Below are positions 1-53,798 of a DNA stretch of 53,798 nt, one piece after another. This DNA comes from Macrostomum lignano. Taxonomy: Eukaryota. How positions within the stretch are numbered: position 1 is the first letter of the stretch; every line of letters begins with the position of its first letter. The notes under the pieces are model-generated. The model was not told the origin of the DNA, searched no databases, and worked only from the letters and a program-made list of their open reading frames with translations. Where the stretch lies: contig NIVC01001640.1 of the NCBI GenBank assembly GCA_002269645.1, forward strand, positions 1 through 53,798. Direction: 5' to 3'. Both the position numbers and the translations under genes were made by a program.

Positions 1-158
1 ATTGTAGGATAGGGATATTGTAGGATAGGATGTTGTAGGATAAAGATATTGTAGGATAGGGATATTGTAGGATAGGGATATTGTAGGATAGGGATATTGT
101 AGGATTGGGATATTGTAGGATAAAGATATTGTAGGATAGGGATATTGTAGGATAGGGA
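1..158. repeat. 16-bp minisatellite (GGGATATTGTAGGATA)n, left part; resumes at 9618
   Basis: Tandem units read directly; the same array continues at 9618-9740 on the far side of the element. Confidence 0.95.
153..158. repeat. Left target-site duplication TAGGGA (partner 9618-9623)
   Basis: Left flank ends ...GATAGGGA and right flank restarts TAGGGATATTG, so 6 bp of the 16-bp satellite unit are duplicated. Confidence 0.9.
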
Positions 159-1090
159 ACTACTAAGCAACGGCAGATGCGCGATTTTGGAGGTGAGGTG
201 GGTGTCAACCCTCCTCGCCTCTCATTGGCTGGCGCCCCGATCACTAGGTGATCGATACCCGTATCGATATCGGCGCTCGGCGCGCGCGCGCGCAGGCGCG
301 TGGCGCCAAGCGCCGTCCAGCCGCAGGCGACCCTCCCCAGCCACCGGCGACCCTCCCCAGCCGCAGGCGCACCTACCGATATGTATGCCACCCTACCGAT
401 ATGTACCCCGATATGTACACCCTCCCGAGCCGCAGGCGCACCCTCCAGCCGTAGGCGCCCATCCGCAGACGCCCATGCCGCAGACGCCCATGCCGCAGAC
501 GCCCATGCCGCAGGCACCCGAGTGTACACTCTACCGAGCCGCAGGCACCCCGAGTGTACACTCTACCGAGCCGCAGCACCCGAGTGTACACTCTACCGAT
601 ATGTACACTCTACACTCTCCGATATGTAGTCAACGATATTAGGCTAGTGAAAACTACTTATAGTAGGTGAAATTGAGTATATTTACATAAAAATGTAGAT
701 AAAACATATTGGTAGGTGAATAATGACGCATATTGCATATTAAAATGTACATATTGGAGCATATGAGCAGCAAAAACACACAATGTAGGTGTATGGGCAG
801 AAATAGACAAAGCAGGTACTGTAGGCGCTACATAGGTGGAAATACACACAGCAGGTTTACAAAGTGTACTTTCGATACATATCGGATTAATGTATAAAGC
901 AGGTTTACAAGGCATGCATAAGGTGTAGTTGTATAATACAGGCACGCATGTATAATCAGATTATAGGCAAACGCCCAGGTGCAACAGACGCGTAAATAAT
1001 GTCGCACCGACTAAAGAGTAAATATTGTCTAACCCGCAGGTGCATAAATTTTAAACAAAAGCGGTTCGGGGAAATCCCAAAAGGGAGGTT
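159..1090 (+). repeat. Left terminal inverted repeat (~0.93 kb) with internal 15-bp and 32-bp tandem repeats
   Basis: Reverse complement of ~8675-9617. The track ORFs 658-945(-) and 8820-9107(+) translate identically. Confidence 0.95.
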
Positions 1091-1401
1091 TTAGCCGCCC
1101 GTTTTCGCCACCGCCGCCGCCGCCCTAACCCTCTTATAGGTACAATTGCGTTGAAAGTATTTCGGTCATTAGGTTGTAATGACCTCCATATTTTAGGTGG
1201 GTGGACTCGAGCCCGGGGCCAGCCCATTTCAGTTTTTTGGGCCGGCCCCTCTGCCAATTTCCTCCCTAGGAGCGAGCTATCAGAATTGGTCTTTTAACCC
1301 CCGTGTATACACACATAGAGGCCCCCAGCTAGCGCCCATTCTAACCTACCCAGTGTACAGTGTTGGGTTCCCCAAACCGCGTACAAAGAGAAATACCCTT
1401 A

Positions 1402-2415
1402 TCAGTCAATCTCCATACGCTCCCTCAGGGCTGTCTCGTACGCGGCCTCTTCCTCCACGCTCTCGAAGCAGTAGTCGGATGACTGGCAATGTGGAAATTA
1501 TAACAGTCAATGTAGATAGAATATATGCAAGGTATATGATTAGATGAGTTGTGTATATAATGTAATATCTTACCAAATCTAAATCGTCCTCCAGCCGCCA
1601 CAGACGTAGAGACGCTGTATAGCGCACCAACGAAAGGTGCTCCTCCCAGTTGGAGGGCCATGCGACGGGCTCATCCCACGCAGTTGGCCGCGCTCCCGGA
1701 CCGGCCAGGTACGCCTCAGAGTCGGGGCATACGAATTGCGCCCCATCAACCAGTCCTGGTGCAGAGTCTCAGCCTCCAACACCTCCCGTAGGCCGGCACC
1801 CCTCGCAACCAAAGTATCAAGAACCCGATTAAAGGCTCTGACAAAGGTAGCTTGGGAGGGCAGCCCGCCAGGATGCCGAGACCTCAGCCAGTCAATGTCC
1901 CCGCGGAAAAATGAGGCCACAATGCGAGGAAAGCGCTCACGAACCACGGCGATCTCCTCAGACATATCCTCGTCCTCGTCGTCGAAGAGAAGGAGCGTAG
2001 CGGCTGATGATATTGAGGCCCGGTGGGAGGTAGTTGAAGCAGCAGCAGAGACGGGCGTAGTAGAGGCGGCAGCAGCAGAGACGGGCGCAGCAGAGGCAGG
2101 GCCGGTTGTGGTCAGCTCCTCAACAGAGACGTCAAAGAGGGCGGCTGAGGCGGTAGTCAAATCGGAGGCAGTAGCAGCAGGGGCACCGTTCACAACCCCG
2201 CCGATAGCCAGCAGCGGGAGGTCAAAAACTTCAGACTCGGTGTCGCTATCATAGGACATAGCCCAAGCTAGATATTGATCAGCCTCCCAATTATCACTTC
2301 CGTTGTTTTCAGTGCCTAGGGGAACTATGTGTTCAGGGATATCCCCGTCGAGGCTGGTTAACTCTTCAGTCGGGCGATTATTATCCCAGAGGTTGGATAG
2401 AGCTCGGCGGGACAT
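1402..2415 (-). CDS. Element ORF1: acidic, Ala/Ser/Thr-rich protein of unknown function, ~307 aa; exons 2415-1574 and 1482-1402; one apparent 1-nt deletion near 1743
   Basis: ATG at 2415 downstream of a TATA-like TATATAA (~2488-2494, minus strand). Adding one G in the GGGG run gives AQFVCPDSEAYLAG...RLEDDLDL ending at a GTAAG donor (1573). A CCAG acceptor (1483) then gives SSDYCFESVEEEAAYETALRERMEID*. Exon 1 length 842+1 is divisible by 3. Confidence 0.65.
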
Positions 2416-2530
2416 GCTAGAATCAACAGAGAGTAAAGTATTAGAGCTGAGATAGGGTTTGACTCTCTGGAGAGGGGGAAACACTAATTATATAGACGGA
2501 TCGAGTGAGGCGGTGCGAACCAATAGGAAA

Positions 2531-3064
2531 CTAGCAGTCCCAACCCTCGTTAAACAGATTTTCCCAGGGTGGAGATTGGTAGGGTTTGAGACCCATGAGC
2601 TGAAGAACATCCACCTCAGTCCCGGCTACCGGAGGCGTGTCTGTCTTGACTCGCTTGGCTGGAGGGGGTGCCTCAGGTGCCGGCTTGAAGAGCTTGTCCA
2701 AACGGGCGGCAAACATCCGGCGCCACAGTTCAGGCGTGAATTCGATCGTGTAGCGCCAATTAAACTTTGGGTCCTGATTGAGCCAATTGCGCAGCAAACG
2801 GATCCTCCCTCGCGAAGCTTCAACTGCCTTGAAATTGCCCAACAGGACCCGCTTGTTCACGTGAAGGCGGGCAGCAGCCTCCAGGTCAGGGCGCGCAGCT
2901 TCGAGCTTCTTCCACTCTGGCTCGGCCAAGTAGATTGCAGGGAAGCCGTCCTTCCACACTCCGGCCTCGTTGGTGTAGAGACGCCGAATTTCAATCAAGT
3001 TGTGTTCAGTTTCAAATGTGGGCTTCCGCGCCACAAAGTTTTCGTATAGAGAGATAGAAGACAT
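2531..3064 (-). CDS. Tandem PC4/Sub1-like ssDNA-binding protein, 177 aa, with PPPAKRVK NLS-like motif
   Basis: LIEIRRLYTNEAGVWKDGFPAIYLAEPEWKKL resembles the PC4 core (LIDIREYW..GEMKPGRKGISL..EQW..L). A second copy reads RIRLLRNW...TIEFTPELWRRM. ATG with upstream TATA. Confidence 0.75.
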   Translation of the reverse strand: MSSISLYENFVARKPTFETEHNLIEIRRLYTNEAGVWKDGFPAIYLAEPEWKKLEAARPDLEAAARLHVNKRVLLGNFKAVEASRGRIRLLRNWLNQDPKFNWRYTIEFTPELWRRMFAARLDKLFKPAPEAPPPAKRVKTDTPPVAGTEVDVLQLMGLKPYQSPPWENLFNEGWDC

Positions 3065-3305
3065 GATTTAGCAGCAGCAGCAGCAGAGAGCTCTCTGACA
3101 GCCGTGCAGCGCCTTATATACCCCCGGTGGAGGGTGGGGTGGGTGATGATTTTGGGGTGATTTTTGATGATTTTGGTTGGTTTTTGGCGATTTATCCAAT
3201 AACAGGCGAGCTGAGCAGATTTTTTAGTATATATACAGACCCCCAGAGCCAGGGTAGAGAGATAAATCCTTCTCTCTCCGCTCTCTCACGCTCTCTGTTT
3301 GCAAA
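3065..3305. promoter_or_regulatory. Divergent promoter between the PC4-like and pPolB genes
   Basis: TATATAAG on the minus strand (~3113-3120), a G-rich box at 3129-3144, TATATATA on the plus strand (~3228-3235), and a CT-rich leader before the ATG at 3306. Confidence 0.55.
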
Positions 3306-6300
3306 ATGGCTAAACGCAGCGCCGCAGCAACTGCTTTCCTGGCTGACAAGAGGCAACGTCTTTATGGTAAGTTTTAATTAATTTCTGTCTAGACTGTAGT
3401 TGCTAGGGTGGGGGTAGGGGCTGAGCAGCAGCAGCAGCTGCAGGGTCTGTGGGACCGCAGAGTAAACAACAAAGACTGCTGCGACAGCTGCAGGGGTCTA
3501 GACTGGAGTTGCTAGGGTGGGGTGCTGCGGCAGGGTCTGTAACAGAGAGTTGCAGGGGAGGGCTAGACAAGTTTCAGCCGGGTGTGTGCTGATAAGAAAT
3601 TGCTGCTAGGGGGGTGTTGTCCAGACAGGCTGCAGCTGGGGTGCAAATTGCTGCGACAGAGAGTTGCAGGGGTGAGTAAACAAAGACTGGGGTGGGGGGG
3701 TTGTCTAGACAGGGAGGGGTGTGCTGATAAGAAATTGCTGCAAAAACAGACAGTTGCTAGGGTGCTGCGGCAGATAAGAAATTGCTGCAGAATCGTTGGG
3801 GCAGGCTAGACAAGTTACAGCCAGGTGGGGCAGAGAGTTGCTGGGACAGACTGGGGCTGCAGATAGGGCGCTACCCAGACAGGCTGCAGCTAGGTGCAAA
3901 TTGCTGCGACAGAGAGTTGCAGGGGTGAGTAAACAAAGACTGCTGCGACAGGCTGCAGCGGGGGTGCAGATAAGAAATTGCAGAGAGTTGCTGCGGGGAC
4001 AGCAGAGTAAACTCTGTTAAGAAATTGCTGGGGCTAGGGCGGGGAAACACGCTGGGGCCAGGAAAATGACAGATTCTTCTGGTTTTTTATCTCCTTGTGT
4101 TTTTTCAGACGCGTTTGTCCCGCCAACACAGCCGGAATCTGTTACCGGACCGGGTGAGTTATCCCGCCCCCCATTTCCCACACAGACCCTAGCTGACTCA
4201 CACTCCCCCATTCCCCCATGCAGGTTTTACGGCCAGGCTGGATAATCAGCGTGACCTGCCCAAGTTTAGGGCAAAGGGTGTCGAGTATGTGGTGCATATT
4301 ACCAACACCGAAGATTTGCGGGAGGTGTTTGCTGACATGCTCGAAGTTTTCAAGCAAGATTTGGCTGGTGATGACTTTATGGCCGCGAAATTCGAGAGCG
4401 ACAATATGCTCAAAGCGGCCCACACTCCCCCGGTGCGTGCAGCCCGCATGACGGCTGAATTGTTGTTTAAGCACATTGACAAGATTGTGCAGTCGATGCA
4501 CGTACTGTCGAGCAACTTTTCTATCCGTCTGCTAAAAGCCTGGGTACCTCGAGGTGGATGTGCTCTCGAGAACAAGCATCTAGAAGAGCGGCACGCCTTC
4601 TCCAAGCACTATGTCCGCATCACCAACTCGGACAAGAGATGCCTGCTGCGCGCTCTGGTCGTGGCCTGCGCCTACCTGCAATTCGTGGCCAAGTCCATCA
4701 CCAAGCGGTGTGGCACACAATCAAGGCCAATTCGCCCACGCAGACTAAGCTGGTGGCTGAGCTACAAATCGAAGCTGGCCTCTACACGGTAAGTTTCTAG
4801 TATTTTTCTGATAAGAATTTTTACACAGTCGTGGAATACTAAAATTTTCTGATAATAATTTTTACACAGTATCGTGGAATACTAAAAGATATATTTTCTG
4901 ATAAGATTTTTTACACAGTATCAGGGAATACTAAAAGAAATATTTTACCCTCCACACAGACTCTTCAAACCGTCTCGCAGGCTGGTCCTTTCGGGTTGGA
5001 TGCACTGCCCGAAGCGATCCGTGCCCTGAACCGGCTGCATCCGGGGCGCGATTTTGGTGTACGCGTGTACCGGCAGAGGAGGCCAACAGGTGCATCTTCA
5101 ACCTGCCTGGCACCGAGATTCTGCACCTGCACCTGGTCGAGCAGCACTTTAATGTGGTCACCAAGCTGCCTGCGTTTTTCGGCTCTGATCACTACTGCCC
5201 AAGTGCGAGATGGCCTACGACTGCGCCAACGCCGAAGCACAAGTGCGCTGATGCCTGCAGTACATGCAAGACTCCGGGCTCCAACTGTAAGGCAAACCGC
5301 GCATATGTAAGATGCCATGATTGCGGGCTAAATTGCTATAATGCTCAGTGCCTAGAAAATCACAAGCGCAAGAATAAGGCGGCAGATCGCGCTGTGATTC
5401 GGTCCACGTTTGCGGCACGTGTGGCTATCTAGAAGAACTAAAAGTAGGCCAGCCCCCTGAGCATCAGTGTGGTTATGCCAAGTGCCCAGTCTGCAAGCAG
5501 TACGACGAAACTGCCACCCACGAGTGCTTTGTCACCCCGCCCAAAGCCAAAGAGTCTAGCGCCCCGTATGTTTACTATGATTTCGAGACGTACGTGGACT
5601 CTGGCAAGCAGCACCGGGTACACTTGGTTACGGCTGCCACCTCCTGCGAGGCGTGTCCCAAACTCTTCCCCAGGCCCCGCTGCAGCGTGTGCGGGGGACT
5701 ACACAGCTCAGCCAATTGCATTGCGGGACGCGATTTGGCACTGGATTTCACGAGCTGTGTCTCGCACAATGACTGTGCCTGTGGGATGCGAGAGTTTGTA
5801 TCTGTCGGGCCGCACTCTATCGATGCATTTTACTGCTGGCTGACTAGTGTGTTCAAGCAGGGGGCAATTGCTATTGCGCACAATGGCTCTGCGTATGACG
5901 CATTCCTCCTGCTCGGCGCCCTACTCAACGGACTGGCCAAGAAGAAGCCGCAAGTGATCTTCCAGAACAGCCGCCTAATGTATATGAAGTGCGACAAGAT
6001 CACCTTCAAGGACAGCCTCAATTTCATCCCTATTGGTCTGGCGCAATTCCCAAAGGCGCTTGGTTTGGGCACCCAACTGACCAAAGGAGATTTCCCGCAC
6101 GTGTTTAACCAGCCTCAAAATTGGGGGTACGTCGGTCCCTACTGCTCAATTGATATGTATGGAGGAAAGAAGAATAAGCAGCATGACTCCATCGCCGACT
6201 GGCTGGCCAAGCAGGAGGGACAGGTGTTTAATTTTAATAAGGAGTACCTGGACTATTGCCTGCAGGACACGTTAATTTTGCGGGAAGGCTGCCTGAAATA

Positions 6301-8320
6301 TGCCCGCCTGATTAAGGACATTTGCGGACTGGACGCATTTGTTCAATCCAACACCATTGCGGGCTTGGCCATGTCGGTATTCACCACCAAGTTTATGGAG
6401 CCCAACACTCTTGGGGTGATTTCCCGCCGGTCCGATGTACAGTCGCACAAGGCGCGGTGCTGGCTGGCACATTTGAATGCAACCGAGTTTGGCGGCCGGT
6501 TGCGGACAGCGGACTCGGGCGGTGAGGCTTTCGCCATGGGTCGTAAGGTCGACGGCTTCGACCCAGAGACCAGGACAGTGCTGCAGTTTCATGGCTGCTT
6601 CTTCCATGGCTGTCCCAAGTGCTTCCCCAACGGCGACGTGCTGCACCCGCTCAAGAACCAGCCAATGCGGGCGATTTATGAGGAGACTGAGCGCTTCACC
6701 CGGTTGCTCTCCACTGCATACAATGTGCGTGTTCTGTGGGAGCACGACTATCAGGACGAGGGAGCGCCAGTCCAGCAGCCTATTCGCCTGGAGGATGCCC
6801 TGTTTGGCGGCCGTACCGAGGCTTTTGTCCCGCACGCCGAGGCCACCGAGACTGTAGAGCTGCGCTATCGGGATGTGGTAAGTTTGTACACTTGTACACA
6901 CACAGTTGACATGCGTTTGAGTTTATCTTATCCTTATCCCCTAGGTGTCGCTCTACCCGACTGTCAACAAGTTTGACAAGTACCCGGTCGGGCACCCGGT
7001 ACACCACCCCGAGCCTCATCTACTGGATGAGCTGCAGCTGGCCCGGTATTTTGGCATCGCCGAGGTGTCGATTCTGCCGCCAACCAATCTCCACATCCCG
7101 CTACTGCCCGCCAAGATTAACAAGAAGTTGGTTTTCGGCCTCTGCCGCGTCTGCATGGAGACCCAGTGCAGCAGCGAGTGTACACACACTGACGCTGAGA
7201 GAATGCTCCGCGGCACGTGGTCGACCCCAGAGCTCCACAAGGCCCTGCAGTTGGGTTACAAGCTGCAGTCAGTTCATGCCCTGGCCTATTGGACCGAGAC
7301 TCGCACGGGTCTGTTTGCAGATTATGTAAACACTTTTTTAAAGCTCAAAGCCGAGTCTAGCGGTTCGCCAGGGATGACTGAGGGCGCCAAGGCTGCCTAC
7401 ATGGCCAGCTTTTTCGAGCGCGAGGGCGTCCGGCTGGAAAAGGTGGAGGAGAATCCTGGCTTGCGCTTTGTGGCCAAGATTTTTCTAAACTCGTAAGTTT
7501 TTTCTACTTGCAGTGGGGGCCGTGTTTTTCTACTTACAAAAAAAAATTTATTTTTCCCTGCAGGCTCTGGGGCAAATTCTGCCAGCGCGACGACCTGACC
7601 TCCACAGAGATTGTGGACAGCTACGAGGCGTGGCTGCAGCGCCTGACCGACCCCTCGATCAAGGTCAAGTCGTGCGAGCCAATTGGGGAGAGCTTCATGA
7701 TGCTCGAGTACAAGCCCCGATTTGGCGGTGCTGGCGAGCGGGCGTTCAAGTACGCTAATGTGCCTATTGGCGTTTTCACCACCTCCCACGCCCGGCTGCG
7801 ACTCTACGAGGCTCTGGAGGGCCTAGGAACCCGAGTCATTTACGCCGATACTGATTCGTAAGTAATTTTTTCACTGTCTCTGTCTCTCTTTCTCCCCTTA
7901 ACACTTTATTCTCCTCCTTCTCCCAGGGTTGTATACCGCTGCTCCCCGGGCGAGTACGAGCCTCCGGGCGGTTCGAGTTTGGGGCAGTGGACTGACGAGG
8001 TACCTGCTGGCTGCCGCATGGTACAGTTCACCACGGGAGGCCCCAAGCTCTACCGGTACGTGGTGGAGAAGCCCGACAGGTCGCTGTACTCGGTGCTCAA
8101 GTGCAAGGGCATCAGAGTCACCCCCGAGATTTCCGAGCGCGAGGACGAGCTGCAGGAAATTCTGCGCCACGGGGGCTCTGTCCGCCTGCCCCAGGCCCAG
8201 TTCAGGCGCGATAAGGCTAGCTGTACAATAAGGACCCTCGAGATGGACAAGACTTTCCAGCGCGTAATGACTAAGAGAGTGTATGGGGCCGCTAGCCGCC
8301 CGTATGGCTTTCGGGAGTGA
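3306..8320 (+). CDS. pPolB: Protein-primed family B DNA polymerase (Polinton type), ~1270 aa, 7 exons: 3306-3366, 4109-4153, 4224-4788, 4981(or 4960)-6877, 6945-7492, 7564-7857, 7927-8320; five small apparent indels at ~4706, 5075, 5200, 5234, 5385
   Basis: ExoI YYDFET, ExoII AHNGSAYD, ExoIII YCLQD; Pol A RDV|VSLYP, Pol B KIFLNS|LWGKF, Pol C YADTDS|; GGPKLY, KCKG and C-terminal RPYGF; N-terminal RGG, DKRCLLRALVVA, HFNVVTKLPAFFG and CxxC clusters. All introns are GT-AG with consistent phases. Confidence 0.92.
3385..4040. repeat. Degenerate repeats in pPolB intron 1 (GATAAGAAATTGCTGC, GAGAGTTGCAGGGG modules)
   Basis: Multiple shuffled copies visible. Confidence 0.7.
4800..4945. repeat. About three tandem copies of a ~45-50-bp unit in pPolB intron 3
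   Basis: TTTTCTGATAAGAATTTTTACACAGT...GGAATACTAAAA repeated. Confidence 0.8.
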
Positions 8321-8674
8321 GTGAAAGATAAGGATCTGTCTTTGCACGCCTGGGATTCCCCTATGTGCCCACTTGGGATCCCTTGACTCGTGGGGATGAA
8401 AATGGTTTTACGCCCGCACTGTACTTAGGGGTCCTTACTCATTTGGCACCTCCACTGTACATTGAGCGGGATCCCCTCAAGTGTTAAAACTCCCATTTGA
8501 CACCTATTCCCTCGGGGCGGTTTGTGGCCCAGCGGTCCGCCTCTTGGAGTAGAACTCCTGACATGAACTTGCTGCGCTGATTAGCGTACTGATAGCGCAA
8601 TCGAAATACGTCCATTTTTCTAGCCCACTTGTGGGTTTAATTGTGTTGAAAGTATATCGGGTCATTAGGCCGTG

Positions 8675-9617
8675 AACCCCCCTTTTGGGATTTCCCCGAA
8701 CCGCTTTTGGTTAAAATTTATGCACCTGCGGGTTAGACAATATTTACTCTTTAGTCGGTGCGACATTATTTACGCGTCTGTTGCACCTGGGCGTTTGCCT
8801 ATAATCTGATTATACATGCGTGCCTGTATTATACAACTACACCTTATGCATGCCTTGTAAACCTGCTTTATACATTAATCCGATATGTATCGAAAGTACA
8901 CTTTGTAAACCTGCTGTGTGTATTTCCACCTATGTAGCGCCTACAGTACCTGCTTTGTCTATTTCTGCCCATACACCTACATTGTGTGTTTTTGCTGCTC
9001 ATATGCTCCAATATGTACATTTTAATATGCAATATGCGTCATTATTCACCTACCAATATGTTTTATCTACATTTTTATGTAAATATACTCAATTTCACCT
9101 ACTATAAGTAGTTTTCACTAGCCTAATATCGTTGACTACATATCGGGAGAGTGGTAGAGTGTACATATCGGTAGAGTGTACACTCGGGGTGCCTGCGGCT
9201 CGGTAGAGTGTACACTCGGGGTGCCTGCGGCTCGGTAGAGTGTACACTCGGGGTGCCTGCGGCATGGGCGTCTGCGGCATGGGCGTCTGCGGCATGGGCG
9301 TCTGCGGCATGGGCGCCTACGGCTCGGGAGGGTGCGCCTGCGGCTCGGGAGGGTGTACATATCGGGGTACATATCGGTAGGGTGGGCATACATATCGGTA
9401 GGTGCGCCTGCGGCTGGGGAGGGTCGCCGGTGGCTGGGGAGGGTCGCCTGCGGCTGGACGGCGCTTGGCGCCACGCGCCTGCGGCGCGCGCGCGCCGAGC
9501 GCCGATATCGATACGGGTATCGATCACCTAGTGATCGGGGCGCCAGCCAATGAGAGGCGAGGAGGGTTGACACCCACCTCACCTCCAAAATCGCGCCATC
9601 TGCCGTTGCTTAGTAGT
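8675..9617 (-). repeat. Right terminal inverted repeat (~0.94 kb)
   Basis: Reverse complement of 159-1090, apart from a few small indels and substitutions. Confidence 0.95.
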
Positions 9618-9623
9618 TAGGGA
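9618..9623. repeat. Right target-site duplication TAGGGA
   Basis: Immediately follows the terminal AGTAGT; identical to 153-158. Confidence 0.9.
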
Positions 9624-9745
9624 TATTGTAGGATAGGGATATTGTAGGATAGAGATATTGTAGGATAGGGATATTATAGGAATGGGATATCGTAGGATAG
9701 GGATATTATACGAATGGGATATCGGATAATGGAATGGGGTATGTG
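9618..9745. repeat. 16-bp minisatellite, right part
   Basis: GGGATATTGTAGGATA units, degenerating distally. Confidence 0.9.
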
Positions 9746-9782
9746 TATGATGAAATTTCATAGCTCATCTCACGCTCCGCAG

Positions 9783-12525
9783 TGGTGCAACAACACCTGT
9801 TGCAACCCCAGCACCTGCAAATTGGCCAGCGGGGCCGCCTGCGCCTCAGGCCAGTGCTGCAACCTCACCACCTGCAGCCTGAAGTCGCAGGGCGTCGTAT
9901 GTCGGCCAAGGAAGCGAGCCTGCGACCTTGAGGAGTACTGTAACGGGACCAGCGAATGGTGCCCGGAATTTGATGACTTCATGATTGACGGATCAGAGTG
10001 CCTCAACGGACAGGTGAGGAGATATTGGGACCAATGACCAAATGACTCAATGACCCACTGACCCATTGACCCAATGACCCATTGACCCAATGACCCAATG
10101 ACCCAATGACCCATTGACCCATTGACCCATTGACTCACTGTTGATCCAATGACCCATTGACTCAATCATTCCTTAACCCTATGGTTAATCAGTAAACAAA
10201 TCTGTGACCCTCTGAATCATGGGCCTTTGACTCAAGAACCGCAGTTGACCCACTGACCCTCAAGGCCTACTGCTTCAACGGCCGGTGCTCGGACCGCAAC
10301 ACCCGCTGCTCCATGATGTTCAACGCCTCGGATTTTCGGGCCGCCCCGGCCTTTTATTCCGAGGCCACCACTCAGGCATCGCAGCTGGGCTACTGCGACT
10401 ACAGCATGACCGGGATCAGCCCGCTCGCGTACAACTACACCGGCTGCAGTCACGAGTGAGCTAGGGATCGAGATGGGGAGGTGGTAAATCCCAAATTCAT
10501 CAATTCAAAATCCCAAAATCATCCATCCTAAACCCCAGAATCATCAATCCCAAACCACTGAATCATCAATCCCAAACCCCAGAATCATCAATCCCAAACC
10601 ACTGAATCATCAATCCCAAACCCCAGAATCATCAATTCCAAACCCCAGAATCATCAATCCCAAACCCCAAAATCATCAATCCCAAACCCCCAGAATCATC
10701 AATCTGAAACCCAAAATCATCTATCCCAAACCCCAGAATCATCAATCCCAAACCCCAGAATCATCAATCCGAAACCCCAGAATCATCAATCCGAAACCCC
10801 AGAATCATCAATCCGAAACCCCAGAATCATCAATTCCAAACCCCAGAATCATCAATCCGAAACCCCAGAATCATCAATCCCAAACCCCAGAATCATCAAT
10901 CCGAAACCCCAGAATCATCAATCCCAAACCACTGAATCATCAATCCCAAACCCGAAAATCATCAATCCCAAACCCCAGAATCATCAATCCCAAACCCCAG
11001 AATCATCAATCCCAAACCCCTAGAATCATCAATCCCAAACCCCAAATTTATCAATCCCAAACCCCAGAATCATCAATCCGAAACCCCAGAATCATCAATC
11101 CCAAACCCCAGAATCATCAATCCCAAACCCCAGAATCATCAATCCCAAACCCCAGAATCATCAATCCCAAACCCCAGAATCATCAATCCCAAACCCCAGA
11201 ATCATCAATCCCAATTGGTATATTATTTTTATTAATCCTATTCGTCTATCCTAAATCCCATTTTATTAATCCTTAATTCAACTTCTCCGTGAAATGACCA
11301 ACTCAAACTGCTCCGTCCCCCCAGAAACCAACGCTGCGGATTGCTGTATTGCACGTCAAATATCGCCTCAGGCGACCCAATTCCGGTGTGGCAAGGCGCC
11401 AACCTCGCCGACGCCAAGGTGTTCGAGGGCAGCGTGAACTCCACTAACGTGATCGCCGCTTTTATGCAGCTGGACTTGCGCAGCTCCGGCTACCGGGACC
11501 CTGGGCTCGTTCCCAATGGCGCCGAATGCGGAACCGGACGGGTGGGTGCTCCGGTATTTAATAGAGTGCACTTATTAAATTATTCGCACTTAGCCGGGTT
11601 GCTTCGGGGCTGAAATATTTCAGGCGTGAATCACATGAGCCCCAGGACCGATTTTCGTGCCCTTTCTCGGGGGGGGGGTCAGCGGGAAGGGCTTGACTGA
11701 GTTCTGATATTTCAATTCCCAACTCGCAACTATTTTCCAGATGTGCGTCGACTCCCAGTGCGTGGCCATCAACACCACGCGCTGCCCGAACTGCAATGGC
11801 AACGGCTGGTGCACGCAGAGCGGCCAGTGCTTCTGCAGTCCGGGCTTCGCTCCGCCGAGCTGCCTGCAGGCTGGAACGGGCGGCTCCATGACCAACCATC
11901 CGCCTTGTGAGTTTTTTACCTGCTAGTGTATTGACTGGATATTTGTTCTCTGCCGCGAGTTTACTCAACAGCGGCGGGTTTGAAAATTGTTTTAATTGCA
12001 GTTCCTGCGACTTCGACATCAACAACAACAACCACGCCAACAACAACCACGCCAACAACAACCACGCCAACAACAACCACTCCAACAACGCTCGCTCCGA
12101 CAAAAACCACTCCAACAACGACCACTCCAACAACAACCACTCCAACAACAACCACTCCAACAACAACCACCCCCACAACAACCACTCCAACAACAACCAC
12201 GCCAACAACAACCACCCCCACAACAACCACTCCAACAACAACCACTCCAACAACAACCACTCCAACAACAACCACTCCAACAACAACCACGCCAACAACA
12301 ACCACGCCAACAACAACCTCGCCAACAACAACCACTCCAACAACAACCACTCCAACAACAACCACTCCAACGACAACCACTCCGACGATAACGACGCCAA
12401 CAACTCTGACAACAACAACGAACAACGTCATCTGGCCTCGAGAAGCTTCCCAACGCAGATGTAGCCTAGCGCTGTCCCTGCTGTTGCCTTCACTCACTGT
12501 ACTCCTAGCAGCTTGTTTTTCATAA
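9783..12525 (+). CDS. 3' portion of an ADAM-family gene (disintegrin, Cys-rich, EGF-like, Thr/Pro mucin stalk, hydrophobic C-terminus); exons 9783-10013, 10265-10455, 11325-11541, 11741-11906, 12002-12525; 5' exons lie upstream of the window
   Basis: CCNPSTCKL...CASGQCC...CRPRKRACDLEEYCNGTSEWCP (disintegrin); AYCFNGRC, RCGLLYC, DPGLVPNGAECGTGR|MC (ADAM Cys-rich); CNGNGWCTQSGQCFCSPGFAPPSC (EGF). Splice phases are consistent. Confidence 0.9.
10028..10170. repeat. 9-bp minisatellite (TGACCCAAT/TGACCCATT)
   Basis: Intronic tandem units. Confidence 0.85.
10485..11215. repeat. 22-bp minisatellite (CCCAAACCCCAGAATCATCAAT)n
   Basis: About 33 intronic tandem units. Confidence 0.95.
12020..12420 (+). 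repeat. Coding 15-bp repeat encoding (TTTTP)n mucin stalk
   Basis: ACAACAACCAC(T/G)CCA units in frame with the last ADAM exon. Confidence 0.85.
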
Positions 12526-13355
12526 AGCGTTGCTTCGTTTTTTCAAACATGTATCAACATGTATATTTTGCGATAACTGTCAAAATTTATATCATTTTTT
12601 TAAATTTCAACTGCGTGTCTTGCCTTGGTGGACAATTTGATGAAGAGATGCTGCCTTAATTGAGGGACTTGTTCCATTGCTCATTATGTTTTTTATTTGT
12701 TGTTCAGCATCATGAGGACAGAGTGAACCGTTTGTACAGCCCGAGACTTTTCAAATTAATTTATACTTCCTTAAACGGTCTGTTATTGATACTATGTAGC
12801 AGGTGAAATCGTCGGAAAAAATTTAAATAAAGTATAAACACTTCAATATTTATTTGTTTTAAATTGCCCAAACACGGCTCTAATTAGTGGTTTACTCAAG
12901 ACGTTACCGAAGTTTTAAACAGTAAATTTGTAAATAGATCATGAGATTAAAATCAAATGTGTGGGCTCATTAAATTTTATATACAATTTAATTTTATGTA
13001 CCGCCATCGATTGAGCCATCGAATCATGCGACTGATGTAAAATAAATTACAAAGTATTGATAACTTGTACTATTTGCGTGTTGCTAGATCAAGCAAAGAC
13101 TGGTTTCAATGACGTAACAACGACTGCGCCAACAACCAACAACCAGCAATCAAACAAACAATCAAGCCGACAAGTTCACCAGCAACGACAACCACCCAAA
13201 ACAACTTTCGTGCCTACGACGACCTCGTCAACGGGAACCATCTTTGGCGTCGCCTTGTGTGAATTTTACCACGGCGTTTACTCTAGGACCCAACGGGAGT
13301 GGGAGTACATATTCTCATGCTGGAATATCCCGATGGTTCTAGTCAAAAGTCTAGC

Positions 13356-15275
13356 TCAAAGTTCACAGTTGGTAGCAACTTTTTTAAACGCGTGCCTCAA
13401 ACAGTTCTGTATGCAACAGGTGGTGGCACCGCAGTGACCATCGGTTTTGCCGCACTCGGTCCCGAACCGGGGCAGCGCTCTGCTCAGCAGCACAGGCTTC
13501 TGCCTCCTAGTCCGAAAGCGTCTGCGCAGCAGAAAGCCCAGCGTGGCGTACTGCTGCGACCACACAGTTCCCACTATGTCTCGGCGGAGTTCGAAGTTCT
13601 CGTGCAGCACGCTGATCTGCTGGGTCAGTAGGGCGATGCCGAAGTTCAGGATGAACACGGCCACGAGCAGGAACACTATGACCTGCGGCCACAGCGCAAC
13701 GTAGTCGCCGATGCCGGGAAAGCTAGCAAAGCTGAATGCGTAGCGGAAAGACCGGCCAAGGTACTCTATGACGCAGACCAGTGAGTAGTTGGAGCACTCG
13801 ATAAAAGGCTGGCTGAGAAGCAACGTTGAGCAAACCAGAGTTACTGGCACAACAGTTAAGAGCACCAGCTTCATGGACACACTCATGCAAAAAAGTAAGT
13901 TTAGGAACACTTGGTAGTGACCGGCCATGTTGGATACAAAGAAAAGTTCCAACATGCAAGTAAAGTAGTAGTTCAAGGCTACTGCGACTTGAAGACGAGT
14001 CGCTTCGACAAACAGGCGTCCATCTTGCTTAAAGTAGCTGCCGGAATCGCTGAAGATGTAAAGCTCCATGAAAATCATACAAACCTGCAGCATGTTGAAC
14101 AGAATCCCAAAGAATTCCATCACCAGACAACCTCGCATCGAGACGGCATCTGCAAGCCAGGTTAGAAACTTGGACCGAGTTCGCATTACCTGGAGCTGAA
14201 AGTGCGCATCAACAACGCGGGCTACGATCCAAGAGAGCCAGATTAGCAAGAAGAAGATTTGGAACGCGACTCGCACGTAGAACACGTATTTGAAAGCGGC
14301 GACAACAGACGGTGAGATGCCCTGCAGGTAGGACTGGTTCGAGTTCCCGCCGCTCGGAATGAACACCTGCACGCTGGAGTTGAATGTGCCCGCCGTGAAA
14401 ATTCGAACTGTCATCGTGCTCAACAGTGAAAAGTAAATCAAAATGTAGATGAACAGACTTATGAAGGCCACCGGCAAGGTCTGTTTCAGGTGGGCAACGC
14501 TGAGAAAATAGGCCTGCGCAACCGGGCTGTGATAGAAACAGATCAACTTCGCTGGAATAACTCCCCCAACCGCAGTCTGCGAAGACTTCAGAAACTGCAG
14601 GAACGGTGACTTGAGAAAGCGGTCCCCGTCGCTGGAGTAGAGGCTGAGGTCGACCTCCTCGACCAGCAGGCTCGGGTCGGTCGGATGCTCCCGCTCTCTG
14701 ATCAGGTATCCGGGCGCATTGGCGAACGCTGTCGCCAGGTGAAAGCAGTCCCTGGCCGCCGCGTACTCCAGCGGTGTCAGGCAGTCGGCCGTCGGCTCCT
14801 CGCTCAGCAGCCGAGCGCACGGGTCCGGATGCCGGCGCGACAGTCTGACGAAGAACCGAGCGAGCTGCGCCTCGTCAGCGGAGCAGGCCTGACTCGAGCA
14901 GCAAAAGTCCACCAGGAGGAACAGGGCGCAGCGGACGCGGTCCCACAGACCGAGGCTGTCGACCAGCTCGACGGCTCGGCTGGCCAGCTCGTCGTCCCGA
15001 CTGAGCAGCACGAGGCAGAACGGCGACAGCTTTGGACAGTCGTTTGCGTTGCCATCGGCGACCAGGTAGTCACAGAACTTGCATCCACTGTGGCGGAGCA
15101 GCTCAGCATTTTGCTGCAGCGCGTCGGCAAAACGGGAGAACTGCCCCGCGTAGAGCAGCCCCATGGCTTTGCGTGCGGTGCGGGCTGAATCCGACTCGTG
15201 CGCATCTTCCAATTGTTTCTGCTCGCCATCAGCGGCACCGGGGCCGCACCGGGGAATCAGTTTTTTTAGCTTCAT
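13356..15275 (-). CDS. Intronless divergent TRP (TRPV-like) cation channel, 639 aa
   Basis: Ankyrin-like LTPLEYAAARDCFHLA; about six hydrophobic segments; S6/TRP-helix-like VFILNFGIALLTQQI...VWSQQYATLGFLL (cf. TRPV LLNMLIALM...W..QRAITIL). Confidence 0.7.
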   Translation of the reverse strand: MKLKKLIPRCGPGAADGEQKQLEDAHESDSARTARKAMGLLYAGQFSRFADALQQNAELLRHSGCKFCDYLVADGNANDCPKLSPFCLVLLSRDDELASRAVELVDSLGLWDRVRCALFLLVDFCCSSQACSADEAQLARFFVRLSRRHPDPCARLLSEEPTADCLTPLEYAAARDCFHLATAFANAPGYLIREREHPTDPSLLVEEVDLSLYSSDGDRFLKSPFLQFLKSSQTAVGGVIPAKLICFYHSPVAQAYFLSVAHLKQTLPVAFISLFIYILIYFSLLSTMTVRIFTAGTFNSSVQVFIPSGGNSNQSYLQGISPSVVAAFKYVFYVRVAFQIFFLLIWLSWIVARVVDAHFQLQVMRTRSKFLTWLADAVSMRGCLVMEFFGILFNMLQVCMIFMELYIFSDSGSYFKQDGRLFVEATRLQVAVALNYYFTCMLELFFVSNMAGHYQVFLNLLFCMSVSMKLVLLTVVPVTLVCSTLLLSQPFIECSNYSLVCVIEYLGRSFRYAFSFASFPGIGDYVALWPQVIVFLLVAVFILNFGIALLTQQISVLHENFELRRDIVGTVWSQQYATLGFLLRRRFRTRRQKPVLLSRALPRFGTECGKTDGHCGATTCCIQNCLRHAFKKVATNCEL

Positions 15276-15849
15276 CTGCTGTTCTGTAATCCGCTGTTCC
15301 GTATGAGCTGCGATTCGATTCTGAAAAAGCTCTGCGACTTGATAGCCAGTCGGATTGAGCTTAGATTAAATACTGACAAGAGGGTGTTTGCTCAGCCTAC
15401 CTGTAATCTACCTGCATTGATATGAGCCAGGTATGGACGGTCGCATTTCCGTTTACCCGGGGGCACAGCTAAGTATGCTCCGGACAGTTGCTACTCTTGG
15501 ACAAATTCAACCTGAGTCTAGTGTAATTCAAACACTGGGCTTGCTGCGGGGCAAATTAATTGTGGACATTTCTAATCGCTGTATTGGCAAACCTGCATCC
15601 GAAACCGAAACCGTGGCAGCATCAATACCTGTCATCTCTGGAACTGCATCTTCCTGTCTCTGTCATCCAATCTGACAGATTGGCAAACTGAAACTGCGAC
15701 TGTACCTCGTATTTAATCAATTCTGATAGGATTTTATAGGATTTTCTCATAGCGTCGAATGGCTGGCTGAAGAGCAGTGCAGCTTGTCAGTGAATGAATC
15801 GGTGAGCACTCATTTAGCATTAGCTAGACAGCCATATTGGCGTCAGTTG

Positions 15850-16210
15850 TGAGGTGACGGTTGATTGGTTTGTGAGCTGGGTAACTGTGGGGGGGGGTTG
15901 TTTGCTTAACTTCGCTTGGTCACTTTGTTTGCAACTTGCGATCTGCGTGAAATAGCTTAAATATTGTAAATATTGAATTTAACTTATGCACTGGCACTGT
16001 AAGTGGAGAGGGTAAAAATGGTAGAGACTTAACGGGCGGGGCAATGGCTAGTGCAGTGATGCACATTGAACAGAGTAGAGTACGCATAGAGTACACAATG
16101 ATTTAGTGAGTACACGCAGATCGCAGTGGCAAACAAAGTGACTAAGCGAAGTTAAGCAAACAAAGCCCTCCACAGTTACCCAACTCACAAACCAATCAAC
16201 CGTCACCTCA
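15850..16210. mobile_element. Foldback/MITE-like element with ~100-bp imperfect inverted arms (15850-15949 and 16113-16210)
   Basis: TGAGGTGACGGTTGATTGGTTTGTGAG... is matched by ...CTCACAAACCAATCAACCGTCACCTCA; no clear TSD. Confidence 0.6.
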
Positions 16211-16474
16211 AGTGCGCCTCGTTCCTACCAGACAGAATTTCATGAAGATGTCTCAAGTTGTGCCGACTGCATCCAGTTCAACTGCTCCTGCTGCTGCTGC
16301 TGAATGTCATGGTGTATCGATGCCCTGTGCAGCCTGAGTTCTCGCTTATGTACGTAGCGCCCTATACCAGCTTGGACTATGAGCAGCTTTGGGGAGCTGC
16401 TAAGTCAGCTTGTGAATTCTTCCGAGACCTGAAGGAAAATGGTCACCCCATCAATGTTGCTCTGTTTGAAAGGG

Positions 16475-16965
16475 AATTCTATGGGAAAGGGTTTCGGATT
16501 CTATGGGAAAGGGTCCAGGATTCTATGGGAAAAGGGTCCAGGATTCCATGGGAAAAGGGTCCAGGATTCTACGGGAAAGGGTCCAGGATTTCATTGGAAA
16601 AGGGTCCAGGATTCCATGGGAAAAGGGTCCAGGATTCCATTGGAAAAGGGTCCAGGATTCCATGGGAAAGGGTCCAGGATTTTATGTGAAAGGGTCCAGG
16701 ATTCCATGGGAAAGGGTCCAGGATTCTATGTGAAAGGGTCCAGGATTCCATGGGAAAGGGTCCAGGATTCTATGGGAAAGGGTCCAGTATTCCATGGGAA
16801 AGGGTCCAGGATTCTATGGGAAAGGGTCCAGTATTCCATGGGAAAAGGGTCCAGGATTCCATGGGAAAGGGTCCAGGATTCTATGTGAAAGGGTCCAGGA
16901 TTCCATGGGAAAGGGTCCAGGATTCTATGGGAAATGGTCCAGGATTCTATGGGAAAGGGTCCAAA
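16475..16965. repeat. 20/21-bp minisatellite (GGGTCCAGGATTCYATGGGAAA)n
   Basis: Tandem units read directly. Confidence 0.95.
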
Positions 16966-17342
16966 CGTCAGCACAAAATTTCTAAGAATCTTTAGCAAGA
17001 TTTCAGTTCTCCCTGCTGAAGAGTTTAGCGCTGCAGCTAATAATGAGCAAACTTTACCAACAGACATGCATCTACAGTGTAAGATAAGATAACGTCCCGC
17101 TAGAGGCTGCGGCACCTTTGAACTCGACAAAACTTACGACACTGCAGATTGCAATGACCAGTAGGCAGTCGTATTCTCTATTCGCAGGAGATTAACAGTG
17201 CCACCACTCTGTATTAAATCTCGTCCCAATGACGCGTTTCCATGGATACACAGCTAGTTCTGCATGCTCGCAAAGGCTGTCAGCTGCAATATCGTATTTT
17301 TAAATGAATTTGTTTGTTGTAGATTTGCGGTTGAAGAAAACA

Positions 17343-17791
17343 GCACAAATACTAGAATAACTAGATGGGCTACTTAGCACATTTGCGTGTAAGCTACTTC
17401 AGTTCAGTAGTAAGTTTAACAGAAGCATTTTAATTTAAATGTTTAAAGCCAAGACTCATTAATTGGCTCTTACCCCCAGCTTAAACCCTTCAACCGCGCC
17501 TTTCCACACTACGGCTTTCTACGCTTGCCCCGCTCCAATTTTTATTGCCTCTCTCGGAATTCCAGACAAAAGCAGCCATGTACATTTGAGCGGACTGGCC
17601 TATGTACATTACTGCTGAACCAATTAGCAAGTTGTTTACGCCTGCTTCTAAACTTATCGAAGTCATTTCAGCTGCCTTTATTTTTATAAATTAGCTTATG
17701 TATTCTTCTTTGCTACTGAAATGAAAGTAGAAAGCTGCTTTACTAAGTATATATGCGCGAGTGGCCCATCTAGTTAATTTAGTATCTGTGC
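17343..17791. mobile_element. Possible MITE with ~32-bp imperfect TIRs
   Basis: GCACAAATACTAGAATAACTAGATGGGCTACT versus the reverse complement of 17760-17791, GCACAGATACTAAATTAACTAGATGGGCCACT. Confidence 0.45.
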
Positions 17792-18554
17792 GGCCAACAT
17801 TGACACCCCATTTTCCCTAGGTGGGGTGTCTGCCATCGTCTCGGCAATCTTTCTGGTCTGGCAAACCGGAGCGTTCGGACTAATCAGCTGACATCTCTCT
17901 GACCCTCTTACTCTCTCGCGCTCGCACTGATTGGCTTACGACCCCTTGTAAGCCAATCTTCTCCCCACTGTGTGCCCTGTGATTGGACCAGCCCAGACTC
18001 TGGCTGCCCAATCTGTCTTCAAGCCCAGACCGCCTCAGACCCGACTTCCATAAAATAGATGAAATAATCGCCAGTAAGAAGAGTTTAATAATACTAAAGA
18101 TTTATTAATATTTATTCTGCTTATGAATTATATAGTGTTTGTGTTGGATTATGACTTAAAACGCATGAAGTTCGAGATAAAAGAAAAGTCTGGCTGATGC
18201 TACTAATAGTAGAGCATACGAAAAATTTGTCTGTTCAGACAATTTGGGCTTTTGAGTTTCTTTGCGGGACAAAGCAAGAATGTTTTGATTTCAAACAATG
18301 TGATTGATTGGTAGCAAATTTTTGTACAATTTCTATAGCTATTGAATTCTGAATCAAAGGGGTGCAATCAGCAGATATTGTCATATTTTAAGCATTTTTC
18401 TAAACGATACATCGAGGCAAGTAGTAAGAAGCGCGCTTTGTGAGAATTTTTTGCATTGAAGAATTTTTTGTTATTTTTTAGTCGCCGTTTAGAGTGCATA
18501 TATAGTTGCTACAAAATCAATTAGATTGTACTTTTAGTTTGTCCTTCGGTTCGC

Positions 18555-21500
18555 TCAGTGCGGTGGCGAAAACACCAGCCCAGTCCTGTTGGTTGTCAGC
18601 GCGCAATCGCTGGTGCCGCTGTAGTCCCACATGCAGTACCTGGACAGGTACCTCAGAGAGCAGTATCGGCAGCAACACTCGCTGAAGTACCTCGGCGGCA
18701 CCTCCGGCTTTTTGTAGGCCCGGCACCAGCTGCCCACCTTTGCGTCAGTCAGATCCGCCTCGATCTCCGGGACGCGGAACAGAGTGACTCCCAGCTTCTC
18801 CCCCATCAGCTCAATGTTGATTGGTGGCAGCGGAATTTTACCGTTGCTTGAAACGTAGGCTTGCAGCATTTTACCTGCACCATGAGATAGAGCATTGCTT
18901 AGTAACCTTGCTTACCTTGATTTGAATGAATCACCTTTTATCTCAATGAGTCACCTCTGATTTCAATGATTCACTTTTAATCTCAATGAGTCATCTTTAA
19001 AATGAATGAGTCATCTTTAAAATGAATGAGTCACCTTTAAAATGAATGAGTCACCTTTAAAATGAATGAGTCACCTTTAAAATGAATGAGTCACCTTTAA
19101 AATGAATGAGTCACCTTTAAAATGAATGAGTCACCAATTGATCGGAAGAAGGTACAGTTATCTAAATTGATCAATACTGTCCTAAAGAAGACACCCTATT
19201 CCATGACAAGTAGCTTTTGTTTGTTTTCAGTGAGTCGCATTAATCTCGAATCAGTTAAGCTTGCTTTACAGGTTTCCACCTTATTCTAAACGAGTTTTAT
19301 TTCTAAATTGAGGCAATGTTGTCCCAGAAGTCAACTTTGCATTCTCTCACCTCCAGTTTCGTTTCCATAGAGATAGATGGGGTTGATTCTGCCTCGATTA
19401 TAGCACAGAGTGTAGAGCTTCTCAGCGTAGGACGGCAGGTTGCACTTTCGAAGTGGATCCTACAGTGGAGGAGACGTTCCATCGAAAGTATTTGCATCGA
19501 ATCGAGTTGACACAATTGTTAATTTTGTTTCAAACCGTGTCTTACACTAAAGTCGCTTCTCTTCCCGTTGTCGAGATATTCGTCGTCTGTAACACAATTT
19601 AAAGCAGATGTGTGGCAAATTTTGTCAATTTTTTAACTGTCTTTTACAGACAACAACGCACCTTTAACAATGGTGAACTTGATCAGAAATCCACCGTACT
19701 TATCCGTACTGCGAGGCAACGGCTTCTTTCCGTTGGCGACTCGCGCTGTGACGAACTGCACCGTCACAGCGTTGCTAGTGCTGCCAGACATCAGGTAGTT
19801 CTTGGCGCCGAAGACGCTCGGCTCGCTGTAGCTTGGCGGCGCCGTTTTGCCGCCTGCCTTGCCGTAGAACTTGCCCAGCAGTTTGCCGCCAACGCTCGCG
19901 CCCTCGTACACGGCCACATAGTCCTGCGGCCCGGCCGTGCTGAACTCCGGGAACTGGAGCAGCAGCTTGGCTGACCGGTGCGGCGGCGCCAGGGTCCACT
20001 GGCAGTTCAGGCCGCCCGGGTAGGCCGCCCTGCCCTGGCCAAGGTGGCTTCGCAGGGTTCGCTGGCACGCTTGGCCATTGCTGCCGGCAGTTGAGTCGTC
20101 CTTGTCGTCGTCGCTGTCGGCTTGCGGTTTCGAAATTTCGCCACATCCTGCAGTGCCATGGAGGTTGGAGTATGACACCAGCTTTTACAGATAGATATCA
20201 CCAGGTGTACTCAAAGTCACTGCAGGAGCCCGAAATTTCACAAAAAACTCTGGTTGCTTTCGACATACGCGTAACGTGAAGATATGAATAATTCACGAGC
20301 TACTTTGGAGCTTTTGAAAGTCACTGAACTTTATGCTGCTGTTGTTCCGTCAAATATTGAGGAGCAGCATTGGTATTGGTGCACTTCGAAGCAAGCAGTT
20401 ATCGTTAATATTAAATAGCCAAGTGTATTCGCGTTCCTCAATAGGTTTTCGCCCGAGTTAACTTCGTATGTGCTCGGAATTATTCCATTGACATCGCAAT
20501 CACCAATTTTGTGGTTCAGTGACTAATTAAAACACAAATAGTTTTACTGCTAGTAATAGTAATAACAATATGTTTTTAGAAAATACAATAGCTCGCGATC
20601 TGCGCTCCCGTTTGGGGAGAAAACAAAGAAAATAATTATTTTTTGAATAAACACACGTAGCTTTTACCTTGTACAGTGGCTATTGTTTGTTTTTAAAGGA
20701 AAATATACACTGACACGGCTGTTTTGCCAGGCAGCGTCACCTCCAGGAAAAATCCGTAGCTAGGAATGCTCATTCTGCCTCTCCGGTGTTGAGAATGTGG
20801 AGCACTTCATATGTGAATGCTTCGCCTTTACTCAGGACAGGCTCACCTAACTCGACCCAAACCCGAACCTCTCCGACGTTTTCAGACCCGACACCCTCTG
20901 CCAGCTCGTCCGCTACATGTGGACTACCGGGCTCTCCGGAGGGGGGACGAGCTGCGGACACCGGCACCCAGCTATATCTCCCTGTGCGACACCGCAGCAC
21001 CAGCTGCCCGTGGTTGCCAGGGGTTAGCGAAATGGGTGGCGACGCCTCCTCGCTGTATCCGGATGCCTGGAATCCCCTGAAGCTAAGTCAAGTCTCGCAA
21101 GTAAGTCAAAGACATTGACACTGACATCAATTGGCATCTCAAAACCCCACCCATGAGCCATATTTCAGCAATAACCATAAACTTTGCTCACCTCCGGGAG
21201 ATCCGTGAGCCACCATTTGGCAGATAGTGAGTCTGACGTCGCTGTCCAGCGCCGTCACCATGACCCAGCTGCCGGTAGCTTCGCAGTTGAACGACTTCCT
21301 GACGAACAAGTTTCCGTTTTTCCCATTGACGCAGATAGAATTCTCAACGGACAGTTGGAAGTTTTTAGTCCACTGGTTGAACTCGGCAGCCGAGTGCAGC
21401 TCGATCCGCTCGAACTGGAAGCTCCTGTCAGTCTGCGCCATCCACCAGGGCCGATGACTCGCACTGGTCATCGCGCAGCTGCTCAAGGACACCTTCGGGC

Positions 21501-24500
21501 TAGTTGATACAGAGCACTCTTCGTCGTAGGCCAGGCTGCACGAGAATGTACCATCGGCACCTCTCAGGTTGCTGGACTGGCGACAGCTGTGCAGTCGGAT
21601 TCGCTCTGGTTAAAATGCATGCAGCGCCTTGATTGTTGGATCAAATAGTGATGAAATTCGGGACGAAATCCCCAACTGCCGCCAATCTCCTCTTCTAAGC
21701 TGCAGGAAATTCTTCTGAACCAAAAATCGAAGGGATACCCGTGCTCTCACTATGACCTTCACAGGTCACGGTTGCTTTGTCAGGCAATTTCCACAAAGCG
21801 ACCGCCGGAGCAAACTCTGCCCCTTTTGCAACCTCGAGAACGAGGAAGTTAAGCACTTCGTCTGCCACTGCCCGGTCTTCAAACGAGACCGGCTCCACCA
21901 CTTCGGGATCCAACCCGTCCCCTAGACGACGCTTGCCGGCCAGAGAACTTCCCACGGCTCATCCGGTTTCTCCGGGCCACCAGACGAGCCTCTGTCCTCT
22001 GTCCAAGCAAAGTCAAAGCGATGCAAATTGAAAGAGGATGTGAACTTAAGAGTCAAAATGGAGCCCGAAACATTTGGTTCCGATTTCTCTATTCATTTGG
22101 AGCTAAATACGAGTAGCTCCCGCCGTGCCTAAAACCGACCACTTTAGAATTTGGGGATCTCTATGGGGGAGAAATGGGATAAATGGGGATTTCACGATAT
22201 AAATGTGCGAAAATGATGTTTACCACCCTTCGTCTCGAAACGTCGGCTCAACGTCCACAACCCCCTTTGACGTTATTTACGTCTCCATCAAGGTGGGGAA
22301 ACACAATGAGAGCTGGGGTGGGGGATAACATAAAAAAGTATTAAGAAGAGCGTTTATCATGGTCATCTCGTCATTTAAGCATTTGAAGCTCCAAATGAAG
22401 GGATTGGCTTAGAGAAACCGAGACCCAATGCTTCAGGCTCCATTCTATAGAGCTTTAAGTTCACATGAAAACCCCATTTATCCCATTTCTCCCCATAGAG
22501 ATTCCCAAATGCTAAAACGATCGGTTTTAGGCATAACGGGAGCTACGAGGGTTTGGCTCCAAATAAAAGGACTTGGCGTAGAGAAATCGGGACCCAATGT
22601 TTCGGGCTCCATTTTGACTCTTGAGTTCACATCCTCTTTAAGCGTTCACCAATATTACCATGCGGTGACGTGCGTTAACAGTAGCACTCAAAATTCCGCT
22701 CGGTATGCAAGCCTCAGTCTTTATTCCAAATCACAAGCGAGGCAGATAAAGGTGTCTTGGTGCCACTTTAGAGTGAGCAAAAATTGCACTTAAAAAGGTC
22801 AACAATTTGAAGTTCAATAGGAATACCAATATTACTGATAGAAGGCACTCTGAACGCTGCAAAAGGCTTGAAAAGTATTGTTATAAAATCTTCGGCATAA
22901 AACTTTCGAATCTTACCTCTAACCACCAAGGCAATGTACTTGTTGACAGTGGTGAAGTTGCACAGATTTTTTCCCATTCTAGCCAGCGGAAACGAACAAG
23001 TCAGGGACTTGTTGTCGAGGTGTTCGCTTTTGAACAGGATCAACACGTCGGTGACATCCAGCAAGTTGGACCCGAGGTCGGGCAGTTTGATGGATAGCTG
23101 GTCTGCGTGAGGACGAGTTTAAAGCAAAAATATGAACTTTGAATGTTACTGACATTCAACTGTTACTGACAGTCAATTGTCACTGACAGTCAATTGTCAC
23201 TGGCAGTCAATTGTCACTGGCAGTCAATAGTCACTGACAGTCAATTGTCACTGACAGTCAATTGTCACTGACAGTCAATTGTCACTGGCAGTCAATTGTC
23301 ACTGAAATCAATTGACACTGTGACTAGAGTCGGTGACAATTTAAGCAAAGCCCAATGAAGTTTTAACAAGAGTTCATTAACTCACCGTTTCCAGCCGGGT
23401 CGGGCTTCGAACCCAGATCCTCTCCGTTGTACAACAGTTCGAGGTAGAAATTCCCCGACACCACCTGCTCCCCGGTGAGTTCCCTGAGCGGCGCCGACCA
23501 GCTCAGCCACTTGTACAGGCCGTAGACTTTGAAGTCCAGGATGCGCGGGGGCTTTCTGTGATCGGCGACTCCTGCTGGAAAGGAGGTGCGGGCGGGTTTT
23601 AGAAAACAACTTGCAGTCAGAGTCATTAAATACACAGGTGACAGTACCCCCGACAATCAGGGTCATTAAATACACGGGTGAGAGTACCCTTGACTGGGGG
23701 CCGTAGCCCAGCGGTAGCGCAGCTGCTCTGGTGTGCCAGCGACCCAGGCTCGATTCCAAGTGCAGTCACATTAATTTGGGGCTGAATTGGAATCTTGGAG
23801 AGCTTGGCTCTGCTCGTGAAATTAACGGCCTTGAGAGCCAACCCCCCAAGGCGCAGTGAAGTGTACATGCCTAACGATAGTATAAAGTTAGGGCCACTGT
23901 ACACTCCTGTGTGAGTGTGTGCCTGCGTACGTATCCGCGCGCTTGTATGCCTGCTCAGGGGAGTCGGCGGAATGGGCAGTAATGCCTCTCGCCGGTTGTG
24001 TGCCTATGTCGCTTAAAGTGCGCCAGGGTGCATGCATACAACCCCCTGCCTCTAATAAATAAAAATACCCTTGACCATCAGGGTCATTAAATACACAGTT
24101 GACAGTACGCTTGACAATCAGGGTCATTAAATACACAGGTGACAATACCCCCGACAATCAGGGTCATTAAATACACAGGTGACAATACCCCCGACAATCA
24201 GGATCATTAAATACACAGGTGGGAACATTCCTGCCTTTCAGGGTCACTCAGGAACAGGTGACAGTACCTCTGACAATTAAATGGGTCTCGCAGACACAGG
24301 TGACAGTACCTCGCCTCCGACTTGCAGGGTGGAAAGGATCTTTCCTTTTTACAATTATTACGTTATAAAAGCAGAGATACAAATTAAGAAGAGCTCCTCA
24401 TGGCTTACCTGGAGCATCGCCCAAGTCACCTTCTCCGGGCTTCGCCTGCAGGCCAATTGCCAAATAAACAACCAGAAGAAGCAGAACGAGCGGCGTCAGA

Positions 24501-24511
24501 AACGACTGCAT
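18555..24511 (-). CDS. Secreted protein, 565 aa: signal peptide, unknown N-domain, F-type-lectin/FA58C-like domain, CUB domain, Cys-rich C-terminus; exons 24511-24409, 23574-23386, 23102-22917, 21605-21192, 20147-19662, 18874-18555
   Basis: MQSFLTPLVLLLLVVYLAIGLQA signal; RQSSN...SLAYD...SCAMT...RPWW...LTICQMVAHG (FTP-like); YPGGLNCQWTL...LLLQFPEF...DYVAVYEG...GKFYG...VTVQF...GGFLIKF (CUB). All introns are phase 1; total 1698 nt is open. Confidence 0.85.
18920..19135. repeat. 20-bp minisatellite (AATGAATGAGTCACCTTTAA)n containing TGAGTCA
   Basis: Nine perfect TGAGTCA copies counted. Confidence 0.9.
20764..21118 (+). mobile_element. 5'-truncated non-LTR retrotransposon 3' fragment (degenerate C-terminal CCHC zinc knuckle)
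   Basis: An unlisted frame reads ECSFCLSGVENVEHFICECFAFTQDRLT*LDPNPNLSDVF...LVRYMWTTG (C-x2-C-x8-H-x4-C). Confidence 0.7.
21700..22030 (+). mobile_element. Second non-LTR retrotransposon 3' fragment (R1/I-like C-terminal domain)
   Basis: An unlisted frame reads RRDTRALTMTFTGHGCF...LCPFCNLENEEVKHFVCHCPVFKRDRLHHFG. Confidence 0.75.
22033..22637. mobile_element. MITE with ~165-bp imperfect TIRs, AG...CT ends, TTAA-like target (Kolobok-like)
   Basis: AGAGGATGTGAACTTAAGAGTCAAAATGGAGCCCGAAACA at the left end is matched by its reverse complement ending at 22637; flanks are TGAA (left) and TTAA (right). Confidence 0.7.
23150..23320. repeat. 17-bp minisatellite (ACAGTCAATTGTCACTG)n
   Basis: Tandem units with a CAATTG core. 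Confidence 0.9.
23620..24310. repeat. ~37-bp minisatellite (GACAATCAGGGTCATTAAATACACAGGTGACAATACCCCC-like), interrupted by a SINE
   Basis: Units on both sides of the SINE at 23695-24065. Confidence 0.8.
23695..24065 (+). mobile_element. tRNA-derived SINE with 10-bp TSD TACCCTTGAC
   Basis: A-box-like TAGCCCAGCGGTAG, B-box-like GGCTCGATTCC, A-rich tail AATAAATAAAAA; TSD at 23685-23694 and 24066-24075. Confidence 0.8.
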
Positions 24512-25464
24512 TGGAACTTTCTCTCTTAATCCTCTGATTTAAGCAGACTGGAGGTAAGAATAGTTGAACTTTTGTTATATTCAATAAGCAAACAGCTGTC
24601 TCCAAGCAATTACAAACCACTCTTTGCCAGAGTATTTATCAAAACGATTGTGTTCAGTTGAAACCCTGTTTTTTTATTTGTTTCTATGGCCTAACTTCGC
24701 CCTAAAGAATATCTGGTATAACAATATTTTTGTTTACGATTGTGTATTCGTTTGTACTTTTACCAATTTGCTAAGCTTATAGTCTTCCGATGAACAGATA
24801 AGAAGAAAAAGAACGAGTTCAAGTTCATTTTTAGATCACTTCAAAGTGACACTGTTCACAGCCAATTCTTCGATATTTCATTTAGCAGAAATAAATCACT
24901 TCTACTAAAAGTAATACAGTTGACTAATTTTCTCATGCAACTTGAAATTTCATCAACTTAATCAATTCCGCTGTGTTCACATACTTTTAAATATTTCTCT
25001 TCCGGATTCCCACTGAGTTGGCAACTGTACGGCAGCGATTAGTTTGGCAAATTTCCACACCTGGATTGGCAGTGCAGCCAGTAATGAGTACCGCAGTGTA
25101 GCAGAGGTGCGCCTGAATGCAGTGAGTTTGACAGGGCAGTCCTACGAAACGGAGAAATTCCTACTACAGCTGCTTTCTGTGGGCCTCTCTTCCCAGAATT
25201 CCTTCAGTTCAAGGCCTCTCTCAACAGTCTTTCCCGCTTGAAGTGCCCCCCACAGTCGCTGTCAAAAAGTACAGGATTTAGAGAGATTTGGCCGCGTCCA
25301 GAGGTAGAAACTAAAAAACAACAACCATAAGCTGTTTCGCTTCAGACCATGACAATGATGATGATGTATACTCCTGCCCCCCGGGTTCTTATCCCTCCCT
25401 GTGTCTCTCTCTCAAGCCTTTGCGAGGCGGATCCCCTTGCAGATTGTTTGCCCATGCGCCGAGC

Positions 25465-25560
25465 TCTGATTGGCTGTCCGGAGCCACTTTCTCCTGGCAG
25501 AGGGACGCAGTGGCTTAGGGGGGAGGCACTGCTGAGACTCTGCGCTCGCTTTTTATAAAC
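25465..25560 (+). promoter_or_regulatory. Candidate promoter of the GPCR (reverse CCAAT box, TATA-like TTTATAAA)
   Basis: CTGATTGGCT at ~25466-25475 and TTTATAAA at ~25552-25559, upstream of the ATG at 25646. Confidence 0.4.
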
Positions 25561-25645
25561 TAACGCAGTGATGGAGCGGTAAAAGCGCTCGTTTTGAAAG
25601 GGGCTCCTCGGTCGGCAATATCCAGAGCTACGCATAGTCAGCATC

Positions 25646-34391
<8,746 letters not shown>

Positions 34392-34437
34392 AAATTGCCG
34401 ACTTTCAGTCAGCTGCTGACAAACTGAGGGAACCTCC

Positions 34438-34640
34438 GCTCCCTGATCAGTCCCTGAGTCTGCCTATCAGCTCCCTGATCAGTCCCTGAGTCTGCCTATC
34501 AGTTCCCTGATCAGTCCCTGAGTCTGCCTCTCAGCTCCCTGATCAGTCCCTGAGTCTGCCTCTCAGCTTCCTGATCAGTTTCAGAGTCTGCCTCTCAGCT
34601 CCCTGATCAGTCCCTGAGTCTGCCTCTCCAATCCCTCAGT
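34438..34640. repeat. 32-bp minisatellite in the GPCR 3' region
   Basis: CTCCCTGATCAGTCCCTGAGTCTGCCT(A/C)TCAG, about 6 copies. Confidence 0.9.
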
Positions 34641-35518
34641 CATTATAAGACGTATGTCTTACTTTAAGCTGAAAATGGTTAATTCATGATATTTTACCGA
34701 ATGGAAACTCCCAACTCAGACAAGAAATTGGATTGGCATTTTTCTAAACCCAGAAAAGTCCTGTATAAGAAGACTCCTTAGCAGATTCAGTCGGTCAAGT
34801 CAACAGCCGCTTCAACACGCGATGACGATTTAAGAAATTACAATTCGAACTTTTGTTGACTTCAGTCGTCGAGTGAAAGCTTTTGGACTATGTGAAATCC
34901 AAATCCATTGGAATCAGTGTGGATTAAACGCTAATCCCTATCCTCCTCTGGATTAGGAGGATTAGGGATGCGCTTTTCAGAAGACTCCTTCCAGATTGAG
35001 ATCGTGACAGCTCAGGCTCGTCAAAGATTCGCGCTTATTTAACACGCAAGCAAAACCTGCATGGCTACGCTATTCTGTTGTATTGCGTCACTGCAAAGTG
35101 CATTGCAGTCATTCTGTTGAGGCACTTTTAGACTTTTAGGAAACCCCTGCGTTTGAATAGATTTATCGAGTCTATCTGTTTTTGTGGAAATACACTGGAT
35201 ACCTGATGCTTTGCACGAAAAATCAGTTGCTCTTGGACTGAATAAGAAGGACCACTCTGAATAACTGAATACCCAACCCTGGGGGAAGTCACGATAGGCT
35301 GAATTGAAACAGTGGATGGTTGGCAAGCAAAGGCAAAGGCACGCTAGCCTTTCAATTGACAACTGAACTGAAGCAGAAAGCAGCTGCACTAATTTGAGGA
35401 ACATTTAACGAAAAAGAAGCCTTCTGAACCTCTGAATTTCAATAACCAGGCAGCTATATGCGTATTTTCCGGGACTAATTAACGAGTTGCTGAGGTATCG
35501 TTAATTTAAGGGGATCGT

Positions 35519-35675
35519 TATGTGGATGGATAGCTATGTGGATGGATAGCTGTGTGGATGGATAGCTATGTGGATGGATAGCTGTGTGGATGGATAGCTA
35601 TGTGGATGGATAGCTGTGTGGATGGATAGCTATGTGGATGGATAGCTATTATGAATGGATAGCTGTGTGGAGGGA
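35519..35675. repeat. 16-bp minisatellite (TGTGGATGGATAGCT[A/G])n
   Basis: Tandem units read directly. Confidence 0.9.
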
Positions 35676-36176
35676 GTTCAGCGGCATCTTCGGTTGTATT
35701 TCTGCCTAAGCCCCTTCCATTGCTTTAACTATCATCGTCTGTCTCGGCTAGGGTAGAGAGAGGCCGGCAAAAAGTCGACGCAGAGAGGCAAAAACAAGCG
35801 GCAGTTGTCTTCAATCTGCTGTTGTGCGAGGGCGTTCAAGTATTTGAGTAGCGTATAGCTCAGAAGATGGAGATGGGCTCTGTTTGTTTCTGAGACAATA
35901 AAAGACAGGGACTAACCTACCCTTAGCCACCCATGGCAAACGCTTAACCACGAATGCTCAGGTGACCCCTGCGTGCGTCTGTCCACGCGAATTCCAATTG
36001 CACCCGAAGAATGACAACCCCAGCTCAACACTTGTGCGCGCAGAAGGCCGGAATAAAAAGCTCACGCAGTGAGAGCTCTGGCTCGGTCCATCAATGACGG
36101 GCCTCAACTCTGAGCTGACTAGAAGCGTCTTGCAGCCACTGCTATAAGGTATTCGCCCCGGTGAGACTCAGCAGCC

Positions 36177-38890
36177 ATGCGTAAGTGTCATAGATAATAA
36201 TTTATGGCTTAATTTTCACAGTTTGCATCTGTGTAACATAACTAGCTGCAACCGAGTCACTTGAACTAAAATCAAATCAAGCAGTGGCACGTTTCCTGCG
36301 GCAGAATCTCAGCAAAAAAATAACTAATGAACTTTGCTTCAAGTTACCAAGACAGAGAACCTGCTTCAAAGTATTTTTTCACTTGAAATAATTAGCGGCC
36401 AATTAGATAGCAAAAAATCGCCGGAAAGTACTGCAGTAGCTGCTTGAAACGTTTTCAAATGAAGCGGCATTCTAGAAAATTTAGTTTGAACTGCAAAACT
36501 CTCGATTTACGTTTAGATGGCTGGGAATTTTCGTTCACCTGTGTCATTTCTTTACACTCAAAACCAATCTAAACTAAAGAGATTCTCAGGGCATTAAAAG
36601 TACATTGATTTGGGGTTGTGACTCTGAAGGAGTGCGTGGATTCGATACGTAGATTCGTTTCGGTGCTACTCTAGGATATAGACTGAGACAAAGATCTAGG
36701 GTAATTAAAAGACTAACGGGCATGCAAATTGGGTTTGAGAAGTTTCTGATATTTTAACTCATTGCAGCCAACGCCGCTGCCACAGCTGCGCCGCTTCTGG
36801 CCCTGCTGACCATCTGCGCGTTGCATCAGCAGCCGTCCCAGGCCCTGGTTTGGACGCAGGCCTTCAGCTCGGAGTTGGCCACTCGCCAATTCTTTGGTTT
36901 TCGGCTGTGCAACGCGCCTCCATCGAAGAGCGTTGTGTTAGAGGCGGTAGATGCTTACAACATCACGGACGCGAACACGCCAGGTTTAGTCTACTCGGTG
37001 AAGTCAAGAATTAAACTATACGTCATCTTCTGCAGTGGAAGTTCAGTAGATGCCACTCAAAATTTTTTAGTAGCGGGAATGCCGACTGTGATTCAATGGC
37101 GAGACATCTGCGACAACACGATCAACCTGGCTATTTACCTGCAGTCGTCAGTTACACCAGAGTTACAGAACACTTTGCAGCCCTGCAACTATGAAGTACA
37201 GCATTCTGGAATCACTGAGCAGCAGGTGACCGCGTGGGTGCTGGTGACCTACACAGCCAACTGGGACCCCGTGTGGGTCAATCGAACTCTACCAGAGCCC
37301 AGAGACAGCAACACCACAGCATCTGTAATGCTCAGTAGCAGCACGGATCCACTGTCGAATGCCACTTGGTATCGCGTTCAAGTGAACTCTGGCCTGCTCG
37401 AAGATTCCATGTCGCCAAATCAACGCGTACAGGCGGTTTTGACGTCCATTTCAACGGCTCCGGGGCAAAGATGGTGGCTGCTTATCTGCAGTGTTCTCAA
37501 TGCTACGGAGAACTTGCTAGTGAAAATCTCTGACAACAATGAAACTGTGGATATGCATATGGACTGTGGGAGTCTCGTACAGCCTACCCTGGTGCTGGGT
37601 GCTCCAGCCAACAGTTCCAACGAAACTCTCCCAGTCCCGGCCGTCCAAAGCTCCTCCGGTGGCTACTGGGGCCCCACACTGCAGCGACTTCTGACTGAGC
37701 AGACGTTTGGGGGCCTTAACTTCTGCAACGCATCCGAAGCTGACGGGGCTGTCCTCGTGAATGCGGTCGACGAAATCGTGATCGGGTTGGACTCCGGCGC
37801 CACTACACCTACCGTAGTCAGAGCTACCCTTGACCTTTACGTGGCACCCTGCGACAGCAGTTCTAGCCTGGCACTGGGAGACGCCTTTTTAAAAGTTTTC
37901 CTCCAGGGCGACGCGAATTGGACGGAGGTTTGCGCGGACTCCGCCAACCCGACTGTCACTGTGAACTTGGTCAACAGAACCGCATTGCGGTTCAACCCGT
38001 GCCCGGCAGCCAATGCCACAGCAGAGGAATCTGCTGCAAAGCTGGCCTGGTGCATTCTGGCTTTGAACTCGTCCGATTCAGAGCTGCTGTGGACCAACCG
38101 AGACACCACTAGCCTGGTCGAGCCGTCGGCTGCCAGCGTGTCCTTTCGGATACTCGGGGACGCCAGCAACATGGTGCTGCAATGGGGCAACGTTTTAGTG
38201 AACGGAATTTCAACTGGGGACAATGCCGACCGACTGGTCCAGGTGTTCCAATCAGTTAGTACCTCTTACTGGCCAGTTGTTTGCCAGCTTTTAAATCCTT
38301 CGACTGGGAGCTTCATGCTTATCGAGATTCAGAGCGGTGAAATCAGTAGTAAAAAAATCAACCTCTATGCAAACTGCAGCTTTGAAAGTGAACTCTCCAG
38401 CACTCCACCGCCTACTCAACCTCCAACAGCGGTAGAAACCACTGCTGCTTCGACATCTGCACCATCATCAACGACTCCGTCAGCTACTTCAACGACTAAA
38501 ACGACGACGACTACACCAACAACCACGACTACCATGCCAACAACCACGACGACCACGTCAACAACCACGACAACCACGTCAACAAGCACGACGACAACTA
38601 CGCCGATGACCACAACAACTTCAACAAGTACATCAACTGCAACCACAACTACACCAACTACAACTACAGAGGCTTCATCAGCGTCACAACAATCAGAGAG
38701 CACCTCTACCACAGTTTCTGTACCTGTCACACTCTCTGCCGAGCAGAGGAAAGATAAGAAAGACATCGAGGATGCTGAAGGAAGACTGGATTTCGGAACT
38801 CAGACAGCCGTGTTGGTCTTTGCTCTGGTAATTATGGCGTTACTGTCCACAGTTGGTATTTGCAAGCTGGTGGCACCCAGGTCTATTTAA
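36177..38890 (+). CDS. Mucin-like type I membrane glycoprotein, ~708 aa; exons 36177-36180 and 36768-38890
   Basis: TATA-like TATAAG at ~36143; ATGC|GTAAGT micro-exon; signal peptide MPNAAATAAPLLALLTICALHQQPSQA; many NxS/T sites; Thr-rich stalk; TM TAVLVFALVIMALLSTVGIC; short tail. Confidence 0.8.
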
Positions 38891-39476
38891 AGATAGCTGC
38901 CGTACATGCACTCCATGGCCACGTCATTCATTAATTTTTTAACAATTGTTCATGATGAAAAGATCGGTGCTCATTTAATGATTTAAATTTTAATTCATTT
39001 AATATAATACTTTTTTGTACGATTTTACATTATTGTAATGTGAACTGCTAATTTTTTCATCAATTTGTTTTTTTGAAACTTCTACTTGGTATTGCCAAAT
39101 AAAAGTATCATTCAACGCTCAAATAATTCCAGTTGATGATGCATAGCACATTTTTAATAAAAAGTCGTAATAATGCTTCAAATGAACTGTATAAAAATTG
39201 GCGTGATTTTCAAAGAGCCTGCAAAATAATCTCTTTCTAACTGAGCCGATATGAACCGTTCATTTGAACCGATATGAACCGAAAATCTCATTTTCGGTCG
39301 GATGGTAAGTTTAAGTTTAAAAGCTTAACGCTCATACCATAGACTATTTTCTTAGGAGTGACGACTTTCCATGTCTATCACTATTCCAGTCGGATGAAAA
39401 TGCATAGCCTAAGAACACTAACATAGATATATTGTATTTTTACGAGTTACGACTGAGTTAAATCATTCTTAAAGTA

Positions 39477-40345
39477 TCTTATAGTAAAAGCAACAAGATG
39501 ATTTCTGGGATAATGGCGTCCAATGACAAAGAGGCGTTCATGTCAGACGACGAATTCGGTGAGCTGAATAGCCCAAATTCGATAGATGCAGAGACGAAAG
39601 AGCTTTCCTGGAATGCTTTAATTGCTGGTCAAGATGTGCTGGAGACTGTAAACCAATTTCTATGGACGCCTAAACGGAATCCAGGAATGAGCCGCGTTTC
39701 ACTGCTGCGGCGTCCAGCAGTGGCAAGACCAAGCGGCAGCGAACGTATTGAGCGCTGGCGTGAGAGAAATGGGCGCGGTCGGAGATGTGGTGCTGCCCGC
39801 CGAGCCGCTGCTGCGCCGGCCCATGCGGATCTTCTGGGTGGCGCCAGGGACCGTGAGGGGAACATCGAGCGGTCCAGCCCCAGCCGTACCAAAGAACACA
39901 CTTAGGGTCGCACTCTCAAGGCAACCTGGCTTAGAGGGGCTCTGGCAAAGCTAGTGCTCATCTAAGCTGTGATGTCATTTTATCATTTTACCGCGCCGAG
40001 TCCGTACTCCGTACCAGGTGCAAGAGGAGCTGCTGCTGACACTGCAGGCGCCCTACCGCCGGAGACAATCGGGCACTCGGCGTTTCGTCGACTGCCTGCT
40101 GGCGAACGCCGGATTAGGTCCGGCGGCATGGCCTTTGTCGCAATTTGTTGAAATCGTATAAACTATGAAGGGCAATTAGCTAGTATCAAGTTTATTAGCC
40201 AACACAAGGCATTGTCATTAGCATAATGCAATAGGCTGAGCCATCAAGCCGTAAAACAATAGCTCGTACAACGCTTGGCTCGCCAGCATCGTTCGTGTGA
40301 GCCTGTGTCCCCGCTCGCGCCCCACACGAGGGTGCAAAATGCTAG
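39477..40345 (+). mobile_element. Possible non-autonomous Helitron
   Basis: 5' A|TCTTATAGTAAAAG (tentative); 3' GC hairpin GCGCCC-cacacga-GGGTGC followed by AAAATG-CTAG|T. Confidence 0.4.
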
Positions 40346-41482
40346 TCCTCTATACTAAAAATTATATTCCATATGTGCCATATAAATAAGTTCGAGTACC
40401 CATACACTAAGCTAGAAATGAATTCCTTGCTTCAAACGATAAAAAATAATCTGCAATCCTAAACGAACTATTTCGTATCTTCTTTTCGAAAAAAGAGAGT
40501 AAATACTTGATGACTAAAAATGTAGGTATAATAGCAAGAATCATGCTAATGAAGCGTATTACAAGAAGCTTTCATTCCAGCCTTGGTAAAATGTATTTGC
40601 TATATGCTAGAACCGAACAAACATTATTAATGGGTAGACAAAAACACTGCACGCAGTTGGTGACAGTCGCGTTGTTTGCCGGCTACAACGGATGATTATA
40701 AGCAGAAAATTTTACTTTTTTTAGACGTACCATTATATACACGGGAAACGAGCTTAGGAATGAAAAACACACATTAAAAAACATTGGAATGTTTCGCATT
40801 GGGCAGAATTACTCGTAAATTACACTCAGATAAAAGAAATCAGCACTAAAGCCTCTATAGGTCAATTATCAGGTATGGCTATTTCTCTTCAATCCCTTGG
40901 GACTTATGGCATTAGACACGATCGTGAATCAGCATTGCATCGACAAATACAAAAATTTGTTATGAAACATGATCTTCCATTTGATTTCACAATCTCACTA
41001 CTTGATTTCAATTACACTGCTGAAACAGAGGGGGTGCTGGAGAGACCTGAGGGTCCCTAACTGTCTATGGCCAAGCATAGTTTCTGTTCGCGCAGCACCC
41101 AGTGAGGATTTGCCATAGACAACAGTCTGGGCGGGCGTGAAGTTGGTGGTCTCGTGCCCGCTGGCTTTGCGCAGGAAAATCAATATACAGTCTTGTGGCC
41201 ATAGACTATTAATCTAATTTAAGTCTAATTTTGCATTCAAACAAATAATCATATGCTTAAATTCCACATACAGTGTAAGCAGCTTAAGTCAAACACACTC
41301 GATTAGATGCACCATCTCACTGCTAACGGTAAAACAAGCTTAAATAAGACATTAAGGTCAAAGTTTTACAGGTCTGCAATTATTTTAATTTAAGCAATAT
41401 TAGTAATAATAGGACTGACAGGAGCGCACGCACAAAGAAGGTAATTATTTTGTCAGGAAAAACAAAGGTCTATCATTCGAGC

Positions 41483-44400
41483 TCAATAGCCGCCGCCTCC
41501 GGGCATCCGATAGTCCTTGCCCGCCTGCTTACGTACCATCTTCATGTCCTTGTTAATAGTGACGATCAGGGCCAAACTGCTGATGATGCCAATTATCTGG
41601 AGGGCATGGGGAAATGTCAAAGGCTTATTTTCACCATTTGATATTCTCATCAGACAATTCCAGTGTTTATTAGTGAAGCTGTTGAAATTTCAAATTTGAA
41701 ACTTCTTTGAGGAGAAGGAAGCTTCATTCACGAAATAGAAATCTATGAATATGGAATCTGTAAGTGCGGCACATGTGAATAAGGACGCTGGGACTACAGA
41801 GCGGGTCTGTGAATGTGATATCTGTTAATACACAGAACCTGTGGTTGCTAAAACGTTAAATCAGAATCTGTGAATGTGTAATCAGTGAATACAGGATCTG
41901 TGAACGGCGGAATATGTAAATGTGGAGTTCGTGACTGTGAAACCTGTAAATCAGAATCTGTGAATGTGTAATCGGTGAATGCAGAATCTGTGAGTCAGAC
42001 GTCTGTGAATGAGAAATATGTGAATCCGGATTCAGTGAATGCTCATTTGGTGAATAAAGAATCTGTGAATGGAAAATATGTGAACGCTAGGTCTGTGAGC
42101 TAATAAATGTGTGAACATATAGTCTGCCACTACAGAGGCTATAAATCATAATATGTGAATCAGCAATGTTGTGAGTAAAGTTTCAATGCAAAAAATTGAC
42201 GCATGGAACTTTAAAAAATCTTAACTCTTGAATAGATAATATCGAATTAATATAAAATAACTAATAATCAACTATGTTTAATAATTGTGAGCTCAAATTC
42301 TCACCATAATGATGAACAGAGAGAATCCAATGTAGCCCAGGAAGTTGCTGTAAAAGCCCATCACCTCCGCTCCGGCTTGGAAGCAGCCCTGCACGTGTGT
42401 GTGAAAAGGTGTAGAAAGTTGTGATAAAAACTGCTACAAACTACTGTCAGTAGAAATATAGGATTATAGGATTAAAAATACCTACAAACTACTGTCAGTA
42501 GAAATATAAAGAATAAAAACTGCTACAAACTACTGTCAGTAGAAATATAAAGAATAAAAACTGCTACAAACTACTGTAAGTAGAAATACAGGAATAAAAA
42601 CTGCTACAAACTACTGTCAGTAGAAATACAGGAATAAAAACTGCTACAAACTACTGTAAGTAAAAATGCAGGAATAAAAACTGCTACAGTAAAAATACAG
42701 GAATAAAAACTGCTACAAACTACTGTAAGTAGAAATACAGGAATAAAAACTGCTACAAACTACTGTAAGTAAAAATACAGGAATAAAAACTGCTACAAAC
42801 TACTGTAAGTAGAAATACAGGAATAAAAACTGCTACAAACTACTGTCAGTAGAAATACAGGAATAAAAACTGCTACAAACTACTGTAAGTAAAAATACAG
42901 GAATAAAAACTGCTACAAACTACTGTAAGTAAAAATACAGGAATAAAAACTGCTACAAACTACTGTCAGTAGAAATACAGGAATAATAACTGCTTCAAAC
43001 TACTGTCAGTAGAAATACAGGAATAAAAACTGCTTCAAACTACTGTCAGTAGAAATACAGGAATAAAAACTGCTAAAAACTACTGTAAGTAAAAATACAG
43101 GAATAAAAACTGCTACAAACTACTGTCAGTAGAAATACAGGAATAAAAACTGCTACAAACTACTGTCAGTAGAAATACAGGAATAAAAACTGCTACAAAC
43201 TACTGTCAGTAGAAATACAGGAATAAAAACTGCTACAAACTACTGTCAGTAGAAATACAGGAATAAAAACAAACTACTGTCAGTAGAAATATACGATTTT
43301 CCGAAACCGGGGTACTCACCTTATAGTTAACGGCATCGTTGAACGCTCCGCTAAGCTTGTTGGGCGGGCCATAGGGGAAGTACTGGCACTGCTCCTTGTT
43401 CCTGACTTTGCCGCTGGGCCACAGGGTGCGCGGGTCGATGAGGCTGAGGCAGCAGGACTCGGGCACGAATTTGTACAGCGGCGACCATTGAGGAATTCTG
43501 GAGCCGAGGTTGCGCGCATCGGCGTTGACCATCAGGTCCCACTGGCTGCCGATGTACAGCTGCCAGCCGTTGCTGTCCACCGCGCAGCAGCGAAGGTGCG
43601 TCTGCGATGGTTGCGAGGGGGGGCACTTGGGAATTGCTCAACCACTGAGCTGGACTCTCGGGATTGTTTTGAATGCATAATATGAGCGTGATAGGTTGGA
43701 CTTCCAAGTCTGGTAGATCAGAATCTCAAATCTGATAGACCAGACTCTCAAACCTGATAGACCAGACTCTCAAATCTGATAGATCAGACTCTCAAATCTG
43801 ATAGACCAGACTCTCAAACCTGATAGACCAGACTCTCAAATCTGATAGACCAGACTCTCAAACCTGATAGACCAGACTCTCAAATCTGATAGACCAGACT
43901 CTCAAATCTGATAGACCAGACTCTCAAATCTGATAGATCAGACTCAATCTGATAGACCGGACTCTGAAATCTGATAGACCAGACTCCCAAATCTGATAGG
44001 TCAGACTCAATCTGATAGACCGGACTCTCAAATCTGATAGATCAGAAGTCCTCAATCTGATAGACCGGACTCTCAAATCTGATAGATCAGACTCAATCTG
44101 ATAGATCAGAATCTCAAATCTGATAGGTCAGAATCTCAAATCTGATAGATCATACTCTCAAATCTGATAGGTCAGACTCAATCTGATAGACCGGACTCTC
44201 AAATCTGATAGATCAGACTCAATCTGATAGACCGGACTCTCAAATCTGATAGATCAGACTCAATCTGATAGATCAGAATCTCAAATCTGATAGGTCAGAA
44301 TCTCAAATCTGATAGATCATACTCTCAAATCTGATAGGTCAGACTCAATCTGATAGACCGGACTCTCAAATCTGATAGATCAGACTCAATCTGATAGACC

Positions 44401-46056
44401 GGACTCTCAAATCTGATAGATCAGACTCAATCTGATAGATCAGAATCTCAAATCTGATAGGTCAGAATCTCAAATCTGATAGATCAGACTCTCAAATCTG
44501 ATAGATCATACTCTCAAATCTGATAGATCAGACTCTCAAATCTGATAGATCATACTCTCAAATCTGATAGATCAGACTCTCAAATCTGATAGATCATACT
44601 CTCAAATCTGATAGATCAGACTCTCAAATCTGATAGATCAGACTCTCAAATCTGATAGGTCAGACTCTCAAATCTGATAGGTCAGACTCTCAAATCTGAT
44701 AGGTCAGACTCTCAAATCTGATAGATCAGACTCAATCTGATAGATCAGAATCTCAAATCTGATAGATCAGACTCAATCTGATAGATCAGAATCTCAAATC
44801 TGATAGGTCAGACTCTCAAATCTGATAGATCAGACTCAATCTGATAGGTCAGACTCTCAAATCTGATAGATCAGACTCAATCTGATAGATCAGAATCTCA
44901 AATCTGATAGATCAGACTCAATCTGATAGATCAGAATCTCAAATCTGATAGATCAGACTCAATCTGATAGGCCAGAATCTCAAATCTGATAGATCAGAAT
45001 CTCAAATCTTATAGATCAGAATCTCAAATCTGATAGGTCAGAATCTCAAATCTGATAGATCAGAATCTCAAATCTGATAGATCAGAATCTCAAATCTGAT
45101 AGGTCAGACTCTCAAATCTGATAGATCAGACTCAATCTGATAGATCAGAATCTCAAATCTGATAGATCAGACTCAATCTGATAGATCAGAATCTCAAATC
45201 TGATAGGTCAGACTCTCAAATCTGATAGGTCAGAATCTCAAATCTGATAGGTCAGAATCTCAAATCTGATAGATCAGACTCAATCTGATAGGTCAGAATC
45301 TCAAATCTGATAGATCAGACTCAATCTGATAGATCAGAATCTCAAATCTAACTTATCAGACACTCAGTGTGACAGAGTTAAAAGCAGCACTTCTCAAGCA
45401 TAAAGGATCACTAGACCAACCTGGATGGCATCCCAAGATTCCGTGATGAGCCGCGTCTTGCCATAGTGAATGGTGAGCGAGTAGCTCATGGTGTCCTTGG
45501 CAGTCTGGATCACCGTGGCCCTGAATATCACAGCCAGCAGGCTGCCAACAAAGGTGACCAGGGTGAGCACCAGCATGATGACCAGAAAGGCGATCAGACA
45601 GGCCTTGTTCAGCTTGTGAGCTCCGTAGGCGCCCAGCAGGCCGACGAAAGCAATAAGAAAGCCGGCAACAATGCACAGGTAAGCAGCGGCCAGGGCCACC
45701 ACACTGCCAATGATCTCGGAGATGAAGCCGCGGTCCAGCTGAATGTACACCCCGATGGCCACTAGGGAGCCGCCGAGGCACTGCAGAGCATTACGAAGCA
45801 ATGTTTGGTGTAATTAGAAATAGAGAAAATGCAAATATTTGAATTCAACTTACAAATGCAAACATAGCCACTAGGAACATGATCATCTTAGCATAGAGAG
45901 GCCTGTTTCGCAGCAGAATTGGTCTGAAATAATTATTTTATAACTTAATTATTTTATGAATTTCATCAATAATAAAGTATTTTAAACCACTTACTTTAGC
46001 TTCTTTTGCTGCACATCCTCTTCATACATTGGCTGTGGAGTTCCTTCACTATACAT
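41483..46056 (-). CDS. Tetraspanin, 323 aa; exons 46056-45995, 45923-45854, 45780-45421, 43601-43320, 42388-42305, 41596-41483
   Basis: Four TM segments; GLLGAYGAHKLNKACLIAF; WDAIQ|THLRCCAVD; PESCC; GCF before TM4. Splice phases are consistent; total 972 nt. Confidence 0.9.
41760..42170. repeat. Degenerate ATCTGTGAAT-core repeats
   Basis: Imperfect intronic repeats. Confidence 0.6.
42425..43292. repeat. 40-bp minisatellite (AAAAACTGCTACAAACTACTGTCAGTAGAAATACAGGAAT)n
   Basis: About 21 intronic tandem units. Confidence 0.95.
43710..45348. repeat. 20/22-bp minisatellite (CTCTCAAATCTGATAGATCAGA)n, ~1.6 kb
   Basis: Intronic tandem units with a self-complementary core. Confidence 0.97.
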
Positions 46057-48732
46057 GGCTGAAGGATGGCTAAGTCACAATTTTTGTGACAATATTTAGC
46101 ACAATATCATGCAATTAGAATAGGCAAATATTGCAAATGTAAAAATTACAATCATAAAAATTATTTGCTATTACTACTATTCATTATATTCATTATATGA
46201 AAGCTAGGCCTAATCTGAAAAAATATTTAAAAACTAAAACAAAAAATATTAAATATTAAGCTAATAAACAATAAACAAGATAGATAAGCAATAATTTGTT
46301 TTATCTGATTCATTTAAAACATTTTAATATTTAATGATTTGATTAAGATAAAAAATTACTTTCCTGCAGAAATTAGTTTAAGAAAATTATTTTTATAAAC
46401 ACAATCCTAATTTTCATTGCATTTAGGATTGTGTACATGCAAGATTTTAGCAATAAAAAAGCAAAATATATTATGATATGATTAATACCAATTAAGAATC
46501 CAGTTGCAGTACCTAACTCTTCTAAAAAGCTAGAAGAACTAAAGCCAATTATCAGTCCCTTAGTTCTAGGTTCTAGCCCTTAAGTCTCTATCAAAACCAA
46601 ATCTCTATCAATGATAATATTAGAAAAAAATTTAAGAGCTTTGAATTTCATTTATTTAAACACTTTTATCACTGATAATTTTGGCAACCTATTCAGGAAG
46701 AAGATTATAACTAAATTTTTAGTAATGGGGGGGGCTGAAAACTTTCCACAAACTAAAAGGCATGTCATTGTCTTGACTTATTCAAACTTATAAGTACAAA
46801 TTTAAAAAGGTCACTTCCTGCTTCTTGGCATTGTAGTTATAATGTAGCCAGTTAAATATTTCGGAAACATTCAAACATTTTCTGAATATCTTTGATAACT
46901 GAATAAAAAACGAGCTAAAAGTAATACACCATGCCATGATTAGTTCCTGAAATATATATATAGACAATTGTATATTGAAATTGAAAACTTAATTGTAATT
47001 AACTACGGATATAAACTTGCAATTAAATTTATTCTCTGACACAAATAGTGTGCACTTATTTTGCTTTTTTATTGTAAAGTTATTTTTAACAACAAAAAAT
47101 AGCTATTTTTACAGTTTCTTATTATCTATTAGTCAAAAATATAAACAGTATTAGTTTTAATAGCTGCTGCCGTTGTAAGAATTGCAACACCGTGAGTTGC
47201 TAGATTATACAAAAAGCAAAGTTAAAGAAAACAATTGCCCTAATTAGATGTCAGAAAAAAATAAAAAATAATGCTTCTTTCTACATTACCGCTCTGACCT
47301 CTGACTGTTAACCAATTCACTTTTATTAAACAATAGTTTAAACTTCAGAAAGTTCATTCTCGAAACGGTAATAAATTATTTGCGAAAATTCAAAATTACT
47401 GAAAATAGTTTTTTAATTTAGATCTTTCGAAATTTCAAGGCTTATTTATGTGAGCTGAGTTTATCATTCTCTAGAGATTAGATCTATATATAATGCTTGG
47501 GTCTATAATTTAGTTTTGATAGAAAATTTTTGTGAGTTTTTTAGTGCGTTTTATTTTTAACATTGCCCTTTTTGTTGCAAAATCTAAAAAACCGAATAAT
47601 TGCCTTTAGGGTGTATCAAAAATGAAATTCCCTTGTACATTGCTTGATTTGTTCAATTATAGGTATGTTTATTAAGTATTTAAATAATTTGTATGAGTTT
47701 ATCAAGCTTATTTATTGTGAATTTAATCAATTAAGTTTTAGGCCCTACAATTTATTCCAACTAATTCTATGAAGAGTACTATGCTACATAACAGAAAATA
47801 TAATTTGGAATATATCAAAGTCTTCTGCAGTGCAGCTTATAAAGCATCGCTTATAATATTCATTGATTTGTTTTTCTGCAAACAAATGCCAATGGCAGTT
47901 TATAGTTGAAAGTCATAGTGGATAGATAGAACTGATACATATGATAAATGATATTGTTGCTTTTAAAAATGACAATATATATGAATCTGTGTTCTCTTTT
48001 ATTAATTCTACAAGCGAGTTTTATTACTGAGCAGAATCTATGTTGTTTTACCCTTTCTATGAAATTATGATGTTCTTGTTTAAATTTTAAAACTCTATTG
48101 ATTTATTCTTGATTTTAATTAATATCTTAGTAAATAGAAAATAAAGTTATAACACTTGCTTGATTTTCTTCAAAAATTCTTTCTTACTGTTGCAGCATGT
48201 TGCTAATGTCTCTATATTGTCAGACATGCTAAATTTATGAAATAATTGTCTTATTTGATTTAAATTTAATGATATATGATGTTTTTTTGCAAATTTTTTG
48301 TTGATTTAGAAAGGAGCAAAGTTTAAAAATGAATAAATAGTTCACAAAAGCTAGTAATTCAAATAAATAAATTTCATAATTTTTAAGGCATTATTTTTTT
48401 TATCTTTTTTTCTGAAAAACTCGCATTAGTCCAATTATTATGTTGAATAATGAATACACATAGAAAATCTTATATGTACTATTTTGTTTGAAAGACATTG
48501 GATATGTCCCTGGTTTTTTTATTCCATGGCTCGAATTCTCAATTTATTGCATGCCTAAGCCCTGCAGTCTGTCTGAAAATTCCTGGCCCAACTTCAAATT
48601 GCAAGCAGTTGGCCACTGCAGATTCTGCAACACTGAAGTGGATGGCCTCACTAGCAAACTGTACATAGGCTAGTTGAAACAAACAGATATAAACATATAA
48701 ATAGAGTGAGAAATAGAAACAGCCTGAAAGCC

Positions 48733-49032
48733 ATGTGCGATGTGATGCCCACCATAGTTGAGGATGGCATTGTCGGGCCTACTGGTGGAGGAGACGGTGG
48801 CAACGGCGAAGGCGGCGGCGGTGGCAGCGGAGAGCGCGACTTCTCCCAGGAGGAGCTATCGGCAGCTGGCAACGTCGAGCAGCTGATGATCAGCATGTTA
48901 GATGAGCGCGACAGGCTGACGGAGGCACTTCGAGACGCGCAGGAGCAGCTGGGTCTGTCGCACCGGCGCGCGGAGGACCTGCAGCGGGAGAGGGACCAGC
49001 TGCAGCGTCAGCTGGACTCCAGCATGCCTAAG
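48733..49032 (+). CDS. PPFIA: Liprin-alpha first coding exon (gene continues beyond the window)
   Basis: MCDVMPTIVED...VEQLMISMLDERDRLTEALRDAQEQL...ERDQLQRQLDSSMPK matches the liprin-alpha N-terminus (MMCEVMPTI..; EQLMVSMLEERDRL..); donor GTTTGT at 49033. Confidence 0.9.
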
Positions 49033-49057
49033 GTTTGTCTTATTGGATGCGAAGAAA

Positions 49058-49738
49058 TCAAATGGCAGATTGTAAAATAGATACGGCAGATTTTGAAGTA
49101 GAAGTGGCGAATTGTCGAGTAGATATGGCAGATTGTAAAGTTGTAAGTGGCAGATTGTAGAGTAAAAATGGCAGATTGTAAAATAGATACGGCAGATTGT
49201 AAAGTAGAAGTGGCAGATTGTAAAGTAAAAATGGCAGATTGTAAAGTCAAATCGCAGATTGTAAAGTCTAAGTGGCAGATTGTAAAATAGATTTGGCAGA
49301 TTGTAGAGTAGAAGTGGCGAATTGTCGAGTAGATATGGCAGATTGTAAAATAGAACTGGCAGATTGTAGAGTAAAAATGGCAGATTGTAAAATAGATACG
49401 GCAGATTGTAAAGTAGAAGGGGCAGATTGTAAAGTAAAAATGGCAGATTGTAAAGTTAAATCGCAGATTGTAAAGTCTAAGTGGCAGATTGTAAAATAGA
49501 TATGGCAGATTGTAGAGTAGAAGTGGCATGTTGCAGAATAGAAATGACAGATTGTACAGTAGAATGGCAGATTTTAGAGTAGAAGTGGCAGATTGTAGAG
49601 TAGAAATGGCAGACTGTAGAGTAGAAGTGGCAGATTGTAGAGTAGAAATGGCAGATTGTAGAGTAGAAATGGCAGATTGTAGAGTAGAAATGGCAGACTG
49701 TAGAGTAGAAGTGGCAGATTGTAGAGTAGAAATGGCCT
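49058..49738. repeat. 21-bp minisatellite (GGCAGATTGTAGAGTAGAAAT-like)
   Basis: Tandem units in the liprin intron. Confidence 0.9.
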
Positions 49739-50114
49739 ATACTAATAGAGACAACCAATTCAAGGGTATAAATTATAAAAGTTGTCCAATGTTTTATTTC
49801 CATTTTTGACTAAGCTCTTATGTAACGCTTATCATTCCTTAGCCTAAAACTACAACATGAATCATAATAAAGGAAAGGCACACAGCAACCAAACTGGATT
49901 GGTTTATACAGCGTCCATCCATTTATCCACAGTCTTGATAACTCGCTATTAGCCTTACGCAGCGGTTCAGTCAGCCCGGCAGTCAAGTCCCCCAGCACCC
50001 TCTGGAATTGATGGGGAAAGCGCAGCCTCCCTCTCCGCACATGGCTGCCGCATGTTCCGTTCTGGTGCCGCCAGGTCAAGGTGTACCTTAGCAGGGATCT
50101 GGAGCAACAACTCT

Positions 50115-50392
50115 TGTCAGTCAGTCAGTCACCCACTCACTCAAGTCAGTCAGTCAGTCGCTCAGCCAGTCAGTCAGTCAGTCAGTCAGTCAGTCAGTCA
50201 GTCAGTCAGTCAGTCAGTCAGTCAGTCAGTCAGTCAGTCAGTCAGTCAGTCAGTCAGTCAGTCAGTCAGTCAGTCAGTCAGTCAGTCAGTCAGTCAGTCA
50301 GTCAGTCAGTCAGTCAGTCAGTCAGTCAGTCAGTCAGTCAGTCAGTCAGTCAGTCAGTCAGTCAGTCAGCCAATCAGACTCAGCCAGTCAGC

Positions 50393-50429
<37 letters not shown>

Positions 50430-50598
50430 AGTCAGTCAGTCAGTCAGTCAGTGAGTCAGCCAGTCAGTCAGTCAGTCAGTCAGTCAGTCAGTCAGTCAGT
50501 CAGTCAGTCAGTCAGTCAGTCAGCCAGTCAGTCAGTCAGTCAGTCAGTCAGTCAGTCAGTCAGTCAGTCAGCCAATCAGACTCAGCCAGTCAGCCAGC

Positions 50599-50659
<61 letters not shown>

Positions 50660-50755
50660 AGTCAGTCAGTCAGTCAGTCAGTCAGTCAGCCAGTCAGTCA
50701 GTCAGTCAGTCAGCCAGTCAGTCAGTCAGTCAGTCAGTCAGTCTGTCAGTCAGTT
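50115..50755. repeat. (CAGT)n microsatellite
   Basis: Interrupted tetranucleotide run. Confidence 0.98.
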
Positions 50756-51685
50756 TCAAGGGAAATTATTAAACATTTTACGCTCATCTATAACACAATA
50801 CCAAAAACTCTAAACTAGAAGCACAGTTTTGACCAAACAGCACATTGAATACGACAAGTCGAATAGTAAAAGGCGACACGCAAGTTTGCCAGATAATCCT
50901 GCGCCAGAATACTCGTTCCAAGATCTCCTTGGCCCGATCCCAGCCCCAGACGGCGAGCTTCTTTGATAGCTAAACTTTGTCCTACAGGGCCCCAGCCGTT
51001 CTGTGGAATAAATAAACACCAAAGTGCGCCTGCTTGACAGATAGGGAACAGTTTGAAGATGAGGCCTGGTTTTACCATTCCTGGGTGCTCGACTAGCAGG
51101 CCAGGGAAATATTTTTATTTGCTGAAATATGTTTTCTTTATACTGGTACCACAAGTCATTTTGCTAATCAGTCATCTATGCAAGTTTACCTTAGTCTTGT
51201 CACTTTTCTCTTTTGCTCATTTGAAATAGTTGCTAAAATTTATTTTGCGAATCTTGTCGAAATTTAGATGTTTATTACATAATTTTCGAACCTTAGGACA
51301 TATTTACACAGAAAAAAATAGGAATTTAGACAAATACAGACATTTTTTACTTACCTACTAGAAGTAGCATTGTTCGCAGTTGTTTAACATCATTTTTTTC
51401 TCTCTCTCTCCGTGTCCGCTATCCTCTGATCTGATTGGCTGAGAGTTCGATAAATAGCAGCAGCGACCTCTGCATTGATGAGAATTTGTTGAGCGATTAG
51501 TTCTTGCAGACAAATGCAGGATATATTTGAAGCTGCTAAATATGTCTGCCAAGTCTTTGTTGCCGTCATTGAAGTCTTCTCGGTCTCGATCGCAGCGTCG
51601 GCAAGTTCTAGCGGCTCTGGGCCGGCCTATGACTCCAGTTGCATCCGCTGAACTGCTCAGACAGGAAGGCAGCTCTAGCGACAAT

Positions 51686-51869
51686 GATATTAGTTATTAT
51701 TCTAATAGTGCTATTAATACTACTGATCCTTGTCCTAGCACTAGTAGTAAATGCTCGAACGAAACCTTATTGTACGAAGGAAACTTGCGGCATCCTCAGA
51801 GGACTGCCTTGGCAGTCAGCCAGCAAACCAGCTCGCCGAGGCGGCATTCGCTTGATGACCGGCAGGTAG
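51686..51869 (+). CDS. Candidate ~61-aa single-TM micropeptide nested in the liprin intron
   Basis: MILVIILIVLLILLILVLALVVNARTKPYCTKETCG...; upstream reverse CCAAT (~51432) and GATAAATA (~51449). Confidence 0.35.
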
Positions 51870-51959
51870 CAGCCAGCACTGATTAGCTACCTGTGGCCTG
51901 GCCTGTGTTCTTTGTTATGTGCCCTAGCTGTCAGCTCTTGATGCTGCACTCTCTTGTAG

Positions 51960-53670
51960 CTACATCTCATCTCCGCCTGATTAGTCTCCTGTCTCTCATT
52001 TGCATCTCATCTCCACCTGATTAGTCTCCTGTCTCTCATGTGCATCTCATCTCCACCTGATTAGTCTCCTGTCTCTCATTTGCATCTCCTCTCCTCTATG
52101 AGATTAGTTTCCTGTCTCTCATTTGCATCTCATCTCCACCTGATTAGTCTCCTGTCTCTCATTTGCATCTCATCTCCACCTGATTAGTCTCCCGTCTCTC
52201 ATTTGCATCTCATCTCCACCTGATTAGTCTCCTGTCTCTCATTTGCATCTCATCTCCACCTGATTAGTCTCCTGTCTCTCATTTGCATCTCATCTCCACC
52301 TGATTAGTCTCCTGTCTCTCATTTGCATCTCATCTCCTCTATGAGATTAGTTTCCTGTCTCTCATTTGCATCTCATCTCCACCTGATTAGTCTCCTGTCT
52401 CTCATTTGCATCTCATCTCCACCTGATTAGTCTCCCTCTCTCATTTGCATCTCATCTCCACCTGATTAGTCTCCTGTCTCTCATTTGCATCTCATCTCCA
52501 CCTGATTAGTCTCCTGTCTCTCATGTGCATCTCATCTCCTCTATGACATAAGTATCCTGTCTCTCAAATACATCTCATCTCCTCTATGAGATTAGTCTCT
52601 CATGTACATCTCATATCCGCCTGATTAGTCTCCCGTCTCTCATGTGCATCTCATCTCCTCTATGACATAAATCCTGTCTCTCAAATACATCTCATCTCCT
52701 CTATGAGATTAGTCTCCCGTCTCTCATGTGCATCTCATCTCCTCTATGACATAAGTATCCTGTCTCTCGAATACATCTCATCTCCTCTATGAGATTAGTC
52801 TCATGTCTCTCAAATACATCTCATCTCTTCTATGAGATTAGTCTCCCGTCTCTCATGTGCATCCATCTCCTCTATGACATAAGTATCCTGTCTCTCGAAT
52901 ACATCTCATCTCTCTATGAGATTAGTCTCATGTCTCTCAAATACATCTCATCTCCTCTATGAGATTAGTCTCCCGTCTCTCATGTGCATCCCATCTCCTC
53001 TATGAGATTAGTCTCCCGTCTCTCATGTGCATCTCATCTCCTCTATGACATAAGTATCCTGTCTCTCGAATACATCTCATCTCCTCTATGAGATTAGTCT
53101 CATGTCTCTCAAATACATCTCATCTCCTCTATGAGATTAGTCTCCCGTCTCTCATGTGCATCCCATCTCCTCTATGACATAAGTATCCTGTCTCTCGAAT
53201 ACATCTCATCTCCTCTATGAGATTAGTCTCATGTCTCTCAAATACATCTCATCTCCTCTATGAGATTAGTCTCCCGTCTCTCATGTGCATCCCATCTCCT
53301 CTATGAGATTAGTCTCCCGTCTCTCATGTGCATCCCATCTCCTCTATGATATTAGTCTCCCGTCTCTCATGTGCATCTCATCCACCTGATTAGTCTCCTG
53401 TCTCTCATGTGCATCTCATCTCCTCTATGAGATTAGTCTCCTGTCTCTCATTTGCATCTCATCTCCACCTGATTAGTCTCCTGTCTCTCATGTACATCTC
53501 ATCTCCTTTATGTGATTAGTCTCCTGTCTCTCACGTGTATCTAATTTCCGCCTGATTAGTCGAGAATCGAACCCCTGACCTTCAAGTCGTGAGTCCGACG
53601 CTCTAATCACTAGGCTACAACCCTTTTATAGCTCTCATGTATCTCATGTGCACCTCATCTCATCTCCTCT
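51960..53670. repeat. ~40-42-bp satellite (CATCTCATCTCCACCTGATTAGTCTCCTGTCTCTCATTTG and variants) with higher-order blocks
   Basis: Tandem units read directly. Confidence 0.95.
53559..53623 (-). mobile_element. tRNA-like SINE head fragment, same family as 32530-32838
   Basis: The minus strand reads GGGTTGTAGCCTAGTGATTAGAGCGTCGGACTC...GGGGTTCGATTCTCGAC, closely matching the head at 32770-32838. Confidence 0.7.
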
Positions 53671-53798
53671 ATGAGAACATTCTTCCATGCGCCAATGCAT
53701 ATGTTGGCAGAGTTACAGAGCTAAGTACAAACAATATATTGTAGAGATGCCGCACAGGGTAAGCGCAATGCATTATAAATCACGCCCAATTGCTGCAG

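Follow-up and report, generated by a model that had tools for sequence, protein, structure and literature searches.

A Polinton-like element of Macrostomum lignano as the probable replication segment of a split Polinton

The 9,459-bp element at positions 159 to 9617 of the window (the whole 53,798-nucleotide stretch of Macrostomum lignano DNA that was analyzed) is best explained as the piece of a split Polinton that handles replication, with integration, and probably packaging, supplied in trans. We give this reading a probability of about 0.6. That the element belongs to a trans-mobilized, replication-only family is, taken alone, very likely; the whole reading is rated lower because it adds a reciprocal partner with shared ends. 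The family inserts with duplications of 6 bp at the target site (TSDs) despite encoding no integrase. We found no description of such a split Polinton in the literature searched.

The terminal inverted repeats (TIRs) lie at 159 to 1090 (forward) and 8675 to 9617 (reverse) and are 98.6% identical across 943 columns; the outermost letters are ACTACTAAGC at 159 and GCTTAGTAGT at 9617. TAGGGA stands on both sides of the element (153 to 158 and 9618 to 9623, forward strand), within a 16-bp host satellite that was the insertion target. The satellite register returns once the element and one TAGGGA copy are deleted. Thus, the duplication is genuine, and the TIR alignment and the satellite register together uphold the length, the TIRs of about 0.93 kb, and the exact 6-bp TSD given by the sequence-only reading. 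The left TIR runs from its (ACT)2 end through a variable cassette (about 165 to 186), a conserved core (about 187 to 235), and short GC-rich repeats to an AT-richer inner part. The (ACT)2 terminus was invariant in 30 of 30 ends compared across copies, and the core occurs at 250 sites in the genome. Between the TIRs, with adjacent gaps of about 310 and 355 bp, lie three genes: pPolB, a PC4-like open reading frame (ORF), and a third ORF at 2415 to 1402 (gene 3). A 47-bp noncoding stretch (8453 to 8499) recurs unchanged in the gene-less palindromes described below, within their arm, and is a possible cis signal. Tblastn with proteins of a full metagenomic Polinton, L035 (capsid and minor capsid, integrase, ATPase, and protease), gave no match in the window at E ≤ 0.05, which agrees with the earlier claim that the element holds no integrase or virion gene. 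Rfam gave no match on the element or on a palindrome arm, and parvovirus NS1 and single jelly-roll capsid families were absent among the element ORFs scanned.

The earlier description of three compact genes stands for their number but fails for pPolB, which covers 5.0 kb of the forward strand in seven exons separated by six GT-AG introns. Exon 1 (3306 to 3366, with a putative ATG start) is followed by intron 1 (3367 to 4108), exon 2 (4109 to 4153), intron 2 (4154 to 4223), exon 3 (4224 to 4788), intron 3 (4789 to 4959), exon 4 (4960 to 6877), intron 4 (6878 to 6944), exon 5 (6945 to 7492), intron 5 (7493 to 7563), exon 6 (7564 to 7857), intron 6 (7858 to 7926), and exon 7, which includes the stop codon (7927 to 8320; ORF, run contigs, and copy comparison). 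Transcript-like contigs with introns spliced out came from four public runs, none recorded as RNA and their RNA nature guessed. The joints across introns 3 and 5 were present in all four runs and those across introns 1, 2, and 4 in three; splicing of intron 6 is suggested by piece lengths (X1 record 4 and X4 record 18) and by gene models. PF03175 scored above its cutoff on exon 4 (E = 5.9e-15) and exon 5 (E = 4.6e-13). Half of the introns fall inside the catalytic motifs A, B, and C, which are read across joints seen in the runs and in gene models: intron 4 interrupts motif A (D-V|V-S-L-Y-P), and introns 5 and 6 lie in the Ser codons of motif B (K-I-F-L-N-S|L-W-G) and motif C (Y-A-D-T-D-S|V-V-Y). 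These three introns lie near intein homing sites of other family B polymerases. By eye, we labeled in exon 3 a stretch that may be the terminal-protein region, together with the Cys motif of a candidate vOTU domain, and in exon 4 the putative vOTU His motif, a Cys-rich region, exonuclease motifs, and the first half of motif A; the N-terminal part would thereby hold a candidate OTU-like Cys and His pair. The exonuclease motifs are kept, and no helicase was seen with pPolB. Compared with other copies and the transcript-like contigs, the window copy has frame breaks near 4494 to 4501, 4706, 5072, 5200, and 5380. The nearest relatives are 24 to 36% identical; polymerases of coral, spider, and nematode origin are among them, and one (P0056) is fused to a packaging ATPase in its gene model. 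The pPolB tree was a quick one, with 4 of 52 rows left out.

On the reverse strand, 2531 to 3064 encode a predicted PC4/Sub1-like single-stranded DNA (ssDNA)-binding protein of 177 amino acids. The spacer that separates it from the divergent pPolB (3065 to 3305) may serve as a promoter in both directions; TATA- and CCAAT-like words were found in it by eye. A profile of the ORF matched PC4 structures (E = 4.8e-07, 4usg), and single sequences stayed below the Pfam cutoff. The model reached a pLDDT of 73.6 when folded with three relatives and 36 when folded alone; P0160 was excluded from the folding alignment as a low-complexity chance match. Foldseek placed 1pcf first (E = 4.6e-03, probability 1.00), and the best viral fold match was the adintovirus protein MOSUB. 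These matches point to a PC4 fold and motif and a putative ssDNA binder; the earlier label of SSB survives as a predicted ssDNA-binding type and is refined to PC4-like.

Gene 3, also on the reverse strand, consists of exon 1 (1574 to 2415; ORF and copy comparison) and exon 2 (1402 to 1482; UniRef models P0156 and P0157), and the joint 1482-1574 (CT..AC) was present in two of the four runs. The N half of exon 1 is acidic and rich in Ala, Ser, and Thr. The C-terminal region matched no known family, with no usable Pfam or Atlas match, and the window copy has a frame break near 1728. Gene 3 is optional, being absent in 8 of the 17 examined copies that carry the PC4-like gene. In the subtype without it, whose TIRs measure 1.2 to 1.4 kb, a deletion left a 39-bp remnant.

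The polymerase of the window element defines family A, which occupies 60 genome sites. All 12 complete copies had their own 6-bp TSD, twelve different ones in all, and a further 6 copies were seen at one end only. The locus is thus not the single copy that would have spoken against the sequence-only reading. Site counts are inflated because M. lignano assemblies are reported to be redundant (PMC5730564), and two copies at one site do not agree in their scattered single-base gaps. Listed ends bracketed 32 of the 60 sites: 31 of these copies measure 8.4 to 11.3 kb, and the remaining unit is 40.6 kb. With no full-length parent carrying this polymerase seen, the earlier view that the element is not obviously a random internal-deletion derivative is supported. 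The replication-only family is, from its coding sequence, under purifying selection at a pN/pS of about 0.07: the ratio is 0.065 in pPolB exon 4 (59 synonymous and 13 nonsynonymous changes) and 0.09 in exon 5, and exon 7 has 31 synonymous to 6 nonsynonymous changes. A sister pPolB family (family B, 65% alike) occupies 27 sites, and the search of viral contigs returned no relative of its polymerase. Four of the 12 complete copies have ends of differing subtypes yet a clean TSD, and one copy is half palindrome arm and half polymerase; both observations are expected if molecules recombine before insertion. At least half of the element's words are present in 20 public runs from 7 studies.

Among the matches listed, both families lie apart from integrase, ATPase, and capsid genes. 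None of the 111 integrase, 73 ATPase, or 82 PF21738 capsid matches stands within 10 kb of a polymerase of family A or B. Of the 94 other capsid matches, 1 does, a nested insertion into the capsid gene, which makes 1 of 360 in all. Extending the distance to 20 kb still gave 0 of 111 listed integrase matches. Counted from the polymerase side, 1 of 60 family A sites (the nested insertion) and 0 of 27 family B sites were near a listed virion or integrase match. The control set the 10-kb limit around the listed ATPases, and it takes in 35 of the 111 listed integrase matches and 25 of the 94 capsid matches. The candidates scored were 95 of 175 for polymerase, 111 of 2,538 for integrase, 94 of 370 and 126 of 195 for capsid, and 150 of 189 for ATPase, and 100 of the 250 TIR-core sites were listed. 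A genome search with Pox_A32 (PF04665) gave zero matches; since the Polinton ATPase query gave at least 73, this blank reflects insensitivity. A weak search for long capsid-fused gene models returned none.

The sequence-only reading proposed looking for elements with the same ends that carry virion genes and no pPolB, and by coordinates two such elements were found. C4 (13,959 bp, at 378061 to 392019) and C2210 (13,901 bp, at 6031 to 19931) are bounded by ACTACT and contain a capsid match with a 443-amino-acid frame and no polymerase motif; no integrase or ATPase was among the matches listed inside either. About 0.02 capsid matches were expected in the 17 polymerase-less pairs without a listed palindrome arm, and the probability of at least two is 1.7e-4 if elements do not cluster. 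The first 30 nucleotides of C2210 and C355 are identical to those of the polymerase-bearing C986 and C491; C355 may be a duplicate of C2210. On C251, C2722, and C106, integrase matches lie on the inner side of such ends, and the overall count of 8 contigs with inward matches against 3 with outward ones is not significant alone (p = 0.11). Listed ends stand near 3 of the 15 listed copies of the C4/C2210 capsid type, and most listed capsid matches have no listed ACTACT end nearby. The capsid element around C4072, seen in part, apparently terminates with ...ACTACT-3', the ordinary form, which would leave at least one capsid family without the shared ends. A distant third polymerase may be present on capsid elements; the 9,207-bp tandem unit of C2692 has about 4.3 kb unexplained.

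We had considered polymerase-less 9-kb elements as the capsid partner and dropped them, as many proved to be palindromes. Both inverted arms were listed on 16 contigs, and the 11 bracketed palindromes measure 8.4 to 9.4 kb and are apparently gene-less. A center of 424 to 427 bp is the same on 12 contigs. The one arm examined as sequence gave no blastx match against the collected protein set. The pPolB introns, the optional gene 3, the sister family, and these palindromic satellites were all absent from the sequence-only reading.

If the element is a replication segment, spliced pPolB mRNA would be translated into a terminal protein-vOTU-polymerase, its priming sites would be the (ACT)2 ends, linear DNA would be copied by strand displacement, and the PC4-like protein would coat the displaced strand, as pPolB biology suggests (bioRxiv 10.1101/2024.03.18.585575, Krupovic et al.). 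From the coordinates, integrase and capsid would be supplied in trans by polymerase-less same-end elements of about 14 kb, which in turn would use the window element's polymerase. The gene-less 9-kb palindromes with the same ends would ride on both the polymerase and the capsid elements, and we take them to be akin to copy-back defective genomes. More tentatively, and at somewhat less than even odds, the whole system could be a segmented, integrating double-stranded DNA (dsDNA) animal virus: an old split of a Polinton into polymerase and capsid/integrase segments with shared ends, accompanied by defective palindromic satellites of matching size. In M. lignano, the whole Polinton complement may be split in this way.

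An unlikely but serious alternative is a one-way satellite, or integrating linear plasmid, that copies itself and borrows integrase, perhaps also capsids, from resident Polinton-like elements that have their own replicase and gain nothing. The genome does contain several integrase, ATPase, and capsid families, one capsid family apparently has ordinary ends, and the majority of listed capsid matches stand without a nearby listed ACTACT end; 80 of the 175 polymerase candidates lie beyond those scored. However, these at most 80 candidates face 176 listed capsid matches, and the two same-end 13.9-kb elements share a capsid type and lack the A/B motif. All 31 host-labeled polymerase matches were of A or B type or fusions of these, and the same search returned 47 polymerase proteins from other sources at 24 to 36% identity; this counts weakly, since the search needs shared words.

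Improbable, in our view, is descent by internal deletion from a full-length Polinton with the same polymerase, unassembled or recently lost. Deletions do happen, as the 39-bp remnant of gene 3 indicates, and both the 28 of 60 family A sites not bracketed by listed ends and the 40.6-kb unit favor such an origin. Against it stand the narrow size range of 31 of 32 bracketed copies, the strong purifying selection among short copies, and six conserved introns where intact vertebrate Mavericks are intronless (PMC8097293). The sister family, also away from listed virion genes at all 27 sites, points to an old split. An assembly artifact, with a larger element collapsed or chimeric and the palindromes produced by long-read fold-back errors, would fit the single-base gaps between two same-site copies and the counts inflated by redundant assemblies (PMC5730564). 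It is hardly credible given twelve different TSDs, one palindrome center recurring on 12 contigs, and 20 public runs that hold at least half of the words.

Like Polintons/Mavericks (Polintoviricetes), the window element has a PF03175 pPolB, long TIRs (0.93 kb here and 1.2 to 1.4 kb in the subtype without gene 3, within the 100 to 1500 bp used for Polintons), a 6-bp TSD, and trinucleotide-repeat ends. Unlike them, it encodes neither an integrase nor an ATPase, protease, or capsid in cis, and it is 9 kb long rather than 13 to 25 kb (bioRxiv 10.1101/2023.08.22.554363). Intact vertebrate Mavericks have intronless genes and 5'-(AGT)2//(ACT)2-3' ends (PMC8097293), whereas the window element has six introns and 5'-(ACT)2//(AGT)2-3' ends, thus neither the (AGT)2 or (AG)3 5' ends nor the intronless genes of the vertebrate type. 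Alpha PolB adintoviruses likewise have a PC4-like gene (MOSUB), and their OTU plus pfam03175 layout may be shared, with OTU here by motif only, but a single adintovirus molecule bears hexon, penton, protease, ATPase, and integrase (PMC8502044). Bidnaviruses and Drosophila Vesanto virus are segmented, with the polymerase on its own segment and common terminal sequences, and optional or satellite segments have been proposed for Vesanto virus (PMC8502044, PMC8363768). They differ in being ssDNA viruses with parvovirus-type proteins; the candidate partner here, seen by coordinates as capsid matches inside matching termini in C4 and C2210, would bear a capsid gene of Polinton type, and insertion of the pieces produces 6-bp TSDs. 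The Kluyveromyces lactis linear plasmids, a 9-kb killer with a 13-kb helper, likewise include a pPolB replicon that has no capsid, measures about 9 kb, and needs a larger helper, but they are cytosolic and form no particles (PMC13348850). The window element, known from integrated copies and contigs, integrates, and its spliceosomal-type introns imply nuclear transcription. In transpovirons and Tlr1, too, a derived replicase of Polinton type sits on an element that is reduced or depends on a helper, but theirs is a polymerase-helicase fusion without exonuclease (bioRxiv 10.1101/2024.03.18.585575), whereas the window pPolB keeps exonuclease motifs.

Polintons are defined by a polymerase and an integrase on one molecule, and their virions are so far unobserved (PMC8097293). 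A split form would escape searches that, like the one in bioRxiv 10.1101/2023.08.22.554363, demand several Polinton genes inside 20 kb. Because the family is young and spliced and its host is kept in the laboratory, a direct search for particles and free DNA is feasible. The 9-kb size that the noncoding palindromes retain hints at packaging. If true, the split form would mean that replication and morphogenesis modules can part and yet cooperate, and it would open a way for Polintons to give rise to segmented viruses and also to capsid-less plasmids.

The element at 159-9617 begins with ACTACTAAGC at 159 and ends with GCTTAGTAGT at 9617. The sequence-only reading had described long terminal inverted repeats (TIRs) and a 6-bp target-site duplication (TSD), and both held: the TIRs (159-1090 and 8675-9617) are 98.6% alike, and TAGGGA lies on either side of the element, in a 16-bp satellite whose repeat register is restored only when six bases are counted as duplicated. 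A disintegrin exon (PF00200) lies just downstream, and a public gene model, P0006, fuses reprolysin, the element polymerase, and downstream exons. Thus, an intron of a host ADAM gene is the most likely location of the element; ADAM-type metalloprotease exons (disintegrin and cysteine-rich) occupy 9747-11905 and are fused with the polymerase in public models such as P0006. Near-identical proteins are labeled as those of Macrostomum lignano, a free-living flatworm. A further copy in the genome (G000 C135:296891-306596) has a purine-rich, GATAG-containing target site that resembles that of the window copy.

We then counted sites by an exact genome scan with a back-translated polymerase motif, splitting families by the matched letters. 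This gave 87 sites. Of these, 60 fall in family A, with the window element, and 27 in its sister family, B, at an amino-acid identity of about 65%. Because assemblies of this species are reported to be redundant (PMC5730564), these counts take in duplicated regions. Among 18 copies compared, 12 were complete, and all 12 had a 6-bp TSD, no two alike. The ends listed bracket 32 of the 60 A sites, 31 at 8.4-11.3 kb and one at 40.6 kb. Variation between the copies compared is largely silent, with 59 synonymous versus 13 nonsynonymous changes in exon 4 of the polymerase (pN/pS 0.065), 24 versus 7 in exon 5, 31 versus 6 in exon 7, and 8 versus 7 in the PC4-like gene (pN/pS 0.27). This is a family and not a deletion stub, in line with the sequence-only reading, which saw no obvious random internal-deletion derivative. 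The polymerase tree proposed as a check (a quick one, with 48 of 52 rows) united A and B in a single long-branched group (SH-aLRT 100) and left its place among other Polinton-type polymerases unsettled. In the metagenomic relatives L033, L035, and L038, the genes are linked in the usual layout.

Three genes are present, as first described, but they are not all compact: the DNA polymerase (pPolB), a protein-primed enzyme of family B, is spread over seven exons, from an inferred start at 3306 to 8320. We examined splicing in contigs from four studies, one run each, whose RNA origin is a guess. Introns 1 to 5 are skipped exactly at GT..AG in 3/4, 3/4, 4/4, 3/4, and 4/4 runs, respectively, and splicing of intron 6 was deduced from the lengths of the contig pieces. 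The splice sites are retained in every copy that covers them (17/17 for introns 1 to 3 and 18/18 for introns 4 to 6). Every DNA copy compared retains the introns, so transcripts are the most likely source of the joined forms. Introns 4, 5, and 6 interrupt polymerase motifs A, B, and C; by a rough, after-the-fact estimate, the chance of one intron in each is 2e-5, or 8e-4 with three exonuclease motifs added as targets. Motifs A and B also hold two of the intein positions of archaeal PolB. Those inteins occupy three conserved active-site positions, the third being YGD|TDS (PMC549080), and intron 6 lies 8 bases from the equivalent point. A break after YRDV also occurs in two family-B gene models, so intron 4 may predate the A/B split. 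There are several frame breaks in the window copy. Some of these are not the same in a copy that shares its flank, pointing to sequence errors; one near 5380 is also present in a copy at a different site and would thus be either inherited or a systematic error.

The second gene had been read as an SSB. A four-sequence profile matched PC4 structures (E 4.8e-07), and a structure model (pLDDT 73.6) matched PC4 and the lancelet adintovirus MOSUB protein (the latter at E 2.4e-04). These results agree with that reading, and the predicted product is PC4-like. Environmental PC4-like proteins on short contigs (P0159, P0161, and P0162; 30-38% identity) could be signs of related elements in other hosts. 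In gene 3, a single intron was seen in 2/4 runs, and family searches assigned the gene to no family. It is an unspliced frame of 336 codons in six of the eight other copies that have it and is missing in 8 of 17 copies with the PC4-like gene.

Elsewhere in the window are two intronless frames: one of 669 codons (13356-15365, minus strand), which has several hydrophobic stretches and is by eye possibly a channel-like membrane protein, with no Pfam match, and one of 710 codons (36758-38890, plus strand), whose features are a Thr-rich stalk and, toward the C terminus, a hydrophobic stretch, with no match in a Pfam search of the part from 37079. A partial rhodopsin-family GPCR (PF00001) lies at 25646-26041 on the plus strand, and short inverted-repeat pairs, 0.4-0.6 kb across and possibly MITEs, lie at 15850-16210, 17343-17791, and 22031-22639.

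Integrase and virion genes had been noted as absent beside the polymerase. The genome matches listed comprise at least 111 for integrase, 73 for ATPase, 82 for PF21738 capsid, and 94 for the capsid of L035, a full Polinton (candidates scored: polymerase, 95 of 175; integrase, 111 of 2,538; capsid, 94 of 370 and 126 of 195; ATPase, 150 of 189). These genes cluster with one another, a listed ATPase being no more than 10 kb away from 35 of the 111 integrases and from 25 of the 94 capsids, but they do not cluster with the polymerases. Only 1 of the 360 listed integrase, ATPase, and capsid matches lies within 10 kb of an A or B polymerase, and there a family-A element is inserted into a capsid gene; a listed match occurs within 15 kb at one of the 60 A sites and at none of the 27 B sites. 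In L025:400-1539 and L017:1700-2835, a family-A element interrupts a capsid gene that belongs to a different Polinton-like element, with the protease gene next and a possible ordinary end 340 bp beyond. At G000 C2692:31598-45618, integrase and ATPase matches form a tandem array that repeats every 9,207 bp, about the size of the polymerase element.

One copy, on C428, has polymerase in one half and, in the other, a 4.2-kb stretch in which we found no recognizable genes. This stretch forms two inverted arms on at least 16 contigs (95-100% identity; 37 of 229 candidates scored) around a center of 424-427 bp in most cases. For eleven elements in which one or both arms are listed, the same ends bracket a unit of 8.4-9.4 kb, the size of the polymerase element. 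Fold-back products arise in strand-displacement replication, and by analogy the palindromes look like such products. That they spread without genes fits a supply of polymerase and integrase in trans, and their size hints that they are packaged. In 4 of 12 complete copies, the two ends differ in subtype and the TSD is clean, which is consistent with recombination before insertion. The arm-to-polymerase junction at G000 C4851:20754-25894 is the same as that of C428; it would be either a duplicate copy or the same recombinant inserted a second time. Inverted integrase, capsid, or polymerase gene pairs, 5-11 kb apart, occur on C3189, C2301, C592, C1313, C3431, and C157; thus, several families may commonly have fold-back forms.

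At the ends, ACTACT is invariant, a cassette of about 22 bases varies and is reused in changing combinations, and a core is conserved, with 250 genome occurrences, 100 of them listed. Among the ends listed, many pairs have no polymerase motif between them. The search suggested earlier, for elements with the same ends that carry integrase or virion genes but no polymerase, gave candidates. End pairs on C4 (13,959 bp) and C2210 (13,901 bp) enclose, by coordinates, capsid matches with the same 443-amino-acid frame, and the match on C355 has the same offset as that in C2210 (1,867 bp). About 0.02 capsid matches would be expected, clustering ignored, in the 17 polymerase-less pairs without a listed palindrome arm, 151 kb in total. 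On C251, C2722, and C106, integrase is located on the inner side of such ends. However, neither C4 nor C2210 has an integrase or ATPase among the matches listed.

Elements with this gene content, spliced in the contigs and kept under selection, carry no integrase in cis and have nevertheless inserted repeatedly with 6-bp TSDs. In the mechanism we propose, a terminal protein-vOTU-polymerase, with domains assigned by motif after the layout in bioRxiv 10.1101/2024.03.18.585575, would prime at the (ACT)2 ends for strand-displacement replication, the PC4-like protein would coat the displaced strand, and a polymerase-less partner would provide integrase and capsid. We favor a split Polinton with a reciprocal partner, at a probability of roughly 0.6, for which the capsid elements on C4 and C2210 are the candidates. 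Against a capsid partner with shared ends stand the lack of a listed integrase or ATPase in both, an end near just 3 of 15 copies of their capsid type among the ends listed, an inward versus outward count of 8 versus 3 contigs (p 0.11), and a partly seen capsid element around C4072 that apparently ends in the usual ACTACT-3'. A one-way satellite, taking integrase and perhaps capsid and giving nothing back, is a weaker contender, and derivation of the element from an unseen parent is unlikely. An artefact is very improbable beside 12 complete copies with different TSDs.

The element works like a Polinton replication module but departs from Polintons in integrase, virion genes, and size. Bidnaviruses and Vesanto virus likewise have segments with matching ends, but these are ssDNA viruses with parvovirus-type proteins (PMC8502044, PMC8363768). 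We found no account of this element, of a segmented Polinton, or of spliceosomal introns in a Polinton polymerase in the literature covered, mainly open-access papers; genome-paper repeat tables could also be relevant. Its identity as a replication-only, spliced, trans-mobilized Polinton derivative is well supported, and it is probably one segment of a split system.

Follow-up and report, generated by a model that had tools for sequence, protein, structure and literature searches.

A small Polinton-like element of Macrostomum lignano carries a DNA polymerase gene with six spliceosomal introns

The stretch analyzed here (the window; 53,798 nucleotides of contig NIVC01001640.1 of Macrostomum lignano) contains at positions 159-9617 a 9.46-kb element that carries the gene of a viral-type, protein-primed DNA polymerase (pPolB) at 3306-8320. 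The left terminal inverted repeat (159-1090, forward strand; 932 nt) starts with ACTACT and matches the right repeat (8675-9617, reverse strand), which ends with AGTAGT, at 98.6%. Both are flanked by 6-bp target-site duplications at 153-158 and 9618-9623 (forward strand). Since the left duplication lies within a 16-nt host tandem repeat, it is weak taken alone; the other loci read also have 6-bp duplications, all of them different. These were present in 13/13 elements of the same family (family 1) with both ends read (a duplicate of the window insertion excluded), in four elements of a sister family (family 2) and in 17/17 elements lacking the polymerase. The whole element is inserted as one unit and duplicates 6 bp of the target. 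The inverted repeats of approximately 930 bp and the 6-bp duplication fall inside the ranges of Polintons (100-1500 bp and 5-8 bp, respectively), and the length of 9.46 kb is below the Polinton/Maverick range of 13-25 kb.

The polymerase gene runs on the forward strand from a start codon at 3306 to a stop codon at 8318-8320 and consists of seven exons and six GT-AG introns, introns 4-6 being located where the initial annotation had placed them. Exon 1 (3306-3366) encodes a basic start with a putative nuclear localization signal (NLS). It is followed by intron 1 (3367-4108; 742 nt, phase 1, rich in repeats), the 45-nt exon 2 (4109-4153) and intron 2 (4154-4223; 70 nt, phase 1). Exon 3 (4224-4788) comprises the terminal-protein domain, a PxGG linker and the Cys half of a vOTU-like protease. 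Intron 3 (4789-4959) is AT-rich with internal repeats and has a second acceptor 21 nt downstream. Exon 4 (4960-6877) contributes the remaining vOTU part, a Cys-rich region, the 3'-5' exonuclease, a VSR-like insert and the start of motif A. The last three introns interrupt the catalytic motifs A, B and C: intron 4 (6878-6944; 67 nt) lies within motif A (RDV|VSLYP), intron 5 (7493-7563; 71 nt) within motif B (NS|LWGK) and intron 6 (7858-7926; 69 nt) within the Ser codon of motif C (YADTDS), where its retention leads to an in-frame stop. Exon 5 (6945-7492) extends from SLYP to the start of motif B, exon 6 (7564-7857; 294 nt) from LWGK to YADTD, and exon 7 (7927-8320) through the stop codon. Several frame changes occur in the window copy between about 4700 and 5400 (exon 3 near 4700; exon 4 at about 5080-5390), and the gene is therefore closed as assembled. 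The two assembled versions of this insertion break differently, which points to assembly error. All seven exons are open in just 4 of 13 whole-gene copies.

The pPolB introns are real and are spliced out of transcripts. All six are skipped in contigs from four runs of four studies, classed as RNA runs by guess only: introns 1, 2 and 4 in 3/4 runs each and introns 3 and 5 in 4/4. The splicing of intron 6, which is absent among the joints listed for the probable RNA contigs, is indicated by one 2,936-nt contig (run X1) that spans exons 4, 5 and 7 and in which the segment from exon 5 to exon 7 measures 294 nt, precisely as long as exon 6. Intron 3, first given as 192 (or 171) nt, is removed in the 171-nt form in all four probable RNA runs; the 192-nt form would end at an alternative AG at 4980. 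In the GenBank protein ALD16274.1 the three catalytic junctions are already spliced and the motifs restored. The introns fit the U2 spliceosomal type, with a GTRAGT donor (6/6), a pyrimidine tract and a YAG acceptor. The strand contains eight GTRAGT donors, compared to a mean of 2.5 in shuffled sequences, 4% of which reach six; since this count is just mildly above chance, the proof of the introns is comparative and comes from RNA. If left unspliced, introns 1, 3, 5 and 6 introduce stops and introns 2 and 4 shift the frame, and an active polymerase thus depends on host splicing, as initially proposed.

Donor and acceptor pairs were kept in 105/105 cases across 18 genomic copies. Intron lengths differ among copies (119-320 nt for intron 3), and exon lengths are almost constant. 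The ratio pN/pS was 0.05-0.09 in 16/16 pairwise comparisons of pPolB copies, and the variant codons comprise 130 synonymous versus 34 non-synonymous ones. The polymerase protein is under purifying selection, with its terminal-protein, exonuclease and polymerase motifs kept. Family 2 shares 68% amino acid identity with family 1, differs at 64% of 285 four-fold sites and is interrupted at the same six positions by introns, the sequences of which cannot be aligned with those of family 1. Being common to a family this divergent, the introns are old, which bears out the view that they are long-standing. They were gained and are not ancestral, as judged from sequence comparison: homologous loci outside these families are contiguous at 55/56, 44/44 and 20/23 testable junctions and do not encode these segments as in-frame insertions, in agreement with the gain postulated at the outset. 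No intronless copy was found among 126 exon-5 matches (all 132 candidates scored). No similarity was detected at E 0.05 among six family-1 and five family-2 introns; the introns compared do not form a repeated sequence family as introners do. Intron 4 of family 2 measures 81 or 87 nt and is stop-free in 4/5 copies examined, so that it could be read as an insertion of 27-29 residues. The idea that family 2 uses the downstream acceptor of intron 3 was dropped. Since a pair of acceptors spaced by 21 nt is present in either family, and the residues between them are similar in families 1 and 2, no acceptor shift is claimed.

The encoded protein belongs to the protein-primed family B polymerases; its exonuclease and its motifs A, B and C are intact, and key residues are invariant. 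An N-terminal PRD1-like terminal-protein domain is predicted from the exon 3 model, in which residues 1-110 reach a pLDDT of about 90 and show the strand and helix order described for this type of protein. The model adopts a little-finger/PAD fold, matching Pol IV (Z 6.7, rmsd 3.0, 89 aligned residues) as well as eta, kappa, iota and Rev1 (Z 5.0-6.7), with all Z-scores below 8 and hence in the middling range. An invariant Ser lies between helix 2 and the last strand, the place assigned to the linking residue of the terminal protein in 10.1101/2024.03.18.585575. In the vOTU-like region, modeled with low pLDDT, the Cys is invariant in 16 sequences and the His motif is located in the next exon. 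A single-sequence fold of the database polymerase reached a pLDDT of 32, and a Foldseek search on viral models returned nothing at E 0.001. The closest outside polymerase is 35-50% identical, exon by exon. No relative above approximately 41% overall identity was found outside M. lignano by word searches, a full scan and 31 viral loci, a search made without other Macrostomum genomes and with clusters at 50% identity that can hide relatives; none closer was present among the 80 best of 232 matches in metagenomes. A quick tree was built from 46 rows; three HNH-type polymerases of the same genome and one family-2 model were left out because motif A was not located in them. The expectation that searches based on open reading frames (ORFs) would miss this family was not borne out, as exon 4 alone matches Pfam DNA_pol_B_2 (PF03175) at 7.6e-15 and dozens of UniRef gene models exist in addition to ALD16274.1. 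It is the element, not the polymerase, that is missed by pipelines demanding an integrase, a capsid and unbroken ORFs.

Apart from the polymerase, the element encodes only a PC4-like protein and an orphan ORF. The former, a putative ssDNA-binding protein of 177 amino acids, is encoded on the reverse strand (2531-3064), divergently from the polymerase. It is 43% identical to the family-2 protein, which reaches the Pfam PC4 cut-off, and about 30% identical to the PC4 genes of full Polintons; the Atlas PC4 clusters scored 0.86-0.87, which is a lead only. Orphan ORF2 (1400-2415, reverse strand, 3' end approximate) encodes an acidic protein with an Ala/Ser/Thr-rich middle and has one 91-nt intron (1483-1573, reverse strand; CT..AC), skipped in 3/4 probable RNA runs. 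Its frame departs from that of another copy near codon 255. ORF2 was not detected in some copies nor in family 2, gave no match in Pfam, PHROGs or Atlas, and has homologues only in M. lignano. A search of three loci against Rfam gave no match.

No gene for an integrase, a packaging ATPase or a capsid could be recognized in the element. No integrase was matched by Pfam, tblastn or a 14-sequence profile; since this profile missed a gypsy integrase in the targets, an integrase that is only remotely related or divided into small pieces could have escaped it. Likewise, a search with 391 ORFs from Polinton loci, among which the capsid genes of full elements were not singled out, matched only polymerase, PC4 and dUTPase in 13 small elements. 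Full Polintons with an integrase are represented in the same genome by 115 matches, the majority of which have open frames; they are intronless, and their polymerases are unrelated to that of the small element. We consider them likely integrase donors. The 7/7 full Polintons with ends read begin with AGTAGT (three further integrase subfamilies lie outside this count), and a borrowed integrase would therefore have to accept a different end, which speaks against borrowing. The termini of the small element are ACTACT...AGTAGT in family 1 and ACTACG in family 2, and no full element with ACTACT-type ends was found among the seven full elements and 100 of 201 such ends listed. The initial annotation had described neither the element itself nor its frame breaks, absent integrase and capsid genes, unusual ends and satellites.

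The terminal 27 nt are of 16 types among 18 copies, and both ends are identical in 14/18, a count that takes in palindromes, where the ends match by construction; such varying yet end-matched termini are expected under panhandle replication. A fold-back copy of family 2 with its own target duplication is present. Most elements that have these ends but no polymerase are non-coding palindromes of 7-9 kb, which form one young family and have arms of alternating AT-rich and GC-rich blocks. It is these palindromes, not the polymerase element, that fit the classic non-autonomous role. Element C100, considered as a fold-back of the left arm of the polymerase element, was rejected as such and belongs to the palindrome family. 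Polymerase-bearing and gene-less elements have mosaic, end-matched subterminal blocks in common.

Taken together, we think it reasonably probable that the element is a reduced, replication-only Polinton derivative with a spliced polymerase, borrowed integration and palindromes as satellites. The polymerase mRNA would be made by host Pol II and the spliceosome, and the polymerase would start synthesis at the ACT-ACT ends with its own terminal protein as primer. Free linear DNA may then be copied by strand displacement, with the PC4-like protein assisting. Integration would be borrowed from the retroviral-like integrase of resident full Polintons, and the gene-less palindromes with the same ends would be satellites of the spliced polymerase. 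Because DNA would be copied directly into DNA, introns would never be erased after their gain, and they have been inherited through a whole radiation. In a wider reading, which we offer tentatively as possible rather than probable, a Polinton lineage left the virus life-style and became a spliced, host-like nuclear replicon that retains the replication module alone, with ends re-coded for recognition by its own polymerase, integration borrowed from unrelated full Polintons and gene-less 9-kb palindromes as parasites, the rapidly changing mosaic beside the ends being a trace of this conflict. Such a lineage would form part of a three-tier helper/dependent/satellite system made up of linear DNA elements, in an animal whose stem cells are tractable.

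The element, whose ends are unlike those of all seven full Polintons read, could also be one segment of a split (bipartite) Polinton or have a hidden autonomous partner, that is, an ACTAC-ended element with a small-exon integrase and perhaps capsid genes. The alternating blocks of the palindrome arms would suit this alternative, as would the limited reach of the profile and the fact that 18 polymerase-less stretches were fetched from the 100 listed of 201 such ends. However, an integrase carried by polymerase-less elements was rejected, since these 18 stretches are mostly non-coding palindromes without a long ORF or Polinton-gene match, except for a retrotransposon in one and a polymerase fragment in another. 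Moreover, paired ends are 8-10 kb apart in 28/33 pairs, the single long pair encloses a nested full Polinton, and AGTAGT ends recur in two elements from the most divergent of the integrase subfamilies sampled, making a split or partnered element unlikely.

The introns might also act as a tissue-specific switch, as suggested in the initial annotation, imposed by the host or evolved by the element, in which one is kept in the soma and removed only in the germ line or stem cells. The P element provides a precedent for such intron retention. Retention of intron 5 or 6 would stop the frame right at NS or DTDS, and for donors 1 and 4 unspliced contigs exist as well as spliced ones. However, these contigs carry no information on tissue, strand or level, the unspliced pieces may be pre-mRNA or DNA, and six of six splice sites have a strong consensus. 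We therefore regard a switch as rather unlikely; it would add to the replication-only derivative, not replace it.

Strong purifying selection together with many young copies would likewise be expected if the element were mainly a nuclear linear plasmid of stem or germ cells, selected in its free form, whose chromosomal copies are by-products of capture by Polinton integrases. The end-matched subterminal mosaics in polymerase-bearing and gene-less elements, suggestive of recombination among free genomes, and the varying accessory genes point in the same direction, but ordinary rounds of excision, copying and reinsertion give the same patterns, and we consider such an episome quite improbable. 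Finally, interruptions that are mere insertions into dead copies, or a host gene that was domesticated and multiplied through segmental duplication, could account for the frame breaks in the window copy and most assembled copies and for the at least one locus that duplicates the window insertion with identical flanks, but this explanation is largely refuted and very improbable given the splicing, the kept splice sites, the low pN/pS, the other flanks and duplications of the remaining loci, and the assembly error indicated by different breaks in two versions of the same insertion.

The replication-only derivative favored here shares with animal Polintons/Mavericks of the VSR type a pPolB with terminal-protein, vOTU-like, exonuclease, VSR-like and polymerase parts, as well as long inverted repeats, a 6-bp duplication, trinucleotide-repeat ends and a PC4 gene (as described in 10.1101/2023.08.22.554363). 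Unlike these, it has a length of 9.5 kb instead of 13-25 kb, no detected integrase, ATPase, protease or capsid, and a polymerase with six spliced introns. A retroviral-like integrase is part of the Polinton definition given in PMC5499653. The core genes of intact Polintons are described as intronless (PMC8097293; 10.1101/2022.07.12.499685), consistent with what the initial annotation had assumed, and elements were called intact only if their ORFs were intronless (PMC8097293). The end motifs reported there for vertebrate Mavericks are (AGT)2, (AG)3 or (AC)3A; the ends (ACT)2//(AGT)2 and those of family 2 lie outside these three.

Dinoflagellate Polinton-like proviruses also contain spliceosomal-type introns, described as introners, that is, repeated transposon families of which about 90% are consistent with insertion after integration (10.1101/2025.03.18.643946), whereas the six introns of the flatworm element have no common sequence, are fixed in two families and are spliced. 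Fungal linear plasmids of the pGKL type are capsid-less linear replicons with a TP-vOTU-pPolB fusion (10.1101/2024.03.18.585575), a small one being assisted by a helper plasmid (PMC13348850); they are cytosolic and unspliced, whereas the flatworm element is chromosomal, target-duplicated and reliant on the spliceosome. Adenoviruses and bidnaviruses are nuclear pPolB replicons derived from Polintons (10.1101/2024.03.18.585575). Unlike the element, they have capsids, an inactive vOTU and no integration by an rve integrase. In adenoviruses, splicing affects the 5' end of the polymerase mRNA; to our knowledge, the catalytic core of adenovirus and bidnavirus polymerases is uninterrupted. Non-autonomous Polinton derivatives in Repbase-era descriptions are shorter than the full element and helper-dependent, as is the element described here, which, unlike them, retains a selected, expressed polymerase and an end sequence of no full element read. 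A spliced-polymerase, integrase-less Polinton derivative of this sort was not found in the literature searched.

With its six datable intron gains, this selected, expressed polymerase shows clearly how a gene that came to the nucleus without introns has acquired them. The element moreover dissects the Polinton cycle naturally, the replication genes having been kept and the integration and virion genes dropped. The Polinton model of terminal-protein priming, a free linear intermediate and an integrase acting on the ends has long been assumed and little tested; the reduced gene set in a laboratory worm with RNAi makes it testable by knockdown and observation. Prokaryotic gene callers have been held suitable for endogenous viruses on the ground that these contain no introns (PMC10120064). 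Since surveys rely on intronless Polinton genes, lineages of this kind may elsewhere be classified as decayed.

The length of 8-10 kb is common to coding and non-coding elements, which hints at size selection, with few independent points because the palindromes are one young family. One family-2 copy contains a dUTPase, a variable accessory gene. Outside the element, the 71- and 73-nt host introns claimed for a tetraspanin gene were not seen; a tetraspanin-like motif is located near position 43,460 of the window.

The pPolB gene occupies positions 3306-8320 of the plus strand from start to stop and is split by six plus-strand introns, located at 3367-4108, 4154-4223, 4789-4959, 6878-6944, 7493-7563 and 7858-7926, each running from GTRAGT to YAG. 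These positions agree to within a base with the initial annotation, whose claim that the catalytic motifs are interrupted also holds: introns 4, 5 and 6 cut motifs A, B and C, respectively. Retention of introns 1, 3, 5 or 6 results in stops, and retention of intron 2 or 4 in a frame shift. Exons 4 and 5 match Pfam DNA_pol_B_2. Several frame changes in the window copy (~4700-5400) had been overlooked; a second assembled version of this insertion, with identical flanks, carries other frame breaks. Since two versions of one insertion differ in this way, assembly error is likelier than real breaks. The intron-split pPolB itself is a real feature.

Splicing was assessed in contigs from 4 of 24 runs (four studies), whose RNA status is presumed. 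Introns 1, 2 and 4 were removed in contigs of three of the four runs, and introns 3 (171 nt) and 5 in those of all four. Removal of intron 6 was seen in a single 2,936-nt contig that includes exons 4, 5 and 7, the last two of them separated by a piece the size of exon 6. Thus, pPolB is transcribed and spliced, as had been proposed from the genomic sequence. A 91-nt minus-strand intron (1483-1573) was likewise skipped in three of the four runs. All three catalytic junctions are joined in ALD16274.1, a GenBank protein labelled Macrostomum lignano, and the catalytic junctions also in parts of many UniRef models. No genomic copy without introns was found among 126 exon-5 matches. A tissue-specific splicing switch is no more than a possibility.

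Across 18 genomic copies, all 105 donor/acceptor pairs are intact, and intron lengths vary while exon lengths are nearly constant. All exons are open in 4 of 13 whole-gene copies, implying ~1,280 residues with intron phases 1, 1, 0, 0, 2 and 2. The spliced protein is under selection, pN/pS against the window copy being 0.05-0.09 in 16 of 16 comparisons, which are not independent because the copies are related. Exon 5 has ~50 matches at least 90% identical and ~30 from a second family near 70%, both counts being inflated by duplicated loci. The six introns of family 2 are placed identically (the catalytic three read in five copies, the upstream three in one copy with matching donors elsewhere), while the two families share 68% amino-acid identity, diverge by 64% at four-fold sites and have unalignable intron sequences. 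The gains are therefore old. Counting against this picture, family-2 intron 4 has, in the genomic sequence of 4 of 5 copies, a length divisible by three and no stop codon.

The direction of change was evaluated at 82 viral and metagenomic loci, with gaps of ≤9 nt taken as contiguous. The homologous junctions were contiguous in 55/56, 44/44 and 20/23 testable cases, which argues for gain rather than loss; the four exceptions measure 59, 12, 12 and 36 nt. A quick tree places all intron-bearing sequences in a single clade (support 99) nested among unbroken homologues, its sister being a metagenomic protein from a 3.2-kb contig (support 100). Judged from these sequence comparisons, the six introns were gained and are not ancestral. 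A decayed intronless VSR-type polymerase (G000:C234:57200-59400) is 35-45% identical to the spliced pPolB; we found no other VSR-type polymerase beyond the spliced families in the M. lignano genome. Database searches found no relative outside this species above ~41% overall identity.

The gene lies in a 9.46-kb element (159-9617) with ends ACTACT...AGTAGT, 932-bp inverted repeats and a 6-bp duplication. The element inserts as a unit, and other elements read are flanked by 6-bp duplications of differing sequence. Beside pPolB it contains a divergent PC4-like gene and an orphan ORF, ORF2; a single contig of one presumed-RNA run covers the PC4-like gene and ORF2 unspliced (1164-3083), which does not prove one transcript. 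Detectable integration and virion genes are absent: Pfam, ORF and profile searches detected neither an integrase nor an ATPase nor any further Polinton gene, the integrase profile having limited reach, as it missed a gypsy integrase. The exonuclease and VSR-like motifs of pPolB are conserved. Exon 3 is modeled as a little-finger fold with an invariant Ser where expected, the fold ascribed to Polinton terminal proteins in 10.1101/2024.03.18.585575; downstream of this domain, a PxGG linker and then an invariant Cys would, by their motifs, match the vOTU arrangement. Short blocks adjoining the fixed end motif, at 167-185 and equivalent sites in other copies, differ between copies in mosaic combinations; they are common to polymerase-bearing and gene-less elements and usually agree at both ends. 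One family-2 element carries a dUTPase gene (G000:C1263); a second one, 6.0 kb long and with a 6-bp duplication, consists of the right arm folded back on itself (G000:C3085).

In its workings, the element corresponds to the replicative half of a Polinton. However, it differs from Polintons in lacking a detectable integrase and virion module, in its size of 9.46 kb, in its end motif and in its intron-containing gene, and is therefore a variant derived from Polintons rather than a Polinton itself. Neither this element nor spliceosomal introns in a Polinton polymerase were found described in the open-access literature; Repbase-type libraries, subscription journals and supplements could contain an annotation of the family. 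Passages of 10.1101/2023.08.22.554363, PMC10120064, 10.64898/2026.07.28.741278 and 10.64898/2026.10.13.758929 gave no such description, and Polintons are unmentioned in passages of the M. lignano papers searched for that word. In published accounts, intact Polintons are without introns, with end motifs given (PMC8097293); core genes are intronless, with introns in cargo (10.1101/2022.07.12.499685); introners occur in dinoflagellate proviruses (10.1101/2025.03.18.643946); in an alga, viral regions yield some transcripts with introns, which are taken as host genes or domestication (PMC10675990); and group I introns are covered in PMC12220804 and PMC11296320.

Full Polintons are abundant in the genome (12.9-17.5 kb, AGTAGT ends, integrase, ATPase, single-ORF polymerases barely or not alignable with the spliced pPolB). 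They comprise several families with three polymerase kinds, and an endonuclease VII domain occurs in some; integrase loci number >100. One AGTAGT-ended full Polinton with its own 6-bp duplication is nested in a small element's polymerase gene (G000:C271:276939-317558). The small-element end pattern gave 201 genome matches versus none for the reversed control; among the 100 matches listed, 28 of 33 end pairs lie 8-10 kb apart. Most of eighteen stretches that have such ends but no polymerase hit are non-coding, near-perfect palindromes belonging to a single young family; since 6-bp direct duplications flank them, they are not palindromic-read artefacts. These palindromes (e.g., G000:C436:114944-124196 and G000:C181:502515-511202) measure 6.7-9.4 kb, lack long ORFs and have only the outer 200-700 bp in common with the polymerase element; arm identity is 96-100% in most matches, at ≥20 loci.

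Replication would be primed on the terminal protein at the ACT repeats and may pass through a free linear DNA intermediate, as suggested by variation matched at both ends and by fold-back forms. Such DNA-to-DNA copying would let introns persist. The 6-bp duplication points to integration through the integrase of a resident Polinton, and the palindromes may use the spliced element's polymerase. A three-tier system of helper full Polintons, a dependent spliced-polymerase element and satellite palindromes is our tentative reading, held at somewhat less than even odds. The main gap in the proposed mechanism is that the ends of the presumed helpers differ from those of the element. That a hidden partner element supplies the missing functions seems unlikely, and a mainly episomal life of the element is more doubtful still.

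An ADAM cysteine-rich exon (10208-10456) lies just downstream of the element, and UniRef models fuse ADAM domains to pPolB; a host ADAM gene therefore probably harbours the element in one of its introns. Further host genes encode a membrane protein that has several hydrophobic stretches (13356-15365), a CUB domain (19633-20184), a rhodopsin-family receptor (25598-28032) and a Thr-rich secreted-type membrane protein without Pfam matches (36758-38890). Minisatellites are numerous in the window.
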